Part shown: in pieces, positions 1-64,000 of the stretch | Layout: every line of letters starts with the position of its first letter | Numbering within the stretch: position 1 is the stretch's first letter | Assembly: GCA_965231005.1 (NCBI GenBank) | Contig: OZ246405.1 | Span: 610,709-674,708 of the forward strand | Reading direction: 5' to 3' | Length of the DNA stretch: 64,000 nt | From: an uncultured Gammaproteobacteria bacterium | GTDB taxonomy: Bacteria > Patescibacteriota > Patescibacteriia > Magasanikbacterales > UBA922 | The notes under the pieces: generated by a model | What the model saw: the letters and a program-made list of their open reading frames with translations, nothing else | What the model was told of the DNA's origin: nothing | The model's database searches: none | Translations under genes and position numbers: made by a program

Positions 1-7981: not shown

Positions 7982-8530
7982 TTATTGTTTTGCGATAATT
8001 GCAGTTACTTTATTCCCTTGTCGTGTGATTTCCTGGTCATATCTCAAAGACATATTTTCCTTTATACTAACGACAAAATCCTGGATAACTTCGTTTGCTA
8101 TATGAGTTTTAGCTCGTTCTCTTCCACGAAGGATAATTTCAATCTTTACCTTGTCTCCTCGATTGAGGAATTTTTCTGCTTGTGCTTTTCGGACATCTTT
8201 GTCATGTTGACCTATACGGATAGAAAGACGCACACCTTTTAAATCACTCACTTTAGATTTTGTTCGTTGTTTTCTGACTTCTTTTTCTTTTTGATATTTG
8301 AAATGCTTAAAATCTGTAATCTTTGCTACTGGAGGATTTGCTTTTGGATTTATTTCTACCAAATCAACTTCTTGTTCACGTGCAAGCTCAAGTGCTTTTT
8401 CTTTTGGCATGACACCAAGATTTGTATCATCACTATCAATAACTCGCAATTCAGGTGCTTGAATACGCTCGTTCAAATTAAAACGAGGTATGATTGGTGA
8501 TGGTTTTCTTTTTTTGCGGGATATTCTCAT
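7982..8530 (-). CDS. infC: translation initiation factor IF-3
   Basis: The motifs RFNLNERIQAPELRVIDSDDTNLGVMPKEKALELAREQEVDLVEI... and KVKIEIILRGRERAKTHIANEV are typical of IF-3. Start placed at ATG 8530, because the ORF-track start at 8578 would run into the tmRNA. Confidence 0.9.
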   Translation of the reverse strand: MRISRKKRKPSPIIPRFNLNERIQAPELRVIDSDDTNLGVMPKEKALELAREQEVDLVEINPKANPPVAKITDFKHFKYQKEKEVRKQRTKSKVSDLKGVRLSIRIGQHDKDVRKAQAEKFLNRGDKVKIEIILRGRERAKTHIANEVIQDFVVSIKENMSLRYDQEITRQGNKVTAIIAKQ

Positions 8531-8532
8531 AG

Positions 8533-8929
8533 TGGAGATGCCGGGAATTGAACCCGGGTCTAGACGGGTTAGCGTCATAATCTACATGCATAGCTGCTTT
8601 GTTGTTTCATATGATGCTAAAAAAGCAACAAAATAACATCATACTAAGCCTGAATTACTTCAGACAGCATTGTCAGGCAACAATGTTGTCCTACACTCGA
8701 AAAGTTGAGACCGCCGATCCACTATCGAGTATTATGGGGGCGATCGCCGTGGCACTTAAGCTACAGCAGTTGCGAGTGCTGGAGTGCTGAATGCGTTAGC
8801 AATAGCGCTCTTTACTCGATTGACTAAGTTTGCACTTATGTCTTGCCTTTGGGTATTTACGAGAACAAAGACATTCTCGACATGCATATGTACGATAACA
8901 AGATCCATCTATCGAATCCTGTCATCCCC
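8533..8929 (-). ncRNA. ssrA: tmRNA (SsrA)
   Basis: On the minus strand the 5' end is GGGGATGACAGGATTCGA. The 3' end is CCCGGGTTCAATTCCCGGCATCTCCA, a tRNA-Ala-like T-arm. The acceptor pairs GGGGATG/CATCTCC with the G3:U wobble. The internal tag reading frame ends ...GCA CTC GCA ACT GCT GTA GCT TAA (..ALATAVA*). smpB lies immediately upstream. Confidence 0.92.
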
Positions 8930-9048
8930 TTAAAAGTGATGTTTGTAGAACACCACCGGAGCGTCACGTAAAATCCCGACGTTGTCGGGATCACATGACG
9001 AATCGGTGAAGTTCCAATCGTGCCATTTTCACAGAGATTTGTATCTTA

Positions 9049-9068
9049 CCTGCCTGCCGGCAGGCAGG
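9049..9068. repeat. perfect 20-nt palindrome CCTGCCTGCCGGCAGGCAGG (terminator-like hairpin after smpB)
   Basis: The sequence is self-complementary and sits 12 nt downstream of the smpB stop. The 16-nt core CCTGCCTGCCGGCAGG recurs at 34777-34792. Confidence 0.7.
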
Positions 9069-9079
9069 TGTCTTTCTAT

Positions 9080-9529
9080 TTATGATATTTCCTTTATAGA
9101 TCTTTGTGCCTCTCGTTCAATATCTCTTCTTTTCTTTGTTTCTTTTTTGTCATACTTCTTTTTTCCTTTTCCTACACCAATTTCAACCTTTATCCGGCGG
9201 CCCTTAGTATATACTGAAAGTGGGACGATTGTCAAGCCCTTTTCCTGCGATTTTCCTTGTAAATAAGCGATTTGTTTGGCTTTTAAGAGTAATTTTCTGC
9301 TTTTTGTAGGATCGTAAGAATCAAGGTTTCCAGCATTTTTATACTTGCTAATATGTGCATTTGTAAGCAATGCTTCATTCTTATGAAAGGTGACAAAGGC
9401 TCCTTTTAGGTTTATTTGTCCATTTCGTACTGATTTTACTTCTGCTCCAGACAATACTAAGCCAGCCTCAAGTGTATCAAGGATGTCATAATCAAATAGC
9501 GCTTTTTTGTTCTTTGCGTACGTTGGCAT
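9080..9529 (-). CDS. smpB: SsrA-binding protein SmpB
   Basis: The motifs KKALFDYDILDTLEAGLVLSGAEVKSVRNGQINLKGAFV... and RKLLLKAKQI... and a basic C-terminal tail are typical of SmpB. 149 aa. Confidence 0.93.
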   Translation of the reverse strand: MPTYAKNKKALFDYDILDTLEAGLVLSGAEVKSVRNGQINLKGAFVTFHKNEALLTNAHISKYKNAGNLDSYDPTKSRKLLLKAKQIAYLQGKSQEKGLTIVPLSVYTKGRRIKVEIGVGKGKKKYDKKETKKRRDIEREAQRSIKEIS

Positions 9530-9600
9530 ATGTTACGTTATAATCATTGTACTACGAAAGATCTTTAGTGTATACTAAAATTGCTCTAATTTCAAGCCTT

Positions 9601-10644
9601 ATGCAAGAGGTCAAATTTACGATTAGCACAAAATCCTTATTTAAAATATTGGGTTTTATTTTATTTGTTTATGTAATTTATCTTATTTGGAATATTCTTT
9701 TACTGCTTTTCATCGCATTGATTCTTGCAGCACTTATAGATCCATTTGCAAGTTGGTTTCAAAAAAGAAAGATTCCTCGTTCCTTAGCAGTATTGATTAT
9801 CTATATAGTCGTCTTTGGATTAGTCAGTTTATCAATAATAGTAATTTCTCCTGTTGTCGTGCAGGACGCTCCGCAACTTGCTGACAATGTGATGAAGCTT
9901 GTTGAAGATTTACAACAAAATCCAACCATACAAAGTATTTGGGCAGGAGCACAAAATATTCCGCAAGCACTTGGTTTTGAAAACCAATCAAGTGCGCAAG
10001 TAGTAACAACACCTTCTACTGTTGCTCCAACAATTTCTGGTGTATTTTCAACAGTCTCAGGATTTTTTGGTGGGGTTTTTTCTGTTGTTCTTGTGCTTGT
10101 TATGACATTTTATATGGTGGCACAAGAAGATCCACTTAAAAAAATATTTCGAAATGTTGTTCCAGATGAATACGTTCCATATCTGACACAACTATTTAAA
10201 AAAATGCGTGACAAACTTGGAGCCTGGATGCGTGGACAAATTGTATTGAGTCTTATTATGGCAGCGCTTGTGTTTGTCGGTTTGGTTCTTTTAGATGTAC
10301 GATATGCAGCCGTACTTGCTCTTCTTGCAGCATTAACAGAATTTGTTCCATATCTTGGGCCAGTTTTTTCTGGATTACCAGCCCTCTTGCTTGCTTTCTC
10401 AGATGGTGGTATGGTGAAGTTCGCTATGGTACTGGTCATGTATGTTATTATTCATCAGTTTGAAAATCATGTCCTTGTTCCAAAGGTAATGCAACGGGCT
10501 GTTGGCCTGAATCCAATAGTCAGTATCACAGCTCTTTTAATAGGTGCACAGCTTGCTGGTTTTGTTGGAGTGCTTTTGGCAATTCCAGTTGCTACGGCTG
10601 GAAGTGTCTTTTTAAAAGATATATTTAGAAAACAAAAGGGATAA
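9601..10644 (+). CDS. AI-2E family transporter (PerM/UPF0118-like permease)
   Basis: Polytopic membrane protein with family-typical segments (LILAALIDPFASWFQKRKIPRSLAVL, FVPYLGPVFSGLPA, HQFENHVLVPKVM). Start chosen at ATG 9601. Confidence 0.8.
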   Translation: MQEVKFTISTKSLFKILGFILFVYVIYLIWNILLLLFIALILAALIDPFASWFQKRKIPRSLAVLIIYIVVFGLVSLSIIVISPVVVQDAPQLADNVMKLVEDLQQNPTIQSIWAGAQNIPQALGFENQSSAQVVTTPSTVAPTISGVFSTVSGFFGGVFSVVLVLVMTFYMVAQEDPLKKIFRNVVPDEYVPYLTQLFKKMRDKLGAWMRGQIVLSLIMAALVFVGLVLLDVRYAAVLALLAALTEFVPYLGPVFSGLPALLLAFSDGGMVKFAMVLVMYVIIHQFENHVLVPKVMQRAVGLNPIVSITALLIGAQLAGFVGVLLAIPVATAGSVFLKDIFRKQKG

Positions 10645-10648
10645 TTGC

Positions 10649-11416
10649 ATGGCAAATATTGTACATAGATCAATTGGTGTAGGAGTAGGAATATTTACTG
10701 TTCTTGCACTATTTCTTATTGTGAAGTTCCCAATTTGGTGGGTTCTTCTTTTAGTATTTATCATTTGGTTACTTATTATTCGTGGTTTCCAACATATCTT
10801 AAGAAAAATTATTTTTAGAAAGGATATCCAAATTCTCACGGTAGTAACCATGCTTGCCTTTATTGGTCTTCTTTTATTTGTTGAATGGAATTTGTTGCGA
10901 TCACTTTTGGTATTGCTTGGTGGAACAGTCATTGCGTTATTGCATTCATGGTCTGTCCCTTCCAGTGGATATACAACACATATAGAAAAGTCATACAGGC
11001 GAATTTTAATGATGCTTTGGGTGTTTGACACATATGGTATTCTTACAACATTGTTTGCTATAGATGTGTTTTTCCAAGGCTTTTCGTTTTGGCTTCTTAG
11101 TATTTTTTCAGGAGCATTATTTGCATTTGTGTCTTTTATGATTTGGAGAATGTATTATGATATTAGTTTTCGTCGAGCAACTATTTGGATGTCGTGTATT
11201 GGATTTATAGGAATTGAGCTGGTGTGGGTATTCCGATTGCTCCCGCTTGGATACACTGCCCTTGGACTATTTGTAACGTGGATATGGTATATTGTACAAC
11301 TCTTGTTTCGTTTTCATTTTAGTAAGGCAGGCGTGCAATGGAAACGACAAAGAATATTCCTTGGAGTTAATTTAATATTGTTTGTGGCACTTATGTTTGT
11401 TGTCTCATGGATTTAA
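10649..11416 (+). CDS. polytopic membrane protein, function unknown
   Basis: 255-aa ORF with about 7 hydrophobic helices. It begins 5 nt after the upstream gene. Confidence 0.6.
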   Translation: MANIVHRSIGVGVGIFTVLALFLIVKFPIWWVLLLVFIIWLLIIRGFQHILRKIIFRKDIQILTVVTMLAFIGLLLFVEWNLLRSLLVLLGGTVIALLHSWSVPSSGYTTHIEKSYRRILMMLWVFDTYGILTTLFAIDVFFQGFSFWLLSIFSGALFAFVSFMIWRMYYDISFRRATIWMSCIGFIGIELVWVFRLLPLGYTALGLFVTWIWYIVQLLFRFHFSKAGVQWKRQRIFLGVNLILFVALMFVVSWI

Positions 11417-11418
11417 AA

Positions 11419-11636
11419 CAATTAACAACTAACAATTATCAATTACCAACTTAGTATAGGGTGTTTTTGGCAGAAAGGAATTAGTTATTAGTTACTAGTT
11501 ACTAGTTATTAGCTAACTAAGTCTAGATCTTTCTTGTATTGACTATTAACTATTAGCTAATAGCTAGTAATACCATTCTCAATATAAAGAGTCTTTCTGT
11601 ACTATTTTGCTAATTGTTAATTGCTAATTGTTAATT
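11419..11636. repeat. ~218-bp AT-rich intergenic element, copy B (inverted relative to copy A at 3691-3906)
   Basis: It aligns end to end with the reverse complement of 3691-3906. Example: CTTAGTATAGGGTGTTTTTGGCAGAAAGGAATTAGTTATTAG here versus CTTAGTATAGGGTGATTTTGGTAGAAAGAAATTAGTTATTAG there. It fills the whole spacer up to the ATG at 11637. Confidence 0.85.
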
Positions 11637-12701
11637 ATGAATGAATCACCACATCTTCCACCAAAAACCTGTCATGTTTCTTGGTATAGCCGTGTACAGT
11701 CCTTGCCAGGATTTTTTATTATTCTAGTAATTGCTGTTATTGCTGGTGCAAGTGCTGCACTCATTGCAACCAGTTGGATGCTTCCATCATTCCTCCCAGA
11801 GGAATCAGTTCGTGTTTACAATAAAGATGTGTTAAAAGACAAACAGATTGTTGATCCATTTATTGTAAGGCATGCAAACGAAAGAACAATTAAGATCTTT
11901 GATAAAAGAAGAAAAGTAGGACAAACATTTTATTCAGATGATGCATTAATTTTAGAGACGTCACTTCTTAGTTCAGATGGATGGGCAGTTGGAGCATACC
12001 CTTCGTATCTTTCAGGAGAAGAATGGTCTTGGGAAGCTGTTGATAGTGAAGGAAATGTATATGATATTGAGAAAAAAATATTTGATAGAACAACAGGTCT
12101 TCTTTATATAAAATATGAGGGGAGTGGATTTAGAATTTTTTCTTTTTTCCAATGGGATAATTTTCCAGATCATTTATTTGTTTGGGGATTAAAAAATAAA
12201 AGTGTCGCGCAAACATTTCTCCGAGATATAAAGAAAACAACTACAAATCGAATTTATTCCATTTCTGGGCAGCATTTTTTTTACAACACAGAATCATTTG
12301 TTAGTGGCGCAACTGTTCTTGATGAGCAGGGAGCACTTGTTGGGTTTGTAGGAAAGAATGGGAAAATTATTCCAAGTTTTTGGATAGAGAATCATCTCCC
12401 TGCAATTTTAAGTGGATCATCTATTAACCTAAAGGGGTTGCCTGTAACTGGTTCTTATATAGATGTTGGTTTACAAGATAAAGAAAATCAACGAACAGGC
12501 GATATAAGCGGTTTTTATGTCAGCCATAGAGGCTCTACACCACTAAGAACTGGTGATGTGATTATTTCTATAAATGATAAGAACATCCATTCAGTATTTA
12601 CGCCGTATCACATATTAGATGCACCAGACGATTTCTCATTGTCAGTACTTCGTGGCGGTAAGGAAATTGAACTTTCTGTAGACAAGACTTTCCTAAGATA
12701 G
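11637..12701 (+). CDS. membrane-anchored PDZ-domain protein (possibly a degenerate HtrA-like protease)
   Basis: N-terminal TM helix (FFIILVIAVIAGASAALIATSWML). The C-terminal PDZ-like segment is GFYVSHRGSTPLRTGDVIISINDKNIHSV...LSVLRGGKEIELSV. No clear Ser-His-Asp triad was recognised. Confidence 0.55.
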   Translation: MNESPHLPPKTCHVSWYSRVQSLPGFFIILVIAVIAGASAALIATSWMLPSFLPEESVRVYNKDVLKDKQIVDPFIVRHANERTIKIFDKRRKVGQTFYSDDALILETSLLSSDGWAVGAYPSYLSGEEWSWEAVDSEGNVYDIEKKIFDRTTGLLYIKYEGSGFRIFSFFQWDNFPDHLFVWGLKNKSVAQTFLRDIKKTTTNRIYSISGQHFFYNTESFVSGATVLDEQGALVGFVGKNGKIIPSFWIENHLPAILSGSSINLKGLPVTGSYIDVGLQDKENQRTGDISGFYVSHRGSTPLRTGDVIISINDKNIHSVFTPYHILDAPDDFSLSVLRGGKEIELSVDKTFLR

Positions 12702-12837
12702 GTCCTTCATTTAATTGGGGAAATCAGCTATACTATAGTTAATTAGTTAATTGGTTGACTAGCAAATTAGGCTATAAAATTTTTGCTTGAAAATTAATTG
12801 ACTAATTACCATTTTACAAATTAACAGATTAACCAAT

Positions 12838-13437
12838 ATGTTTCATCGTCCTTTGAGTAACATAACAAAACATTGGAAATTACTACTTCTCCTTGGTATT
12901 GCAACGGCACTTGTTGTATCGTTGATTACACTTATATTTCCTCGTGAATATCGTGCAGATGCAGACGTGCTGATTATTTCTAAATCAAGATATGGAGTTG
13001 ATCCGTACACTGTTGTAAAATCTGCAGAACGTATTGGTGAAAACGTTGCGCAGGTTATGCAAACAAATGATTTTTTTGAAAAAGTCATGAGTCAGCCAGG
13101 ATACTCTATAGACCAGGCTCGATTCCAATATATCCCTGAGCGGAAAAAAAGAAAAAGATGGAATAAAGCACTACAGCCATCAATCGTATATGGAACCGGT
13201 GTGTTACACATTAGTGCATATAGTTTACAACCAGACCAAGCAGCACAATTGGCTGGCGCAAGTGCAGACGCCTTGGTTACTCATGGTTGGGAATATGTTG
13301 GCGGTGATGTTTCAATGAAAATTGTAAATCCTCCTGTTGTAACACAGTGGCCAGTACGTCCAAATATTATTATGAATGGAATTGCTGCATTTTTCATTAG
13401 CATTGGTCTTATGGGAGCAGTCATTGCAAGAAAATAG
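12838..13437 (+). CDS. Wzz-like polysaccharide chain-length determinant family protein
   Basis: 199 aa with one TM helix at each end and a soluble middle. The N-terminal pattern (LLLLGIATALVVSLITLIFPREYRADADVLI) is typical of Wzz/CapA-type proteins. Confidence 0.5.
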   Translation: MFHRPLSNITKHWKLLLLLGIATALVVSLITLIFPREYRADADVLIISKSRYGVDPYTVVKSAERIGENVAQVMQTNDFFEKVMSQPGYSIDQARFQYIPERKKRKRWNKALQPSIVYGTGVLHISAYSLQPDQAAQLAGASADALVTHGWEYVGGDVSMKIVNPPVVTQWPVRPNIIMNGIAAFFISIGLMGAVIARK

Positions 13438-13538
13438 TTTAGTTAAATGGTTGATTGGTTAATTAGTTGATTAGTAAGAAGAATCATTACAATATCCCCA
13501 ATAAACCAATTAACAAATACACAAATTAACCAGTACGT

Positions 13539-13865
13539 ATGTCGAAAAATCAAACTCCTTTTCTTGAAGAATTTATCATAAATGTTCTCGAAGAAAACGG
13601 CATTAAAGATTTAACTCAAGAACAAAAGAATGTATACATTCCAGAATTTTCTTTGCGTGTGTATAGAAGAATGGGGGACACGCTTATTTCAGAATTGGAC
13701 GACAAACAACTTGATCAACTTTCAGATTTACTCAGCGATCCAAAAGCAACGCCAGAAACATGGTATCAGTTTTGGCAAGCAAGCATTGATGATTTTACAA
13801 AGCAGTTTATGAATGTCCTTATGGAATTCAGATCTGATGTTAGTTCAGCATTGGTGGCAGCATAG
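13539..13865 (+). CDS. hypothetical acidic protein
   Basis: 108-aa ORF of host-like composition. No recognisable motif. Confidence 0.5.
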   Translation: MSKNQTPFLEEFIINVLEENGIKDLTQEQKNVYIPEFSLRVYRRMGDTLISELDDKQLDQLSDLLSDPKATPETWYQFWQASIDDFTKQFMNVLMEFRSDVSSALVAA

Positions 13866-13869
13866 ATAT

Positions 13870-14067
13870 ATGTCCACAACAGTTCATCCAAAAGATAAAG
13901 ATACTAACAAACGTAATAAACGTTTGAATATTTTGATTGATGAATTACACAAAGAATTACGAGCAGTCCAAAAAGATGCGATTAGTCTCAGAATGAGTGC
14001 ACAAAAAGTTGTAGACAAGCAAAACATGAAGCACGTATTAGAGAAATTATTAGACAATGGTTCATAG
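13870..14067 (+). CDS. small coiled-coil hypothetical protein
   Basis: Start chosen at ATG 13870 (MSTTVHPKDKDTNKRNKRLNILIDELHKELRAVQKD...). The ORF-track start at 13813 would overlap the previous gene. Confidence 0.4.
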   Translation: MSTTVHPKDKDTNKRNKRLNILIDELHKELRAVQKDAISLRMSAQKVVDKQNMKHVLEKLLDNGS

Positions 14068-14083
14068 AATCATTCTTTTAACT

Positions 14084-17000
14084 ATGAGTCCAGATGCAAA
14101 CAATGTAGTCGAGTTATTTCCTGAAAATGAATATGGTCCTGATCGAGGACCTGTTAGTGATGAACAAAAAGAAGCCAATCGTAAGGCAAAAGGTGAGCTT
14201 GGTGATATTTTGAGAAAACTAGAAGATCTCCAATCATTGCGCGATAAAGTTGAAACAACACTTATTGAAGATGTTGAAGCACTTATTCAGCATATTAATA
14301 ATAAGGAATATCACGATGAAGTTGTTGTTCAAGTAAAAGAACTTCGAGAAAAACTCGACGAAATTAATAAAAAAATGGAAGGGGTTTCAAAGTCGATTGA
14401 AACACGAGAAGTGCGAAAGCAACGAGAGAGTTTTGAGTTTACAGTGTCAGATGTTCTTGATGTCGTCGGAAGAGATAAGCTGCGAAATATTATGGTTCAT
14501 TTTCCTGATATGAATGCAGGCGAGCGGCAGCAGGTGTTTACAGGACTTTTTGATCACCTGGATGAAGAACAATCCAAAAATTTAAATAGAGTAAGAAGAA
14601 AAAAAGCGTTCGAGGTGTTTGAACCTTTTTTTCAAACTGCAAAACAAAAAAAAGCATTGGACGAAGCAAAGCGCGCACCAAATGATCAAGTGAGAGTGAA
14701 ACTATTTGAAGCAGCAGGGCTTATTGAAGATGAGACTGACAGAGAAAACGTGCTTCATACACTTTCAGAAATTTCTTTTTCTGATGATGACAATAAAGCA
14801 TTTATTAAAACATGGAAAGATAATATGGCCTTGCAAGCGCTTGATTCTGTTGAGTTTTATGAATATGGTGCTGCAGAGCAAAAAGTATTAGAACTTGCAG
14901 CTATAGAGGCAAAAAAAGGAAAAAAGAAAAAGAAATATAAACAAACCAGTCTAAAACAAAAGTTTGTAAATCTTGGAAAAGGAATAAAAAATTTGGCAGT
15001 TGCAGCTGGACAGCATGTTAAAAAAGAGTGGTGGGCTATGGCTCCAGCTGCGACATTGGGTCTTGTTGCAAGACACGCTGCATTGTCAACAACTCCTGAT
15101 TTTTATGCAAAGGCACTTGAATTAACAGGGGATGAATCTCAGTCTGCATTTTTAGCAGCTGGTGGTGCAGCAGCACTTGGGACATATGCACTTGCAGAAC
15201 ATGGGATTCGAGCATTGAAAACTCGTCTTTCCGTAAAGCCTGACAAAGCATTTGCAGAAGTTTCTGGTTTGGCAAAAGACATGTACGTCTCTGATCAGAA
15301 AAAGGGTGGAGAATGGGTCCTTGCAGGACATATTAGTCATATATTGCAACATGGAGGAAAAGAAGGACAGCAAACACATGAACGGCATGTAGAAGTCCTC
15401 AAAGTAATTGCAAAAGAATTGAGAAAAAATGGAGAAAAAGTTGAAGCAAATAGTGAGTTTATGAAAGCAGCACTACTTGCTATTGATGTAAAGGATAGAA
15501 AACGTGGTGGACAGTCAATTCTTTCAGAAAAATACCAGTCTCTTGGATTTATTCGTCGGACTATTGCAGAGGTTCGCGATCAATTTTATACAAAAAAGTG
15601 GAAAGACATTGGTGTTGGTGGTTCTGCGTTACAATGGATGTCCGGTGCTGCATTACATACATTACACAAAGGCTTGATTGGTGGAACAATTGCATGGCCA
15701 ATGCAGCGACCAGAAATTTTTGGTTTGTTTAGTGAGCGATTGGCAGCACGCTTTGGTGCAGCTGCAGTACCTGGCTGGTTACAAGAATTAGCAACAAAAA
15801 GAGGGGAACAAAAAGAAGATAAATGGGAAATTGAGAGAAAACGTCTTGAAAAAGCAGTAAGTCCTGAAGCATATGGAAAATTAACTTTATATAAAGCAAC
15901 AAAAGTTTCAGAAGATCAATTGTTAGATATTCAAAGAGAAATCACAGAATTGAATTATTACATTAGCACCTGGAGTGATGTAAGCTCTCTCTCATCAGAT
16001 GGGAATAAATTAAAGCGTGCTGGAAGAAAAATTACAACCAATGTGCGTAAACAATTTCAAAGTGATTTGCTCGATGTGTGGCCACGGTATAAAACTGCTG
16101 CACTTGGTTTGCATCAAGAATATGAACGACTATATGAAGAAAAAAGACAGGAACTGATTGAAAAACAGTTAGCAAAAGTTTCCAAAAGTTTGTCAGAGGC
16201 AGGCAAAACAAAGCAAAGAGAAAAAATGCAAGAAGCCTTGCCGGAAAAATTGAAGAAACGAGAGAAAAAGAGAAATAAGAATATTCCGAAAAAGACATTT
16301 GACATGAAATTGCCAGATGAAAAAACACCAACAGAGCGATTGTTAGGAAATTCAAAAGTTGAGGTTGCTGATAGAAGAAAAACATTAGTACAAGGGTTGA
16401 AAATGGGAATGCTTGCTGCAGCATTTGGAAAGGCATTTGATATGGCACGAGTTCATTTTCCACATATTTTTGATAGACCACCAGAAGTCATTCCGCATGG
16501 CGCGTTTGCAGGTTGGGATGAAGATCCATTTATTGATCATGATCGGTATGACCAATATGGAAATGAAATTTTTCCAGACGATGCGTATCCGTCACAAGGA
16601 GAAGAAGCATCTCCGCCTGCTGAAACACCACAAGAACCAACTGTTCCAAAAAGAGATAGGACAAAAGAAGAAATTCGACGTCTTGCAGGTTTGGGTGGTC
16701 GTTCTGGTCGAGTTGAAGATATTCCAGTGCAGGGCGAAGACGCACTCGTGACAGAAAAAGACGAAGTTGCAAAAGGAACAGGACTTGATTCAAGTAAGGA
16801 TGGAAGTGCTGCACTCATTGGTGAACCAAAAGAACCAACATGGGAAGAAAAGATTGCAGAGCGTGGAAGTCCTGCAGAATCACTTTCAAAAACAGAACAG
16901 TACATGAAATATTTGATGAGAGAAGAACCTAAAAAATATTCAAAAGCAGATTTTAAATTATTTCAACACATGCAATCTATTTTGGAAAAACAAAATGAAT

Positions 17001-17332
17001 TTGTTGGAATTCGAGGAGTTCAATTGGATTCGTATCTCAGAGGAAAGGGGATAGATATGTCACTTCCTGAGGTGAGAGAACAATTTGAAAAAGTAGTCAC
17101 ACAGCACTATGATACTGTTCAAACATTTGAAAAGGGGATTATGCGTGGAAATACTATGAATACGCTAGAGAAGAAAATGAGAGAAATTATGCTTGGTTCA
17201 GAAGCTCTTAGCACAGATACTGATTTGTCTCGTTTTACTGGTTGGTTTGAAAGGGAAGTCCTTCCTCTATTCAAAAAGGCTGTTCATGCTGCTGAAGTCC
17301 GAAAGAGTAAGGCTGCTTTTCCACTAGAATAA
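14084..17332 (+). CDS. large (about 1080 aa) coiled-coil/membrane-associated hypothetical protein
   Basis: Long ORF with charged Lys/Glu-rich coiled-coil stretches and central hydrophobic segments (WWAMAPAATLGLVARHAALS, FLAAGGAAALGTYALAEHGI). No NTPase or enzymatic motif was recognised. The start at 14084 or 14057 is ambiguous. Confidence 0.65.
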   Translation: MSPDANNVVELFPENEYGPDRGPVSDEQKEANRKAKGELGDILRKLEDLQSLRDKVETTLIEDVEALIQHINNKEYHDEVVVQVKELREKLDEINKKMEGVSKSIETREVRKQRESFEFTVSDVLDVVGRDKLRNIMVHFPDMNAGERQQVFTGLFDHLDEEQSKNLNRVRRKKAFEVFEPFFQTAKQKKALDEAKRAPNDQVRVKLFEAAGLIEDETDRENVLHTLSEISFSDDDNKAFIKTWKDNMALQALDSVEFYEYGAAEQKVLELAAIEAKKGKKKKKYKQTSLKQKFVNLGKGIKNLAVAAGQHVKKEWWAMAPAATLGLVARHAALSTTPDFYAKALELTGDESQSAFLAAGGAAALGTYALAEHGIRALKTRLSVKPDKAFAEVSGLAKDMYVSDQKKGGEWVLAGHISHILQHGGKEGQQTHERHVEVLKVIAKELRKNGEKVEANSEFMKAALLAIDVKDRKRGGQSILSEKYQSLGFIRRTIAEVRDQFYTKKWKDIGVGGSALQWMSGAALHTLHKGLIGGTIAWPMQRPEIFGLFSERLAARFGAAAVPGWLQELATKRGEQKEDKWEIERKRLEKAVSPEAYGKLTLYKATKVSEDQLLDIQREITELNYYISTWSDVSSLSSDGNKLKRAGRKITTNVRKQFQSDLLDVWPRYKTAALGLHQEYERLYEEKRQELIEKQLAKVSKSLSEAGKTKQREKMQEALPEKLKKREKKRNKNIPKKTFDMKLPDEKTPTERLLGNSKVEVADRRKTLVQGLKMGMLAAAFGKAFDMARVHFPHIFDRPPEVIPHGAFAGWDEDPFIDHDRYDQYGNEIFPDDAYPSQGEEASPPAETPQEPTVPKRDRTKEEIRRLAGLGGRSGRVEDIPVQGEDALVTEKDEVAKGTGLDSSKDGSAALIGEPKEPTWEEKIAERGSPAESLSKTEQYMKYLMREEPKKYSKADFKLFQHMQSILEKQNEFVGIRGVQLDSYLRGKGIDMSLPEVREQFEKVVTQHYDTVQTFEKGIMRGNTMNTLEKKMREIMLGSEALSTDTDLSRFTGWFEREVLPLFKKAVHAAEVRKSKAAFPLE

Positions 17333-17539
17333 AAAATTAGCCCTTTGACTCGTCACTTCGTTCCTCGCTAAGGACAAGCAAAAAACAAAGAACAAAAAAC
17401 AAGTATTTTAATTGGTATTATTCTTGAAAAAAATTACTAAAATGGCTTAAATAAGTCATTTTTTTCATTTCTTTATGTTTCTTACCTTTTTACTTTTTAG
17501 CATTTTCGCTTTTTTGCATTTTTAGTGATTGCAAAGTAC

Positions 17540-17568
17540 TTGACAAAATGGTAAAAATATGGTACAGT
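17540..17568 (+). promoter_or_regulatory. sigma70-type promoter (TTGACA-N17-TGgTACAGT) of the first G+C-rich operon
   Basis: TTGACA at 17540-17545 and TACAGT at 17563-17568, with a preceding TG. The 34-nt block 17537-17570 is 32/34 identical to 21721-21754. Confidence 0.65.
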
Positions 17569-17791
17569 TTGCTGTTTACAGTGCCCATATTGTGTATGAG
17601 CAGCATTTGTTGTGATCTCTTAGATTGTGACAGTTGCCAAGCAATATTTTTTCGCTGAAGTAAGCTAAAAAGTGCTGTAAAAAAATGCACATTACAAATA
17701 CATGATGCACCTATGTGTATTGGATTAGTCAATCAATGGATATTCTTTTTGCTGTCTTTTGATTGACTAACCCAATCAAGGAGGTGCAGTC

Positions 17792-19882
17792 ATGTCACCA
17801 GATCAGAAAAAACCTGATGGTGGTGCACATGGTAGTGCACCGCCGAAACGATCAACACTCGAACTTCATGCTGACAAGATCGTCAGCTTGGTCCAACAAG
17901 ACGGGCCAGAGGAGAACCCCATGACCGACAAGAAGACTGATACAACAACGCCGGGTCATGAGGTTCATGATTCGAATTCTGAAACCCCACCCCCGCTGCC
18001 AAGTGTGCTCGACTCGCTTGCTCCTGAGGACATAGCAAGAATAATAAGAGGAGAATCACAACCACTGCGAAGTGAATTGGTGCGATGTCCGAACTGTGGT
18101 GCTGTCTACCCTATGGATCAGGGAAAGGTCCAGGGTGGTTCTGAAAAGGATCAACAGTGTGTGTTGTGCCTTCATGAATTCACCCTCGGTGATGACAATG
18201 AAGCACAAGCAACAGCACAGTCTGAAACCCCACCACCAGTGCCTTCTTCGAACGTTCCGGCGGACAATGAGAAAATCCAATGTCCGAACTGCAAAACCAC
18301 ATTTCGGTCCATTGAAATCCTGCTTTGGGATCGCAATTACAAGTACGTCGTCTGCAGCCACGGATTCACCATCGATAACGACACTGAAGCACAAGCAACA
18401 GCACAGTCTGAAACCCCACCCCCACCCCCACTTCCGCTTCTCATTGGGGACAATGCCCCAGGTGGGAAGAACGTGACTTGCCCAAACTGCGATAAGGTCT
18501 ATTCACTGGATCCAGCTGACTTTGTAGGTGGTTTCCCGAACGTCTTTCAGTGCGCCCTATGCAATCATTGCTTCACTATCGATGATGAAACTGACGCACA
18601 GGATGACACACCACCTGCAATTCCGACCGCGCAGCAGCGTGCAGACAGAACAGGACTGACTGAGCCGTACAAGCCACTCGCCGACATCAAAGATCCAGAT
18701 GCTGATACGTCCACGATTCGTGAAACCATGCCAAGTCACCCGGGCCAAGCTCGTCGCGCTGAAAGCGATCACTACACGCAGGATGAACTTCCTCGCGTGG
18801 AAGATGAACGTGAAACACGGCAAGACCTTCCTGTTGTCACTGGCGATGATCAAGACACCAAGCCTGACATGGACGTTGTCAAAGCCGAAGACCTCGATGA
18901 AGACGATGCTGCTGAACTGGAAAAGGATGATGGCAAGGAAGCTGAAGAGCTGCCCCCGCCGATTTCAAGTCCCATGTTCAGTCCGGAACTGCGCAAACCA
19001 AACCCTGGTTTTCAGCTGCCTCCTCATCTCGAAGAGGTCGTTCGACTCTCTGCTGCTTCAACTCCCGATTCTCTTGCTTCCGGCGATGACGATCCATTCG
19101 GCGACGGCGGAGATCCCTTTGCTGGCCCAGGCACGAATCCCTTTGCTGTTGACGCAGATGATCCCTTCGGTGCTGAAGTTCCGTTCGGTCCAGGAGATGA
19201 TCTTGGGATGAAGGACGAAGACTACGGTGGTCCGAATGATTCTGTCGACGATGGTGATGAATTGCCTCCTGTCATGCCGGCTGATTCCAGTAAGGCGGCT
19301 CCCAAGCCGTCGCTGATTACTGGTTCCAGACCAAGGTTTCGTCCGACTGGACCTGTGCCTTCGGTTCACGATCAAGACGACAAAAGTGGCCCCCCGCCTC
19401 CTCGTCGTCAAGATCATCGAAAGACAATCCGAGTTCCACGTCATCGGCCGACTGCTCGTCCAGTGCCACCACCACCTCCTGGCCCGGCTCCCATTCGAAC
19501 GCCGACGCCTAGTGGTGGTTCACCCATTCCTGCATCTGCACCTGTTTCTACTCCGCCTCCGGCTGCGAGTACAACAGGACCGTCTGCTGCACCAACCCAG
19601 GCTGCTGCGGCTCCGCCCGCACAGTCACAACCGCCGGCTCCAACTGGGCCAGTGGTTGGTCCGACGGCATCAAGTGGCAGTGCTACTACACCGGTCAAGA
19701 CCAACAAGACCGTTGTGTGGATCATCGCCATTCTGATTGTTGCATGCCTGGCTCTCAATGCCTTTAGCGTGTGGCAAAGCAGAAACATCAGAAAGAACGT
19801 CATCGCGGTTCTGAAACATCGCGCTGGCATCCAAAAGGTCATTCAGGCTCCAATGCCGAAGACCAAGGGGGAAGAGAAATGA
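17792..19882 (+). CDS. G+C-rich tail-anchored protein with three MJ0042-like zinc-ribbon repeats and a long Pro/Asp-rich disordered region
   Basis: ATG at 17792 is preceded by AAGGAGGTG. There are three CPNC...(C/H)xxC units (aa 99-270). Long acidic and Pro-rich low-complexity stretches follow. A single C-terminal TM helix is VVWIIAILIVACLALNAFSVW. The stop overlaps the next start (ATGA at 19879-19882). Confidence 0.75.
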   Translation: MSPDQKKPDGGAHGSAPPKRSTLELHADKIVSLVQQDGPEENPMTDKKTDTTTPGHEVHDSNSETPPPLPSVLDSLAPEDIARIIRGESQPLRSELVRCPNCGAVYPMDQGKVQGGSEKDQQCVLCLHEFTLGDDNEAQATAQSETPPPVPSSNVPADNEKIQCPNCKTTFRSIEILLWDRNYKYVVCSHGFTIDNDTEAQATAQSETPPPPPLPLLIGDNAPGGKNVTCPNCDKVYSLDPADFVGGFPNVFQCALCNHCFTIDDETDAQDDTPPAIPTAQQRADRTGLTEPYKPLADIKDPDADTSTIRETMPSHPGQARRAESDHYTQDELPRVEDERETRQDLPVVTGDDQDTKPDMDVVKAEDLDEDDAAELEKDDGKEAEELPPPISSPMFSPELRKPNPGFQLPPHLEEVVRLSAASTPDSLASGDDDPFGDGGDPFAGPGTNPFAVDADDPFGAEVPFGPGDDLGMKDEDYGGPNDSVDDGDELPPVMPADSSKAAPKPSLITGSRPRFRPTGPVPSVHDQDDKSGPPPPRRQDHRKTIRVPRHRPTARPVPPPPPGPAPIRTPTPSGGSPIPASAPVSTPPPAASTTGPSAAPTQAAAAPPAQSQPPAPTGPVVGPTASSGSATTPVKTNKTVVWIIAILIVACLALNAFSVWQSRNIRKNVIAVLKHRAGIQKVIQAPMPKTKGEEK

Positions 19883-21558
19883 ATACGTTTATCAAGGTGC
19901 TACTCGCCATTCTCATCGGGGTTGTGGTCGCTGTGTCCGGCTACTTCGCATGGGAAACCATGAACACGAACAAGGCGCTCCTCGCTGAACTGAACAAGAC
20001 CGACAACGGTGCCCAGGAGGACACCAAGGTCAAGCCGGCGCCGAAGAAGTCGGCTGTCAAGAAAGCTGACAAGGCTTCCACGTCCCAGGCCAAGACGGCC
20101 GGCGACAAGAACGACCCCAAGAAGGTCGAGGAAGCTGCGAAGGCTGCCGAAGCCAAGAAGAAGGCCGAGGCCGAAGCTGCTGCCAAGGCTGCTGAAGCGA
20201 AGAAGAAGGCTGACGAAGCTCGCAACGACTGGGATGAAATCAACTCCCGTGGCGACGACCAACTCAGAGCTGAGAAGTTCGACGAAGCGTTCAAGACCTT
20301 CAAATCCTTGATCGGACACGAGCATCAGAATCATGGACTGGCTTACTACAACATCGCCTGCCTGTTCTCGGTGCAGTCTGTGTCAGACAAGCTCAAGGGC
20401 AAGAAGAAGGCGATTCGCAAGAGCAAGAAGCAAGCCCTCCACTACCTGGCTCAGGCCTGGGTAGCCGGCTACGACGACCTCGAATGGATGGAGAAAGACG
20501 AGGATCTCGATTCGATCCGCAAGACCCGCGGCTACAAAGAGATCAAGCGTCTGGCAGTGGAAAAGGGACTGGTTCGGCTCCCTGCGCCGGCCACCGAAGA
20601 CGTCGCCAAGAAGGCCAAGGATGAGCAGAAGGAACCCACGCCCAAGCTGACCGGCATCCACGCCCTGCGTGCCATGCCGATCAAGGGAGTTGCCGATTCT
20701 GACGAAGCCAGCAAGGCTGACAAGGACGCCAAGCGCATCGCCAACGCCAACGCCAAGAAGGTCAAGGGCAAGAAGGTTCGCAAAGGCAGCCGCGGCATCT
20801 CGTTCCTGGCCAAGGCTCGAGCCGAAGCCAAGCGGATGTACGCCAAGCTCCACAAGGACCAGAAGGCTCGTCGTGCAGCGCTCAACCGTGCGATCGCCCG
20901 ACTCAAGCGTGGCTACAAGCGCAAGAGCGATCTTGACAAGCAGGACGTTGACGACGAGATCGCAGAGCTCAAGCGAAAGGAGCAGGAACAGTCCGACGAC
21001 GAGGATCGGAAAGCCAAGGAAGAGGCCGAAAGGATGCTCGCCGACGGCAAGACCCAAGACGAGGTCAAGGCTATGTACGATGCTCTGGAGCGCAAGCAAC
21101 AGGCTCGTCGTGCAGCGCTCCTCAGCAAGATCGCGGACGAGCAAAGGCAGGCACGACAGCAGCGTCAGGATGATGCAGTCGACCTTCGCGATGAGATCGC
21201 CAAGCTGCGCGAAGCCGACAAAAAGGCTGACACGCAGTCCGCGGCAGCTGCCAAGGATCACGTGCAAGCCTTGTTCGACAAAGCGCAAGCCGCGACCAAC
21301 CGCGCCAACGCAAAGCGCGCGCGTCAACAGCGTCAGCGTGCGGCAGCGCCCTCGCGTCCGAGCTCGCCGCCCAGCCGTCCGGCTTCGGGTGGTTCGTCCA
21401 GCCTCGCACATGCGCCTGCGGCAGTTTCCAGCTGTCCGTATGGTGGAGACGAGGCCAACTGCGTCAAGAAGACGGTCGCGTACTTGACCAAGTTCGGTAC
21501 GCCCCTGGCCGATGCCAAGGGGAGTGCCAAGGCCAAGTGCAGCGCGCGCTGTCTGTAG
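19879..21558 (+). CDS. G+C-rich N-terminally anchored Lys/Ala-rich coiled-coil protein with a TPR-like segment and a C-terminal 4-Cys module
   Basis: Start ATG 19879 (MNTFIKVLLAILIGVVVAVSGYF is a TM anchor). A TPR-like block is YYNIACLFS...ALHYLAQAWVAGYDDLEWMEKDEDLDSIR. The C-terminus is CPYGGDEANCVKKTVAYLTKFGTPLADAKGSAKAKCSARCL. Confidence 0.72.
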   Translation: MNTFIKVLLAILIGVVVAVSGYFAWETMNTNKALLAELNKTDNGAQEDTKVKPAPKKSAVKKADKASTSQAKTAGDKNDPKKVEEAAKAAEAKKKAEAEAAAKAAEAKKKADEARNDWDEINSRGDDQLRAEKFDEAFKTFKSLIGHEHQNHGLAYYNIACLFSVQSVSDKLKGKKKAIRKSKKQALHYLAQAWVAGYDDLEWMEKDEDLDSIRKTRGYKEIKRLAVEKGLVRLPAPATEDVAKKAKDEQKEPTPKLTGIHALRAMPIKGVADSDEASKADKDAKRIANANAKKVKGKKVRKGSRGISFLAKARAEAKRMYAKLHKDQKARRAALNRAIARLKRGYKRKSDLDKQDVDDEIAELKRKEQEQSDDEDRKAKEEAERMLADGKTQDEVKAMYDALERKQQARRAALLSKIADEQRQARQQRQDDAVDLRDEIAKLREADKKADTQSAAAAKDHVQALFDKAQAATNRANAKRARQQRQRAAAPSRPSSPPSRPASGGSSSLAHAPAAVSSCPYGGDEANCVKKTVAYLTKFGTPLADAKGSAKAKCSARCL

Positions 21559-21578
21559 TCTGATCTGGTGAGAACCTG

Positions 21579-21660
21579 GCTTCCCGGTGCTCGTACGTTT
21601 ATTCGTACTTGCATCGGGAAGCCTCCTCACTTTCTTCTTTTTCTTGAAAAGAGGGGAAAG
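21579..21660 (+). terminator. 3' cassette module: G+C-rich hairpin followed by a CT/AG hairpin
   Basis: GGCTTCCCGGTGC...GCATCGGGAAGCC spans 21579-21623. CTTTCTTCTTTTTCTTGAAAAGAGGGGAAAG spans 21631-21660. Confidence 0.5.
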
Positions 21661-21723
21661 CAGGGAAAATACCTTATTTAAGCCAAAAAAGATAAGTTTT
21701 TATGGTCTATAAAGCCTAAATAC

Positions 21724-21752
21724 TTGACAAAATGGTCAAAATATGGTATAGT
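21724..21752 (+). promoter_or_regulatory. sigma70-type promoter (TTGACA-N17-TGgTATAGT), near-identical copy of the 17540 promoter
   Basis: TTGACA at 21724-21729 and TATAGT at 21747-21752, with an extended -10 TG. Confidence 0.65.
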
Positions 21753-21943
21753 TTCTGGTCAAAATTGATAAAATATATACCCTTATCTATTGGCGTGCCA
21801 GTGCATAATCCATGCAATATGCAGTGCGCGCGAGTGTGATAAGGTACAGAAAATGTACATCGTACATTCTTTGTGTGTCACACCGCTTTCCAGACGTTTT
21901 AACGTCATCCAACAGGTTCATTACATTACTACATCACTACAAC

Positions 21944-22086
21944 TGTTCGATCGGTAAACAAGTTCATAATATTTGTGTACTGCTTTACCGGTCGAACATT
22001 TCACATCGCCTTTCTGACCGGGGGCACAGTTAATTCCAAGGTACGTTACCAAGGAACAAATTGACTGCGCCTGGTTTTCTGGGCGA
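21944..22086 (+). promoter_or_regulatory. conserved structured 5' leader element, copy 1 (143 nt)
   Basis: It aligns along its length with 24885-25027. The long stem is GTTCGATCGGTAAA / TTTACCGGTCGAAC. Further hairpins have conserved stems and variable loops. It lies 27 nt upstream of the ATG at 22113. Confidence 0.6.
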
Positions 22087-22112
22087 CGTGAAACAACAGA
22101 AGGAGGTGCGCA

Positions 22113-23402
22113 ATGGCGTACGCCGTTCGAAAAACCCGATCCGGGGGTGCCGGACAATACGTTTCAGTTTTTTCCGACCGTGCTGCGGTTCTCCGAAAAA
22201 TCGCGCGAGGGATGATCCGCAAGGGTGCGTTCATTCGCGTGGTTCCGGACACGGCTGCTACCAACGATGGCGAGAAGGCCGCAGTCAAGGCTGATCTGGA
22301 TAACGCGGATTTCGTGCTCATCGAGAACCATCCGCATTTCGCTGGCATCAACTTCCCGGCGCCTGCTGACGCTTCGGCTGCTGCGACTGCGGATGCTGCG
22401 GCCACCCGTGCGAATGCCAATGCTGCTGCGGCCAATGTGACCGTTGCGGAGGCTACTGCTGCTCAGGCTCAAACCGAAGCCGACGCTGCTAACGCTCGTG
22501 CCAACGCTGCTGATGCCGCCACTGCTCAGGCCAACGCCGAGGCTACTGCTGCTCAGGCTCGTGTCGACGTTGCCAACGCTGCTGCTGCTCAGGCCAACGC
22601 CGAGGCTACTGCTGCTCAGGCTGCTGGGGATGCTGACGCTCAAGTTGCTGCTGCAGAGGCTGTTGCGGAGGCTGCTGCTGCTCAGGCCGATGCTGCTCAG
22701 GCACATGCCGACGCGGTTCAGGCTGCTGCGGATGCTGCTCAGGCTGCTGCGGATGCTGCTGACGCTGCTACCCAGGCTGGTGCTGCTGCCGGTCAGGCTC
22801 TGATCGCTACCAGTCAAGCTCGGGATGCTGCTGCTGAGGCTGAGGCTGAGGCGCTCGAGGCACAGGCCGATGCGGACGATGCTGCTGCCTTTGCTCAGGC
22901 TCAGGCCGACGAGCGGGCCAATCGCCGTTCGGTTCGGTTCGTCGCGTGGCTGCGTCGCAACTGGAAGAAGGTTCTGCTGGCTCTGCTGGTTCTCCTCCTT
23001 CTCGGTTGCGTGTGGTTCTTCTGGAGCAACATCAAGGCCCTGGTCACGGGGGGTGGTGGTTCGCCGCCGCCTTCGGTGGTGAACCCGCCGACCCCACCGA
23101 CGCCGCCCGTTCCGACGCCGCCCGTTCCGCCGCCGCCGGCTGCGACTCCGGTCGTTCCGCCGCCGACGGTGACGCCTCCGCCACCGCCCGCGACTCCGCC
23201 GGTTTCGCCGACGGTCACGCCTCCGCCGACCCCGCCGACTTCGGGGGGCACGGCAGCGCCGACTGGACAGCCTGGCTGTCCGTTCGGTGTGGGGTACACG
23301 GACTGTTACACCAAGACGGTGGCCTACCTGGTCAGCCATGGTGTGGCGACTTCGGACGCGCAGGACAAGGCGCGCGAGAAGTGCGGACCGCGTTGCAGGT
23401 GA
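22113..23402 (+). CDS. G+C-rich Ala-rich repeat protein with a central TM helix, a Pro/Thr-rich linker and a C-terminal 4-Cys module
   Basis: ATG is preceded by AAGGAGGTG. Repeats of the AAAQANAEATAAQA type occur. TM helix WKKVLLALLVLLLLGCVWFFW. A PPTPPTPPVPTPPVPPPP linker follows. The C-terminus is CPFGVGYTDCYTKTVAYLVSHGVATSDAQDKAREKCGPRCR. Confidence 0.72.
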   Translation: MAYAVRKTRSGGAGQYVSVFSDRAAVLRKIARGMIRKGAFIRVVPDTAATNDGEKAAVKADLDNADFVLIENHPHFAGINFPAPADASAAATADAAATRANANAAAANVTVAEATAAQAQTEADAANARANAADAATAQANAEATAAQARVDVANAAAAQANAEATAAQAAGDADAQVAAAEAVAEAAAAQADAAQAHADAVQAAADAAQAAADAADAATQAGAAAGQALIATSQARDAAAEAEAEALEAQADADDAAAFAQAQADERANRRSVRFVAWLRRNWKKVLLALLVLLLLGCVWFFWSNIKALVTGGGGSPPPSVVNPPTPPTPPVPTPPVPPPPAATPVVPPPTVTPPPPPATPPVSPTVTPPPTPPTSGGTAAPTGQPGCPFGVGYTDCYTKTVAYLVSHGVATSDAQDKAREKCGPRCR

Positions 23403-23410
23403 TGTAGCCT

Positions 23411-23500
23411 GTTGGAGGGAAGCCCGCTACCGGCGCATGCATTCGTGTGTGTGTCCGGTAGCCCTCCAACCGCTTTCTTTTATAAAAGAGAAAGAGGTTG
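23411..23500 (+). terminator. 3' cassette module: G+C-rich hairpin plus an overlapping CT/AG hairpin
   Basis: GTTGGAGGG (23411-23419) pairs with CCCTCCAAC (23462-23470). CCAACCGCTTTCTTTT...AAAAGAGAAAGAGGTTGG (23465-23500) reuses the 3' arm, so the two structures are mutually exclusive. Confidence 0.5.
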
Positions 23501-23824
23501 GGGGAATACAAAATTAGAAATTGGAAATTAGGGATTAAGTGTATTGACATATTGAGTAATAGAGAAAAGAAATTTTCTTTAGTACTCAGGGTGTCATGTA
23601 GACATTATTGTAAAATTACAATGTGTCTCGTGTCCTGATTAGACAGGTTCATTATAATTTAGTTGAAGAATAACTATCTGGTGGGTAAAAAGATAATATA
23701 CATATGTTACTTTTTTTCTCACCAGATAGTGGCACGTGCCGCTTGTTTCTTCGTCGCCCTTGGGGCATTTCACAAATGGCCCCATCGGTGAGGAGGGGCA
23801 AGGCAACAACAACAGGAGGACGCG

Positions 23825-24724
23825 ATGAACATCCGTCTCGTTTCGTTCATGATCGTCGCATCGGTGACGGTCGGTTTCATTTCCATCAACTCATTCGCGC
23901 AGGCACCGGCCGACTACCCAGCCGTTCGCGACGATGCGCACAAGGGTGCTTCGCTCGCCGAGTCCAACGCCAAGCGCCTGACCGCCCTGGAGAAGCGGAT
24001 CAAGCGGCTCAAGCGCGCCAAGGCTGCGGCCAAGGCCAAGCACACGGCCAACCCGACCCCCGCCAACAACGTCGCTCTGAAGGCCGCGGTCCGCGCGCTC
24101 GACGAGGCCAAGAAGGCAGGTCTGTCCATGTGCGCCCTGAAGACTGGCGAGGATTTCCGGCACTGCATCGACGTCGTGGAAGGCAAGGTGTTCGAGGTGG
24201 AGAAGGACTCCATCCGGATGGCCGCGCTGCTCGCAGTCGGCTGCATCGTGAAGGAGAACAAGTCCACAGATCCTTCCAAGGGTTCGAAAAAGGGCGCATC
24301 CATCACGACCACCGAGCTCGTCTGCGACAAGGACAAGGCCAAGAAGGCGCCGCGCTGCATCCGGTTCAAGCGCTTCAGCAAGCACGCGCACACCTACTTC
24401 GACGTCGGCGGTGACAACTGCAAGGAAGAAGACAGCAACCCGCTGCCCAAGAAGCCGGCGACTCCGCCCAAGCCCAAGGCCGAACCGTGGTCCAAGGGCA
24501 AGCGTTTGCTGGCCAGCGCTGGCATGTGCCTGCTGGCCGGTGGTGTGCTCGCTGTTCCTGGTTACGTCATCGGCGACGCCATCGAGGGCGGTCACTGGGA
24601 GACCAATCCGGAGACCGGCAACGACGACTGGTATGCGCCCAAGGGTCCGCTCGGTGCTGGCATCGGCGGTCTGACCGGCTGCCTCAGCGCGTTCGCGGGC
24701 ACATGGAGTGCGACGAGCGAGTAG
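23825..24724 (+). CDS. G+C-rich secreted/membrane protein, function unknown
   Basis: ATG is preceded by AGGAGG. Signal peptide MNIRLVSFMIVASVTVGFISINSFAQA. Lys/Ala-rich helix. Several Cys residues. C-terminal hydrophobic Gly-rich segments (LLASAGMCLLAGGVLAVPGYVIG; GAGIGGLTGCLSAFAG). Confidence 0.68.
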   Translation: MNIRLVSFMIVASVTVGFISINSFAQAPADYPAVRDDAHKGASLAESNAKRLTALEKRIKRLKRAKAAAKAKHTANPTPANNVALKAAVRALDEAKKAGLSMCALKTGEDFRHCIDVVEGKVFEVEKDSIRMAALLAVGCIVKENKSTDPSKGSKKGASITTTELVCDKDKAKKAPRCIRFKRFSKHAHTYFDVGGDNCKEEDSNPLPKKPATPPKPKAEPWSKGKRLLASAGMCLLAGGVLAVPGYVIGDAIEGGHWETNPETGNDDWYAPKGPLGAGIGGLTGCLSAFAGTWSATSE

Positions 24725-24748
24725 CCTTTCTTCAACTGCTGAATCTGT

Positions 24749-24826
24749 CGGGGGTTGGTAGCATGTTCATTCATGTCTGTCAACCCCCGTCGGAATATCT
24801 TTCTCTTTGTAAAAAGGGAGAGATGA
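24749..24826 (+). terminator. 3' cassette module: G+C-rich hairpin followed by a CT/AG hairpin
   Basis: CGGGGGTTG (24749-24757) pairs with CAACCCCCG (24781-24789). ATCTTTCTCTTTGTAAAAAGGGAGAGAT spans about 24797-24826. Confidence 0.5.
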
Positions 24827-24884
24827 ACGATTATTGTTCATTACAATTGAGAAACTACTACAGAAACATCTTGAATACCTTTTG

Positions 24885-25027
24885 TGTTCGATCGGTAAAC
24901 AAGTACATAACATTTGTGTACTGCTTTACCGGTCGGACATTTCCACATCGCCTTTTTGACCGGGGGCACAGTTAATCCGTGGCGTGTTGCCGCGGACCAA
25001 ATTGACTGCGCCTGAGAAATTGGGCGA
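24885..25027 (+). promoter_or_regulatory. conserved structured 5' leader element, copy 2 (143 nt)
   Basis: Homologous to 21944-22086. The stem substitution A to G keeps pairing as G-U. One hairpin is replaced by CCGTGGC-GTGTT-GCCGCGG. It lies 44 nt upstream of the ATG at 25072. Confidence 0.6.
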
Positions 25028-25071
25028 TTGTGGAATGATTCGGGCGAGACCCGAGAAAAGAGAGGTAACTC

Positions 25072-28000
25072 ATGAACAGCAAGCTCAACACGATTTCCGT
25101 TTGTTTCGTGGCGCTGATGATCGTTTTCGGGTGCAGCCCGGACGCGAGCTACAAGCCCAACGACCCCAAGAACCCCAACCCGGCCCGCAAGGCCGATGCC
25201 AACAACAGCGACACCAGCAGCGCGGATGCGGGTTCGAGCGCGGATACCGGTCAGCCGACCGATCCGTGCGCCGATCCCAAGTTCTGCAACGATGGCAAGG
25301 TCTGCACGGCCGACACCTGCAAGGACGGCAAGTGCAAGCACACCATCGACGCGACGCTCTGTGATGACGGCAACCCCTGCACACATGACCTGTGTGACGA
25401 CCTGGGGATCTGTGTGAACAAGGCTCACGAAGGTTCGTGCCAGGACGGGAATGCCTGTACTGTGGGTGATCATTGCAAGAATGGCACCTGCCAGTCGGGA
25501 AAGAACATGCCCTGTCCCAACGAGAACTCGTGTGTCATCGCAACCTGCAACCCGAAAGAAGGCAAGTGCAACTACGAGCCCAAGAGCGGTGACTGCAACG
25601 ACGGCAACAAGTGCACGGTTGGCGATTTCTGCATCAACCAGAAGTGCAAGAGCGGTTTCAAGAAGTTGGACTGTGATGACAAGAACGTGTGCACGACTGA
25701 CAGCTGCAATCCAGAAGACGGTTGTGTTCACAAGCCGATCGACCTTCCCTGCAGCGACAACAGCTCGTGTACCATCTCGGATAAGTGCAAGGACGGAAAA
25801 TGCGTGGGCCAGGTTGTCAACTGCGACGACAAGAACCCGTGCACGACCGACTCGTGCGATCCGGCGGCGCCCCCGGGCAAGGCATGCAAGCACGTGAACA
25901 ACACCAGCGAGTGCGACGACGGCAACAAGTGCACGTCCGGCGACGTTTGCCAGGATGGTCAGTGTAAGAAGGGAACCACGTCGGTCGATTGCGACGACGG
26001 GAACCCGTGCACTACCAATTCCTGCGACGCCAAGGTCGGCTGCCAGAAGCTCAACAACAACAACTCGTGCGACGACGGCAACAACTGCACCATCAATGAC
26101 AAGTGCTTTAACGGCAAGTGCAACTCCACTACCAAGAAGTGTGGCGACAGCAACAAGTGCGTCACCAACACGTGCGACCAGGCAACTGGCGCGTGTGTGA
26201 AAAAGGAGCTGTGCGACGACGGCAAGGCCTGCACCGAAAACACGTGCGACATCAACACCGGCAAGTGCGAAAACCCTGACAAGAAGTGCGACGACGGCAA
26301 GGCCTGCACCAAGGATAGCTGCAACACCACCACGGGCAAGTGCGAGTACGAGATGATCGTTGGTGCGAACTGCTTCTGCAAGTTCGACTCCAACTGTGAC
26401 GACGGAAACGAGTGCACTGTCAGCGCATGCGATAAGGCGACTGGCAAATGCGCGCTCGCGAAGAAGTACAGCGGGACCTCGTGTGACGACGGGAACCCGT
26501 GCACCACCTCGGACAAGTGCGACCCCAAGACCGGCAAGTGCTCGTCGGCAAAGGCCACGGCCTGCGACGACGGGAACCCCTGCACGGACGACTCCTGCGA
26601 CCCCACGGTCGTTGGCGGTTGTGTGGCGGTGAAGAACAACAAGCTGTGTGACGACGGTGACGCGTGCACCAAGGGTGATATCTGCCTGGACGGCGCGTGT
26701 AACCCCGGCAAGGCCCCGGTCTGCGACGACGGCAACATCTGCACGGATGACAGCTGTGACTCGAAGCTCGGATGCAAGAACACGGCCAACTCGGCCAGCT
26801 GCTCGGATGGGAGCGCCTGCACCTCAAACGACAAGTGCGAGGGCGGGAGCTGCAAGAGCGTTGCGGTGAAATGCGACGACTCCAACCCCTGTACCGACGA
26901 TAGCTGCGACGCGAAGGTCGGCTGCAAGTACGCCAAGAACACCAAGCCGTGTAACGACGGTGACGAGTGTACCATCAGCGAGGTGTGCAAAGACGGCAAG
27001 TGTGGTTCTGGCAAGGCCAAGTCGTGCGACGACAACAAGAAGTGTACCATCGACTCGTGCGACAAGGACAAGGGCTGCCAGCACAAGCAGATTTCCTCGG
27101 CGACCTGCTGCGCTTCGGACGCTGAGTGCGACGATAAAAAGCCGTGCACGGTGGACAAGTGCGATCCGAAGGAAGGTTGCAAGAACACCAAGAAGCTCTG
27201 CTCGGACAACAACCAGTGCACCGACGACGTGTGTGATCCCCAGTCTGGAGATTGCAAGCACACGAAGTTCAGTGGACCGGCCTGCGACGACGGCAACAGT
27301 TGTACCAAATCCGAGAAGTGCGAAAAGGGCAAGTGCGAAGCTGGCTTTACCATCAAGTGCAACGACAACAAACCCTGCACCAAGGATACGTGCGACACCA
27401 AGGGCGGATGCGTCTTCACCAAGACCGTGGATCCCTGCGACGACGGGGACGCGTGTACGAATGGAGACAAGTGCGCCAATGGCGAGTGCGTGTCTGGCAA
27501 GCAGATCGTCTGCGACGACAACAAGGTCTGCACGACCGACAGCTGTGACTCCAAGAAGGGGTGCGTGTTCGCGAACAATTCGGATGCCTGTACGGACGGA
27601 AACGCCTGTACACCGAATGACGTCTGCAAGGACGGCAAGTGCTCGTCGCAGCCTGAGAACTGTGACGACGCGAACGCGTGTACCAACGACAGTTGTGACA
27701 AGAGCAAGGGCTGCAAGCACATCAACAACACCAAGGTCTGCAACGACGGCAACAAGTGTACGGACAACGGAGTCTGCAGTGGCGGCGCCTGCAAGCCGGG
27801 CAAAGCCATCAACTGCGACGACGGCAAGAAGTGCACGACGGATAGCTGTGACCCGACCACGGGCAAGTGCAAGAACGTGGCGCTGGTGTGCGATGACGAC
27901 GCCTGTACGGATGGCGATGGCAAGTGTGACGAGAGCACGGGCAAGTGTGCAGTGGGTCTTCCCAAGAACTGCACTGACACCGACGTGTGTACCAAGAATT

Positions 28001-28593
28001 TCTGCTCGGAAGGAACCTGCAAGGTCTCTCCGAACTGCGATGACGGGAACGCATGCACGGCTGATAGCTGTGACCCAAAGAAGCCCGAGAAGGATCAGTG
28101 TTCGCACGTCCCGATCTCGGGTTGCAAGTCGGTCGAGGTCAAGCTCTCCGTGGTTTTTTCTGAGATGTTCAAGATGGAAGCCGCACCCAAGGGTGGCAAC
28201 TACGTCCGGTTCTTCGTCAAGAAGTGCGAGGCCAAGGCTGCTGACGGCTCGTCCGTCATGTTGCTCAAGCCTGGCTCCTTCTACGGAGGCGCTGAGATCA
28301 AGAACAGCTCGAAGCTCGAGTACACCAATCCTGCAAAGGTCCAGGACTTCGTGCAGATCCCGAAGAATGCCTGCTGCATCAACATCGTAGGGTACCAAAG
28401 CAGTAAGATCTCCAATCCTTACGGGGACTCGAAGATCTGGGCTTTCAGTACGACTCCCAATACCAAGACCCACAACATGGAGCCGGTCCTCACGACCAGC
28501 AATGGACTGACGTACAAGTTCACGTTGAAAGACGTCCATGACAACGGTGTGGGGGGATACGACGCGTGCAACAGCGAAGTCATCTCCAAGTAG
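25072..28593 (+). CDS. G+C-rich giant Cys-rich repeat lipoprotein (CDDGNxCTxDxC-type repeats, roughly forty copies) with a distinct C-terminal domain
   Basis: The N-terminus MNSKLNTISVCFVALMIVFGC is a probable lipoprotein signal. From about aa 66 to 985 there are ~24-aa units in two alternating flavours: CDDxNxCTxDxCDxxxGCxH and CxDGNxCTxxDxCxxGxC. The last ~180 aa are non-repetitive. Confidence 0.85.
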   Translation: MNSKLNTISVCFVALMIVFGCSPDASYKPNDPKNPNPARKADANNSDTSSADAGSSADTGQPTDPCADPKFCNDGKVCTADTCKDGKCKHTIDATLCDDGNPCTHDLCDDLGICVNKAHEGSCQDGNACTVGDHCKNGTCQSGKNMPCPNENSCVIATCNPKEGKCNYEPKSGDCNDGNKCTVGDFCINQKCKSGFKKLDCDDKNVCTTDSCNPEDGCVHKPIDLPCSDNSSCTISDKCKDGKCVGQVVNCDDKNPCTTDSCDPAAPPGKACKHVNNTSECDDGNKCTSGDVCQDGQCKKGTTSVDCDDGNPCTTNSCDAKVGCQKLNNNNSCDDGNNCTINDKCFNGKCNSTTKKCGDSNKCVTNTCDQATGACVKKELCDDGKACTENTCDINTGKCENPDKKCDDGKACTKDSCNTTTGKCEYEMIVGANCFCKFDSNCDDGNECTVSACDKATGKCALAKKYSGTSCDDGNPCTTSDKCDPKTGKCSSAKATACDDGNPCTDDSCDPTVVGGCVAVKNNKLCDDGDACTKGDICLDGACNPGKAPVCDDGNICTDDSCDSKLGCKNTANSASCSDGSACTSNDKCEGGSCKSVAVKCDDSNPCTDDSCDAKVGCKYAKNTKPCNDGDECTISEVCKDGKCGSGKAKSCDDNKKCTIDSCDKDKGCQHKQISSATCCASDAECDDKKPCTVDKCDPKEGCKNTKKLCSDNNQCTDDVCDPQSGDCKHTKFSGPACDDGNSCTKSEKCEKGKCEAGFTIKCNDNKPCTKDTCDTKGGCVFTKTVDPCDDGDACTNGDKCANGECVSGKQIVCDDNKVCTTDSCDSKKGCVFANNSDACTDGNACTPNDVCKDGKCSSQPENCDDANACTNDSCDKSKGCKHINNTKVCNDGNKCTDNGVCSGGACKPGKAINCDDGKKCTTDSCDPTTGKCKNVALVCDDDACTDGDGKCDESTGKCAVGLPKNCTDTDVCTKNFCSEGTCKVSPNCDDGNACTADSCDPKKPEKDQCSHVPISGCKSVEVKLSVVFSEMFKMEAAPKGGNYVRFFVKKCEAKAADGSSVMLLKPGSFYGGAEIKNSSKLEYTNPAKVQDFVQIPKNACCINIVGYQSSKISNPYGDSKIWAFSTTPNTKTHNMEPVLTTSNGLTYKFTLKDVHDNGVGGYDACNSEVISK

Positions 28594-28640
28594 TTCTCAA
28601 GAAAATGATCACTCCCTCCTGCGCAATGTGATCTGCCGTG

Positions 28641-28712
28641 GACGGGCTCGAGCCTGAAACTCGAGTCCGTCCCGGCCGCGCAACTCCGAATATGATTCAC
28701 GTCTATTCGGAG
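28641..28712 (+). terminator. two G+C-rich hairpins closing the island
   Basis: GACGGGCTCGAG-CCTGAAA-CTCGAGTCCGTC spans 28641-28671. CTCCGAATA-...-TATTCGGAG spans 28684-28712. Confidence 0.45.
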
Positions 28713-28774
28713 CTCCCCAAGGTTCATTTTTCCTCAGAAAAGTGGACACTTGTAAGAGTTAAACATAGGTACAG

Positions 28775-28802
28775 GAAACAAGATATATATCTTGTTTTTT
28801 GT
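28775..28802 (+). terminator. rho-independent terminator (host style)
   Basis: AAACAAGATATATATCTTGTTTTTTG: an AT-rich perfect stem followed by a T-run. Confidence 0.7.
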
Positions 28803-28831
28803 TTGAATAATAGTGTTTTTTCAAGTATACT
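28803..28831 (+). promoter_or_regulatory. sigma70-type promoter (TTGAAT-N17-TATACT), probably giving a leaderless or near-leaderless mRNA
   Basis: The -35 is at 28803-28808 and the -10 at 28826-28831. The ATG at 28838 lies only 7 nt after the -10 box. Confidence 0.55.
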
Positions 28832-28837
28832 GTGAAT

Positions 28838-30271
28838 ATGAAATCGCCAAATTTCTTATCTTATTTTTCACACAACCAGCTTAAAAAAACACATGTACTT
28901 GGTGTCTCTTTTATTATTATAATAATGACAGCCGCCCTTTTACTATTTTGGGATATATATCCTCTAGCAATTATATTCCTCATAGGATTAGTAGGAATAT
29001 CCACATTTGCTCTAAAACCAGAGTGGGGATTGTACAGTGTTCTCTTTCTTGGACTATTTCATGGATGGGTCATAGATTTTTCTACATATCAGAGCGTCAA
29101 ACATATTCCATATCTTCCTCAGATCAATGCTCCTTTGGTTGATTTCTTTGCGATTGTTTTATTCATTGGAGTTTTTCTTTTATATTTATTTCAATTTCAA
29201 AAATTAGCTATTTTGAAACGTCTAAGACACATCAAAACAGGAATAGTTATATATATTCTTTTTCTTATCACAGCACTTGCAGCTGTTTTTTTTGCATTTA
29301 ATAATTTTTTTACACCAAGTATAAAATATTTTATGCGACCGCTGGTGTTTGTGTTTGTTTTGTATTGGCTCTTGCCAATTATTCTTATTAGAACAAAAAA
29401 ACAATTTTCATCTGTAATGAAACTATGGTTCTGGACTGGTATTGGCATTGCAATATTTGGTTTGATATCTTTATTTGTTCTTGGGCAAACAGGATGGATT
29501 CGTGTTGTTCCATTTGGCATAAAAGGGTTTGCCCCACTTGGATACAATCATAATCAACTTGCAGAAGTATTAATTTCTTTATTTCCTGCTGGACTATTTC
29601 TTTTCTTACGAAGTTTTTCAAAAGAAGAAAAAAGATTGTATGGTTTTGGAACATTTTTTATTATTATCATTGCACTCCTAACACTTTCTCGGGCTGCTTG
29701 GGCTGCAGTACTTGTACAAGTAGGCTTTCTCTTTTGGTTTTTCCGTTCAGCAGTGCGTCCATTCATGTATAAATTTCAAAAGATAACCACGCTATTATTG
29801 ATAGCAATTATTCCAGCTATTCTTTACATGAGTGTTTTTCTTGGATCGTCCATTGTAAAAAGTTCAACAAATGCCCGAGTGGAAGCAACAAAAATCGCAT
29901 TATTTTATACTGTTCGTTCTCCAGTCGTTGGATATGGTCCTGGTATGTTTGGCTATGTTATGGATGACACGTTTTTGTACACGCTCGAATTTGGAGAGTC
30001 GCTTGATGCACATGGGTTTATTCAAAAAGTCATGTTAGAAGAAGGATTTCTTGGCTTGCTGTTCTTTGTTGGTTTTTTGGGTTGGATATTGTGGTATATA
30101 TATCAGGCAAGAGAACATGGCATGCAAAGAGATCTTGTTGAGGTATTATTTGTCATGGCAATAGGAGCAATTATTTTTCAACTATTTAATACGTCCTATT
30201 TTAATTCTGTAATGTGGTTGCCACTTGGGGTGGCCACTGCTGGAACGCTTCTTTTAAAAAATGATTCCTAG
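28838..30271 (+). CDS. O-antigen ligase/polymerase (Wzy_C) family membrane protein
   Basis: About 10-12 TM helices. It carries a Wzy_C-type loop motif (ALLTLSRAAWAAVLVQ). Confidence 0.75.
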   Translation: MKSPNFLSYFSHNQLKKTHVLGVSFIIIIMTAALLLFWDIYPLAIIFLIGLVGISTFALKPEWGLYSVLFLGLFHGWVIDFSTYQSVKHIPYLPQINAPLVDFFAIVLFIGVFLLYLFQFQKLAILKRLRHIKTGIVIYILFLITALAAVFFAFNNFFTPSIKYFMRPLVFVFVLYWLLPIILIRTKKQFSSVMKLWFWTGIGIAIFGLISLFVLGQTGWIRVVPFGIKGFAPLGYNHNQLAEVLISLFPAGLFLFLRSFSKEEKRLYGFGTFFIIIIALLTLSRAAWAAVLVQVGFLFWFFRSAVRPFMYKFQKITTLLLIAIIPAILYMSVFLGSSIVKSSTNARVEATKIALFYTVRSPVVGYGPGMFGYVMDDTFLYTLEFGESLDAHGFIQKVMLEEGFLGLLFFVGFLGWILWYIYQAREHGMQRDLVEVLFVMAIGAIIFQLFNTSYFNSVMWLPLGVATAGTLLLKNDS

Positions 30272-30281
30272 GTCTGTCATC

Positions 30282-31364
30282 ATGTCTTTAGAAAAAAAAA
30301 TACATATTGTACATATTATTCCGACACTAGATTTTGGTGGTGCTGAGCGTTTTGTCATTGATTTAGTAAATAATCTTGATTCAAAATTATTTCGATCAAC
30401 AATTATATTATTTTCAAAACATGCACCACTCCGTTCTTCTATTACAAACAAAGATGTTGATGTCCGCATTATTGAAAAAAAAGGAACACTTAGCTTTCAT
30501 CTCTTTTCTGATATAAAACAAGAATTGCAAACGTTAAAACCGGACGTTGTTCATACAAATTTATTTGGTGGAGATGTTTGGGGACGAATCGCAGCACAAA
30601 GAATGAATATTCCGATTGTGACGACTGAACATAATATCAATGTGGGTGAAGGCATGATAAAACATAAAGTGAAAAAAATGTTAAGGACATATAGCAATAT
30701 ATATACTTGTCCGTCAAAGGCAGTAAAAACATATATGCAATCAGCATACGCGATTAACAAACATATTCATGTTATTCGATATGGAATTGAATTAAAAACA
30801 TTTACATCACTTTCTTTGCCAAGGTTTCATAAACCCTTTCGTCTTCTCATTATCGGAAGGCTTGTGGAGCAAAAAGGACATATTACTGCACTACATGCAT
30901 TGTCTCAATTAAAACAGTACGACTGGACACTAGATATTGTAGGAGATGGTGAAAGTCGCCAATCAATCAAGCGAATGGTTACAGCATTAGAACTACAAGA
31001 TCGTGTAACCATGTATCCAGCAACGAGTAATACAGCCAAGGTTTACAGCAAATCTGATGTTGTCCTTGTTCCTTCTCACTGGGAAGGACTTGGAATTGTT
31101 GTTATGGAAGCAATGGCTGCTGGTCGTCTGGTTGTGGGGACAAAGACTGGTGGTATTCCTGAGATGATAGATCATAAGAAAAATGGAGTATTGGTAGATC
31201 CAAAAAGTGCACAGTCGTTGGTAAAAGGATTAGCATGGTGTTTTGATCATATAAAAGCGTGTGCGGTTCTTGCAAAAGTAGCGCGGGGAAAAGCAACACA
31301 TGAATTTGGTGTAGACGAAATGACAGTGGCGTATGAGAAAATATATACTTCTTTGGTGACGTAA
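30282..31364 (+). CDS. glycosyltransferase family 4
   Basis: N-terminus IHIVHIIPTLDFGGAERFVIDLV. C-terminal GT1/GT4 motif SHWEGLGIVVMEAMAAGRLVVGTKTGGIPEMI. Start at 30282 or 30261. Confidence 0.85.
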   Translation: MSLEKKIHIVHIIPTLDFGGAERFVIDLVNNLDSKLFRSTIILFSKHAPLRSSITNKDVDVRIIEKKGTLSFHLFSDIKQELQTLKPDVVHTNLFGGDVWGRIAAQRMNIPIVTTEHNINVGEGMIKHKVKKMLRTYSNIYTCPSKAVKTYMQSAYAINKHIHVIRYGIELKTFTSLSLPRFHKPFRLLIIGRLVEQKGHITALHALSQLKQYDWTLDIVGDGESRQSIKRMVTALELQDRVTMYPATSNTAKVYSKSDVVLVPSHWEGLGIVVMEAMAAGRLVVGTKTGGIPEMIDHKKNGVLVDPKSAQSLVKGLAWCFDHIKACAVLAKVARGKATHEFGVDEMTVAYEKIYTSLVT

Positions 31365-31365
31365 T

Positions 31366-32583
31366 ATGAAAATAATTCAAGCACATAAATTTTATTGGCA
31401 GCGAGATGGTGCTTCAAATTATGCTTTGTATCTTAGTGCATTGCTAAAAGGTGAAAATCATACGGTTATTCCTTTTGCAACAAAACAATCAGAGAGTCTT
31501 GATACACCATACAAAAAGTATTTTCCAACATATTATGATTTGTCTTCACCAAAAAAACTTTCTTTTTTAAAAAAAGTCAAAGCAGTAACAAATATATTTT
31601 ATTCTTTTGAAGCAAAAAGGAAGTTTGCAGCATTGTTAAAAAAAGAAAAAGATGTTGATGTATTGCACATTCATAATATTTATCATCATATTTCACCTTC
31701 AATACTTGCTGTTGCAAAACAGCATGGGTTAAAGATTGTCATGACGCTACATGACTATAAATTACTCAGCCCAAATTACTCTTTATTTCACCATGGTCGT
31801 ATTCACGAAGATGATGCAAACGGGTTGTATCTTTCTTGTATAAAAAATAAATGCGTAAAAAATAGTCGAGTGCAAAGTGTTGTGTCAACCGCAGAAATGA
31901 TATTGCATCACAAGATAATGAAATACTATAAGCGATATGTTGATGTATTTATTGCACCAAGTCAGTTCATGATAGACATGTGTGTTCGTCATGGCTGGGA
32001 CAGAAAAAAATTTATTCATATTCGTCACCCGATTAATACAAAAACGTATAAACCATCAAAAGATAACGGGGAATATGTCACATATATTGGAAGATTGTCA
32101 GAAGAAAAAGGTCTGGACGTGCTCTTGTCAGCAGCAAAAAATACACCAAATATCCAATACAGAATTGTTGGAACAGGACCATTGGAACTAATGTTAAAAG
32201 CAAAAATTAAAAAACAAGGGTTGTCACATGTTCAAATGATGGGATTTAAAACAGGAGCTTCATTGAAAAAAATAATTGAGCAGTCAAGCATGCTTGTTTT
32301 GCCTTCTGTGTGGTATGAAAATTATCCATTGAGTATATTAGAAGCAAAAGCATCAGGAAAAATAGTCATTGGAAGTAATATTGGTGGAATCCCTGAAATG
32401 CTTCCAAAAAGTATGCTTGCAAAATCAGGAGATCCAGGCGATCTTGCAAAGAAAATTATCTCTTGGAATAATAAAGCAACATTTGAAAAACAGAAGTGGG
32501 GGAGAGTGCTTCGGTCTCAGGTAGAAGAGGTTAATGATCCAAAGAAGCACATGAAGGAAATGTTATCAGTATACAGTCGTTGA
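31366..32583 (+). CDS. glycosyltransferase family 4
   Basis: N-terminus MKIIQAHKFYWQRDGASNY. C-terminal motif PSVWYENYPLSILEAKASGKIVIGSNIGGIPEM. Confidence 0.85.
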   Translation: MKIIQAHKFYWQRDGASNYALYLSALLKGENHTVIPFATKQSESLDTPYKKYFPTYYDLSSPKKLSFLKKVKAVTNIFYSFEAKRKFAALLKKEKDVDVLHIHNIYHHISPSILAVAKQHGLKIVMTLHDYKLLSPNYSLFHHGRIHEDDANGLYLSCIKNKCVKNSRVQSVVSTAEMILHHKIMKYYKRYVDVFIAPSQFMIDMCVRHGWDRKKFIHIRHPINTKTYKPSKDNGEYVTYIGRLSEEKGLDVLLSAAKNTPNIQYRIVGTGPLELMLKAKIKKQGLSHVQMMGFKTGASLKKIIEQSSMLVLPSVWYENYPLSILEAKASGKIVIGSNIGGIPEMLPKSMLAKSGDPGDLAKKIISWNNKATFEKQKWGRVLRSQVEEVNDPKKHMKEMLSVYSR

Positions 32584-32593
32584 TGTTTGCAGT

Positions 32594-34624
32594 ATGAAAT
32601 ACATGAAATTGATTAAAAATAATTATGTAGTGTATCTCTTGGTAACTCTTGTGACGTTCTTTGTATTAGGTATTGGTTTGAATGAGGTACGTGCATCCAA
32701 TACTGCACATCCTAAAAGAGCAAATTATTATTTGAGTTGGACATTAACAGAAACACAAGCAAGAGAGCTTGCGCGGTGGGATATGGTAATACTAGACATG
32801 GAAATTCAAGAACGCCATCCTGATTTGCTTGTAAAAATGAGACAGTGGAATCCCAATATAAAAATGTTGGTATATATCACTCCACAGGAAATCCGTCAGG
32901 ATGCACATAACTCATTTAGTATCATGAGAAAAAAATTAGCAGGCAATATTCACAGTGATTGGTACCTTACTAATATATTTAATACAAGATTGAGTTGGTG
33001 GCCAGAAACGTATTTGCTTAATGTTACAAATAAAAGTCCTCTCCGAAATGGAGGAAAACACTGGAATGATCGTCTTGTAGATTTTGTTGTAGATGATTTA
33101 CTTGCAACAGGTTATTGGGATGGTGTTTTTTATGACAATGCATGGGATAATATTACGTATTTTGTTGGGAATAACAATATTGACTTAGACAAAGATGGTG
33201 CAATTGATGCTGATGCTGACAATGAATGGAGAAAAGGAATGAAATATATTTATTCTCAGACACGGGAGAAAGCAGGGAAAGATATCATTATTATTGGGAA
33301 CGGGACAAGTCGTGAGTATCTCAAGGAATTGGATGGTCAAATGTTTGAAAATTTTCATCAATTTCCTTGGAACGATATCATGAATTGGTATGACAAGTTT
33401 TCTGATACTGAGCATCAATATAGCATTATCAATGCAAATACAGGAAATGTTGGTGACAATACATCATACAAAGATGTGCGGTTTTCTTTTGCAAGCACAT
33501 TGCTCGAAGATGGATATTATTCTTATGATTTTGGAGATAAAAGTCATGGACAACTCTGGTGGTACGATGAATATGACATGAACTTAGGACAGGCACAGGG
33601 TCCAGCTACCTCAAATTCTGGAAAACATACATATAGTCAAGATGTATGGAGAAGAAATTTCGAAAATGGGGCAGTACTTGTAAACAGTACAGCACAAAAC
33701 CAGACAGTAGATCTTGGTGCTGAGTTTGAAAAAATTCATGGGACACAAGATACAACTGTAAATGACGGTTCTATTATTTCAGAAGTCAGTGTTGCACCAT
33801 CAGATGGGATTGTTTTGTTAAAAGTTCTTTCTTCATTACAAGACGTTGTATTTCGCAATGGTGACTTTGTGCGTTTTCTTTTGCCAGATGGTTCTCGAAT
33901 AAAAAATGGTTTTTTTCTTTCTGATGCATTGTACAAAGGAGGAGATTATGTTTCAAAAATTGATCTCAATGGAGATAACCAGCGGGATGTTGTAGTGAGC
34001 TCTGGTGCTCGGCTCCGTTCATGGAGAAGTGATGGACAGCCATTCATGAACGTGTATCCATATACAGCAAACTACAGAGGCGAATTATACATAACCATTG
34101 GAGATGTAACCAATGATAATAAAAGTGAAATTATTGTGTCCCCAAGTTATGGATACAGAAATCCAATCAAAATATATAGCCATGATGGAGTACAAATACG
34201 GCCTGACTGGTATCCATTTGGAAGAGATTATAATGGTGGTTATAGTATTTCTGTCTCAGATATTCATGGAGATGGGAAGGCAAAAATCACTATAGGTGCT
34301 GGGCAGGGAAGTGAACCACTTGTTGCTATTTTTGGCAGTAACTTAGCATTTGAGCATGCATGGCATCCGTACGAAAAGAAGTTTTTAGGAGGAGCACGAC
34401 TTGCAACGGGTGATGTAACTGGAGATGGAAAAAAAGAAATTATTGTTGGTCCAGGACCAGGGAAGAAACCAATTATCAAAGTATTTGATCCATTTGGTTC
34501 TCTGCTATTTAAGCAATTTACTGCATTTACTTCTTTTCAAGACAATGGTGTACAGCTTCAGTCTGTTGATGTAAATTTTGATGGGAAAGATGATATTCTT
34601 GTATTCACAAATGATGTTCTCTAA
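32594..34624 (+). CDS. secreted glycoside-hydrolase-like domain protein with C-terminal FG-GAP/VCBS-type repeats
   Basis: N-terminal signal anchor. Five repeats of the D-x-(N/D)-G-D-x-x-x-(D/E)-I-x-V type occur (DLNGDNQRDVVV, GDVTNDNKSEIIV, SDIHGDGKAKITI, GDVTGDGKKEIIV, VDVNFDGKDDILV). The assignment of the N-terminal domain is tentative. Confidence 0.55.
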   Translation: MKYMKLIKNNYVVYLLVTLVTFFVLGIGLNEVRASNTAHPKRANYYLSWTLTETQARELARWDMVILDMEIQERHPDLLVKMRQWNPNIKMLVYITPQEIRQDAHNSFSIMRKKLAGNIHSDWYLTNIFNTRLSWWPETYLLNVTNKSPLRNGGKHWNDRLVDFVVDDLLATGYWDGVFYDNAWDNITYFVGNNNIDLDKDGAIDADADNEWRKGMKYIYSQTREKAGKDIIIIGNGTSREYLKELDGQMFENFHQFPWNDIMNWYDKFSDTEHQYSIINANTGNVGDNTSYKDVRFSFASTLLEDGYYSYDFGDKSHGQLWWYDEYDMNLGQAQGPATSNSGKHTYSQDVWRRNFENGAVLVNSTAQNQTVDLGAEFEKIHGTQDTTVNDGSIISEVSVAPSDGIVLLKVLSSLQDVVFRNGDFVRFLLPDGSRIKNGFFLSDALYKGGDYVSKIDLNGDNQRDVVVSSGARLRSWRSDGQPFMNVYPYTANYRGELYITIGDVTNDNKSEIIVSPSYGYRNPIKIYSHDGVQIRPDWYPFGRDYNGGYSISVSDIHGDGKAKITIGAGQGSEPLVAIFGSNLAFEHAWHPYEKKFLGGARLATGDVTGDGKKEIIVGPGPGKKPIIKVFDPFGSLLFKQFTAFTSFQDNGVQLQSVDVNFDGKDDILVFTNDVL

Positions 34625-34944
34625 TTTAATATTTATTATCTAATATTTATTATTTAATAGTTACGGTATAGATAGATTATAGTAATGTAGACAAAATCAA
34701 GCTATACCAAAAATTGATGAGTAAAAAAATTAAGACCGAAGTAAAATCATCAACCAAGCCATACTGTCATTGCGAGCCTGCCTGCCGGCAGGAAGCGAAT
34801 GAAGAGAGCGACGAAGCAATCTTTAGTGGTGATAAGATCGCAAGATTGCCGCGGTCGCCCGGACGGGCTCCCTTGCAACGACAGTAAAGGTTAGAAAATG
34901 CAATGCTAAAATTCTATATAATAGATATTAAATATTAGATAATA
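34625..34944. repeat. composite palindromic intergenic element (AT-rich inverted flanks around a 123-nt G+C-richer nested hairpin)
   Basis: The flanks TAATATTTATTATCTAATATTTATTATTTAATAG and CTATATAATAGATATTAAATATTAGATAATATA are inverted. In the core 34763-34885, ACTGTCATTGCGAG pairs with CTTGCAACGACAGT and GCGACGAAGCAATCT pairs with AGATTGCCGCGGTCGC. The core contains CCTGCCTGCCGGCAGG. Confidence 0.6.
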
Positions 34945-34971
34945 TAAAAACTGACCCGTAGGTCAGTTTTT
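34945..34971. terminator. bidirectional rho-independent terminator
   Basis: AAAAACTGACC-CGTA-GGTCAGTTTTT, located between convergent genes. Confidence 0.8.
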
Positions 34972-36142
34972 ATTTCGTTGCTGGAAGAATACGTCTTTCG
35001 TGCAGAGGAGTGGCAATCGGTTCTTCATAAATTGCAATAATATCTTTTACAATTTTTTTCCAGTGATAATATGTTTTGATTGTTTCTTTGTATGCAGAAG
35101 CTTGCGCAGTAAGAGTCTTTTTATCATTTGCTAACATTCGTTTTATTGTGTTTGCAAGTGAACGCGCATTTCCATGTGCAAAAAGATAATCAGGGTTGTG
35201 AATGAGTTCTCTGTGTTCTGGAATGTCAGAAAGAACCAGAGGAACTCCATAACTCATAGCTTCCAGTACATTGATTGGAAGCCCTTCTTGATCAGAAGGA
35301 TGAACCATAAATGATGCATGAGAAAAAAATTCTTGTAGTGCATCACCGGTTTGAAATCCAGTAAATACAATTTTCTGATTTTCTTCGGCCATGTCTTTTA
35401 ACTTGTGGACATATTCTTCTGTGTAGTATCCATCTCCAACAATAACAAGTTTTTTCTTTCCAAGAGTTTTTGGATATTTCTTTTGAAGATGTGTGAATGC
35501 TGCAATAAGATAATGCGCACCTTTGTGAGGGATAAGACGTGAAACCATTAAAATATATTCGTTTGGTTTTAATCCCCAGTTTTGAATGTGTTTTGTTTTT
35601 TTTGTCTTCTTTAATTCATTTACACCATTTGGAATGTAATCAGCATCTCTGTCGTATACATCACGAGCATACTGTGCAATGGTGTGTGACACAGCAATCG
35701 TGTTGTGTGCAAATGTACATGCTGCTTTTTCTCCAACTTTAAGAACAGCTCTTGCGAGAATATTCCATTTTTGATGTTTTCTATCAATAGAATGGAATGT
35801 TGAAACTACTTTAATGTGTGGTGTAAACAATCGTGGCATCCATGAAAGGAGTGATGGTCCAACACCGTGATAGTGGATCACATCATATCCTGTGTACATG
35901 GCATGAATTGTTGCCAAAAAAGTGTGCGTAATAGTATCAAGATGCTTTGTGTGAACAGAAGGAAGAATCTTTGATTTCACACCCTGAACAACCATGTTAT
36001 GTGCATCTGTATACCAAGAACGACCATACACAGTAACATTGTGGTCTTGTTTTGCCAGTCTCACACTAAGGTCATGAACATGACGTTCAACACCACCAAA
36101 GCGTGCTGGGATTCCTTTTTGTCCGATCATTGCAATATTCAT
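34970..36142 (-). CDS. glycosyltransferase family 4 (DUF1972-like N-terminus)
   Basis: N-terminus MNIAMIGQKGIPARFGGVERHVHDLSVRLAKQDHNVTVYG. C-terminal motif HPSDQEGLPINVLEAMSYGVPLVLSDIPEHRE. Confidence 0.85.
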   Translation of the reverse strand: MNIAMIGQKGIPARFGGVERHVHDLSVRLAKQDHNVTVYGRSWYTDAHNMVVQGVKSKILPSVHTKHLDTITHTFLATIHAMYTGYDVIHYHGVGPSLLSWMPRLFTPHIKVVSTFHSIDRKHQKWNILARAVLKVGEKAACTFAHNTIAVSHTIAQYARDVYDRDADYIPNGVNELKKTKKTKHIQNWGLKPNEYILMVSRLIPHKGAHYLIAAFTHLQKKYPKTLGKKKLVIVGDGYYTEEYVHKLKDMAEENQKIVFTGFQTGDALQEFFSHASFMVHPSDQEGLPINVLEAMSYGVPLVLSDIPEHRELIHNPDYLFAHGNARSLANTIKRMLANDKKTLTAQASAYKETIKTYYHWKKIVKDIIAIYEEPIATPLHERRILPATK

Positions 36143-36302
36143 GGTTTTTTACCTAAAATAAGCTAAATTAGTGTACTCATAATAACATATAATTGTACCA
36201 CATTTAAGCGTTTTTGTCAAGTCCTCGGGCTGGTCTTTGAGATATAAAAAAATGGCTTAAATAAGCTATTTTTTAAAGACTGGAAATTTACATTTTTTTG
36301 TC

Positions 36303-36551
36303 TTATCTATACCTGATCATCAAATATAATATTGAAAGGGCAAGGAGGAGACCAATGCTATTCATAAGGGCAACTGGACCATTGTCAATAATAATGGCAT
36401 AGATAATCCATAGTACAAGCCCCACACAGTATATGATGTATCTCCATAATGATAAGTCTCGGACAAGCTTAGTTTTCCAAGTTTTAATTGTTTGTGGCAG
36501 TAGCGATATAACTACTAGGATGCCTGCTATGTAACCTAAAATGTCTATCAT
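36303..36551 (-). CDS. SemiSWEET / PQ-loop sugar transporter
   Basis: 82 aa with three TM helices and the PQ motif (LLPQTIKTWKTK). Start at ATG 36551 avoids overlap with the upstream methyltransferase. Confidence 0.75.
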   Translation of the reverse strand: MIDILGYIAGILVVISLLPQTIKTWKTKLVRDLSLWRYIIYCVGLVLWIIYAIIIDNGPVALMNSIGLLLALSILYLMIRYR

Positions 36552-36570
36552 AAAAGAGTATGAAAATGTT

Positions 36571-37197
36571 TTACTTTTTAGCAAACAGCTTAATCCATCC
36601 ATATTTCGCTTCTGGCCATTCACTATCTTGAGTATAGGATTCAATAAGAGAAAAACCTGTATCTGCTACAGCTTTTTCAATATACTTTTTTTCAAAAAAA
36701 GACCAAAATTTTTTAACATCACCATATCTTTTGTCTGGTGCAATATGTTCTCCTTGCCCTTCTTTTCCTTCTTTCACAGAAGCATAAAAAATGCCATTCT
36801 TTTTTAATACTCTATGTGCCTCTTTTAGTGCGTTGGGTAAATCAGTTTTTGGAATATGCAAATAGCTTGCACTTGCCCAAATACCATCAAAATAATTATT
36901 TGGGAAATCAAGTTCTTTTAGATCCATGATTTTAAATTTTGCTTTGGGCACTCTTTTTGCAGCAGTCTCTATCATCTTTTCTGACAAGTCCACACCTATA
37001 ACATGAAAGCCTAATGCTGCAAAAATCTTTGCATCACGCCCTGGACCACATCCAAGATCTAAGATTAAAGCATTTGGTTTTAAAAATGAAAGGAATTTTT
37101 TTGCTTCTTTTGCAGGATGAAGGCTGTCAGTTTTTTGAATAAACGCATCAACGGTTTTATTGTAACTTTCAATAGTTATCTCTTGATTATTTTTCAT
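36571..37197 (-). CDS. class I SAM-dependent methyltransferase
   Basis: Motif I ILDLGCGPGRDAKIFAALGFHVIGVDLSEKMI, followed by FDGIWASASYLHI. Confidence 0.85.
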   Translation of the reverse strand: MKNNQEITIESYNKTVDAFIQKTDSLHPAKEAKKFLSFLKPNALILDLGCGPGRDAKIFAALGFHVIGVDLSEKMIETAAKRVPKAKFKIMDLKELDFPNNYFDGIWASASYLHIPKTDLPNALKEAHRVLKKNGIFYASVKEGKEGQGEHIAPDKRYGDVKKFWSFFEKKYIEKAVADTGFSLIESYTQDSEWPEAKYGWIKLFAKK

Positions 37198-37205
37198 AGA
37201 TTGAT

Positions 37206-39056
37206 CTATTTCACTTTTGTTCCTTTTTGTTGTGCCTTTTTGTCATCTTTCAAAGAAATATCAAGAGCAGTATGTTTGGATAATAAATCTTTCTGAATAT
37301 GACTGTCTTTTCCAGTGATTCGTATGTTTTCTAGAAGTGTTGGCATGCTGTTTCGTTGTGAGTCTGTTGGAGTAAGTCCAAGTTCAAAATATATACCTGG
37401 TTTTGTATGCGCTTTTAACGATGGAATTGACCAAGAAATTGTTCTTGTTTTTTCATTAAATACTGGTTTTGACCCATGACTGACACTACTTTTCCCAGTC
37501 CATTCTACATAAGAAGGAAGTGTTGCAGAAAGTTGAAATCGTTCTACATCACTTGTTGTATTTTGAATAGAAATCAATGCCCAGTATTTTGTTTGTTTTC
37601 CAACCTGTGGTGGAAGTGGACCTCTTCCTAGTTGATCACCATCAACAGTATAATATCGTGATTCGGCATTCAAAGAAAGATTTGTTCCAAGTGCAATTGA
37701 AGGTGAGTTTATTTCTCTTGAATAAATTCCCTGAGTAATATTTGGAATGGATCCAGAAAGGGTTCCATCAAGTTCCAAAAAGATATCTGAACCTTTGTGA
37801 ATCAATTTATTTGTCGGTATTGATAGAGTCAATTCAGTTGACGCACCTGGTTCAAGACTGGCAAGATTGGCAGCATGTTTTTTTGAAACAGTAAATGATC
37901 CGTTGCTGTATTCTCCCTGATTGTTTGCAATAAGTGCTTGGCTATGTACAGTGTTTGGAATATCTATTGAAACCGATAGATCAGACAAGGCGGTTGATCC
38001 ATTATTCTTAATAAATACAATAAGTGGTTGAGCGCTTCCAGGATGAATGCCTTCAGTTCCATTTTGCCAATTCATGTGTGATTCAATATTAGGGTGAACA
38101 ACAGTAAATTGCTTGGTTATAGTTTTTTGGTCATACCAATTATTGTTCACTTTTATACGAGGTGTAATATGTAGAAATGCATGTTCTTTTTTATCTCGTA
38201 TATTGATTGTGAGGGTTCCATGAAGATTTGCTTTCACTTTAGATTGTATGCTGGATATATCTATCGTCCATACATTATTTATAATTGTTCCCAAAGATGG
38301 TTGTTTTCCAGTGAAAAGGAATTCATTATTTTGAGGCAAAGGAATAGCAATTTGCTTTATGTGCTGTGTATTGTCCATCATTATTTCAATATAAATAGGT
38401 ACTTCACTTTGTCCAAGAATATGTTTTGGAACATCTGCAGAAGCTTCAAGAAGCGATCCACGAAGTGTTGTGATAATAGATACTTTTTTGCTTTCCTGCA
38501 CTGGACGATCATGCTGATAATATGAGAGCTCAGCTTGAACACGATCTTCTATTTCAGGGATCCCATAAAATGTACCAGAAATTTCAACATTACCAGTCGC
38601 ACCTGGTGGAAGATTTCCCAAATCAAATGTACGAGTTTGAGGATTAAATATCTTTGTTGGTTTTGTATCTTGTAGGACAAATCCTTGTGGAAGGTGAAAA
38701 CTTAGATTCACACCTTTTATCTCTTCATGGTTTGTATTTCCATATGAGACAATGTAGGTTATATTTTCTCCTGATGCAATGCGCTGTTCTGATGCATCAA
38801 TAGAAAGAGTAATCTTATCTACAATTGATGGGTCATAAAGAAACCAAGCTGCTGTGATTGCTGACAATACAAATACTGACAACACAAGAAGAATATCAAA
38901 GAAGAAGAGTTTTTTCGCATGAACAAACGTAAGGTGGTATCTCTTTTTATAACGCATCTCACAAAAGTGAATAGGGGAGGAGAGAAACGCAAAAAACCAC
39001 TTGTGAGGTGCTTTGAAAAAATGATGTTTGTTCAAATAATCTTCAACGATTTTCAT
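37206..39056 (-). CDS. membrane-anchored large beta-rich protein, function unknown (possibly DUF11/CARDB-like repeats)
   Basis: 616 aa. It has an N-terminal TM helix (FFFDILLVLSVFVLSAITAAWFLY) followed by a Thr/Ser/Asn/Gly-rich extracytoplasmic region. Confidence 0.55.
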   Translation of the reverse strand: MKIVEDYLNKHHFFKAPHKWFFAFLSSPIHFCEMRYKKRYHLTFVHAKKLFFFDILLVLSVFVLSAITAAWFLYDPSIVDKITLSIDASEQRIASGENITYIVSYGNTNHEEIKGVNLSFHLPQGFVLQDTKPTKIFNPQTRTFDLGNLPPGATGNVEISGTFYGIPEIEDRVQAELSYYQHDRPVQESKKVSIITTLRGSLLEASADVPKHILGQSEVPIYIEIMMDNTQHIKQIAIPLPQNNEFLFTGKQPSLGTIINNVWTIDISSIQSKVKANLHGTLTINIRDKKEHAFLHITPRIKVNNNWYDQKTITKQFTVVHPNIESHMNWQNGTEGIHPGSAQPLIVFIKNNGSTALSDLSVSIDIPNTVHSQALIANNQGEYSNGSFTVSKKHAANLASLEPGASTELTLSIPTNKLIHKGSDIFLELDGTLSGSIPNITQGIYSREINSPSIALGTNLSLNAESRYYTVDGDQLGRGPLPPQVGKQTKYWALISIQNTTSDVERFQLSATLPSYVEWTGKSSVSHGSKPVFNEKTRTISWSIPSLKAHTKPGIYFELGLTPTDSQRNSMPTLLENIRITGKDSHIQKDLLSKHTALDISLKDDKKAQQKGTKVK

Positions 39057-39081
39057 ATCGTGGTGGTCTGGATTTGATATG

Positions 39082-39444
39082 CTAATTTTTTAAAAGGTCA
39101 GCAGCCCGTAGGAGAAGCTGTGTTGTTGGATTGATTGCTATAGTTTTCTCTAGCTTTCTCATTATTGTTCTATTTTTGCGATGAATGTATGTCCACTCCA
39201 ATACAAGTTTCTCTTGCCCTTTAGATCGAATAAGACTTACCACTTTCTCAACATCCATACTTGGATCAACAATGATTCCTCGAATTCGCATCAGTTTTCT
39301 CATGTTGCCTTCATGCGAGAGGAGTTTGTTAAATTCATCTTCAGATGTAGGCATCTCCTCTTTGGGGATATCTATTGTATAGCCACTTTGATCAAGAAAT
39401 TTGTCTTCATCACTCCGTTGGTCATGTTTTCCGTTTTCCTTCAT
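39082..39444 (-). CDS. hypothetical protein
   Basis: 120-aa ORF of host composition. No recognisable motif. Confidence 0.5.
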   Translation of the reverse strand: MKENGKHDQRSDEDKFLDQSGYTIDIPKEEMPTSEDEFNKLLSHEGNMRKLMRIRGIIVDPSMDVEKVVSLIRSKGQEKLVLEWTYIHRKNRTIMRKLEKTIAINPTTQLLLRAADLLKN

Positions 39445-39565
39445 ATTCTTATATTTATTTAAATAAAATTTGCATTAGACAAATGAAATGCTGCTTAGCT
39501 ATATGGTATCATTTTTTTTAGTGCAGTTCCATACAAAAAAAGGGCCTATGCCCTTTTTAATATCT

Positions 39566-39910
39566 TTATTGATTGTCTGTGTCTTCCTTATCTGGCTTAG
39601 CAATACTTTTCTTGCTTGGGGAATACAGCGTATTATTGATTTTCCACTTTCCAACATATTGGCCAATACCATGGGTATTGGACTTATTCTTTACAGTAGT
39701 TTTTGCTTGAGACCACTTTACAAGGCTTTCAAAGTTTATCTTATATCTTCCAGCAACAACAATATAGGTAATTTCTTGGTTTTTAATCGCTCTTCGGATT
39801 GTTTGTGCATTTACACCAAACAATCGAGCTGCCTCAGAAACAGAAACTCTTACCATTTGTTTTCCTTGTTGTTGGTCATTATTCATATTTGTATACAATT
39901 GTATATACAA
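39566..39910 (-). CDS. helix-turn-helix DNA-binding protein (excisionase/MerR-like HTH_17 type)
   Basis: VSVSEAARLFGVNAQTIRRAIKNQEITYIVVAGRYKINFESLVKW is a typical HTH_17 pattern. The true start may be an internal ATG (MNNDQQ or MVRVS). Confidence 0.65.
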   Translation of the reverse strand: MYIQLYTNMNNDQQQGKQMVRVSVSEAARLFGVNAQTIRRAIKNQEITYIVVAGRYKINFESLVKWSQAKTTVKNKSNTHGIGQYVGKWKINNTLYSPSKKSIAKPDKEDTDNQ

Positions 39911-40362
39911 AATATACCAAATAAGCAGTAATTTGTCAAGGTAGTCATTATTCTCTTTTTTTGTGCCTTTTATCCTGATAAATGAGCATATTTGTATAGA
40001 CTAGTGTACACAAAATTTAGCATTCATATTTATTTATATTAAGGCAAAAACTTATAAAAAAGTATAGACTAGTCTATACAAATTTATCTCATTCTAAGGA
40101 CAGGAAGAGAGCAGCTACTTATTGATTTGAGCCTTTTTGCCTTTTCGCTTTTTTGCGTTTTCAGATATTGACTTTTTTGTAATAATAGTGTTAAATATTG
40201 CACGATTATGGGATATCTTGGTTGTTTTTTGTCTATGATTCTGTTATACTCTTCCCGTATAAAAAGATATCTCTATTGGTTTTAGTGGTATTTTCAGTTT
40301 TTGATCAATATAACTCTAAATTTCGCGGGTGTAACATTTTTGTTATTTGCTCGTCTTCTTAT

Positions 40363-40920
40363 ATGAAGGAAAGACTTACTGAAAAATTTTTGCTCTATCA
40401 AGTTCAGGTCAAGAAGAATCCAGATTCATTTGGACACCTGTATGATAGATATATAGATAAGATATATCGCTTTGTTTATCTCAAGCTCTCCAATAAGCAC
40501 GAGGCAGAAGATGTAACAAGTGAAGTCTTCCTTAAGACATGGAACTATCTTACTGATAATTCAAAAGTCCATGTAAAAAGTTTTAGCGGCCTCATATATA
40601 AGATTGCAAGAAATGCAGTCATTGATATTTATAGAAGTCGTGCAAGAAATAAAGAAACCTCTTTGGAAGCAATGCCTGAACTGCCTCAAGACACAAGTAT
40701 TATAGATTCCATACATATCAATCAAGAAGTTCAAGCCCTTCTTCGTCAGGTAAAGAAAATGAAGAATGAATATCAAGAAGTGGTTGTACTCAGATATGTG
40801 GACAATTTACCAATTTCAGAAATAGCGCAGATTCTTGGAAAAAAGAAAACAAATGTGCGTGTTACCCTTCATCGGGCACTCAAAGTTCTAAAAAAATTGA
40901 CAGGGGAATCTCATGAGTAA
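40363..40920 (+). CDS. RNA polymerase sigma-70 family factor (ECF-like, regions 2 and 4)
   Basis: Start at ATG 40363. Region 2 is FGHLYDRYIDKIYRFVYLKLSNKHEAEDVTSEVFLKTW. Region 4 is EYQEVVVLRYVDNLPISEIAQILGKKKTNVRVTLHRALKVLK. Confidence 0.85.
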   Translation: MKERLTEKFLLYQVQVKKNPDSFGHLYDRYIDKIYRFVYLKLSNKHEAEDVTSEVFLKTWNYLTDNSKVHVKSFSGLIYKIARNAVIDIYRSRARNKETSLEAMPELPQDTSIIDSIHINQEVQALLRQVKKMKNEYQEVVVLRYVDNLPISEIAQILGKKKTNVRVTLHRALKVLKKLTGESHE

Positions 40921-42199
40921 AAAACTCATCCAACAACTCAAATCATTTGAATATGACGGTCGGATCAATCCAGACCGTGTTTGGGTTTCAGAGACAAAAA
41001 AGGATCTAATGATGAGAATTAGAAATTCAGGTTCACAAAAAGTATCAAGAAAAATCCAACCAATGAAATTTGCAACATGGTTTATGCCTTCAAATATGGC
41101 ATATTTCACACGACCAGCTATGGCTCTTTTCATTATTGCAACACTAACTGTTGGTGGTTGGATTGCAGGTGTAAATGCATCATACAACAGTTTGCCAGGA
41201 GATACGTTGTATGGAGTAAAACTTGCAGCTGAAAAAACACAGGTTGCTTTTGCCGTTGTAACTCGAGATAAGCAAGTTGAAACACAATTACATCTTGAAT
41301 TTGCTTCACGTCGTTCAAAAGAAGCAAAAGATGTTATTGCAAATAATCCTCAAGCAAAAGAACAAGCACAAGTTGCAGTGAAGAAAATTAAAAAATCAAT
41401 TGACTCAGCAAAAAGTGCTATTGAAAAGGTTGGACAAAAAGATCTTGTAAAAGCTGTTGCTTTAGCAAAAGATATTAACACAACAAAAAAAGAAATCATT
41501 TCTGATCTAAAAGATTTATCAGAAGACGTTACATTGGCAAAGGAAGTTGTTGATGCAACATCTGCAGTAAACGATGCTGCACTTGATACAGTTGAAGATA
41601 TTGTAGAAAAGATTGTAGAAGACGATGCAAAAGAAGTTGTAGAAGAAAAGAAAGAGGAAAAAGAAAAAGTCGCAAAAGAAGTTGTAGAGTTAGTTACAGG
41701 TGTTATTGATGGAGCTACTGATGAAACAAAAGAAAATTTGGAAACAGGGGCAATTGATTTGAAAGAATTGTCAGATACTGTGCAATCTGAGACATTTGCT
41801 TCTTCAACAAAGGCTATTGATCCAAAAAAGACAGATACAACAGCTCTTATAAATGTTTCAGATGTGACATCAACTCCTCAAGTTGCAGAAAAAGTTGTGA
41901 AAGAAGCTGAGCAGCAAGTTGATGCAGCAACTGAATTGGTTGATGACATTTTAGAAGAAGCAAGAGATTTGGTTGAAGGACAACAGCTTGTTGAGGCAAT
42001 TAAAAAAGTTAAACAAGCAACTGAAGTGAATAAAGAAGCTGCAGAAGTCGTTGTAAAAACAAAAGAAGTTGTTCAAAAGGCGCAAGAAAATATTAAAGAT
42101 GTTTCAGAAGATGAACCTGCAGCAACTGATGCAACAGATGAGGACGAGGAAAAAAAGATAGAGACGAAAGATAATAGTAAACAAGAAATTTCAGAGTAA
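40913..42199 (+). CDS. membrane protein partner of the sigma factor (putative anti-sigma, DUF5667-like), Lys/Glu-rich
   Basis: It overlaps the sigma gene by 8 nt. A single TM helix is present (AMALFIIATLTVGGWIAG). The extracytoplasmic segment LPGDTLYGVKLAAEKTQVAF... is typical of partners found next to such sigma genes. Confidence 0.55.
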   Translation: MSKKLIQQLKSFEYDGRINPDRVWVSETKKDLMMRIRNSGSQKVSRKIQPMKFATWFMPSNMAYFTRPAMALFIIATLTVGGWIAGVNASYNSLPGDTLYGVKLAAEKTQVAFAVVTRDKQVETQLHLEFASRRSKEAKDVIANNPQAKEQAQVAVKKIKKSIDSAKSAIEKVGQKDLVKAVALAKDINTTKKEIISDLKDLSEDVTLAKEVVDATSAVNDAALDTVEDIVEKIVEDDAKEVVEEKKEEKEKVAKEVVELVTGVIDGATDETKENLETGAIDLKELSDTVQSETFASSTKAIDPKKTDTTALINVSDVTSTPQVAEKVVKEAEQQVDAATELVDDILEEARDLVEGQQLVEAIKKVKQATEVNKEAAEVVVKTKEVVQKAQENIKDVSEDEPAATDATDEDEEKKIETKDNSKQEISE

Positions 42200-42584
42200 T
42201 CTTGAAGGCAGTGTTTTTTTCTCTAGCACTAACAGTAGAGAAAAGAACTGTGCCTTCTGTAGAATGCACAAGCAGTATATGAATATTAATTACCTATACT
42301 GTATGGCTCATGCCCTGAACTCTACCGCAAGTCGAGGGTAGTTCAGGGCAGAATGCCATATAGTATGACCGTTCGCGGTCTGTTATAGCTTTTGCTATAG
42401 CATGGGAACTCCGACGCAGTCGGAATGCCATTTTGCCTTTATAAAAGGTAATTGTGGCGTGTATATAGTCCAAGGTCGAGGCTCGATCCGAGTCGCTATA
42501 TACTTGTAGATAATAGTTTTATCTGTAGACACTTTCTTGCAACGCAGGAAAGGCGCGTTACGGATAAGACGAAAGAATGTATTT

Positions 42585-45500
42585 ATGAGTAATGTATTAC
42601 GCTTAACAAAAGATGCGTTTACATGGTCAGTTGTTGTATTGACAATCCTCTGGAGCATGGGTGTAGCTGCACTCGTTCCATTGGTAGCACAAGCAGCAAC
42701 ATGTCCTACACTGAATGCTGGTGACTTGTTCAAAGTTTCTGGAAATTCAGCTGTATATCTGGTTAACCCAGACATGAAACGCATGTACTTCCCAAACAGT
42801 GAAGTTTACCACTCATGGTATGAAAACTTCTCTGGAGTACAAACAATTGCCAACACATGTGTTGACAATTATCCAAGTGGTGGTGGTGTAAACTACCGTC
42901 CAGGTTCACAATTGATCAAAGTTGTTATTTCTCCAAATGTTTACGCAGTTGGACCAGACAACATGAAGCATAAAATTGCTAGCGAAGCAGTTGCAAAAGA
43001 TCTCTACGGAGCTGACTGGGCAAAACTTGTCCGTGATCTTCCAGATGTATTCGATGCAAACTACAGCGTTGGTGCTGAATTGAAAGATGCAACACCTCAC
43101 AATGGTCAATTGGTAAAGAAATCAGGTGATTCAAAAACTTACCATGTTGTAGGTGGAAAACTAACAGAAGTTAGTGGATCACTTTCAAAAGCTGCAAGCG
43201 GTGATGTTCGAACACTCTCAGCTACAACATTTGCAAAATTAGAAAAAGCAAGTGGTACAGCAACAGCAGCAAGTGTTCTTTCAAACCCTTCACAAAAAGC
43301 AGGCGGAAGTAGTTCTACTACTAAACCAACAGGTCCTGCAACTTCACCAGGTGCTGTAACAGTTGCTTTGGCAGCTGACACACCAGCAGCAGGATATGCT
43401 TTGAAGAATGCAACACGTGTTGGATTCACAAAGTTTAACTTGACAGCAGGTAGTGATCCTGTAACAATCAAATCTTTGAAGATTGAACGTACAGGTTCTC
43501 CTGCAAGTGATGGTGCATTTACAGGTGTTAACATCATGAAACCAAATGGTGACCTATTGAGTTCTTCATACAAGACATTGAACTCAGATCACCAAGCAAC
43601 CTTTACAGAAGATATTGTGGTTCCTGCAAACTCAACAGTATCTTACACATTGGTTGGTAAAATTGTTGACAACACAACATACAGTGGTGAAGTTCCAACA
43701 TTGACATTGGTATCATTGGATACAGATGCAACAGTGAGTGGTTCTCTTCCACTTGTAGGTAATGCACAAACAATTAACACAACAGTTAATGTTGCAGATC
43801 TTACAGTTGCTGAAGGAACAGACGTTGGTGCTAACACAGAAGAGGTTGGTACAGTCGGATATGACTTCACAGCAGTGAAATTGACAAACAGTGCATCAAA
43901 TGCTGACCTTCAAATTGAATCTATTAAGTTCAACAATGCTGGTTCAGCAGATGATGGAGACATTGATAATGCATCTTTGGTTATTGATGGTGAAGCAGTT
44001 GCCACAGCAAGCATGGATAAAAACTACATCTACTTTGACCTTTCAAAATGTGGTGACAAATGTAAGATTGAAGCTGGAAAGAATGAAACATTCACACTTC
44101 GTGCAGACATTATTGGTGGTTCAGGAAGAACTCTTGACTTTGACATTAAGAGAGCAGACGACATTGTCGCAAAAGATCTCTTAAACAATGTCTACGTTAC
44201 ACCAAGTGGAGCACTTAATGCTGGAAACATCATTACAGTTTCACGAGGTACATTGACAGTTAGCAAGACAAACACAGTTGCTGCTTCAAACATTCCATCA
44301 GACACAACTGATCTTGAGTTGGGTTCTTGGAATTTTAAAGTAGAAGGTGAGCCTATCACAGTTAGCACAATTAAGTTTGATATTGATGTAACAAACACTG
44401 TGTCTTCTTCAGACTTTACAAGTTTGAAACTTTATAACAAGACAACAGGTGCTACACTTACTGGTGGAACAGATGGTGCAGATGCAAGCACAAGTTCTAA
44501 AGATGGTAGTGTTTCATTTACAGATTCTTTCACACTTCCAATTGGTAATAATGAAATTATCCTTAAAGGTAACTTGAGCAGCGATGCTGCTTCAGATGAT
44601 ACTGTACAGTTCGCAGTTGACTTTACTGCTGCTTCTACAGATAACTTGGATGCAACTGGTAATGTAACAGGTGATGCAATTGCACTTAGTGCAACTGCAG
44701 CTGATAACTATGCAAATCCTTACGGATCAGAAGTTGATGCTAACCTTCTTACAGTGAAAGGACTTTCACTTGATGTTGTAACATTGTCTAACCCAGCAGC
44801 TCAAACAATCGCAGCTGGTTCAGCTGGTGTACACTTCAGCACAGTTTCCTTCGATGCTACAGATTCTTCTGAAGACATCAAGGTAACACAGTTCCACATC
44901 AATGTAACAACTACAGGTGCTGCTGCAAACGAATTACAGAACATTAAGTTCCAAGTAAATGATAAAGCAGACGGAAGTTACAGAGAATTGGGTATTTCAA
45001 AGAATGGTACTGATTCAACTTCTGGAAGTGACGAACGAATCAACGTTGCTTTGACTGGTAGTGATCAATTTATAGTCAAGAAAGGCACAAAGCTTAACTT
45101 GAAAGTATATGTTGATCTTAGCGCAAGCGCTACAGCAAACGGCACATTCCAAATCCAAATCAATAATGTAGCAAACAGTGACAGTGATACAACCACAGTA
45201 ACATCTCAAGGTGTTGTTAGTGGAAACGATATTACTGAAACATATGACGCTGCAACAGGTAGTGTTATGACAGTTGGTACAGCAGGTGGTAACCTAGAAG
45301 TTAGCCTTGACTCTTCCAACCCAACAGCACGATTGTTCGCAGCTGGTACAGAAGTTACATTGGGTGCATTCAACTTCTATGCTTCAAATACTGAAGACAT
45401 TGAACTTGATTACATGTACTTGACACAAGTTGTAACAACAGCTGGTTCATCATCATTCAAGGATTATGATGAAATCTGGTTTGTAGACGAAGCTGGTAAA

Positions 45501-46379
45501 GAAATTGCCGGAACAAGAACAAACCCAACAAGTACAGTTCCAAAAGTTGACTTCTCTGATGACGCATTTATCGTCAACATTGATGATACTGACGGAGAAA
45601 CACTCTACTTGAAGGCAAAATTAGCTGCAATTGGAAATGGTAAAAATGGTACTGCTGGAAATTACCTTGGATACAAGGTGAATGCTAAAGCAGACGTTGT
45701 TGCTAAAGGTAACCTAACAGGTAGTGGTACATATGAATTCCTTGGTTCTAGTGCAAATGCTCCAACAGGAAATACGCACTATGGATACAAAGGATACCCA
45801 GTTGTCACAATCAAGGATCTTACAAGCAAGACACTAACAGCCGGTGACTTTGAAATCTTTAGATTTGAAGTTGCTGCTGTCAACAGTGACATTGCATTGT
45901 ATGGATTCACCTTTGATGTTGCTACTACAGTTGTTACTGTAAGAGATCTACAATTGTACAAGATTGAAACAAACAAAGCAGAAACAATTGTTAATGACTC
46001 AAAGGGTGATGTAGGTCCTGATAAGACCTGGCAAACTGTTGGTACAGATTGGACATCCAACTTTGCATCAAGTGAAATCAACGTTTCAAAATCAACACCA
46101 GTTACCTTCTCATTGAAGGGTAACGTTAGTGCCCTAGCTAGTGGTGCTGCTGTTACAGTAAAACTTGCTGGTGATGCAGCTCACTTGCACGTAACAGGTG
46201 TAAATACTGTTATGGGTACTGCTGCGAATGTTGATGCTGATGTAAACGATGACTTTATCTGGTCAGACAAGAGTGCTGACGGTCATTCTACATCAAAGAC
46301 TGACTGGACAAACGGATTCCTCGTTTCAGGACTTCCAGCTACATCAAGTACTCCAAAGTCAGCATCATACACTACATAG
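42585..46379 (+). CDS. S-layer-like major surface protein (1264 aa)
   Basis: Signal peptide MSNVLRLTKDAFTWSVVVLTILWSMGVAALVPLVAQAA. The composition is extremely Thr/Ser/Ala/Val/Asn/Gly-rich and almost Cys-free, with strongly biased codons. A long structured leader precedes it and a strong hairpin follows it. Confidence 0.7.
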   Translation: MSNVLRLTKDAFTWSVVVLTILWSMGVAALVPLVAQAATCPTLNAGDLFKVSGNSAVYLVNPDMKRMYFPNSEVYHSWYENFSGVQTIANTCVDNYPSGGGVNYRPGSQLIKVVISPNVYAVGPDNMKHKIASEAVAKDLYGADWAKLVRDLPDVFDANYSVGAELKDATPHNGQLVKKSGDSKTYHVVGGKLTEVSGSLSKAASGDVRTLSATTFAKLEKASGTATAASVLSNPSQKAGGSSSTTKPTGPATSPGAVTVALAADTPAAGYALKNATRVGFTKFNLTAGSDPVTIKSLKIERTGSPASDGAFTGVNIMKPNGDLLSSSYKTLNSDHQATFTEDIVVPANSTVSYTLVGKIVDNTTYSGEVPTLTLVSLDTDATVSGSLPLVGNAQTINTTVNVADLTVAEGTDVGANTEEVGTVGYDFTAVKLTNSASNADLQIESIKFNNAGSADDGDIDNASLVIDGEAVATASMDKNYIYFDLSKCGDKCKIEAGKNETFTLRADIIGGSGRTLDFDIKRADDIVAKDLLNNVYVTPSGALNAGNIITVSRGTLTVSKTNTVAASNIPSDTTDLELGSWNFKVEGEPITVSTIKFDIDVTNTVSSSDFTSLKLYNKTTGATLTGGTDGADASTSSKDGSVSFTDSFTLPIGNNEIILKGNLSSDAASDDTVQFAVDFTAASTDNLDATGNVTGDAIALSATAADNYANPYGSEVDANLLTVKGLSLDVVTLSNPAAQTIAAGSAGVHFSTVSFDATDSSEDIKVTQFHINVTTTGAAANELQNIKFQVNDKADGSYRELGISKNGTDSTSGSDERINVALTGSDQFIVKKGTKLNLKVYVDLSASATANGTFQIQINNVANSDSDTTTVTSQGVVSGNDITETYDAATGSVMTVGTAGGNLEVSLDSSNPTARLFAAGTEVTLGAFNFYASNTEDIELDYMYLTQVVTTAGSSSFKDYDEIWFVDEAGKEIAGTRTNPTSTVPKVDFSDDAFIVNIDDTDGETLYLKAKLAAIGNGKNGTAGNYLGYKVNAKADVVAKGNLTGSGTYEFLGSSANAPTGNTHYGYKGYPVVTIKDLTSKTLTAGDFEIFRFEVAAVNSDIALYGFTFDVATTVVTVRDLQLYKIETNKAETIVNDSKGDVGPDKTWQTVGTDWTSNFASSEINVSKSTPVTFSLKGNVSALASGAAVTVKLAGDAAHLHVTGVNTVMGTAANVDADVNDDFIWSDKSADGHSTSKTDWTNGFLVSGLPATSSTPKSASYTT

Positions 46380-46467
46380 TCTACGGAATTATATTTAGCA
46401 ATAATCTTATTGCCTAACATAACCCGTGTAGTGGTAAAGTAAGTACTATACTATCTTTATCAGACGT

Positions 46468-46506
46468 GCAAAGAGCCCGGCCATTTGGCCGGGCTCTTGC
46501 TGTATT
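46468..46506 (+). terminator. terminator hairpin after the surface-protein gene
   Basis: GCAAAGAGCCCGGCC-ATTT-GGCCGGGCTCTTGC, followed by TGTATTTG. Confidence 0.65.
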
Positions 46507-46588
46507 TGCAAATTTTTTGCTATTGATGCATTGCCTTTTTTGTGATAAAGTGGATAAAGAGTATTTGTAATCTTTCCATTTTTGTTAT

Positions 46589-47281
46589 ATGAAAAAGAAG
46601 CATATCATAAGCATTTCTGCAATTCTTGGTTTTGCTATTTTACTTATTTTTTTCTTTGTGCAGATTGAAAAAACCAAGACGTTTAATATTGAAAAGTGGA
46701 ACAATGAAGAGTGGGTGTTTGATATTTCAGCACCAGAAAGTTTTTCTGAATATCAAAAAGAGCGATATGAAGAAAAACTCTCACAATCAAAAGAGTTGTT
46801 CAGAGAAGATAATCAAGATAATTGGACTTGGTTTGTTATAGGAAATTTGTATGAATACATCCATGACTATGAGCGCGCAGCTGTTTTTTATAAAAGAGCT
46901 ATAGAAGTAAATGAGCATGACCTAGCCTCATATATAAATCTTGCTACAATATATCAAAATTATCTTCATGATTATCATGAAGCCGAAAAAAATTACATGG
47001 AATTTCTATCTCGGAAAACTGCTGATCCTGACGTATATATTCGTCTAGCTCGACTTTACAATCACAAAATGAATAGACTCAATGATGTAGAGAAAATTCT
47101 TTTAGACGGAATTGAAAAATCAGGGAATTATCCAGAGTTATTTGTTGAACTCATTTTATTGTATGAGAAGCAAGAAGGTGAGTTGTATAATGAGAAGAAG
47201 ATTAAAACAATAAAAAGAATGCTTGAACTCCATCCTGATAATGAGTTGTTGCAAAAAAAATACGGAAAGTTTTTAGAGTAG
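46589..47281 (+). CDS. membrane-anchored TPR-repeat protein
   Basis: N-terminal TM helix (ISISAILGFAILLIFFFV). TPR-like helices follow (WFVIGNLYEYIHDYERAAVFYKRAIEVNEHD...). Confidence 0.65.
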   Translation: MKKKHIISISAILGFAILLIFFFVQIEKTKTFNIEKWNNEEWVFDISAPESFSEYQKERYEEKLSQSKELFREDNQDNWTWFVIGNLYEYIHDYERAAVFYKRAIEVNEHDLASYINLATIYQNYLHDYHEAEKNYMEFLSRKTADPDVYIRLARLYNHKMNRLNDVEKILLDGIEKSGNYPELFVELILLYEKQEGELYNEKKIKTIKRMLELHPDNELLQKKYGKFLE

Positions 47282-47290
47282 AAAAAATAT

Positions 47291-49459
47291 ATGCTAGATA
47301 AATACGCTGAAAAATTTTTATACTGGGGACTTGGTCTTGTCCTTTTTATGCCTATATTATTGGGACGACGTCTTATTTTTCCACTTATAACCACCAAGAC
47401 GTACTTTTTTTATATTTTGGTAGATATTCTTTTCATCATCTATCTTTTCTTACTTACAAAAAAGAAGCTTTATCCTAAAAAGTCAACTTTGCTGTATATG
47501 TTTTTGGGTCTTTCAGGAGTCAAGTTGATTATTGATTTGTTTGGGATAAACGCATTGAATAGTTTTTGGGGAAATTACGAGCGTATGATGGGAGGGTATA
47601 CATTAATTCATCTGACAATATATTTGTGGATGCTTCTTGCTGTTTACAACACACCGAAAAAGTATATTCGTCTTTTGGATGTCAGTGTATTTGTGAGTTT
47701 TTTGATGAGCATATACGCGCTACTAGAAAAGTTTCAAGTCAGTATTCCTTATGTAATCCAGTCGTTTGATGCTCGTGTGCAGGGGACACTTGGAAATGCG
47801 GCTTTTCTTGCAAGCTTTTTATTGATTCATGTCTTTTTGTCAGCTTTTTTGCTTGCGAAAAGAAAAGATTCATATTGGTCAATTTGGTATGGGATTGTAT
47901 GTATACTCAATCTCACAGTGCTATTTTTTACAGGAACAAGAGGAGCACTTGTGGGTCTGTTTTTTGGATTAATTGGAATGGTTTCCCTTATACTGTTTAG
48001 GTCAAAAAATAAAAAAGTCGGCCTATTAGCGGCCGGTGTTGTCGGTCTTGTTCTTTTGTCTGCTATTTCGTTATTTTCAATGAAAGACAGTTCTTTTGTG
48101 CAAAGCAGTGAATTGTTGAGAAGAGTCAGTTCTTTCAGTATTTCAGAAGGAACTGGGTATAATAGGTTGCTTCTTTGGAAGATGAGTATTGGTGCAATGA
48201 AAGACAGGCCTCTTTTGGGATATGGTGGAAATAATATAAGAATCCCTTTGGACAAGCATCATGATTATCGGCTTGAAGAAGAGTGGTATGATAGTTCACA
48301 TAGTCAATTTTTTGATGAATTACTAGCTCATGGCGTTGTTGGTTTTTTGTTTTATATTTCATTCTTGGTTTTATTGATGAAGAACATCGTACAAGCGTAT
48401 CATAAGAATCCCATGTTCAGTATTTTTTTCACAGGACTATTTACTTCTTATATTATTCAAAGTTTTTTCATTTTTGATTCTATTGCCGTAAGTTTTATTT
48501 TCTTTTCTGTGTTGGGGTTTGTGTTGGTTACTATTGAAACGGACACAGATACAATAAAACGCTTGCTTCCAAAATATGTTTCTTATCCGTTAATGGTGCT
48601 ATTAGTCATGTTTTTAAGTGTTGTATATTTACGAAGTATCCCTGTTGCAGCAAAGGTCTTAGATGGGTACAGGTTGGTGAGTACAAATCCTGATGCAGCA
48701 ACAGAAACATTTTTAGATGCAGATCAACAGGCAATTTTTGGATATGATATTATCGCTCCTTCAATGGCTGAGGGATATGTAGAAGTATTTAAACAAAGGC
48801 AAAAATTTTCAAAGGAACAATTCATAACGTACATTGAAGCGATTGAAAAAATTTACAAGCATGCAGAGGAAAAATCCAATGGATATTCTAAGTTTCAAAT
48901 GAATTTGGCAAAGATGTATCAGCTCGCTGGTTTTGTAAGTCCAGAGTACTCAGAAAAATCTACTGCCATTCTAGAAGAGCTCATTGAAACTGCGCCTACA
49001 AGAGTAGATCCATATTATGCACTTGCGCAGGAATACTACAACAAAGATGATTTCGCGACTGCTGAAAAAATTATGGTGGATGCATTGAAGTTTGAAGCAA
49101 AGCATGGGCGCACCTATAGAAATCTAGCTCAAATGAGACTTGGGAAAGGTGATCCTATATTGGCAGCAGACAATATTATCAAAGCGCATAGTCTGGGTGG
49201 TATGCAAGATACTGATTATGGTTTGCTAGAAAAATTTTCAAAAATGCTAGTAGAAAAAGAAGACTGGGACCGTTTGCTGCAGGTACTATTTATTATGAAT
49301 GACGTGTATCCGGAAACGCCGTATGTATATTCAAACATAAGTGTGACATACAAAAAAATGGGTAACGAGGAATTGAACAAAGAATGGAAAGAAAAAACAA
49401 AAAGTCTTATTCAAAAAAGGGGAGGAAAAGAAAAAAGAACTAATTTTCTAGATTTATGA
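47291..49459 (+). CDS. O-antigen ligase-like (Wzy_C) polytopic protein fused to C-terminal TPR repeats
   Basis: The polytopic N-terminal half carries FTGTRGALVGLFFGLIG and SHSQFFDELLAHG. The C-terminal ~270 aa is TPR-like (YYALAQEYYNKDDFATAEKIM...). Confidence 0.75.
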   Translation: MLDKYAEKFLYWGLGLVLFMPILLGRRLIFPLITTKTYFFYILVDILFIIYLFLLTKKKLYPKKSTLLYMFLGLSGVKLIIDLFGINALNSFWGNYERMMGGYTLIHLTIYLWMLLAVYNTPKKYIRLLDVSVFVSFLMSIYALLEKFQVSIPYVIQSFDARVQGTLGNAAFLASFLLIHVFLSAFLLAKRKDSYWSIWYGIVCILNLTVLFFTGTRGALVGLFFGLIGMVSLILFRSKNKKVGLLAAGVVGLVLLSAISLFSMKDSSFVQSSELLRRVSSFSISEGTGYNRLLLWKMSIGAMKDRPLLGYGGNNIRIPLDKHHDYRLEEEWYDSSHSQFFDELLAHGVVGFLFYISFLVLLMKNIVQAYHKNPMFSIFFTGLFTSYIIQSFFIFDSIAVSFIFFSVLGFVLVTIETDTDTIKRLLPKYVSYPLMVLLVMFLSVVYLRSIPVAAKVLDGYRLVSTNPDAATETFLDADQQAIFGYDIIAPSMAEGYVEVFKQRQKFSKEQFITYIEAIEKIYKHAEEKSNGYSKFQMNLAKMYQLAGFVSPEYSEKSTAILEELIETAPTRVDPYYALAQEYYNKDDFATAEKIMVDALKFEAKHGRTYRNLAQMRLGKGDPILAADNIIKAHSLGGMQDTDYGLLEKFSKMLVEKEDWDRLLQVLFIMNDVYPETPYVYSNISVTYKKMGNEELNKEWKEKTKSLIQKRGGKEKRTNFLDL

Positions 49460-51483
49460 CGAATCGAATAAAGTTTATAATTAAATGTCTTACAGGCGCA
49501 ACGTTTCTTGCTCCTTTGGTGTTATTACCACAACATTTTGTCTTTCCATTCATTGTCGGGAAGATTTTTTTGTTTCGTTCAATTGTGTTATTAATGCTTG
49601 GTACATACATTGTCCTCTTTTTGAATGACCCAGATCGTTATAAGATTCGTCTAAATCCAGTACATATCGCTGTTATCCTTTTTTTGGTAAGTTTTACAGT
49701 TTCGTCCTTTGTAGGGGTTGATTGGTACAAAAGTTTTTGGGATAGTCATGAGCGTATGCTTGGTCTATTTACTATTATTCATTATATTATTTATTATTTC
49801 ATTATTTCCACGGTACTGTCTGGATGGAAGGACTGGCATTGGATGTTTCGGATCTTTTTGTTTCTCGGTGGAATTGTCATGGTTTTGGGTATTTGGCAAA
49901 AAGTTGTTGATCCACAAGCATTTCTCAATAATGGAAATAACAGGGTCTCTTCAACACTTGGTAATCCTATATATTTTAGTGGATACGGTTTGTTTTTATT
50001 CTTCAGCGGTTTATTATCTACCTTTTTAGAAGAAAAAAAATCTTGGAAATTTTACTCATTACTCGTATGTTTTCTTGGTTTTTTGGGAATTTTCTTAGGT
50101 GGGACAAGAGGAACATTGATTGGTTTGATTGCTGGAATTGTCGCAGCAGGGGTTGGTTATTTTTTTGGTTTGAAAAAAAATAAGATGGTGAGAAGATCTT
50201 TAATTACAGTTGGAGTTTTGGTTTTAGTAGTGGCTGGTTTGTTATTTTCGTTTAGAAAAACAAATGTTGTAAACAACATCCCGACTATTGGAAGGCTGCT
50301 GAATAGCTCGATAATTGAAGGTACTGGTAGTACACGTCTTATGGCATGGAGTATCGCAATTGATGCGTGGAAAGAAAAACCGATATTTGGTTCAGGTCCT
50401 AATAATTTTTATTATAGTTTTAATAAATTTTATAATCCGAAGTTCTTGGAGTATGGGATAGGGGAGACATGGTTTGATAATGCACATAGCGCACTTCTCA
50501 ATACCCTTGCTGTCCAAGGAGTGTTGGGCTTTGTTACATATATTGGTTTATTTTTTTCTGCCGTACTTGTATTGTGGAGGAAAACAAAACAAGGTGATTT
50601 TCTGTTAAACATTCATATTATAAGTATATCTTCGGGATTTTTGATTGCTCATTTTTTCCACAATGCATTTGTGTTTGAAAATCCTACGTCGTTTTTATAT
50701 TTTTTCTTTTTCTTAGCTTTTGTCAGTAGCATTACTTCAAAAGATATTGCTGTTGAAAAAAACAAGAAAACAAAAAATGTAACATTAAGTTTTGTTTCTA
50801 TTGTTGCTATTATCATTCTTTTACTGATATATACGACAAACGTCAATCCAGCAAGGGCTAATAATAGAACATTAGATATGATACGAAATGCCTACAGTGG
50901 TGGAGACGTGACATTGCTTTATGAGGATATGATAGGTATTCCTTCACCTCATATAGATGATATGCGAATTGATTTTAGCAGAACCGTGTATAGGATTATA
51001 CCTGAATTGGTTAAGCGAGGTCGCTCTGAAGAAGCAAAAAAAATATTTGAACTTGCGTATAACGAGTTAGGAAAAAATTTAGACCTTCACCCGCTAGATA
51101 TTAGGGTACATATTTTAAGATCACAATTGGCAGAGGCTGTTGCAGATCTGACAAAGAGTGTGCCACTTTTGATTGAGTCAGAAAAAATGTTAGAGCAAGC
51201 GTTGGTGCATTCACCAAAGAGACAGCAAATCCAATATATGCTTTCCATTATTAAGTTAAAGTTACAAAAATTTGACGAAGCCATCGTCTTGTTAGAGACA
51301 ACAATAAATAATAATGAAGTGTTAGGTGAGGGGTGGTGGAGACTTGCTCTTATCTATAGAGAGTTGGGAGATGAAGAAAAAGCAAGATCTATAATTGAAA
51401 AAGCAGTTGAGCGTAATGTGTTCTTTGATTATGGAATTGGTAGGCAAATTGCAGAAGAAATTTTACCAGGTTCTACTCAGTAA
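49456..51483 (+). CDS. O-antigen ligase-like (Wzy_C) polytopic protein fused to C-terminal TPR repeats (paralog)
   Basis: Same architecture as 47291-49459 (LGGTRGTLIGLIAGIV, NAHSALLNTLAVQG; C-terminal WWRLALIYRELGDEEKA). Its start overlaps the previous stop (ATGA). Confidence 0.75.
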   Translation: MTNRIKFIIKCLTGATFLAPLVLLPQHFVFPFIVGKIFLFRSIVLLMLGTYIVLFLNDPDRYKIRLNPVHIAVILFLVSFTVSSFVGVDWYKSFWDSHERMLGLFTIIHYIIYYFIISTVLSGWKDWHWMFRIFLFLGGIVMVLGIWQKVVDPQAFLNNGNNRVSSTLGNPIYFSGYGLFLFFSGLLSTFLEEKKSWKFYSLLVCFLGFLGIFLGGTRGTLIGLIAGIVAAGVGYFFGLKKNKMVRRSLITVGVLVLVVAGLLFSFRKTNVVNNIPTIGRLLNSSIIEGTGSTRLMAWSIAIDAWKEKPIFGSGPNNFYYSFNKFYNPKFLEYGIGETWFDNAHSALLNTLAVQGVLGFVTYIGLFFSAVLVLWRKTKQGDFLLNIHIISISSGFLIAHFFHNAFVFENPTSFLYFFFFLAFVSSITSKDIAVEKNKKTKNVTLSFVSIVAIIILLLIYTTNVNPARANNRTLDMIRNAYSGGDVTLLYEDMIGIPSPHIDDMRIDFSRTVYRIIPELVKRGRSEEAKKIFELAYNELGKNLDLHPLDIRVHILRSQLAEAVADLTKSVPLLIESEKMLEQALVHSPKRQQIQYMLSIIKLKLQKFDEAIVLLETTINNNEVLGEGWWRLALIYRELGDEEKARSIIEKAVERNVFFDYGIGRQIAEEILPGSTQ

Positions 51484-52504
51484 GGTATATTTTTTCGGTT
51501 GAAATTATCATTTTTTCAAGAGAATATGCTTGCACATCCTTGTATGCTTGGGATGCCAAGGTCTCCAAGGTTTTTTTGTGCTCAATTGCGTATATAATAT
51601 TTTTTGATAAATGTTCAATATCTTGAGATTTGGTCAGTAGACCATTTTTTTTGTCTTTTACCAAAGAACTGACTCCTCCTACATCTGAAGCAATAACTGG
51701 AATATGTGAAGACATGGCTTCTAGAATCACATAGGGAAGTCCTTCTTTTCTAGATGGAAGAATAAAGAGGTCAAATGAGGGGAGCAAATTTGCAGCATTA
51801 TCGATATTTCCAGTAAGGTGGACAATCTGCGTTAGCCCTTTTTGTAATATTATTTTTTCAAGTTTCTTTCGATGGGGTCCATCTCCAATAATGATACATT
51901 GGATTTTTTCCTTTGTTTTTTTGTCTAATTTGGCAATTGCATAAAGTAATATATCCACCCCCTTTGTATTATAGAAATTTGCAATTGTTCCGAGCCAGAT
52001 TTTTTGGATGTCTACATGTTGTTTAGTATATTTGGACAGTTCTTTTTTTGCATCATCTTGATTTAGGATGGTTTTTTCATTAATCATTGATATTCCAAGG
52101 GGGACCAGGTGTATTTTTTTTGTACTAATACGGAGTTTTTTTTGTGCGTCTTTTTCGTCTTGTGGAGATAGTACAATAACAGCATCTTTTAGTTTTGATG
52201 TTATGTATTCTAAAAATATATATGTGCTTTTCAATAATGTACTGATTTGTTCGTTAAAGACCCATCCATGAGCTGTATAGACGATTTTTAATGGTTTTCT
52301 ATAGAATATTTTTACAAGAGAACCAAGCACGCCTGCTTTAGAGCTATTAAGATGAATGATATTTGGTTGAATCTTTCTACATAGCAATATTATTTCTACA
52401 AGTGCAAGAAGATCGTTACTAGGGGATAGTCTTCTAAGAAGAAAATTTAGCTTAAATAAGGAGATTTTTGTCTTTTTTTCTTTATTGGAGTGCATGATTT
52501 TCAT
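51473..52504 (-). CDS. glycosyltransferase family 4 whose conserved N-terminal segment lies upstream of the first canonical start codon
   Basis: C-terminal motif PSRKEGLPYVILEAMSSHIPVIASDVGGVSSLV. The frame stays open upstream to 52687. There it encodes LKILYIITQDTWGGAQRYVFDTAIHL, the normal GT4 N-terminus, without any ATG, GTG or TTG. Confidence 0.6.
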   Translation of the reverse strand: MKIMHSNKEKKTKISLFKLNFLLRRLSPSNDLLALVEIILLCRKIQPNIIHLNSSKAGVLGSLVKIFYRKPLKIVYTAHGWVFNEQISTLLKSTYIFLEYITSKLKDAVIVLSPQDEKDAQKKLRISTKKIHLVPLGISMINEKTILNQDDAKKELSKYTKQHVDIQKIWLGTIANFYNTKGVDILLYAIAKLDKKTKEKIQCIIIGDGPHRKKLEKIILQKGLTQIVHLTGNIDNAANLLPSFDLFILPSRKEGLPYVILEAMSSHIPVIASDVGGVSSLVKDKKNGLLTKSQDIEHLSKNIIYAIEHKKTLETLASQAYKDVQAYSLEKMIISTEKIYLTE

Positions 52505-52878
52505 TGAAAGGTCTCCTTTTTTCCCTTTTTTTCCAAATGCAACAAAGATTTTATGCTCTCTTTTGGAGAGATGAATTGCAGTATCAAAAACATATCTCTG
52601 GGCACCTCCCCAGGTATCTTGCGTTATAATATATAGAATTTTTAGCGTGTTGTCTTTTTTGATATTTTTATTTAAACACTTTTTTCGCTAAATGTAGTAT
52701 AGTATGGTTGCAAGAAATTTTCAAATTCAGCAAGAATCTGTAGATATAGGCTTAGTTATCCACATATGGTGCACTATTAGTGCAAAAGTATAGATAGTGT
52801 GGTATAATTTATGTATGAACTGTACGCAGTCCATATTTGTGTAATGCAGTCATAGTTTTTAAAAAGAAGAATTACGTT

Positions 52879-53337
52879 ATGAAGAAACAAAAGAGTGGTG
52901 CATTAGTTGAGAACGAAACCTTGCTTAAAATAATAGCAGGTTTACTAGTGGTAATTACTTTAATTGTACTTTGGTATGCATTTGATTTTTCACCAAACTC
53001 AGATGATGTGGATGGGGGTCAGATTCAACCAGGTTTAGGTCAGGAAATAGGAAGTGTTTCTTCAGGAGACAAAAGTGACAAGAAAGCAGCAGTTGGTCAA
53101 AATAATAATGAAGCAGATATGATTGTCAAAGCTGTGCGGAAACACATGCTTCTTCCAAAGGGAGCAGTCAAAGTATCAAATGTTGTAGATCCTGTCCCAC
53201 TTCAAAATGAAAATCCTCTTGCTTTTCAATATTTGAAAAAAGATCATAAATTGTTGTACTACCCCAATGGATTGATCATTTATGATATGAGTCTTGATAG
53301 AATTGTTGATGTAATTCGGGCTCCGGTATTTAACTAA
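52879..53337 (+). CDS. membrane-anchored hypothetical protein
   Basis: Start at ATG 52879. TM helix LLKIIAGLLVVITLIVLWYAF. Confidence 0.55.
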   Translation: MKKQKSGALVENETLLKIIAGLLVVITLIVLWYAFDFSPNSDDVDGGQIQPGLGQEIGSVSSGDKSDKKAAVGQNNNEADMIVKAVRKHMLLPKGAVKVSNVVDPVPLQNENPLAFQYLKKDHKLLYYPNGLIIYDMSLDRIVDVIRAPVFN

Positions 53338-53456
53338 AAATTATTAATTATTTTATTTATTTTTGAAATATTTCTTTCCTCAGAAGTAAGGAGGTTTTGC
53401 AGGAGACCCCACTGGTATTTTTGAGAAAGTAATATTTTCTAATTTAACATTTAAGT

Positions 53457-54524
53457 ATGATAAATTCCAAAGCATTGGAAAATAGCAGAAAGAGCATCTT
53501 GTCCGCTTTCTACTGTTTTCTTTTAGCCATGGCAGTGGCACTAATACTGTTTGTTCCTACGAGTTTTGCCTCAGCAGCCTCAACATTCGGAAACAATGTC
53601 TCGATAGGTGGGACTCTTACCCAGACAGGAGCAGCAACATTTGACGGAGTAATTCAACCAGCGTCAAACAATGGTGAAGACATTGGAGCATATGGTGCAG
53701 CATGGAGTGAAGTGTTTGCATCAGGAACAGTTCACATTGGTGAAGTAACAAGCGCAAATGAATCTACAACAGCAGGAGATGTAAACATTGGTGGACAGCT
53801 TGTCGTAGACGATGAAATTTTTGCAAGTAGTACGATTACAGTACAAACATCTATTCTTCCATATTCACACGATGGAGCTGACATTGGTACAAATGGTACA
53901 GCAGCATGGAATGACCTGTACACATCAGGAACAGCATTCATAGGTGATGTAAATAGTTCCAATCAGGCAACAACAGCAGGAGATGTGAATATTGGTGGAC
54001 AACTTGTAGTAGATGATGAGATTTATGCAAGTAGTACAATTACCGTACAAACATCAATTTTGCCATATTCACATGATGGAGCTGACATTGGTACAAATGG
54101 AACAGCAGCATGGAATGACCTGTACACATCAGGAACAGCATTCATAGGTGATGTAAATAGTTCCAATCAGGCAACAACAGCAGGAGATGTGAATATTGGT
54201 GGACAACTTGTAGTAGATGATGAGATTTATGCAAGTAGTACAATTACCGTACAAACATCAATTTTGCCATATTCACATGATGGAGTTGACGTTGGTGGAT
54301 GGACTCAGGCATTTAACGATGTATTTGCATCAGGAACTATGAGGAATGCAACTAGCACGACACATAATACAACTGGATCAAGTACATTGTACATAAAGAG
54401 TGGTTTAGCTAATGTGGGCGGAAGGATAGTTATTGAGGATCTTGATGGAGCCGGCTGTAGTCAACTTATGGTTTTGAACGGAACACTTACAACAAGATCA
54501 GTTACATGTCCTGATGATAAGTAA
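53457..54524 (+). CDS. secreted repeat protein (three 67-68-aa tandem units)
   Basis: Signal peptide (LSAFYCFLLAMAVALILFVPTSFASA). The repeated unit is GT.FIGDVNSSNQATTAGDVNIGGQLVVDDEIYASSTITVQTSILPYSHDGADIGTNGTAAWNDLYTS. The C-terminus has two Cys. Confidence 0.7.
   Translation: MINSKALENSRKSILSAFYCFLLAMAVALILFVPTSFASAASTFGNNVSIGGTLTQTGAATFDGVIQPASNNGEDIGAYGAAWSEVFASGTVHIGEVTSANESTTAGDVNIGGQLVVDDEIFASSTITVQTSILPYSHDGADIGTNGTAAWNDLYTSGTAFIGDVNSSNQATTAGDVNIGGQLVVDDEIYASSTITVQTSILPYSHDGADIGTNGTAAWNDLYTSGTAFIGDVNSSNQATTAGDVNIGGQLVVDDEIYASSTITVQTSILPYSHDGVDVGGWTQAFNDVFASGTMRNATSTTHNTTGSSTLYIKSGLANVGGRIVIEDLDGAGCSQLMVLNGTLTTRSVTCPDDK
53724..54332 (+). repeat. tandem direct repeat, period 204 bp, three copies (copies 2 and 3 nearly identical)
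   Basis: AGCAGGAGATGT recurs at 53771, 53975 and 54179. Copies 2 and 3 are identical over most of their length. Confidence 0.9.
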
Positions 54525-54642
54525 TCAGCACTTAATTAATTTGTTGAACCATCCTTACTAAACTAATGTTAGTACCTATGAAAAGTTTACACATTATAAT
54601 TTTAAAGATGATCAACAGTCAATTATCTAAATTAACAAATCT

Positions 54643-56040
54643 ATGATGAACAAACTAAAGCATTATATAGTCTTGTTCTCAGTTCTAGTGCTGGTGGTTC
54701 CTGCTGTTACACTATCCGCGAATGATGTCACCTTTGAGAGTGGTGCCTCCATTCAGCTATCTGGGGATTCGTCTAATTATATCGTTGGTACAGACACGAC
54801 TTTTCAGTCCATGACCGCAAATCCAACAAATTTCAGCTTTGTTGTTGTGGGAAGCTCGTATATTGATCTAACATCTTCTGATAAAAGATCTTTTACAGTT
54901 ACGGGAAATACAAGCTGTGCGTTAGTTCGTACTTGTGGTGAATCAAGTTCACAAATAACGCTCGATTGTCCAGGTAGTATATCTGAGACTACGATAACTG
55001 TGACACCTGGGGAAACCTGTGTTCAAGGTACATCAGGAAGTTATACTGATCCTGCACCTGCACCTTCGTCTTCTGGATCATCATCTGGTTCAACTTCATC
55101 TGGCAGTTCAGCAACAAAAAAAGATGAGCCAAAGAAAACAGAGACCAAAACAACAGAGACAAAAACAACAAATGTTGTGAGACAAACATACTCAACAGGA
55201 TCAAGCACAAAGACGACTATTGCAAACACAACACATACTGTGAAAGTTATCACAGCTGGTACAAATGAAGCCACAGTTTCTATTCAGTCTGATCCAATAA
55301 CATTGGAGCTTATCAAAAATATTGCACAAGATATCGATACTGATGGTAATGGAATGAATGATCTTCGTGTAACATATTTTGGTCTTGTTGATGGCAAAGC
55401 AGACATTAAACTTGAAGCCATTACAGAAAAACCAGGTGATACAGCAAAAAGCACTGTCTGTCCATTGCAAGAGAAAAAAGCCTATAAGCATCCTGGATCT
55501 AGAGCAGTATATTTTGTAACAGCAAAGTGTACAAAGCGAGCATTTAAGAATCCAAATATTTTCTTCTCATACTTTACGTCATGGAAGGATGTTCGTGGTG
55601 CAACAAAAGCAACACTAGACAAGATTCCAAATGATGCATTGTCATTTATGCCATGGGGTCCAAAATATGATCCACAGTATGGAGCACTAGTAAAGATTAC
55701 TTCTGATCCAAAAGTATACTTACTGCTTGGAACTGAAAAATATTGGATTACTTCAGAGTCAGTATTTAATGCTCTAAAATATTCATGGAATTGGATAGAA
55801 GATGTAGCAGAAGATCTTTTGGATAAATACACAACTGGATCTGAGATCACTGATACAAGCAAACATCCAAATCACACACTCATTAAATATGCAGATAGTC
55901 CAAAAGTTTACAAACTTATGGACGGCAAGAAACGGCATATTAAGAATGAGGCTGCATTCAACAAGTTGAAATATAGATGGGATAGAATAGTTACGATTGA
56001 TAAGTCAGAGACATATCCAGATGGAGCAGAGTTGAAGTAG
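54643..56040 (+). CDS. secreted protein with a Ser/Thr-rich linker and a C-terminal domain related to the N-terminal domain of the S-layer-like protein
   Basis: Signal peptide MMNKLKHYIVLFSVLVLVVPAVTLSA. Linker PAPAPSSSGSSSGSTSSGSSATKKDEPKKTETKTTETKTT. The C-terminal pattern (CP..., VY-V, F-N, SW, G-LVK-DPKVYLL-G-K-I-SE-VF...Y) resembles aa 40-170 of the 42585 product. Confidence 0.65.
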   Translation: MMNKLKHYIVLFSVLVLVVPAVTLSANDVTFESGASIQLSGDSSNYIVGTDTTFQSMTANPTNFSFVVVGSSYIDLTSSDKRSFTVTGNTSCALVRTCGESSSQITLDCPGSISETTITVTPGETCVQGTSGSYTDPAPAPSSSGSSSGSTSSGSSATKKDEPKKTETKTTETKTTNVVRQTYSTGSSTKTTIANTTHTVKVITAGTNEATVSIQSDPITLELIKNIAQDIDTDGNGMNDLRVTYFGLVDGKADIKLEAITEKPGDTAKSTVCPLQEKKAYKHPGSRAVYFVTAKCTKRAFKNPNIFFSYFTSWKDVRGATKATLDKIPNDALSFMPWGPKYDPQYGALVKITSDPKVYLLLGTEKYWITSESVFNALKYSWNWIEDVAEDLLDKYTTGSEITDTSKHPNHTLIKYADSPKVYKLMDGKKRHIKNEAAFNKLKYRWDRIVTIDKSETYPDGAELK

Positions 56041-56144
56041 TAAAACCTGTATATAAAAAACCCGACCAAACGGTCGGGTTTTTCTTTTGACAAATTGACA
56101 AATATGATGTATGATACAGCAAAAAGACAATATTTTGCTAAAAT

Positions 56145-57098
56145 ATGCAAAAAAAGAAGACAATTTTAGTCACAGGTGGCGCAGGATTTATTGGATCTCA
56201 TTTATGTGATTCTTTACTGGAAAAAGGTCATGATGTAATTTGTGTTGACAATTTTTTTACTGGATCAAGAGACAACATTTCTCACCTTCTTGAAAGATCA
56301 GATTTTACATTTGTTGAACATGATATTATTGATCCATTTTTTATAGATAAAAAAGTAGACCAGGTCTACAATCTTGCTTGCCCTGCAAGTCCAATTCATT
56401 ATCAAGTAAATCCAGTTAGGACAATTAAGGCAAACACAATAGGAATGATTAATGTCCTTGGGCTTGCGCGAAAGCATGATGCTAGAATACTCCAAGCATC
56501 TACTTCTGAAGTATATGGTGATCCCAAAGTTCATCCTCAGGCAGAAGATTATAAAGGAAGTGTTAGTACTACTGGACCGCGAGCATGTTATGACGAAGGA
56601 AAGCGATGTGCAGAAACACTTTGTTTTGATTATCATCGCATGCATGGAATGGAAATAAAAGTTGTAAGAATTTTTAATACCTATGGACCACGAATGGCTT
56701 TTGATGATGGTAGAGTTGTTTCAAATTTTATTCTTCAAGCCTTGCAAGGAGAGAACATAACAATGTATGGAGATGGTAGTCAGACACGAAGTTTTTGTTA
56801 TGTAGATGATTTGGTTCGCGGGTTAATTGCAATGATGAATAGTGAGGCTGCGTTTATGGGTCCAGTTAATCTTGGAAATCCAGATGAATATTCTATGCTT
56901 CAGCTTGCTGAAAAAATACTAGCGCTTTCAAATTCCTCTAGTAGCCTTGTTTACAAACCACTTCCAGAAGATGATCCAAAAAGACGAAAACCAGACATTA
57001 CTCTCGCAAAGAAAATTCTTAGCTGGGAACCAACAATTTTACTTGAAGAAGGATTAAAGAAAACAATTGAAAATTTCAGAGCTAGACTGAATGTATGA
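56145..57098 (+). CDS. uxs: UDP-glucuronate decarboxylase (UDP-xylose synthase), SDR family
   Basis: [89 protein letters not shown] and [10 protein letters not shown] are near-canonical UXS blocks. Confidence 0.9.
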
Positions 57099-58240
57099 AG
57101 CGGATACTAATTTTTTCCACTGCCTATATTCCATTTATTGGAGGGGCAGAGGTTGCTGTTAAAGAAATTACTGATCGTATTGAATCATATTCATTCGACA
57201 TGATAACAGCAAAAATGGATAGAGCACTTCCTGCTCACGAACGAGTTGGAAATATAGATGTATATCGTATCGGTATTGGAATTCCAATTATCGATAAATT
57301 TTTTTTAGCATTATTTGGTCATCGAAAAGCGTTGCAACTTCACAAGAAAAATCACTATGATCTTGTATGGTCCATTATGGCAAGTTATAGTGGTTTTGCA
57401 GCATCAACTTTTAAGAAAAAAAGTGGCGTAAAATTGTTGCTAACGCTTCAAGAAGGAGATCCATTTGAATATATTCTAAAGAAAGTTCGTTTTGTAAGAA
57501 AACGATTTGATGACATTTTTGGTCGTGCAGATGGCTTGCAAGCAATTAGTAATTATCTTATGAAGTGGGGGAAAGAGATGGGGTTTACAGGAAGTATTGC
57601 ACAGGTTGTTCCAAATGGTGTTGACGTAAAAAGGTTTCGTGTTGAAATATCAAAAGAACAAATAGCGACGCAGCGGCAAGGATTTGGTTTTGATGACAAT
57701 GCGTATATTCTTGTAACTGCTTCACGATTAGTAAAGAAAAATGGTGTTGAGCATGTTATCCAATCACTTGAACAACTTCCAACTCATGTTTGTTTTGTTG
57801 TTTGCGGTACAGGAGAACTACAACCTCAATTAGAAACATTGGTTAGAAAATTAAATCTTTCATCTCGCGTTTTGTTTTTGGGAAATGTTTCACATAAGAA
57901 TCTTCCAACAATTTTAAAGGCAAGTGATGTCTTTATTCGCCCTTCGCTCAGTGAAGGATTGGGAAATGCCTTTCTTGAGGGAATGGCTGCGGGGCTTCCA
58001 ACAATTGGCACACCAGTCGGGGGTATTCCTGATTTTCTTGAAGACAGAAAAACAGGATTTTTATGTAAACCTGAAAATCCAGAGTCAATTGTGAATGCAG
58101 TTAAAAATATTATGAGTCTTTCAGCACAAGAATGGGAACAGATTCAACAAAATGCATTTCAGACTATTGAAGAAGCATATACATGGGCATCTGTTCATAA
58201 CAAAATGAAACAAATATTTAATACTATATGCGCCTCTTAA
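57095..58240 (+). CDS. glycosyltransferase family 4
   Basis: N-terminus [26 protein letters not shown]-terminal motif [33 protein letters not shown]. The ATGA overlaps the uxs stop. Confidence 0.85.
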
Positions 58241-59364
58241 TTGCTGCTGACATTTTTCCTCCGCAAAGTGGTGGACCAGCAACATATTCTGTTGCGATGG
58301 CCAATGCCTTTGAAAAAGAAGGTGCGCCTGTTAAGATTGTTTCTTTGAATAAGGATTCAGACACGAGTTTAGTACAGTGTCCTATTTTTCCTGTGAAATA
58401 TGGCAATAAAATACTTCGCTATATTCACTTTGCATATTTATTAATTAGACATGCTAGTGATGTAGATGTTATATATGCAATGGGGCCAGTAAATGCTGGA
58501 TTTCCTGGATTATTTGCCGCAAAGCTAAGAGGAAAAAAATTTACTACAAAAGTTGTTGGCGATTATGCATGGGAACAGGGGAAACAGCGTTTTGGTGTGA
58601 AAGAAATGATTGATGAGTTTCAAAAGCGAAGTGATTATAGTTGGAAGGTAAAGATTCTAAAGAAAATTGAGTCATTTGTTGTGCGAAATGCAGACAAAGT
58701 AATAGTTCCAAGTAAATATTTAAAAGGAATTGTCCATGGGTGGGGAGCAGAAAAACAATCGATTGATGTTGTGTACAATGCAATTAAATTCAAGTCAGTT
58801 GAATCTGCGAAAAAAAATCATGAAGAAAAGTGGATTGTGTCTGTTGCTCGTCTTGTTCCTTGGAAGGGGATGGATACACTAATTGATGTTGCATCAAAAT
58901 TATCTAAAACAGACCCGTCTATTCGCCTCAAAATTGTCGGAGATGGACCTGAATTTAATCATTTAGAAAAAAAGGTAAAGGATCTAGGACTTGAACACAT
59001 GGTTGAGTTAACTGGGAAACTTCCAAGAGAGAAGACACTGTCATATATTGCTGGTGCAAGTGTTTTCGTTCTTAATAGTGGGTATGAAGGACTTCCACAT
59101 GTAGTACTTGAGGCAATGAGTTATTCTGTCCCAGTAATTGCAAGTGATGCAGGAGGAAATTCAGAAATCGCACAGCCATATAAAACAGGACTTCTTTTTG
59201 AGTATGACAATGCAAGCGATATTGAAGAAAAATTAAAAACAGTTCTTTATACTGATGCAGTTATTAATCCAATCTTACATTCTGCAGAAAAAGATGAGTG
59301 GTTGAATAATTTTACATTTGAAACAATGTTTTCAAGAACAAAAAAAGTACTAGAAGAGCTATGA
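58228..59364 (+). CDS. glycosyltransferase family 4
   Basis: N-terminus [25 protein letters not shown]-terminal motif LNSGYEGLPHVVLEAMSYSVPVIASDAGGNSEI. Confidence 0.85.
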   Translation: MRLLIAADIFPPQSGGPATYSVAMANAFEKEGAPVKIVSLNKDSDTSLVQCPIFPVKYGNKILRYIHFAYLLIRHASDVDVIYAMGPVNAGFPGLFAAKLRGKKFTTKVVGDYAWEQGKQRFGVKEMIDEFQKRSDYSWKVKILKKIESFVVRNADKVIVPSKYLKGIVHGWGAEKQSIDVVYNAIKFKSVESAKKNHEEKWIVSVARLVPWKGMDTLIDVASKLSKTDPSIRLKIVGDGPEFNHLEKKVKDLGLEHMVELTGKLPREKTLSYIAGASVFVLNSGYEGLPHVVLEAMSYSVPVIASDAGGNSEIAQPYKTGLLFEYDNASDIEEKLKTVLYTDAVINPILHSAEKDEWLNNFTFETMFSRTKKVLEEL

Positions 59365-60353
59365 AAAAGTTGATGATTAGTTTGGACAAAAAGATGTTAG
59401 ATAAGGAGTCACGCGTTGCAAAACGTATGATTGAGTATGGAAAAGAAGATGAATTATTCATTTTAATCCCTTCATCAGAAAAAAAATCCGTTGAATTGAG
59501 CAACACAGTTCATGTTCAGAGTACTGGAGGAAATAAATTGCAGCAGTATTTTCGTTTGAAAAAAGAAGCTTTGAAAGTAATAAAAAAGAACAAAATTATA
59601 TCTATCACTGTTCAAGATCCATTCTTTACTGCAAATATTGGAATTTGGCTTAAGAAAAAAACAGGATCAGTATTAGAAATTCAGGTCCATGGAGATTTTT
59701 TTGGTTCTCGGTTTTACAAGACAAAAAGTCTGAAACATATTGTTAAATTTTTTATTGGAAAAAGAAATGTACTTTCTGCAGATTCGGTTCGTGTTGTTGG
59801 GATGCGGATTGCTGAAAGCCTAAAGAAAATTGGAGTAGAGAAATCAAAAATTTATATAAAATCAATTGATTCTTTCTTAAGTGAGGGATCTATTATTGCA
59901 AACGATTCAATTAATTTAAAAAAAGAATATAATGCAGAAAGGATATTTGTCTGGGCTGGAAGAATGGAGCCAGTAAAGAATTTATCTTGGTTAATTGACA
60001 TTTTTTCTGAGGTAGCTAAAAAAGAACCAACATTCAAATTGCTCCTGATTGGAAATGGTTCAGAAAAATTAACTCTTGTGCGTAAGGTAAAGCAACTACA
60101 CATTGGAAAGCAAGTACACATTCTTTCATGGAAAGAAGATGTCATTTCATACTTAGCAGATGCTGATTGCATACTCTTTCCAAGTTTGAGTGAAGGATAT
60201 GGTTTAGTCCCGATGGAGGCTCATGAAGTAGGAACATGCATTATTATGAATGACGTTGGTGTTGCTAATTATGAGTTGCAACCATCAAAAAACGTACAGA
60301 TTATTCCTGTTTCAAATAGGCAAAAGTGGATTGATGCAATACTACATATATGA
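59361..60353 (+). CDS. glycosyltransferase family 4-like
   Basis: C-terminal motif FPSLSEGYGLVPMEAHEVGTCIIMNDVG. The start overlaps the previous stop (ATGA). Confidence 0.7.
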   Translation: MKKLMISLDKKMLDKESRVAKRMIEYGKEDELFILIPSSEKKSVELSNTVHVQSTGGNKLQQYFRLKKEALKVIKKNKIISITVQDPFFTANIGIWLKKKTGSVLEIQVHGDFFGSRFYKTKSLKHIVKFFIGKRNVLSADSVRVVGMRIAESLKKIGVEKSKIYIKSIDSFLSEGSIIANDSINLKKEYNAERIFVWAGRMEPVKNLSWLIDIFSEVAKKEPTFKLLLIGNGSEKLTLVRKVKQLHIGKQVHILSWKEDVISYLADADCILFPSLSEGYGLVPMEAHEVGTCIIMNDVGVANYELQPSKNVQIIPVSNRQKWIDAILHI

Positions 60354-61393
60354 AATTACTCATCCTTACACAAAAAGTAAATCAGGACGATGATGTCCTT
60401 GGTTTTTTTCATGGTTGGATAAAGGAATTTGCAACGCACTGTGATTCTATTCTCGTTGTTTGTTTGCAACAGGGAAGTTTTGATTTGCCAGAGAATGTAA
60501 AAGTAAAAAGTCTAGGAAAGGAAAAAAATGTATCTAAATTTGCATATATAAGAAATTTTTATAAATATATTTGGAAAGAAAAAAATGAGTACGACACTGT
60601 TTTTGTTCATATGAATCCGGAGTATGTTGTTTTAGGTGGATTGCTCTGGAGACTTATGAAAAAACGTGTATCGCTTTGGTATGTTCATAGACAAGTAAAT
60701 ATAAAGCTAAGAATTGCCAGCATGTTTGCTCATGACATTTTTACTGCGGCCAAGGAAAGTTTTAGACTAAAAAGTAAAAAACTTCATATTGTAGGACATG
60801 GGATTGATACAGAATTGTTTCGTTGTAGAGAAAAAAAGAAAAATCAAGATTTAACAAAAATTATATCTGTTGGGCGAATAACAAAGATAAAGAATCTAGA
60901 TACATTGATTCATGCTGCTGCAAAATTAAAAAATTTGACGAAGCAGAAATTTTCTATTGATATTATTGGCTCTCCTACAAGTGATGAAGATAAAGAGTAT
61001 TTTAGCTATCTTCAAAAAGAGATTCGAGATAAAAAAGTCAAAGATGTTATCCATTTTGTTGGCTCTGTTTCACATAAGGAAATTGTTGATATATATTGTC
61101 AGAGTGATTTTTCTGTAAATCTTACTCCAACTGGCGGCATTGACAAAGCAGTCCTTGAGTCCATGTCCTGCGGTGTTCCTGCTCTTGTTTCAAATAGAGC
61201 ATTTGAGAGCATATTAGGAGAATATGCTGGGAATTTATTATTTTCTTTTCAAGATTCTAGTGATCTTGCTAAAAAAATGGATCATCTTATAGGGAGCAGT
61301 GCTGATAGTCTATCTTCCCAGCTGAGAACAATAGTATCTCAGCAGTTTGATTATCGTGTGTTGATAAACGAAATTGTCCTAATTCTACGATAA
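60350..61393 (+). CDS. glycosyltransferase family 4-like
   Basis: C-terminal motif NLTPTGGIDKAVLESMSCGVPALVSNRAF. The start overlaps the previous stop. Confidence 0.7.
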   Translation: MKLLILTQKVNQDDDVLGFFHGWIKEFATHCDSILVVCLQQGSFDLPENVKVKSLGKEKNVSKFAYIRNFYKYIWKEKNEYDTVFVHMNPEYVVLGGLLWRLMKKRVSLWYVHRQVNIKLRIASMFAHDIFTAAKESFRLKSKKLHIVGHGIDTELFRCREKKKNQDLTKIISVGRITKIKNLDTLIHAAAKLKNLTKQKFSIDIIGSPTSDEDKEYFSYLQKEIRDKKVKDVIHFVGSVSHKEIVDIYCQSDFSVNLTPTGGIDKAVLESMSCGVPALVSNRAFESILGEYAGNLLFSFQDSSDLAKKMDHLIGSSADSLSSQLRTIVSQQFDYRVLINEIVLILR

Positions 61394-61476
61394 AATTCTG
61401 GTTATCATTTTCTTGAAAAGTAAGCGAATTTGTGGTAATCTATGATCTAGTCTACATTTAAATTATTCTGAAATAT

Positions 61477-61707
61477 ATGAAGCAATATCTTGTAAAAGCA
61501 AAGAAAAAGTGGATGAAATTTGTTTATATTCTTGGAGAAGTAAATAGTAAAGTTATTTTTACTATTCTGTTTTACCTTATGTTCGGAATATATGCTATTA
61601 TTACGAAAATCATAAAATTCTTTTTTAGAAAAGCCTCTCCTGATTCTTTTTGGATAGAAAAAAAATATACTGATCCAGACATTGAATTTCTTAAAAGACA
61701 GTTTTAA
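61477..61707 (+). CDS. small membrane protein adjacent to the carbamoyltransferase (possibly SxtJ-like)
   Basis: 76 aa with one or two hydrophobic helices (VIFTILFYLMFGIYAIITKII). The call rests mainly on position directly upstream of the carbamoyltransferase. Confidence 0.4.
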   Translation: MKQYLVKAKKKWMKFVYILGEVNSKVIFTILFYLMFGIYAIITKIIKFFFRKASPDSFWIEKKYTDPDIEFLKRQF

Positions 61708-61709
61708 AT

Positions 61710-63497
61710 ATGGAAAACAAAAAAAGAACAATTATTCTTGGCATCTCATGTTTTTATCATGATTCTGCAGCAGCCTTGTTAGTTGATGGAAAGATTGTGG
61801 TCTCTGCTCAAGAGGAGCGTTTTACAAGAAAGAAACATGATTCAGATTTTCCAGAAAACGCTGTAAAGTACTGCTTTGATGAATTTGGTATCACAATAAA
61901 AGATGTAGATCATGTAGTATTTTATGATAAGCCAATTTTAAAATTTGAACGCTTGCTCCAAACATATGTGAATGTTTGGCCGAAAGGTCTGAAATCATTT
62001 CTAATGGCAATGAAAAGTTTTTTCAAGGAGAAGCTATGGATAGAAAGTATTATTTCAAAAAATTTAGATTTTGATGGCGATGTATTATTTACCCAACATC
62101 ATTATTCACATGCTGCTAGTGCATATTATTGTTCAAATTTTGATGATGCTGTGGTTGTTACTATGGATGGAGTAGGGGAATGGGAGACGACTACTATTGG
62201 ATATGGAAAAGATAATAGTCTCAAGTTAACGCACGCAATTCATTTTCCACATTCTCTTGGACTTTTGTATTCTGCGTTGACGTATTATTTGGGTTTCAAG
62301 GTAAATAGTGCGGAATACAAGGTGATGGGATTATCTCCATATGGCAATCCAGATTTATTTTATGACAAGATTCTTGAATTGATAACCATTGAAGAGGACG
62401 GAAGTTTTACATTGAATATGGATTATTTTGCTTATGAGTATGATTTAAAAATGACAAGCAAAAAATTTGAAGAATTGTTTGGTGCACCGCCAAGACAGCC
62501 AGAATCAAAGATTAGTCAGCGAGAAATGGATATTGCAGCAGCCTTGCAAAGAGTTATAGAAGAAGTTGTTTCTAAAATTGTTCGACATGCACACAAACTT
62601 CATCCTTCAAAAAATCTTTGTCTTGCAGGAGGTGTTGCTCTAAATTGTGTTTCTAATGGTAAACTCCTAAAAGAAGGTCTTTTTGAAAATATATATATTC
62701 AACCAGCTTCAGGAGACTGTGGAGGTGCTGTTGGTGCAGCATGTTATGTGTATTTTGATGCGTTAAAGAATGAAAGGACTAAAGATGTGATGAAAAGCAT
62801 ATATCTTGGTCCAGAGTTTTCAAATGAATCAATAAAAAAGTTTTTAGATAGTTCTTCAGAACATCTCGGTGTAAAAGATTTAACATATCATTACTTTGGT
62901 GATAATGATATTTTTGGTCACATCGCAAGACTTATTGCTGATAACCATGTGATTGGACTTTTTCAAGGTAAAATGGAGTTTGGCCCTCGTGCCTTGGGTA
63001 ATAGATCTATTATTGCAGACGCAAGAAATAAAGAGAATTGGCAGCGAGTAAATTTAAAAATAAAGTTTAGAGAGAGTTTTAGACCCTTTGCTCCAAGTGT
63101 TCTTGAAGATAATGCGCAAGAGTATTTTGATCTTGAAGGAGCTGCCAGCCCTCATATGTTGCTTGTTGCACAAGTAAAAAAAGATACTGTACCTGCAGTT
63201 ACACATGTAGATAATTCTGCTCGTATACAAACTGTCACAGAAGAACAAAATTCTCGCTATTATAATATTATAAAAGAATTTTCAAATTTGACAGGTTGTC
63301 CTGTGATAATAAATACATCGTTTAATGTAAGAGGGGAGCCTATTGTTTGTTCACCGGAAGATGCATTCAATTGTTTCATTAATACAGATATGGATTATCT
63401 TATTCTACAAAATTATATTATTTCAAAGAAAGACAACCCAGCTCTTGCAGATATTAAAGATACAAATATGTACTTAACTAATTTTACACTTGATTAG
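61710..63497 (+). CDS. carbamoyltransferase (NodU/CmcH family)
   Basis: N-terminal block ILGISCFYHDSAAALLVDGKIVVSAQEERFTRKKHDSDFP. The blocks LAGGVALNCVSNG, FGPRALGNRSI and NTSFNVRGEPIV are canonical for this family. Confidence 0.92.
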   Translation: MENKKRTIILGISCFYHDSAAALLVDGKIVVSAQEERFTRKKHDSDFPENAVKYCFDEFGITIKDVDHVVFYDKPILKFERLLQTYVNVWPKGLKSFLMAMKSFFKEKLWIESIISKNLDFDGDVLFTQHHYSHAASAYYCSNFDDAVVVTMDGVGEWETTTIGYGKDNSLKLTHAIHFPHSLGLLYSALTYYLGFKVNSAEYKVMGLSPYGNPDLFYDKILELITIEEDGSFTLNMDYFAYEYDLKMTSKKFEELFGAPPRQPESKISQREMDIAAALQRVIEEVVSKIVRHAHKLHPSKNLCLAGGVALNCVSNGKLLKEGLFENIYIQPASGDCGGAVGAACYVYFDALKNERTKDVMKSIYLGPEFSNESIKKFLDSSSEHLGVKDLTYHYFGDNDIFGHIARLIADNHVIGLFQGKMEFGPRALGNRSIIADARNKENWQRVNLKIKFRESFRPFAPSVLEDNAQEYFDLEGAASPHMLLVAQVKKDTVPAVTHVDNSARIQTVTEEQNSRYYNIIKEFSNLTGCPVIINTSFNVRGEPIVCSPEDAFNCFINTDMDYLILQNYIISKKDNPALADIKDTNMYLTNFTLD

Positions 63498-63524
63498 TTA
63501 GCTTTACTATTAATATTTATCTCT

Positions 63525-63689
63525 ATGGCAAAATCAAAATTTCGAGTTTTTGGACAAATGTGGCAATTTCTTAAAGTAAATAAAAAGTTTTGGCTTTTGC
63601 CAATGATGGTAGTATTAATTTTGTTTGGGATTTTATTGGCTGTGGCACAGGGCTCAGCATTTGCTCCATTTATTTATGCAATTTTTTAA
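63525..63689 (+). CDS. DUF5989-like small membrane protein
   Basis: Below the ORF-track cutoff. The translation is MAKSKFRVFGQMWQFLKVNKKFWLLPMMVVLILFGILLAVAQGSAFAPFIYAIF. This matches the typical small protein found after NodU-type carbamoyltransferases. Confidence 0.6.
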   Translation: MAKSKFRVFGQMWQFLKVNKKFWLLPMMVVLILFGILLAVAQGSAFAPFIYAIF

Positions 63690-63734
63690 TTAGTTTTTTA
63701 GAGGATTGTGATTTTTTGTTGCTAGAATGGGCCT

Positions 63735-64000
63735 ATGGAAAAGATACAATGTTCAGTACCGATTTTAACATTGAATTCAGAAAAATTTTTAGCTCGATGT
63801 TTAGAAAGTGTCAGAAATTTTGATGATGTTTTTTTGTTTGATGGAAATAGCACAGATAGAACATTAGAGATTGCAAAAGAGTACGGTATTCCTGTTTTTA
63901 GTCAGACAGATACAGAAGAAAAAAATGTTGAGATTAAAAATTTTACAGAAGTTCGCATAAAATCTATTGAACGATGCAAACATGATTGGATTTTTTTTCT
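63735..64000 (+). CDS. glycosyltransferase family 2, N-terminal part (3' end outside the window)
   Basis: The frame is open to the window end. MEKIQCSVPILTLNSEKFLARCLESVRNFDDVFLFDGNSTDRTLEIAKEYGIPVF is a typical GT2 N-terminus. Confidence 0.7.
   Translation, partial: MEKIQCSVPILTLNSEKFLARCLESVRNFDDVFLFDGNSTDRTLEIAKEYGIPVFSQTDTEEKNVEIKNFTEVRIKSIERCKHDWIFF

Follow-up and report, generated by a model that had tools for sequence, protein, structure and literature searches.

Candidate stop and start signals of separate transcription units at the boundaries of a G+C-rich cell-envelope gene island

The boundaries between the genes of a G+C-rich island, studied in a 64,000-nucleotide stretch of DNA (the window), may well act as stop and start signals of separate transcription units, with terminator hairpins followed by a shared promoter/leader module; from sequence and predicted folds we give this reading a probability of about 0.55. 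Each unit would end in a G+C-rich stem-loop and a C-interrupted U-rich tract, the geometry of an intrinsic terminator, and the next would begin with a paralogous leader module headed by GTTCATTAYAWT. This motif would most likely be the -10 region, with six conserved upstream bases, of a -35-independent promoter, from which transcripts would start just ahead of a protective 5' stem-loop, P1. Features of this kind are ordinary, but this variant is unusual.

Island genes and spacers

The island most likely comprises five horizontally acquired, G+C-rich cell-envelope genes within a small A+T-rich genome (~35% G+C). GC3 is 0.45–0.84 in the island genes (0.45 in g1, 0.75 in g2), as against 0.23–0.25 in native genes of the window, where a second G+C-rich islet lies at 4596-5423.

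17792-19882, + strand: g1, three MJ0042-type zinc ribbons, proline-rich, C-terminal membrane helix
19879-21558, + strand: g2, N-terminal membrane helix, TPR end domain, C-terminal Cys motif
22113..23402, + strand: g3, alanine-rich, membrane helix, proline-rich, C-terminal Cys motif as in g2
23825..24724, + strand: g4, signal peptide, C-terminal hydrophobic segment; an orphan
25072..28593, + strand: g5, lipoprotein-type signal, at least 18 Dicty_CTDC cysteine-rich repeats, unique C-terminal domain

Genes g1 and g2 are coupled via an ATGA overlap (together 17792..21558). No Pfam family matched g3, and a search of 5.8 billion proteins found no homologue of g4. The g5 repeats match PF00526 (Dicty_CTDC; 1.5e-92); its named relatives are chiefly Myxococcales and Deltaproteobacteria MAG proteins, and the best match sits on a contig of 70% G+C. 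The usual hosts of the g5 family thus appear to be Myxococcales-like genomes with about 70% G+C. The spacers between the island genes are A+T-rich, 347–554 nt long and contain promoters.

Hairpins at the 3' ends of units

At all four transcription-unit 3' ends of the island (after g2, g3, g4 and g5) stands a G+C-rich hairpin, with a polypyrimidine/polypurine (Y/R) hairpin directly next to it. The initial annotation had placed G+C-rich hairpins at 21579-21623, 23411-23470 and 24749-24789, and folding bears these out.

21567..21631, + strand: IG1 terminator-like hairpin, core 21578-21623, outer stem GGUGAG/CUCACU
21631..21666, + strand: IG1 Y/R hairpin, 5' arm the U-rich tract, 3' arm AAAGAGGGGAAAG, stem 14
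23406..23474, + strand: IG2 terminator-like hairpin, GUUGGAGGG...CCCUCCAAC with inner CUACCGG stem, then UUUCUUUUAU
23462..23505, + strand: IG2 Y/R hairpin, core 23473-23495, the extended form borrowing CCCUCCAACC from the first hairpin
24744..24794, + strand: IG3 terminator-like hairpin, CGGGGGUUGG...CAACCCCCG, then AAUAUCUUUCUCUUUGU
24796..24826, + strand: IG3 Y/R hairpin, stem 12, purine arm ending 8 nt before the motif
28635..28752, + strand: IG4 3' module, two G+C-rich hairpins (28635-28676, 28684-28712) ahead of one of Y/R type
28718-28752, + strand: IG4 Y/R-type hairpin, core 28723-28746, stem 9, a weaker fourth copy that closes the island
28776..28806, + strand: native-type A+T-rich terminator, AACAAGATATATATCTTGTT plus a T run, read directly; closes the island before the g6 promoter

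Folded whole, the 3' modules of IG1–IG3 (108–146 nt) have z scores of -6.9 to -7.8, and none of 200 shuffles was equally stable. Hairpins start 8–24 nt after the stop codon. The IG1 hairpin (-41.6 kcal/mol in the nascent-RNA fold) is directly abutted on its 3' side by the tract UUCUUCUUUUUCUU; the U-rich tract adjoins the outer stem in IG1 (12/15 U) and IG2 (8/10 U), sets in 2 nt further on in IG3 (10/16 U) and is separated from the stem by 13 nt in IG4. Across 13 genomes, the most frequent intrinsic terminators are hairpin clusters, whose members lie less than 15 nt from one another and no more than 80 nt from the stop codon (Gupta and Pal 2021, PMC8355165). The island ends resemble those terminators in having a G+C-rich stem-loop at most 25 nt past the stop, then a U-rich tract, with a second hairpin less than 15 nt away, the two-hairpin cluster being the commonest form reported (PMC8355165). 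They differ in that the U-rich tract and a downstream purine run make up the second hairpin, which therefore cannot exist in RNA released at that tract. They also differ from ordinary intrinsic terminators in that their tracts are broken by C, whereas native terminators have clean T runs, and in that the arrangement is limited to foreign genes in the window.

The Y/R hairpins, previously proposed at 21631-21666, 23470-23497 and 24796-24825, are real and the longest of their type: their stems of 14, 11 and 12 are the top three on either strand of the 64 kb window, all others being 9 or less, and three stems of at least 11 bp compare with 0.03 expected (40 Markov shuffles). The IG1 stem includes three G.U pairs. 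With the stem of 9 in IG4, all four island unit ends carry such a hairpin, as against none of the ~20 native 3' ends with intergenic space in the window, where one native terminator alone (42204-42258) has a Y/R-like inner stem. A point missed earlier is that the Y arm doubles as the U-rich tract of the terminator-like hairpin, and because the 5' arm is that tract, all second hairpins have the same build, with a short loop between a 5' pyrimidine and a 3' purine arm. An RNA ending at the tract would be without the purine arm, which counts against the stop/start reading; we can offer two guesses, that this arm locks the 3' part of transcripts that read through, or that it keeps neighbouring units insulated from each other. 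The competition proposed between the two IG2 hairpins is confirmed by folding: the nascent RNA folds into the long hairpin GUUGGAGGG...CCCUCCAAC (-38.7 kcal/mol), and the full-length minimum re-pairs CCCUCCAACC with GGUUGGGGG (-55.6 kcal/mol, versus -48.2 kcal/mol with the first stem forced).

Leader modules, motif and promoters

A paralogous leader module of ~90 to 180 nt, unrecognized in the initial annotation, has the motif at its 5' edge; hairpin P1 comes next, then the structured domain P2, which is richer in G+C, a strong ribosome-binding site of GGAGG type and the ATG. In the predicted fold, the ribosome-binding site is partly sequestered.

17540..17568, + strand: IG0 native-type sigma-70 promoter, TTGACA-17-TGgTACAGT, predicted to drive g1-g2
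17687..17773, + strand: possible diverged fourth module (IG0), GCACATTACAAAT at 17687-17699, then a long hairpin (17722-17773) immediately ahead of the g1 ribosome-binding site
21724..21752, + strand: IG1 native-type sigma-70 promoter, TTGACA-17-TGgTATAGT, 11/12, ~160 nt upstream of the motif
21912..21927, + strand: motif copy 1, ACAGGTTCATTACATT, left edge of the IG1 leader module
21944..22093, + strand: IG1 leader, P1 21944-21998, P2 21999-22093; z -7.65
23643..23658, + strand: motif copy 2, ACAGGTTCATTATAAT, perfect TATAAT
23673..23824, + strand: IG2 leader, P1 23673-23730, P2 23735-23824 including the ribosome-binding site CAGGAGGA; z -6.5
24834..24847, + strand: motif copy 3, TTGTTCATTACAAT
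24884..25036, + strand: IG3 leader, P1 24884-24940, P2 about 24941-25036; z -9.4
28803-28831: g6 promoter, after the island-closing terminator

The similarity of the three modules sets in exactly at the left edge of the motif. The IG1 leader, which precedes the ribosome-binding site GAAGGAGG and the ATG of g3 (22113), is 94% identical to 24885-25014 of IG3, with compensatory changes in the inner hairpin 22033-22055; in IG3, UACCUUUU (24876-24883) pairs with the leader's ribosome-binding site. Over the three copies, the lower stem of P1 keeps 17 pairs, 6 of them altered on both sides. The IG0 candidate is weak (covariance model R1, 15.9 bits; E 0.49 window-wide, 0.0036 within IG0). Nothing matched the module in genome_contigs, metagenome_contigs or viral_contigs, and the evidence base is four paralogous copies in one genome. 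Native intergenic elements are also duplicated here (3769-3878 versus 11447-11559, 90%).

At the RNA level, sense transcripts are the more stable in 15 of 16 elements (sums of -465 versus -376 kcal/mol), with 41 G.U pairs in the sense and 13 on the opposite strand, and the mean sense-strand difference is -5.6 kcal/mol, compared with -1.5 kcal/mol in composition-matched shuffles. As the stems favour the sense RNA strand, a function at the RNA level is argued for.

The pattern GTTCATTAYAWT, defined post hoc, occurs exactly three times in the window, always on the + strand (21916 in IG1, 23647 in IG2, 24836 in IG3), where 0.11 are expected and none of 100 shuffles reaches three. The suggestion that it occurs once per junction holds for these three internal spacers; the supposed truncated copy AAGGTTCATTTT at 28719-28730 is actually the 5' arm of the IG4 Y/R hairpin, and GGTTCATT is at chance level (4 seen, 3.3 expected). 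The IG1 and IG3 copies are non-independent, both lying within one duplicated segment, and pairwise sequence support for IG2 is modest (p ~0.02 for the 12-mer, 0.03–0.05 for 14/16). The combined motif-gap-P1 pattern gives three matches versus 0.00 expected, and the kinship of the IG2 motif is convincing only together with its shared position before a conserved hairpin. Every copy lies 166–224 nt upstream of a start codon, and the gap to P1 is 16–38 nt.

The earlier proposal of a promoter -10 region (TAYAAT) is plausible, if unproven: position and terminal hexamers (TACATT, TATAAT, TACAAT) favour it, but no conserved -35 precedes the motif (TTAACG, GTGTCC, AGAGAT), and the TG extension is absent, yet present in all strong native promoters of the window. 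Native-type TTGACA-17-TGnTAYAGT promoters in IG0 and IG1 had escaped notice; they share ~38 nt (BLAST core 17537-17570 versus 21721-21754, 34 nt, 94% identity), and that of IG0 is of the same type as native ones at 4484, 7209(-), 7056(-) and 36220(-). No other +-strand promoter-like sites were found in IG2 and IG3. Spacers that have no canonical promoter show the best hexamers (IG2 6/6, IG3 5/6), and those that have one show poorer ones (IG1 4/6; look-alike TACAAA in IG0); there a second promoter is not required because the canonical one lies 120–160 nt upstream. Extended -10 sigma-70 promoters, which do without a -35, likewise combine TATAAT-like hexamers with conserved bases directly upstream and no conserved -35; the island motif differs in carrying GTTCAT there instead of TGn, which the genome's own strong promoters use.

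Stem-loops at the 5' terminus stabilise mRNA in the E. coli ompA leader and the B. subtilis aprE and ermC leaders. The island leaders, likewise long, share with these a long, stable hairpin that would lie ~8–30 nt from where the transcript presumably begins; they differ in having another large structured domain, by which the ribosome-binding site is partly masked.

Alternative readings and related systems

An unlikely alternative is RNA processing: g3, g4 and g5 would be co-transcribed from the canonical IG1 promoter through leaky hairpins, and a P1-guided endoribonuclease would cut the A+U-rich stretch upstream, with the motif as its single-stranded cleavage region, leaving a downstream mRNA with a protective 5' hairpin and an upstream mRNA with protective 3' hairpins. 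The missing canonical promoters of IG2 and IG3, the imperfect U-rich tracts and the sense-RNA bias suit it, and there are precedents. In S. aureus saePQRS, a 24-bp helix guides RNase Y to cut 6 nt upstream, and the downstream fragment is stabilised (PMC5449607); in the cip-cel operon, intercistronic stem-loops are reported to set subunit ratios (PMC10311766). As in these systems, long helices between the genes of the surface-protein cluster could yield stable downstream fragments. However, the cleavage-site sequence is irrelevant and unconserved in the RNase Y precedent (PMC5449607), so a conserved 12–16 nt motif is not predicted; the motif ends 16–38 nt, not 6 nt, from P1 and terminates in good -10 hexamers. 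Slightly less probable again is that the motif is functionless, merely the best-kept end of a leader segment duplicated recently for IG1/IG3 (94% identity) and earlier for IG2, with the Y/R hairpins being ordinary second hairpins of terminator clusters. The single duplicated block holding the IG1 and IG3 copies, the p values of 0.02–0.05 for the IG1-IG2 and IG2-IG3 matches by sequence alone, the duplication of native intergenic elements (3769-3878 / 11447-11559) and the commonness of two-hairpin clusters (PMC8355165) would all fit. Yet the motif is the sole long unchanged stretch between IG2 and IG1/IG3 while the adjacent hairpin drifted with compensatory changes, a signature of constraint on the sequence itself, and its spacing to P1 is kept (16 and 14 nt to the pattern anchor).

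That GGTTCATTAYAWT or the hairpins form the core of a recombination or junction site for serial cassette insertion, as also proposed in the initial annotation, found no support and is very unlikely, even though the leaders are similar right from the motif's left edge onwards, unrelated genes clearly share copied regulatory modules and the GC3 spread (0.45–0.84) fits separate acquisitions. Among ~47 ORFs scanned, the window holds no integrase, transposase, Xer or other recombinase gene; it shows no correctly oriented attC core and no two-arm Xer site, one half alone being conserved, and the hairpins read GTTGG...CCAAC, the reverse of the attC R''/R' pair. Neither outer border of the island carries the motif, nor does the islet at 4596-5423; contrary to the idea that the motif borders composition shifts, it lies ~80–250 nt from them inside A+T-rich spacers, except in the compressed spacer IG3, where it is ~45 nt from the 3' shift. 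Integron cassette arrays do resemble the island: in both, unrelated genes of foreign appearance share one strand, and behind each comes an imperfect palindrome with its own sequence; but the island is without IntI and RYYYAAC...GTTRRRY cores, its spacers are long (347–554 nt) with their own promoters and leaders, and its RNA-biased stems rely on G.U pairs that work in sense-strand RNA only. An assembly chimera of A+T-rich and G+C-rich organisms is highly improbable: the composition alternates sharply and one short ENA contig stops at the hairpin modules, but independent ENA contigs span both island borders, those of two sequencing runs covering the native-g1-g2-IG1-g3 and g5-IG4-native sides at 100% identity; the island proteins have records on a 1.23 Mb NCBI contig as well, and native-type promoters lie within the spacers.

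The vlp, vsp and vsa loci of Mycoplasma encode variable surface lipoproteins. Like them, the island combines a small genome with tandem surface-protein genes and near-identical 5' non-coding regions before unrelated or variable coding regions; unlike them, it is without a site-specific recombinase, inverted orientation, shared signal-peptide sequence or homopolymer switch, and its near-identity is confined to two leaders (IG1 and IG3).

Composition and content of the island

The window has a G+C content of about 35%, with a GC3 of 0.23–0.25 in native genes, and encodes tmRNA, SmpB, IF3, L20, PPDK, many GT4 and Wzy_C genes, and an ECF-type sigma factor with a DUF5667 partner; this gene content suggests a candidate-phyla-radiation-like organism. 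The island comprises five foreign genes with GC3 values of 0.45–0.84 and approximately 58–66% G+C, while the spacers (IG0 before g1, IG1 between g2 and g3, IG2 between g3 and g4, IG3 between g4 and g5, and IG4 after g5) are 32–45% G+C. Judged by their sequence features, all five gene products are predicted to be envelope proteins.

Genes of the island (17792–28593, all on the + strand, in order)
g1: three MJ0042-type zinc ribbons and a C-terminal membrane helix
g2: ATGA overlap with g1; N-terminal helix and TPR end domain
g3: rich in alanine and proline; membrane helix
g4: signal peptide; orphan
g5: lipoprotein-type signal; at least 18 Dicty_CTDC repeats

Most of the named relatives of g5 are proteins from Myxococcales and Deltaproteobacteria MAGs, matching at the repeat level only, and the contig carrying the best match has 70% G+C. 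A protein homologue search returned nothing for g4 and only itself for g2, and the only sign of phage in a PHROGs search was a weak low-complexity match of g3. Both island borders are covered at 100% identity by contigs from two ENA runs, and the island is therefore a mosaic rather than a chimera; the proteins are also listed at NCBI for a contig of 1.23 Mb. Exact sequence look-ups found only 100% identical ENA contigs, hence no strain variation. The otherwise unrelated genes g2 (21430–21558) and g3 (23270–23402) share a C-terminal Cys motif, CP[YF]G..C..KTVAYL..G....A..A..KC..RC, with a DNA identity there of about 60%, which may represent an unnamed small domain.

Hairpin modules at the ends of predicted transcription units

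All four unit ends carry a G+C-rich hairpin followed immediately by a Y/R hairpin, that is, one with a pyrimidine 5' arm and a purine 3' arm. These modules fold with z scores of −6.9 to −7.8 and were equalled in stability by 0 of 200 shuffles, bearing out the two-hairpin 3' modules described in the initial annotation. For g2, g3 and g4 the first hairpin begins 8–24 nt after the stop codon, and the nascent-RNA energies of their 3' hairpins are −32.5 to −41.6 kcal/mol. The tract following the stem is UUCUUCUUUUUCUU in IG1 and UUUCUUUUAU in IG2, both abutting, and AAUAUCUUUCUCUUU in IG3, 2 nt on; all are interrupted by C, as is the tract in IG4, which lies 13 nt from the stem. Most of the window's native 3' ends consist of one hairpin and a clean T run, although one (42204–42258) has a Y/R-like inner stem. 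The island hairpins were not called by a simple terminator scan of the window because its loop limit was 3–8 nt.

The second hairpins are exceptional in the window: ranked across its whole length, the longest Y/R stems are those of IG1 (14), IG3 (12) and IG2 (11), with IG4 (9) tying for the next place, and stems of at least 11 were observed three times versus 0.03 in shuffles. In nascent-RNA folding, the first hairpins, outer stems included, end right at the pyrimidine arm, which makes this arm the U-rich tract of a terminator-shaped element. A single rule for the shared type of the second hairpins follows: their 5' arm is the terminator's U-rich tract. The proposal that the two IG2 hairpins are mutually exclusive also stood, as the extended second hairpin takes CCCUCCAACC from the first (−55.6 versus −48.2 kcal/mol). 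The gap between first and second hairpins is 0–8 nt in IG1–IG3, which falls within the definition of hairpin-cluster terminators as at least two hairpins separated by less than 15 nt and lying within about 80 nt of the stop codon (PMC8355165). Two-hairpin clusters of such spacing were the commonest form of intrinsic terminator in a 13-genome RNA-seq study (PMC8355165), so that the 3' module belongs to an ordinary kind and is unusual only in its clamped U-rich tract; we could not match the pairing of a purine arm with the terminator's U-rich tract to any described type.

The structures appear to matter at the level of RNA. The sense RNA is more stable than the antisense RNA in 15 of 16 elements, with summed energies of −465 versus −376 kcal/mol and 41 versus 13 G.U pairs; the mean sense–antisense difference is −5.6 kcal/mol, versus −1.5 kcal/mol in composition-matched shuffles, and native terminators show little strand bias. 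The bias suggests that selection has acted on the sense transcript rather than on DNA cruciforms.

Two further hairpins lie within the IG2 spacer (23546–23628), one with a purine-arm/pyrimidine-arm core (AGAAAAGAAATTTTCTTT) and the other a near-palindrome, TTGTAAAATTACAA, containing ATTACAAT, a partial echo of the junction motif discussed below. An independent short ENA contig (L001, equivalent to 23501–24722) has its breaks exactly where the hairpin modules of IG2 and IG3 lie, and these structures probably hamper sequencing or assembly.

A shared motif at the head of structured leaders

The initial annotation reported a motif shared by the junctions, in three copies and a truncated fourth. 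The three copies stand: GTTCATTAYAWT occurs exactly on the + strand in IG1–IG3 only (21912–21927, 23643–23658 and 24834–24847, flanks included), against 0.11 expected for a pattern defined post hoc. The fourth does not: it is at chance level, and its bases make up the 5' arm of the Y/R hairpin in IG4. The IG1 and IG3 copies belong to one duplicated block (21912–22073 and 24834–25014) with 94% identity over about 130 nt, indels of 20 nt and 1 nt, and compensatory changes in an inner hairpin. Taken alone, the IG2 match is modest (p 0.02–0.05); it nevertheless lies at the same distance in front of P1, the long hairpin downstream of the motif, in which the lower stem is preserved while six of its pairs have changed on both sides. 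The joint motif–P1 pattern has three matches versus 0.00 expected, and a covariance model of this module (R1) finds in the 64 kb only the three copies and a weak match in IG0 (15.9 bits), consisting of CATTACAAAT and a long hairpin before the g1 ribosome-binding site. The motif thus marks the left edge of a leader module, in which it is followed by P1, a further structured domain (P2) and a strong ribosome-binding site.

These leaders fold with z scores of −6.5 to −9.4. By mononucleotide shuffling, no spacers in the window are more structured than those of the island (z −8.5 to −12.8), native spacers giving 0 to −8.3, although some native leaders are likewise rich in hairpins (e.g., 42200–42536). 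With Rfam 15, only tmRNA and one tRNA reach the gathering score in the window, and nothing credible appears over 17300–28900 at E values up to 5. DNA-pattern searches for relatives of the leader and of the motif–P1 module gave 0 matches each in genome, metagenome and viral contigs, and a synteny search of genome contigs with the native upstream neighbour g0 found no relative; the covariation is therefore confined to paralogues within one genome. Upstream leader segments are complementary to the ribosome-binding site and start codon of g1 (17707–17718 with 17781–17794, 12–13 nt) and to the corresponding region of g5 (24876–24883 with 25056–25063, 8 nt), which suggests that the leader fold may hold translation of these two genes in check. 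A leader peptide in IG3 (a 49-codon ORF from 24824, spotted by eye) was rejected: IG1 has an in-frame stop and lacks the start, and the 1-nt and 20-nt indels separate the two copies.

Turning to transcription initiation, strong native promoters follow CTTGACA-17-TGnTAYAnT, and near-identical copies of a native-type promoter (34 nt, 94% identity) are present in IG0 and IG1. A + strand scan found no native-type promoter in IG2 or IG3, and the best motif hexamers occur where the canonical promoter is absent. The suggestion that the motif is a −10 region is plausible and partly supported: its hexamers, TACATT, TATAAT and TACAAT, have A at position 2 and T at position 6, as in sigma-70 −10 elements. 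However, the −35 positions at 17 nt (TTAACG, GTGTCC and AGAGAT) are not conserved, the TG extension is missing, and none of the three copies reaches the 9-of-12 threshold of the promoter scan; native sigma-70 promoters have both TTGACA and TGn. With moderate confidence, we propose the motif as a candidate −35-independent promoter class. An ECF sigma promoter was rejected, as a GAAC-type −35 would need the motif's GTTCA in the opposite orientation and no such motif lies upstream of the window's own ECF sigma gene; that gene overlaps the DUF5667 gene (40198–42199), and with no GTTCAT upstream nothing ties it to the island. Sigma-54, T-loop/tRNA-like and dif-like readings of the motif were rejected on inspection.

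Several other promoters were noted. The first native gene past the island, g6 (Wzy_C family), has TTGAAT-17-TATACT (28803–28831) and an ATG at 28838, and looks leaderless. The loop of the terminator hairpin of gene 3904–4434 (AAAAACCCCTTGACAAAAGGGGTTTTTT, 4474–4496) includes the −35 TTGACA of the promoter that follows. That promoter, TTGACA-17-TGcTATACT (4484–4512), is of native type and precedes ORF 4596–5423 (275 aa, GC3 0.66–0.80), which lies in a second G+C-rich islet (4435–5534), has no family in Pfam, NCBIfam or PHROGs, and is followed by a G+C-rich hairpin and a canonical bidirectional terminator; the islet contains neither the motif nor a Y/R hairpin.

Transcription punctuation versus cassette boundaries

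The hairpins, motif and leader modules are real and non-random. Their sequences are best explained as punctuation of transcription units around horizontally acquired envelope genes, in which putative terminators are followed by promoter/leader modules. If this reading is right, the locus would show how a tiny, A+T-rich, probably symbiotic bacterium gets such foreign genes expressed, each reading frame being flanked by host-style regulatory pieces that are copies of one another. It would also offer a concrete, testable case of horizontally transferred genes undergoing regulatory "domestication", in a lineage whose promoters, terminators and mRNA leaders are almost unstudied. The initial annotation had alternatively cast the motif or hairpins as a recombination site at cassette boundaries. 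Module similarity does begin at the motif, and regulatory pieces have clearly been copied between unrelated genes; but native intergenic elements are copied too. An A+T-rich palindromic element occurs twice, in inverted orientation (3769–3878 and 11447–11559; 90% over 113 nt), and native spacers have therefore also been copied in this genome. As a recombination core the motif finds no support: no ORF in the 64 kb has a recombinase domain, no attC cores occur in the right order and there is no second conserved arm. Nor does it border composition shifts; it lies within A+T-rich spacers and is absent from both outer island borders and from the islet (4596–5423). Integron arrays adjoin an IntI tyrosine recombinase with attI, and their cassettes are promoterless with short spacers, whereas here spacers of 347–554 nt carry promoters and structured leaders of approximately 170–350 nt. 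In attC sites, RYYYAAC (R'') and GTTRRRY (R') cores lie at the palindrome ends; the IG1 hairpin lacks AAC/GTT cores, and those of IG2 and IG3 read GTTGG...CCAAC, the opposite order. Xer/dif sites, as in pdif modules, have two 11-bp arms of inverted symmetry around a 6-bp spacer, the site being conserved between copies, whereas only GTTCATTAYAWT is common here and the 12 nt that follow are different in each of the three copies.

MITE/REP-like repeats have many copies, terminal inverted repeats and target duplication; R1 yields only its three copies and one weak match in the 64 kb, and no terminal inverted repeats are visible at 21912/22093. Retro-transfer, with the purine run as a polypurine tract, was rejected since the window encodes no reverse transcriptase and near-identical leaders (94%) precede g3 and g5 though the genes are unrelated. 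Processing by an RNase Y-type helix-guided endonuclease could yield the same mature ends. In the precedent, the cleavage sequence is irrelevant and the cut falls 6 nt from the helix (PMC5449607), which does not predict a conserved motif 16–38 nt from the helix. As classes, all three kinds of element (terminators, promoters, structured leaders) are ordinary; a new gene-capture mechanism finds no support.

A bolder reading, and a very improbable one, is that a candidate-phyla-radiation-like bacterium (a lineage inferred from gene content) domesticates foreign G+C-rich genes by placing each in a copy of a home-made 'expression shell'. Upstream of the gene, the shell would supply a promoter headed by the motif and a structured leader; downstream, it would supply a terminator with a purine arm clamping its U-rich tract. 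Such shells would spread by copy-and-paste or recombination with the motif as breakpoint, making a cassette system unrelated to integrons.

Among native spacers, a G+C-rich palindrome, CCTGCCTGCCGGCAGGCAGG, is found in two (9048–9069 and 34777–34792), the latter copy inside a larger inverted repeat (34762–34886; CTGTCATTGCGAG...CTTGCAACGACAG).

Follow-up and report, generated by a model that had tools for sequence, protein, structure and literature searches.

The leaders of two unrelated genes in a GC-rich island are copies of a single element, which by its sequence is an unclassified, lineage-restricted, structured mRNA leader with no relative in the collections searched. It is read here as a portable, cis-acting 5′-UTR module that works in the sense mRNA and stabilises, insulates or processes the message, a tentative assignment to which we give a probability of roughly 45%. 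The RNA-level, sense-strand nature of the leader is considerably more secure than any specific function.

The window (the whole 64-kb stretch of DNA that was analysed) has a GC content of about 35% and carries ordinary bacterial genes, including those for PPDK, SmpB, tmRNA and IF3, many glycosyltransferases, and DUF11 and DUF5667 proteins. An island of approximately 11 kb (17.6–28.8 kb), composed of five same-strand genes with 55–65% GC, interrupts this background, and a sixth GC-rich gene lies outside it at 4596–5423. GC3 ranges from 0.45 to 0.84 in the GC-rich genes, compared with 0.22–0.27 in the flanking host genes. All GC-rich genes encode predicted membrane or secreted proteins, which are essentially orphans. 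The island genes are separated by AT-richer spacers with host-type promoters and sense-biased RNA hairpins, and the whole looks like a set of foreign genes fitted with local expression signals.

The gene following copy 1 encodes a 429-residue Ala/Gln- and Pro-rich membrane protein without a Pfam or NCBIfam match, and the gene following copy 2 encodes a 1173-residue lipoprotein made up of Dictyostelium-type Cys repeats (Pfam E 1.5e-92). Modules are distributed among the cassettes as a mosaic: cassettes B and C have a promoter in common (17540 and 21724), whereas the leader described here is common to cassettes C and E (genes at 22113 and 25072). A four-Cys C-terminal motif, CP(Y/F)G..C..KTVAYL...G....A..KC..RC, ends two otherwise dissimilar proteins, those of cassettes B2 and C (coding positions 21430–21555 and 23275–23399), and has no homologue in an index of 5.8 billion proteins.

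The original prediction that two stretches ahead of unrelated genes are homologous was confirmed. Copy 1 (21944–22073) and copy 2 (24885–25014) share 88.6% identity over 131 nt (blastn, E 6.8e-42), and a 160-column MAFFT alignment of both leaders has a mean column identity of 90%. The shared stretch starts at the upstream motif GTTCATTACAWT (21916 and 24836) and ends at the closing stem of the second hairpin, P2 (22093 and 25035). Beyond these ends the copies diverge, and the Shine–Dalgarno (SD) sequences, start regions and genes are unrelated. The duplicated segment thus begins at the motif and stops exactly at the base of P2, which makes the copied unit the structural unit. Copy 2 contains approximately 20–21 additional nucleotides between the motif and the first hairpin, P1. 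No third close copy was found in the 64-kb window by a repeat scan or an unfiltered covariance-model search. Assemblies from ENA (L005, L006 and L007) are 99.99–100% identical to the window over 7792–22781 and 23501–24722, with L007 showing 1 mismatch in 12,675 nt. As these independent assemblies agree, copy 1 and the left junction between host and island are not assembly artefacts, and an assembly chimera was rejected. Every contig matched by an exact-protein look-up came from the same population (99.99–100% identical), leaving no population variation to use.

Table 1. Coordinates of the leader copies and of associated features in the GC-rich island.
Feature	Position	Strand	Description
Promoter, strong, sigma-70 type	21724–21752	+	TTGACA-17-TATAGT with TG; 190 nt upstream of copy 1
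Motif, copy 1 (GTTCATTACATT)	21916–21927	+	-10-like TACATT; 16 nt upstream of P1
P1, copy 1	21944–21998	+	15-bp outer stem, 2×2 loop, 3+5-bp inner stem
P2, copy 1	21999–22093	+	Irregular rod, about 95–97 nt, closed by UUUCACAUCGCC / GGGCGACGUGAAA
SD and start, 429-aa gene	22101–22115	+	AGGAGG (22101–22106) and ATG (22113); outside the shared element
Motif, middle cassette (GTTCATTATAAT)	23647–23658	+	16 nt before hairpin, as in copy 1
Leader, middle cassette	23673–23806	+	Diverged P1, then small hairpin, then non-homologous second rod
Motif, copy 2 (GTTCATTACAAT)	24836–24847	+	About 21 extra nt before P1
P1, copy 2	24885–24939	+	15-bp outer stem, 9-bp inner stem
P2, copy 2	24940–25035	+	Irregular rod, about 97 nt, closed by UUCCACAUCGCC / GGGCGAUUGUGGAA
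SD and start, 1173-aa lipoprotein gene	25060–25074	+	GAGAGG and ATG (25072); predicted paired
3′ trailer, gene preceding copy 1	21570–21670	+	Double hairpin, no U-tract
3′ trailer, 429-aa gene	23408–23505	+	Double hairpin, no U-tract
3′ trailer, 299-aa gene	24740–24830	+	Double hairpin, no U-tract; directly upstream of copy-2 motif

On the sense strand, each copy is predicted to fold into two rod-like hairpins that abut with no spacer between P1 and P2. P1 has 23–25 predicted pairs and P2 34–35, with small internal loops. The folding energy is -72.4 kcal/mol for copy 1 and -81.0 kcal/mol for copy 2, corresponding to z-scores of -9.7 and -9.6 relative to dinucleotide shuffles, with the single rods contributing -27 to -48 kcal/mol each. 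The antisense strand folds less well, by 7.8 kcal/mol in copy 1 and 16.6 kcal/mol in copy 2, because six to eight G·U pairs turn into A·C. An outer stem that had been described as 14 bp long exists, with 15 pairs, one of which is a U·G wobble in both copies; the A-to-G substitution in copy 2 preserves pairing as proposed, adding a second wobble. In copy 2 the inner AGTACA/TGTACT stem is fully paired; in copy 1 it contains a U·U mismatch. Two other parts of the prediction were not upheld. In place of a local CGCC/GGCG hairpin, the 3′ GGGCGA pairs best with a distant 5′ AUCGCC, closing a 97-nt rod with it, and not with the neighbouring GCGCC. The hairpin thought to have been entirely replaced in copy 2 is the same hairpin, altered by one UA-to-CG double change and one AU-to-GU change; in this apical hairpin an AA/AA internal loop of one copy becomes G-C and U·G pairs in the other. 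The base of P2 changes in a compensatory manner (UUUCAC/GUGAAA and UUCCAC/GUGGAA), and the sequence of the largest internal loop is not the same in both (GGUUUUC and AGAAAUU). A kink-turn in P2 was considered and rejected, the GA motif not being conserved.

The differences between the copies spare the structure. In the RNAalifold consensus no pair is broken by inter-copy differences, which include one double change and three wobble changes. A count that avoids circularity was obtained from the MFE structure of a single copy, as the number of its pairs that the sequence of the other copy breaks. With the structure of copy 1, the 21 substitutions break 4 pairs, compared with 12.1 expected if they were placed at random (P 5e-5), and the same test on the structure of copy 2 gives P 0.017.

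A third, diverged version of P1 is found in the leader of the middle cassette, which is the best remaining plus-strand match of the covariance model (21.9 bits). When the leaders are aligned by sequence alone (MAFFT), this P1 proves to be a diverged homologue, with 30 of 61 columns invariant and the same pairing register. Across the three leaders, two of them close copies and one diverged, all from one genome, both partners have changed in five pairs of P1, and paired cells make up 94.7%, compared with 25–49% when the partners are slid. By its sequence, P1 is therefore a helix conserved across three leaders of one genome. The second rod of the middle cassette is analogous to P2 and not alignable with it, and the leader as a whole favours the sense strand (-65.6 kcal/mol, compared with -43.0 kcal/mol for the antisense). 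Within it, a small GC hairpin at 23728–23752, formed by AGUGGCACGUGCCGCU and followed by UGUUUCUU, scores as terminator-like; it shares sequence with the 5′ side of the second rod and could be an attenuator alternative.

A coding function of the element is unlikely from its sequence. The argument for a non-coding element had been based on one frame-shifting 1-nt indel; there are three such indels, the first two of which cancel after 33 nt, and the conclusion itself stands, as no peptide is conserved in any frame on either strand of both copies. All sense frames contain stops, and the single open antisense frame shifts register between the indels. A leader peptide was accordingly rejected, no frame being conserved between the copies.

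The motif GTTCATTAYAWT has three exact matches in the window, each located upstream of a leader hairpin, and the 12-mer ACAGGTTCATTA occurs in identical form at both 21912 and 23643. Inspection of the sequence places a weak -35 element, TTAACG, 17 nt upstream of the copy-1 motif, and the -35 regions of the motif are generally poor. If transcription starts approximately 7 nt downstream of TAYAWT, a predicted unpaired 5′ tail of 9–10 nt precedes P1, which is above the tolerance of classical 5′ stabilisers such as that of ompA. The strong promoter upstream of copy 1 is 92% identical to that at 17540–17568. The two lie within a block of approximately 35–37 nt, TACTTGACAAAATGGTNAAAATATGGTAYAGTTT (17534–17570 and 21718–21754), that is likewise 92% identical, and the leaders downstream of the two blocks are unrelated. 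A decamer, TGGTCAAAAT, occurs twice at 21730–21775 and might be an operator. The heptamer GTTCATT has eight sites in the window, six of them within 21.9–28.8 kb, including one at each of the three cassette starts. At 28722–28729, GGTTCATT recurs exactly where the GC-rich island passes into AT-rich host sequence.

The two ribosome-binding sites are predicted to differ in accessibility. Copy 1 leaves its SD and AUG open, with P(unpaired) of 0.47 and 1.0, whereas in copy 2 both are sequestered (P(unpaired) 0.01–0.07). Immediately 5′ of P1, copy 2 has a sequence of its own, UACCUUUU; its SD is predicted to pair with this sequence and its start AUGAAC with GUUCAU of the motif, closing the whole leader as a multi-branch fold. 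The leader of the first island operon (17700–17797) is predicted to clamp its own SD and AUG: CAUGAUGCACCU pairs with AGGUGCAGUCAUG on either side of an 18-bp hairpin, the start of this first cassette being enclosed in an anti-SD/anti-AUG helix of 13 bp (AUG P(unpaired) 0.00).

Structured RNA extends well beyond the two leaders. In a 120-nt z-score scan, strong structure appeared in almost all intergenic stretches of the island, mostly in favour of the sense strand, and the 3′ trailers also have a sense-strand folding advantage. The only canonical terminators read from the sequence are at 5497–5520 and 28779–28800. Internal gene boundaries have hairpins without a U-tract, which is compatible with long, processed transcripts. 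In the host part of the window, a leader of approximately 380 nt (42200–42585) with at least seven hairpins and z-scores down to -6.8 precedes a gene for a 1264-residue orphan; just upstream of it lie a gene for an ECF-type sigma factor (40198–40920) and a DUF5667 gene.

Several other features of the window were noted. The solitary GC-rich cassette A (4440–5530) encodes a 275-residue orphan at 61% GC and has its own TTGACA-16-TATACT promoter and terminator. Its protein is the only one of the island and cassette families with relatives, having 12 matches among 1.8 billion representatives. One homologue, 40% identical (L014, 7880–8900), is found in a different genome of 1.15 Mb, where it has 55–57% GC against about 42%; it lies behind a near-identical promoter, TTGACAAAATGG...TGCTATATT, and has no related leader. 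Another is found on a contig of uniformly 60% GC (L008). AT-rich palindromic intergenic repeats built of TAGTTATTAGTTACTAGCTAATAG and TTGCTAATTGTTA units occur at several host sites (3750–3910 and 11480–11640), with an 89% identical copy outside the window (L001, 471–689). The tmRNA (8532–8929, minus strand) has an unusually long predicted tag of 25 residues, ANLVNRVKSAIANAFSTPALATAVA, and at its 3′ end the tmRNA runs into the region annotated as the start of the IF3 ORF. Three tandem 204-nt repeats, 77–83% identical, lie at 53697–54308 within a 355-residue ORF (53457–54524).

Searches for relatives of the leader returned none. Against Rfam 15, the whole window gave only tmRNA and tRNA-Asp at the gathering threshold, and at E up to 10 no match in 17000–29500 overlapped either copy. 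Exact-pattern searches of viral contigs with a leader 20-mer, a 45-nt P1 pattern or the promoter gave 0 matches, and a leader 17-mer gave three, all by chance. The 20-mer had no match in genome contigs; an 18-mer had three in metagenome contigs, all chance on inspection. The covariance model rejects all loci matched by the 17-mer and 18-mer. The phage and plasmid collections contained no blastn match to the leader, and the leader is absent from the genomes with cassette-A homologues (L008 and L013–L015). No protein homologue was found for the 299-residue protein or for the C-terminal domain of the 1173-residue protein. Protein-guided searches for related loci yielded none in viral contigs and, with the PPDK protein, none in genome contigs. 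PHROGs, PADLOC and NCBIfam yielded nothing informative for the island proteins. ORFs of at least 100 residues in the 64-kb window include no transposase, integrase, HUH/Y1 protein, TnpB or reverse transcriptase. A retron ncRNA was rejected for want of a reverse transcriptase, as was a DGR TR/VR pair, in which, moreover, the differences would be adenine-specific, as they are not here.

The proposed 5′-UTR module would consist of the -10-like motif and two abutting rods (P1 of approximately 25 bp and P2 of approximately 35 bp) situated just upstream of the ribosome-binding site. Recombination would have placed it before at least two unrelated, horizontally acquired GC-rich genes for surface proteins, and a diverged version before a third. 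Its most probable role would be physical, not sensory, shielding and insulating the 5′ end from 5′-end-dependent decay; alternatively, it may provide a site for RNase III-type processing of dsRNA within a longer transcript, which would start at the strong promoters and end at the sole canonical terminator near 28790. In either role the leader would act jointly with the equally stable double hairpins 3′ of each gene. Transcription of the leader, the position of the transcript start and a stabilising or processing function are what we infer from the arrangement. Counted in favour of this module are the stable, sense-biased fold, the substitutions that spare it, and its placement between motif and ribosome-binding site, together with the structured intergenic stretches of the island and the structured leader of the 1264-residue host protein. 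Sequestration of the SD and AUG in copy 2 is more what one would expect of a regulated leader than of a simple stabiliser.

Both roles have precedents. RNase III sites are known from the early R sites of T7 and from the rnc and pnp leaders. With these the leader shares coaxial dsRNA of more than 20 bp with small internal loops, located between same-strand genes that lack U-tract terminators; P1 and P2 are each predicted to provide the near-continuous duplex of at least 20 bp that RNase III substrates contain, and cleavage of this kind would leave hairpin-protected ends. The conserved upstream motif, by contrast, suggests a promoter of its own and not a pure processing site, and no gene for RNase III is visible in the window. 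Stabilising hairpins in the 5′ UTR are known from ompA of E. coli and aprE of B. subtilis. In the 5′ UTR of the Lactobacillus S-layer gene slpA, a stable stem-loop keeps the transcript stable and leaves the ribosome-binding site exposed (PMC10221546). The slpA leader would be matched here by a stable stem-loop that is predicted to lie close to the 5′ end of a long leader, ahead of a surface-protein gene, and to act in cis at the RNA level. The slpA ribosome-binding site is exposed downstream of the stem-loop, as predicted for copy 1, whereas copy 2 is predicted to hide its own. The present leader is also much larger than those of slpA, ompA and aprE (two rods, approximately 150 nt, -72 to -81 kcal/mol), has no sequence similarity to them, and is one module reused before unrelated genes.

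The proposal of a cis-regulatory RNA held in that the element is non-coding, structured, on the sense strand and ahead of unrelated genes, and its restriction to this cassette family is plausible from the three leaders of one island; the suggestion of a riboswitch or thermosensor found no support. The consensus fold of two rods has neither a multi-helix junction nor an invariant unpaired core of the riboswitch type, and its large internal loop varies; the shared part contains no terminator, no SD-sequestering segment and no U-tract after P2 that could form an expression platform; the downstream genes are unrelated orphans with no pathway or transport function in common; and Rfam is silent even at E 10. 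A ROSE or fourU thermometer would involve the SD, which here lies outside the shared element, and the rods, at -72 and -81 kcal/mol, exceed by far the stability at which physiological melting would be expected. A leader that senses or binds something, such as a protein, and thereby controls translation or read-through of the cassette genes is on the whole unlikely, despite being a natural reading of a conserved, structured sense RNA, and so is a put-like RNA whose action on RNA polymerase would carry transcription past the hairpins between the cassettes. The multi-branch fold of copy 2, with UACCUUUU on its SD and GUUCAU on its AUGAAC, and the start-clamping helix around the long hairpin of the first cassette would suit regulation of this type, and a local GCGCC/GGGCG hairpin, read from the sequence, might form in competition with the stem that closes P2. 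The open SD and AUG of copy 1 would not. The putL and putR RNAs of phage HK022 too are two adjacent cis-acting stem-loops present in two similar copies after promoters and before unrelated genes; they are, however, approximately 70 nt long with defined loops that contact RNA polymerase, whereas the rods here are longer and dissimilar in sequence.

At the DNA level, the leader could be a strand-specific single-stranded recombination or mobility signal that marks cassette boundaries, with the motif as cleavage or crossover site. We regard this as quite improbable, even though it would explain how unrelated GC-rich genes came to be assembled in a row and accommodates the mosaic of promoter, leader and C-terminal motif among cassettes B, C, E and B2. 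IS200/IS605 elements, PATEs and attC sites have in common with the leader strand-specific imperfect hairpins at cassette boundaries, a short site at a fixed distance, and unrelated genes arrayed in one orientation. TTAC/TTAT within the motif lies 5′ of the hairpin foot at a distance of 19 nt, an arrangement like that of IS608 left ends, and the clustering of GTTCATT at the three cassette starts and at the island end (28722) would suit such a signal. The preference for G·T pairs on one strand would also fit a top-strand ssDNA hairpin and is compatible with an active ssDNA strand. Set against this, the cassette ends are dissimilar, the 3′ hairpins being unlike P1 (17 bits against the leader model), whereas the ends of IS200/IS605 elements resemble each other, and neither these elements nor PATEs can be recognised, the window having no visible Y1 transposase or TnpB. 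Nor are the attributes of integron attC sites (a 3′ hairpin, RYYYAAC ... GTTRRRY and intI) present: GTTCATT misfits the core GTTRRRY, the hairpin is at the 5′ and not the 3′ end of the cassette, the cassettes carry their own promoters, and the window has no integrase. The structure moreover reaches far past a single hairpin, with P1 embedded on the 5′ side of a larger structured UTR that includes P2, trailers and upstream domains; a host-type gene has a leader of comparable structure; and the 64 kb contain no more than two close copies. A segmental duplication or gene conversion that was recent and selectively neutral, with incidental hairpins, would account for two near-identical copies 2.9 kb apart in one genome and none in the collections searched. 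It is very unlikely, given that the substitutions are strongly non-random relative to pairing, that the ends of the duplicated segment coincide with those of the structure, that the diverged third P1 keeps its helix through five double changes, and that the folding z-score is about -9.6. Equally unlikely is a lineage-specific gene-domestication system formed by the leader and the 3′ hairpins, operating either by an unseen strand-specific recombination at GTTCATT or as a new RNA switch controlled by a protein or RNase. If it existed, an ultra-small bacterium with an AT-rich genome would acquire high-GC genes from elsewhere, perhaps from the organism that hosts it, and plug them into a standard chassis of promoter, leader and trailer.

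Represented by two and a half copies in a single genome, the proposed 5′-UTR module is a lead and not a discovery. If the reading is correct, a tiny, AT-rich and probably symbiotic bacterium would express a block of foreign GC-rich surface genes by means of a reusable RNA 'armour' at either end of each message, and the leader would be a compact natural 5′-UTR insulator. This would bear on how streamlined genomes come to express horizontally acquired genes, and on how lineages in which few regulators are known control their genes post-transcriptionally.

Follow-up and report, generated by a model that had tools for sequence, protein, structure and literature searches.

A lipobox protein with a long Dicty_CTDC cysteine-repeat array, a candidate adhesin stalk, in a GC-rich island of a Candidatus Magasanikbacteria genome

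The DNA described here (the window, a stretch of 64,000 nucleotides) comes from a bacterium which, judged from its IF3, is a CPR member of Ca. Magasanikbacteria: the IF3 matches that name a lineage all give this one, bar one 'Patescibacteria group'. Within the window, an island of ~11 kb (17.8–28.7 kb) carries five plus-strand genes for envelope proteins, the last of which (the target) encodes the cysteine-repeat protein considered below. Features of the island and of the target are the following.

17540..17568, plus strand: sigma-70-like promoter with TG (TTGACA-17-TACAGT; 10/12, consensus match only), located in AT-rich DNA ahead of gene 1.
17790..28700, no strand: extent of the GC-rich island (genes 54–66% GC, spacers 37–45% GC; genome ~35%).
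17792..19882, plus strand: island gene 1, 696 aa; its protein carries zinc ribbons (MJ0042/Zn_ribbon_4), a region that is acidic and rich in Pro, and a TM helix at the C-terminus.
19879..21558, plus strand: island gene 2, 559 aa; its protein has a TM helix at the N-terminus, a coiled coil rich in Lys, Ala and Glu, and a TPR_END_plus match.
21724..21752, plus strand: sigma-70-like promoter with TG (TTGACA-17-TATAGT; 11/12 matches), located in the AT-rich spacer that precedes gene 3.
22113..23402, plus strand: island gene 3, 429 aa, comprising an Ala-rich coiled coil, a TM helix and a stretch rich in Pro; its C-terminus bears a 4-Cys motif that resembles the one in gene 2.
23825..24724, plus strand: island gene 4, 299 aa including 8 Cys; its protein starts with a signal peptide, contains a basic coiled stretch and ends in a Gly-rich double TM.
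25072..28593, plus strand: target ORF, 1173 aa, which ends the ~11 kb island.
25072..25134, plus strand: target lipoprotein signal peptide, aa 1–21, I-V-F-G-C21 (pattern-level match).
25135..25266, plus strand: target Cys-free low-complexity tether, aa 22–65.
25267..28125, plus strand: target array of ~37 Dicty_CTDC four-Cys units, aa 66–1018, 150 Cys, in alternating A/B forms.
28126..28593, plus strand: target C-terminal module, aa 1019–1173, 4 Cys, predicted mostly beta, and stop codon.

The target starts 6 nt downstream of a Shine-Dalgarno-like GAGAGG. Its N-terminus, MNSKLNTISVCFVALMIVFG followed by C21, agrees with the lipobox pattern (MIVFG-C21), defined as [LVI][ASTVI..][GAS]C after a positive n-region and a hydrophobic h-region with the Cys at position 15–35; K4, a hydrophobic stretch at aa 8–19 and VFG-C21 correspond to it, and the putative export signal is this lipobox (IVFG-C21), recognised at pattern level only. 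The linker (aa 22–65) is rich in Asp, Asn, Pro and Ser and holds zero Cys; the array behind it consists of ~37 tandem units of 24–30 aa (~25 aa) with 4 Cys apiece. Form A of the unit reads C-x5-C-T-x3-C... and form B C-x5-C-T-x4-C..., and their alternation at aa 97–357, 442–652 and 710–915 produces a super-period of ~51 aa (150–156 nt). The protein is very rich in Asp (150 residues), Asn and Cys, the last amounting to 156 residues (13.3%), of which 154 belong to the mature form; Lys outnumbers Arg by 140 to 2. An earlier note on this DNA, made from the letters, had described most of this correctly (a real 1173-aa ORF on the plus strand, a lipoprotein-like signal, about forty Cys repeats in two alternating forms); its non-repetitive C-terminal domain exists, at ~155 aa and not ~180 aa, and its count of >200 Cys was too high.

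The repeats belong to Pfam Dicty_CTDC (PF00526), which matches the target in 18 stretches at 303.2 bits (cutoff 27, E=1.5e-92), with multiple tandem copies above the gathering threshold and the ~24-aa four-Cys units present; by this score the repeats lie far beyond chance. The likeness to Dictyostelium CTDC repeats proposed earlier is thereby borne out; that to the Myxococcus repeats found no counterpart, as an NCBIfam profile search of the target returned zero families at E<=0.01 or E<=10, the presence of myxo_disulf_rpt (TIGR02232) in release 20.0 being unconfirmed. Like the target, the Dictyostelium PF00526 proteins (extracellular-matrix, stalk) are secreted and built of tandem ~24-aa four-Cys units with a C-D-D-x-N-x-C-T-x-D-x-C core; the target differs in being bacterial and lipoprotein-anchored, with alternating forms in a ~51-aa super-repeat and an orphan end module. 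In bacteria the family is large (>7,000 matches).

Among the matches listed, the closest homologues share 34–45% identity over 58–94% of the query. Those with lineage names, a minority of the matches, are mostly from Myxococcales or 'Deltaproteobacteria' MAGs, and the two homologue contigs examined (P0001 and P0002) are uniformly 63–73% GC, in line with the high-GC, deltaproteobacteria-like affinity suggested earlier. Many homologues likewise have an N-terminal lipobox and far more Lys than Arg; because this bias is shared by high-GC homologues, an adaptation of the target to an AT-rich genome was ruled out as its cause. The CTDC lipoproteins of high-GC MAGs (P0001, P0002, P0026) resemble the target in the lipobox followed by long CTDC arrays and in the Lys excess. 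They differ in length (mostly 1500–2050 aa against 1173 aa), in composition (in the two high-GC contigs the gene matches its genome, whereas the target has 58% GC in a 35% GC CPR genome) and in their other added domains or lack of any, the target's C-terminal module occurring in 0/120 matches listed. The extra Pfam domains found beside the repeats in homologues are diverse and include lectin-, protease- and β-helix-type domains, as would be expected of a generic stalk whose tip can be exchanged. The repeat family itself is already known; its host, the persistent GC-rich composition of the cassette and the orphan tip are unusual.

In an alignment of six units from 39 sequences, all 24 Cys columns are invariant. 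An AF2 model of six units of the target (aa 498–651) is a β-hairpin array with one hairpin per unit (pLDDT 96.8). No solved structural counterpart of this model was found, and the Dicty_CTDC family is given as one without known structure (PMC8078820); the confident model marks this large bacterial family as a structural target. The model's top structural neighbour, the Gal/GalNAc lectin heavy chain of Entamoeba histolytica (PDB 9gja, 9gjf), is non-significant (Foldseek E=0.07–0.1, TM ~0.2); this lectin is also a Cys-rich extended surface adhesin, an analogy only. The BFVD fold library gave no match.

The AF2 model of the C-terminal module is unusable (pLDDT 36). Among 1.84 billion representatives, the module has one relative (P0241, E=7.5e-14), a paralogue encoded on the same 1,232,850-bp contig. 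Like the target, P0241 (724 aa) begins with a lipobox (LLAG-C) and continues through an acidic linker and CTDC repeats to the end module (38% identical, with conserved Cys). Its repeats number only ~11, and its acidic linker is much longer. Searches of genomes, metagenomes and viral contigs, which also missed contigs known to exist, returned no further locus with the tip or with the 427-aa cassette protein of the relatives described below, and no viral contig with the tip.

The base composition and codon usage of the island are foreign to the host. GC3 is 0.82 in the target and reaches 0.84 in the island, against ~0.23 in host genes; G+C at fourfold sites is 0.80 in the target, ~0.2 in host genes and 0.92 in the donor-type P0001, and A at these sites is 0.05–0.09 in island genes 2–5 and 0.23 in gene 1, versus 0.39–0.49 in the host. 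Gene 1 (GC 0.54) is preceded by AAGGAGG, and an identical copy of its protein is found on the 1.23 Mb NCBI contig. The start of gene 2 (GC3 0.72) overlaps the stop of gene 1, and its C-terminal 4-Cys motif reads CPYG..C..KTVAYL..KC..RC; gene 4 has the GC3 of 0.84. Pfam, NCBIfam and PHROG searches found no integrase or transposase in the island, no direct repeats flank it, and the nearest tRNA is 11 kb off. A phage or mobile-element origin was rejected, the only PHROG match being weak (phrog_197, E=1e-4, in the Pro-rich stretch of gene 3).

In relatives whose IF3 is 75% identical (L009–L012), the locus of the island is taken up by a GC-rich cassette of three genes (GC3 0.67–0.81): one of 250 aa, one of 427 aa and one for a CTDC lipoprotein, the last compared without its 3' end. 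Like the target's, it lies downstream of SmpB, AI-2E and Wzz and combines high GC3 with lower-GC spacers, and the order of genes is common to both: a TM protein with CPF..C..C, a signal-peptide/double-TM protein and the CTDC lipoprotein. The relatives lack the two upstream genes of the target island (Zn-ribbon, TPR_END coiled coil), and the accompanying proteins are barely alignable: gene 3 is homologous to the 250-aa gene in its N-terminal 77 aa (E=3e-5), and gene 4 is the positional equivalent of the 427-aa gene, with a similarity of E=0.09 only. Between strains that are otherwise identical, the relatives' CTDC gene varies in its 5' part. A third Magasanikbacteria lineage (IF3 66%) has a related Zn-ribbon and Cys-repeat cluster at the same locus, its Cys-repeat protein matching Pfam Cu-binding_MopE. 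The syntenic site of the relatives is occupied and not empty as expected for a recent gain, and the presence of an equivalent cassette in such diverged relatives shows that the island is no recent strain-specific insertion.

Repeat similarity proved uninformative as a test of shared ancestry versus independent acquisition of the CPR CTDC genes, consensus-like high-GC homologues outscoring the CPR proteins, and the phylogenetic signal in the repeat regions is of no use. From the domain types (CTDC repeats, MJ0042 zinc ribbons) and the names of a minority of matches, the source of the cassette would be a high-GC, Myxococcota-like lineage, and its GC-rich, foreign codons explain the deltaproteobacterial look of the target. 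The earlier note had taken the protein for an oddity in a CPR-type cell; the host is indeed such a cell, but the ~11 kb foreign-codon island had been missed, and its equivalents in diverged Magasanikbacteria lay beyond what the letters could show.

On balance, and by a modest step above even chance, we favour a lipid-anchored, probably disulfide-stapled CTDC stalk that displays a lineage-specific tip, likely an adhesin, encoded in a horizontally acquired cassette. A lipid on Cys21 would anchor the protein at the outer surface of the cytoplasmic membrane; a flexible tether of ~45 aa would follow, and then a long rod of ~37 β-hairpin units with four invariant Cys each, the 154 mature Cys probably all being paired in up to 77 disulfides. 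At its distal end the rod would carry the ~155-aa, lineage-specific, β-rich putative tip module, and as a rigid, protease-resistant stalk it would most likely hold this tip off the cell for adhesion to a partner cell or surface. CPR bacteria are commonly episymbionts. The cassette of envelope proteins would have reached the Magasanikbacteria lineage via horizontal transfer. Partner attachment and surface make-up being largely unknown in CPR/Patescibacteria, the target is a concrete, testable candidate for a surface structure.

Less probable, though deserving serious attention, is a structural component of the envelope or matrix, in which disulfide-rich rods would form or cross-link a surface layer or sheath and the C-terminal module would serve self-assembly or binding of the cell's own glycans. 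Dictyostelium repeat proteins (ecmA/ecmB) are described in the slime sheath and stalk matrix. The target lies inside a large locus which, around the island, is given over to envelope glycans (GT4, Wzy_C, Wzz, epimerase, carbamoyltransferase), the same genome encodes the second protein with this tip, and the companion proteins, membrane-spanning coiled coils with small Cys-containing ectodomains, suggest an envelope structure of several proteins. A single lipid anchor, a long monomeric rod and a distinct end module are, however, the usual design of an adhesin or display protein, the lectin-, protease- and β-helix-type domains of homologues suggest displayed functional heads, and self-association is without evidence.

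As to the history of the adhesin-like stalk and its cassette, the AT-rich spacers and the high GC3 that lasts even in diverged lineages are at odds with a simple neutral amelioration following a single ancient transfer; they raise the question of how a GC3 of 0.7–0.8 is kept in lineages at ~0.23 while the spacers are host-like. Tentatively, and as a distinctly less likely elaboration, the cassette could be a long-standing, actively maintained attachment apparatus of the Magasanikbacteria clade, derived from a high-GC Myxococcota-like lineage, perhaps the symbiont's host, or refreshed time and again through recombination with it; selection, biased gene conversion or recurrent replacement would preserve its G/C-ending codons in the face of strong AT pressure in the genome, and the tip would be a determinant of host recognition. 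If true, this would provide a concrete candidate adhesin of a CPR episymbiont, and the gene set would exemplify one that stays stably 'un-ameliorated'.

The disulfides proposed for the stalk raise the question of how a protein with so many of them is folded in an organism of ~1.2 Mb whose other exports are mostly Cys-poor. Pfam scans of the ORFs of the 64 kb window found no thiol-oxidoreductase (Dsb), VKOR or thioredoxin domain, as the earlier note had stated for disulfide-handling genes, and neither Lgt nor LspA is encoded there. Of the other exported host proteins that the window encodes, most have 0–4 Cys in 600–1300 aa, as is expected of organisms that avoid extracytoplasmic disulfides. 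A search of the literature yielded no paper dealing with PRJEB17505, CPR disulfide systems or Cys-rich Magasanikbacteria proteins. That the window lacks a disulfide-forming gene would suit a thiol- and carboxylate-rich metal-binding protein or redox buffer, its 154 Cys kept reduced in an anoxic, Dsb-free setting and chelating together with the 150 Asp, as would the abundance of Asp, Asn and Cys and the Cu-binding_MopE match of the same-locus repeats in the third lineage; we consider it improbable, since the invariant four-Cys spacing, the even mature Cys count and the confident, compact, metal-free hairpin model are typical of disulfide-stapled extracellular repeats, and the family abounds in high-GC bacterial lineages of aerobic type.

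A 2025 preprint also names Dicty_CTDC as one of the domains that occur in the variable N-terminal parts of teneurin-like toxins of bacteria, and the target could accordingly be compared with a polymorphic toxin in which the rod is a variable presentation region and the orphan module a contact-dependent effector. A second carrier protein bears a copy of this lineage-specific module, and the variable 5' part of the CTDC gene in the relatives' strains points the same way. This seems very improbable: a YD/Rhs shell is lacking, Pfam, NCBIfam and PHROGs gave zero toxin-domain matches, no candidate immunity gene lies downstream, where the next gene encodes the Wzy_C polymerase, and the conserved Cys and predicted β-rich character of the module are typical of extracellular binding domains.

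Scarcely credible, and largely refuted, is an artefact or dead cargo (a chimera of CPR and high-GC DNA from assembly or binning, or a recently acquired, unexpressed passenger), for which the extreme compositional contrast and the absence of the exact 1173-aa protein from the called genes of the contig index (probably since repeats break short-read assemblies) could speak: L001, L002 and L003 (two separate runs) are 99.99–100% identical across both junctions, and such reproduction in independent assemblies excludes a chimera; a single chimeric join cannot produce GC-rich genes alternating with AT-rich spacers; one 1.23 Mb contig contains the paralogue together with island gene 1 and the gene for IF3; the same host genes adjoin equivalent cassettes in NCBI GCA_964612105.1, ENA ERZ23499085 and two JGI metagenomes; and the 3.5 kb ORF is intact with each repeat Cys conserved.

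A minus-strand ORF at 22164–23339, suggested by the GC frame plot, was rejected as a real gene: its translation is low-complexity Arg/Ser, and the plus-strand product contains a TM helix, shares its C-terminal motif with gene 2 and is matched by a homologue among the relatives. Outside the island, a native lipobox protein (IGFG-C) of host composition is encoded at 5938–6549.

The open reading frame at 25072..28593 (+) was borne out, with a product of 1173 aa and a GAGAGG motif 6 nt 5' of its ATG. The N-terminus, MNSKLNTISVCFVALMIVFG-C21, matches the lipoprotein lipobox pattern, and the remainder of the protein is divided as follows.

aa 22-65: tether, Cys-free, Asp/Asn/Pro/Ser-rich
aa 66-1018: repeat array, ~37 four-Cys units, each of 24-30 aa
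aa 1019-1173: C-terminal module, ~155 aa, non-repetitive, to the protein end

Two unit forms, A (C-x5-C-T-x3-C) and B (C-x5-C-T-x4-C), alternate at aa 97-357, 442-652 and 710-915. Cysteines number 156, of which 154, an even number, are in the mature protein; the figure of more than 200 in the earlier note was wrong. At the DNA level the repeats have a period of 150-156 nt and the units are only 60-80% identical, so the repeats are old and diverged, not recently amplified.

Assignment of the repeats to Dicty_CTDC (PF00526), as had been proposed, is supported by Pfam (E=1.5e-92; 303 bits vs. a cutoff of 27; 18 stretches); the myxo_disulf_rpt family, also proposed, gave no match in NCBIfam, where the TIGR model would sit, even at E<=10. 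A search of 5.8 billion proteins, with 8,000 candidates scored, gave at least 7,047 homologues at E<=1e-5, the best with 44% identity across 77% of the query; almost all contain PF00526, and most are 1500-2050 aa long. The minority with a named lineage is mostly from Myxococcales or 'Deltaproteobacteria' MAGs, in agreement with the deltaproteobacterial relatives foreseen. Many homologues have a lipobox start and Lys >> Arg; both are therefore family traits. Contigs of the two best homologues are uniformly high in GC (P0001, 69-73%; P0002, 63-68%), and the neighbouring genes are ordinary housekeeping genes. The protein adds one member to a known family, the function and structure of which are so far uncharacterised.

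Dicty_CTDC was among the repeat families without known structure in a 2021 survey (PMC8078820), and no PDB chain was matched in a sequence search. Six units (aa 498-651) were modelled from 39 aligned homologous segments, with 24 of 24 Cys columns invariant; the model is very confident (mean pLDDT 96.8), with each unit predicted as one β-hairpin. Foldseek with this model against PDB gave nothing significant (top, Entamoeba Gal/GalNAc lectin heavy chain, E=0.07), and a BFVD fold search gave no match. The AF2 model of the C-terminal module (pLDDT 36) was unusable.

The earlier note was right that the ORF and its repeats are real; it overlooked the island in which they lie. Window GC is ~35% outside 17.8-28.7 kb and 54-66% within this stretch, which contains five genes, all on the + strand.

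Gene 1, +: 696-aa MJ0042/Zn_ribbon_4 protein, C-terminal TM helix
Gene 2, +: 559-aa TM coiled-coil protein, TPR_END_plus match
Gene 3, +: 429-aa Ala-rich coiled-coil TM protein
Gene 4, +: 299-aa protein, signal peptide, Gly-rich double TM
Gene 5, 25072..28593, +: the CTDC-repeat lipoprotein

GC3 is 0.72-0.84 in genes 2, 4 and 5 vs. ~0.23 (range 0.17-0.31) in host genes; G+C at fourfold sites is 0.43-0.80 in island genes, ~0.2 in host genes and 0.92 in P0001; A-ending codons at these sites make up 0.05-0.09 in genes 2-5, 0.23 in gene 1 and 0.39-0.49 in host genes. Spacers between the island genes have 37-45% GC and contain strong sigma-70-like promoter matches at 17540-17568 and 21724-21752. 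A search for marks of mobility (integrase, direct repeats at the flanks, a tRNA next to the island) was negative. The AT-rich spacer 5' of gene 4 holds a 28-nt inverted repeat (23673-23730; 82% complementary, 2-nt gap), which could be a candidate operator or terminator. Genes 2 and 3 share the C-terminal motif CP[FY]G..C..KTVAYL..KC..RC. A ~40-aa four-Cys tail, CP[FY]..C..[K]TVAY[LI]..KC..[RP]C, is present in both and in a 250-aa protein of related Magasanikbacteria, each time preceded by a TM or Pro-rich segment and without a family match in the libraries searched.

Window 21430-21555: four-Cys tail
Window 23274-23399: four-Cys tail
L010 (locus of a relative) 2468-2620, minus strand: four-Cys tail

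A second GC-rich islet (4503-5423, +; start probably 4596; GC 0.59, GC3 0.70) lies between PPDK and tRNA-Asp and encodes an Arg-rich product of 275-306 aa with no Pfam or PHROG match and, by tblastn, no counterpart in relatives L009-L012; its presence suggests that the host genome has taken up high-GC DNA repeatedly.

Window 6723-6799, -: tRNA-Asp(GTC)

All lineage-named IF3 homologues are from Candidatus Magasanikbacteria except one 'Patescibacteria group', and NCBI taxonomy places the phylum Magasanikbacteria within the Parcubacteria group of Patescibacteria; the host is a CPR bacterium. An identical IF3 was found on a 1.23 Mb contig. The C-terminal module is present in 0 of the 120 best repeat homologues and had no match in a word-indexed search; when 1.84 billion representatives were scanned exhaustively with HMMER, a single relative, P0241, was convincing (E=7.5e-14). 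P0241 has 724 aa; its lipobox and acidic linker are followed by ~11 CTDC units and then the same module (38% identity, Cys conserved). One NCBI contig of 1,232,850 bp carries P0241 together with island gene 1 and the IF3 of the window, which makes P0241 a paralogue within this genome; the module, having this protein as its sole convincing relative, is a lineage-specific orphan.

Magasanikbacteria with 75% identical IF3 are represented in three further sources, at NCBI (GCA_964612105.1), at ENA (a 224 kb scaffold) and at JGI (two metagenomes), and share with the host the backbone PK, PPDK ... L20, L35, IF3, SmpB, AI-2E ... Wzz. At the corresponding site they have three genes in a stretch of 54-61% GC.

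250-aa protein: gene 3 homologue (N-terminal 77 aa, E=3e-5), same CPF..C..C tail
427-aa protein: gene 4 architecture, similarity only E=0.09
CTDC lipoprotein: start MRKYTHSFKNLFCLVAVVALSS-C

GC3 of these genes is 0.67, 0.74 and 0.81 vs. 0.23-0.31 in adjoining genes, with spacers of 38-49% GC. The same locus in the more distant L013 (GCA_964433095.1; IF3 66%) has a Zn-ribbon-like 573-aa gene (GC3 0.70), adjoined by a gene for a TM coiled-coil protein with Pfam Cu-binding_MopE-type Cys repeats; this gene pair of a third Magasanikbacteria lineage (L013 1-2384) has a GC above that of its flanks. With cassettes at the same locus in diverged relatives, the cassette is not a recent strain-specific insertion; it may have been inherited from a common ancestor or acquired repeatedly. 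Comparison of the repeat regions gave no lineage signal, and locus searches for further examples were empty, but also missed contigs already known. Under neutral amelioration, high GC3 would not be expected to persist in parallel beside spacers that are host-like. L010, L011 and L012 are ~100% identical over 12 kb, yet their first 300 bp differ by 3-16% and the next 300 bp by 0-3%; positions 1-600 are the 5' part of the CTDC gene, and the variation suggests repeat shuffling or diversifying selection, with assembly noise possible as contig ends are near. Directly 5' of the island, a Lys/Glu-rich, Cys-free host protein of 1091 aa (14057-17332, +) has no family match; its position is held by a 1039-aa gene in L013 (2689-5808; no similarity by tblastn at E<=1e-3), a 993-aa gene at the P0126 locus and a different 389-aa gene in L009-L012.

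The protein is most likely a lipid-anchored, disulfide-stapled stalk that would present the C-terminal module as a lineage-specific tip, and whose role would be that of an adhesin or of a displayed binding module; its gene belongs to an envelope-protein cassette of putative Myxococcota-like origin. In homologues, CTDC arrays are joined to many different extra Pfam domains, which supports the idea of a stalk with a tip. What is unusual is the context: the cassette is persistently GC-rich and sits in a CPR host, the tip is an orphan, and there is a paralogue. As a rival, the protein may form a structural matrix or envelope layer; as another, it may carry a contact-dependent effector, and Dicty_CTDC is annotated in bacterial teneurin-like proteins. 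A third rival is a reduced, metal-binding protein. Dsb, VKOR and thioredoxin domains are absent from all window ORFs scanned, so that the earlier note's statement on disulfide-handling genes holds for the window, and its large exported host proteins mostly have 0-4 Cys. A 203-aa ORF of host composition (5938-6549, -) with 8 Cys and a lipobox (…LLPLIGFG-C) is a lipoprotein candidate; it points to lipoproteins, and to some exported proteins with Cys, as native features of the host. An artefact or dead cargo is largely refuted. The left island junction was recovered in contigs from the assemblies of two separate runs (ERZ930065, ERZ930061) and the right junction in one of these contigs, both at 99.99-100% identity; this recurrence in other assemblies makes a chimera very unlikely.

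A very large envelope-glycan locus (28832-63497 and 12838-13437) contains at least eight GT4 glycosyltransferases, three Wzy_C (O-antigen ligase-like) proteins and Wzz, together with a GHL15/FG-GAP protein, an NAD epimerase and a carbamoyltransferase. At 40198-42199 (+), the gene of a DUF5667 protein comes after that of an ECF-type sigma factor; the two look like a candidate sigma/anti-sigma-type pair. A tmRNA (8530-8929, -; Rfam 137.7 bits; tag peptide ANLVNRVKSAIANAFSTPALATAVA) lies beside smpB; its start is at 8532 according to ARAGORN, and it overlaps the 3' end of the annotated IF3 ORF by ~47 nt.
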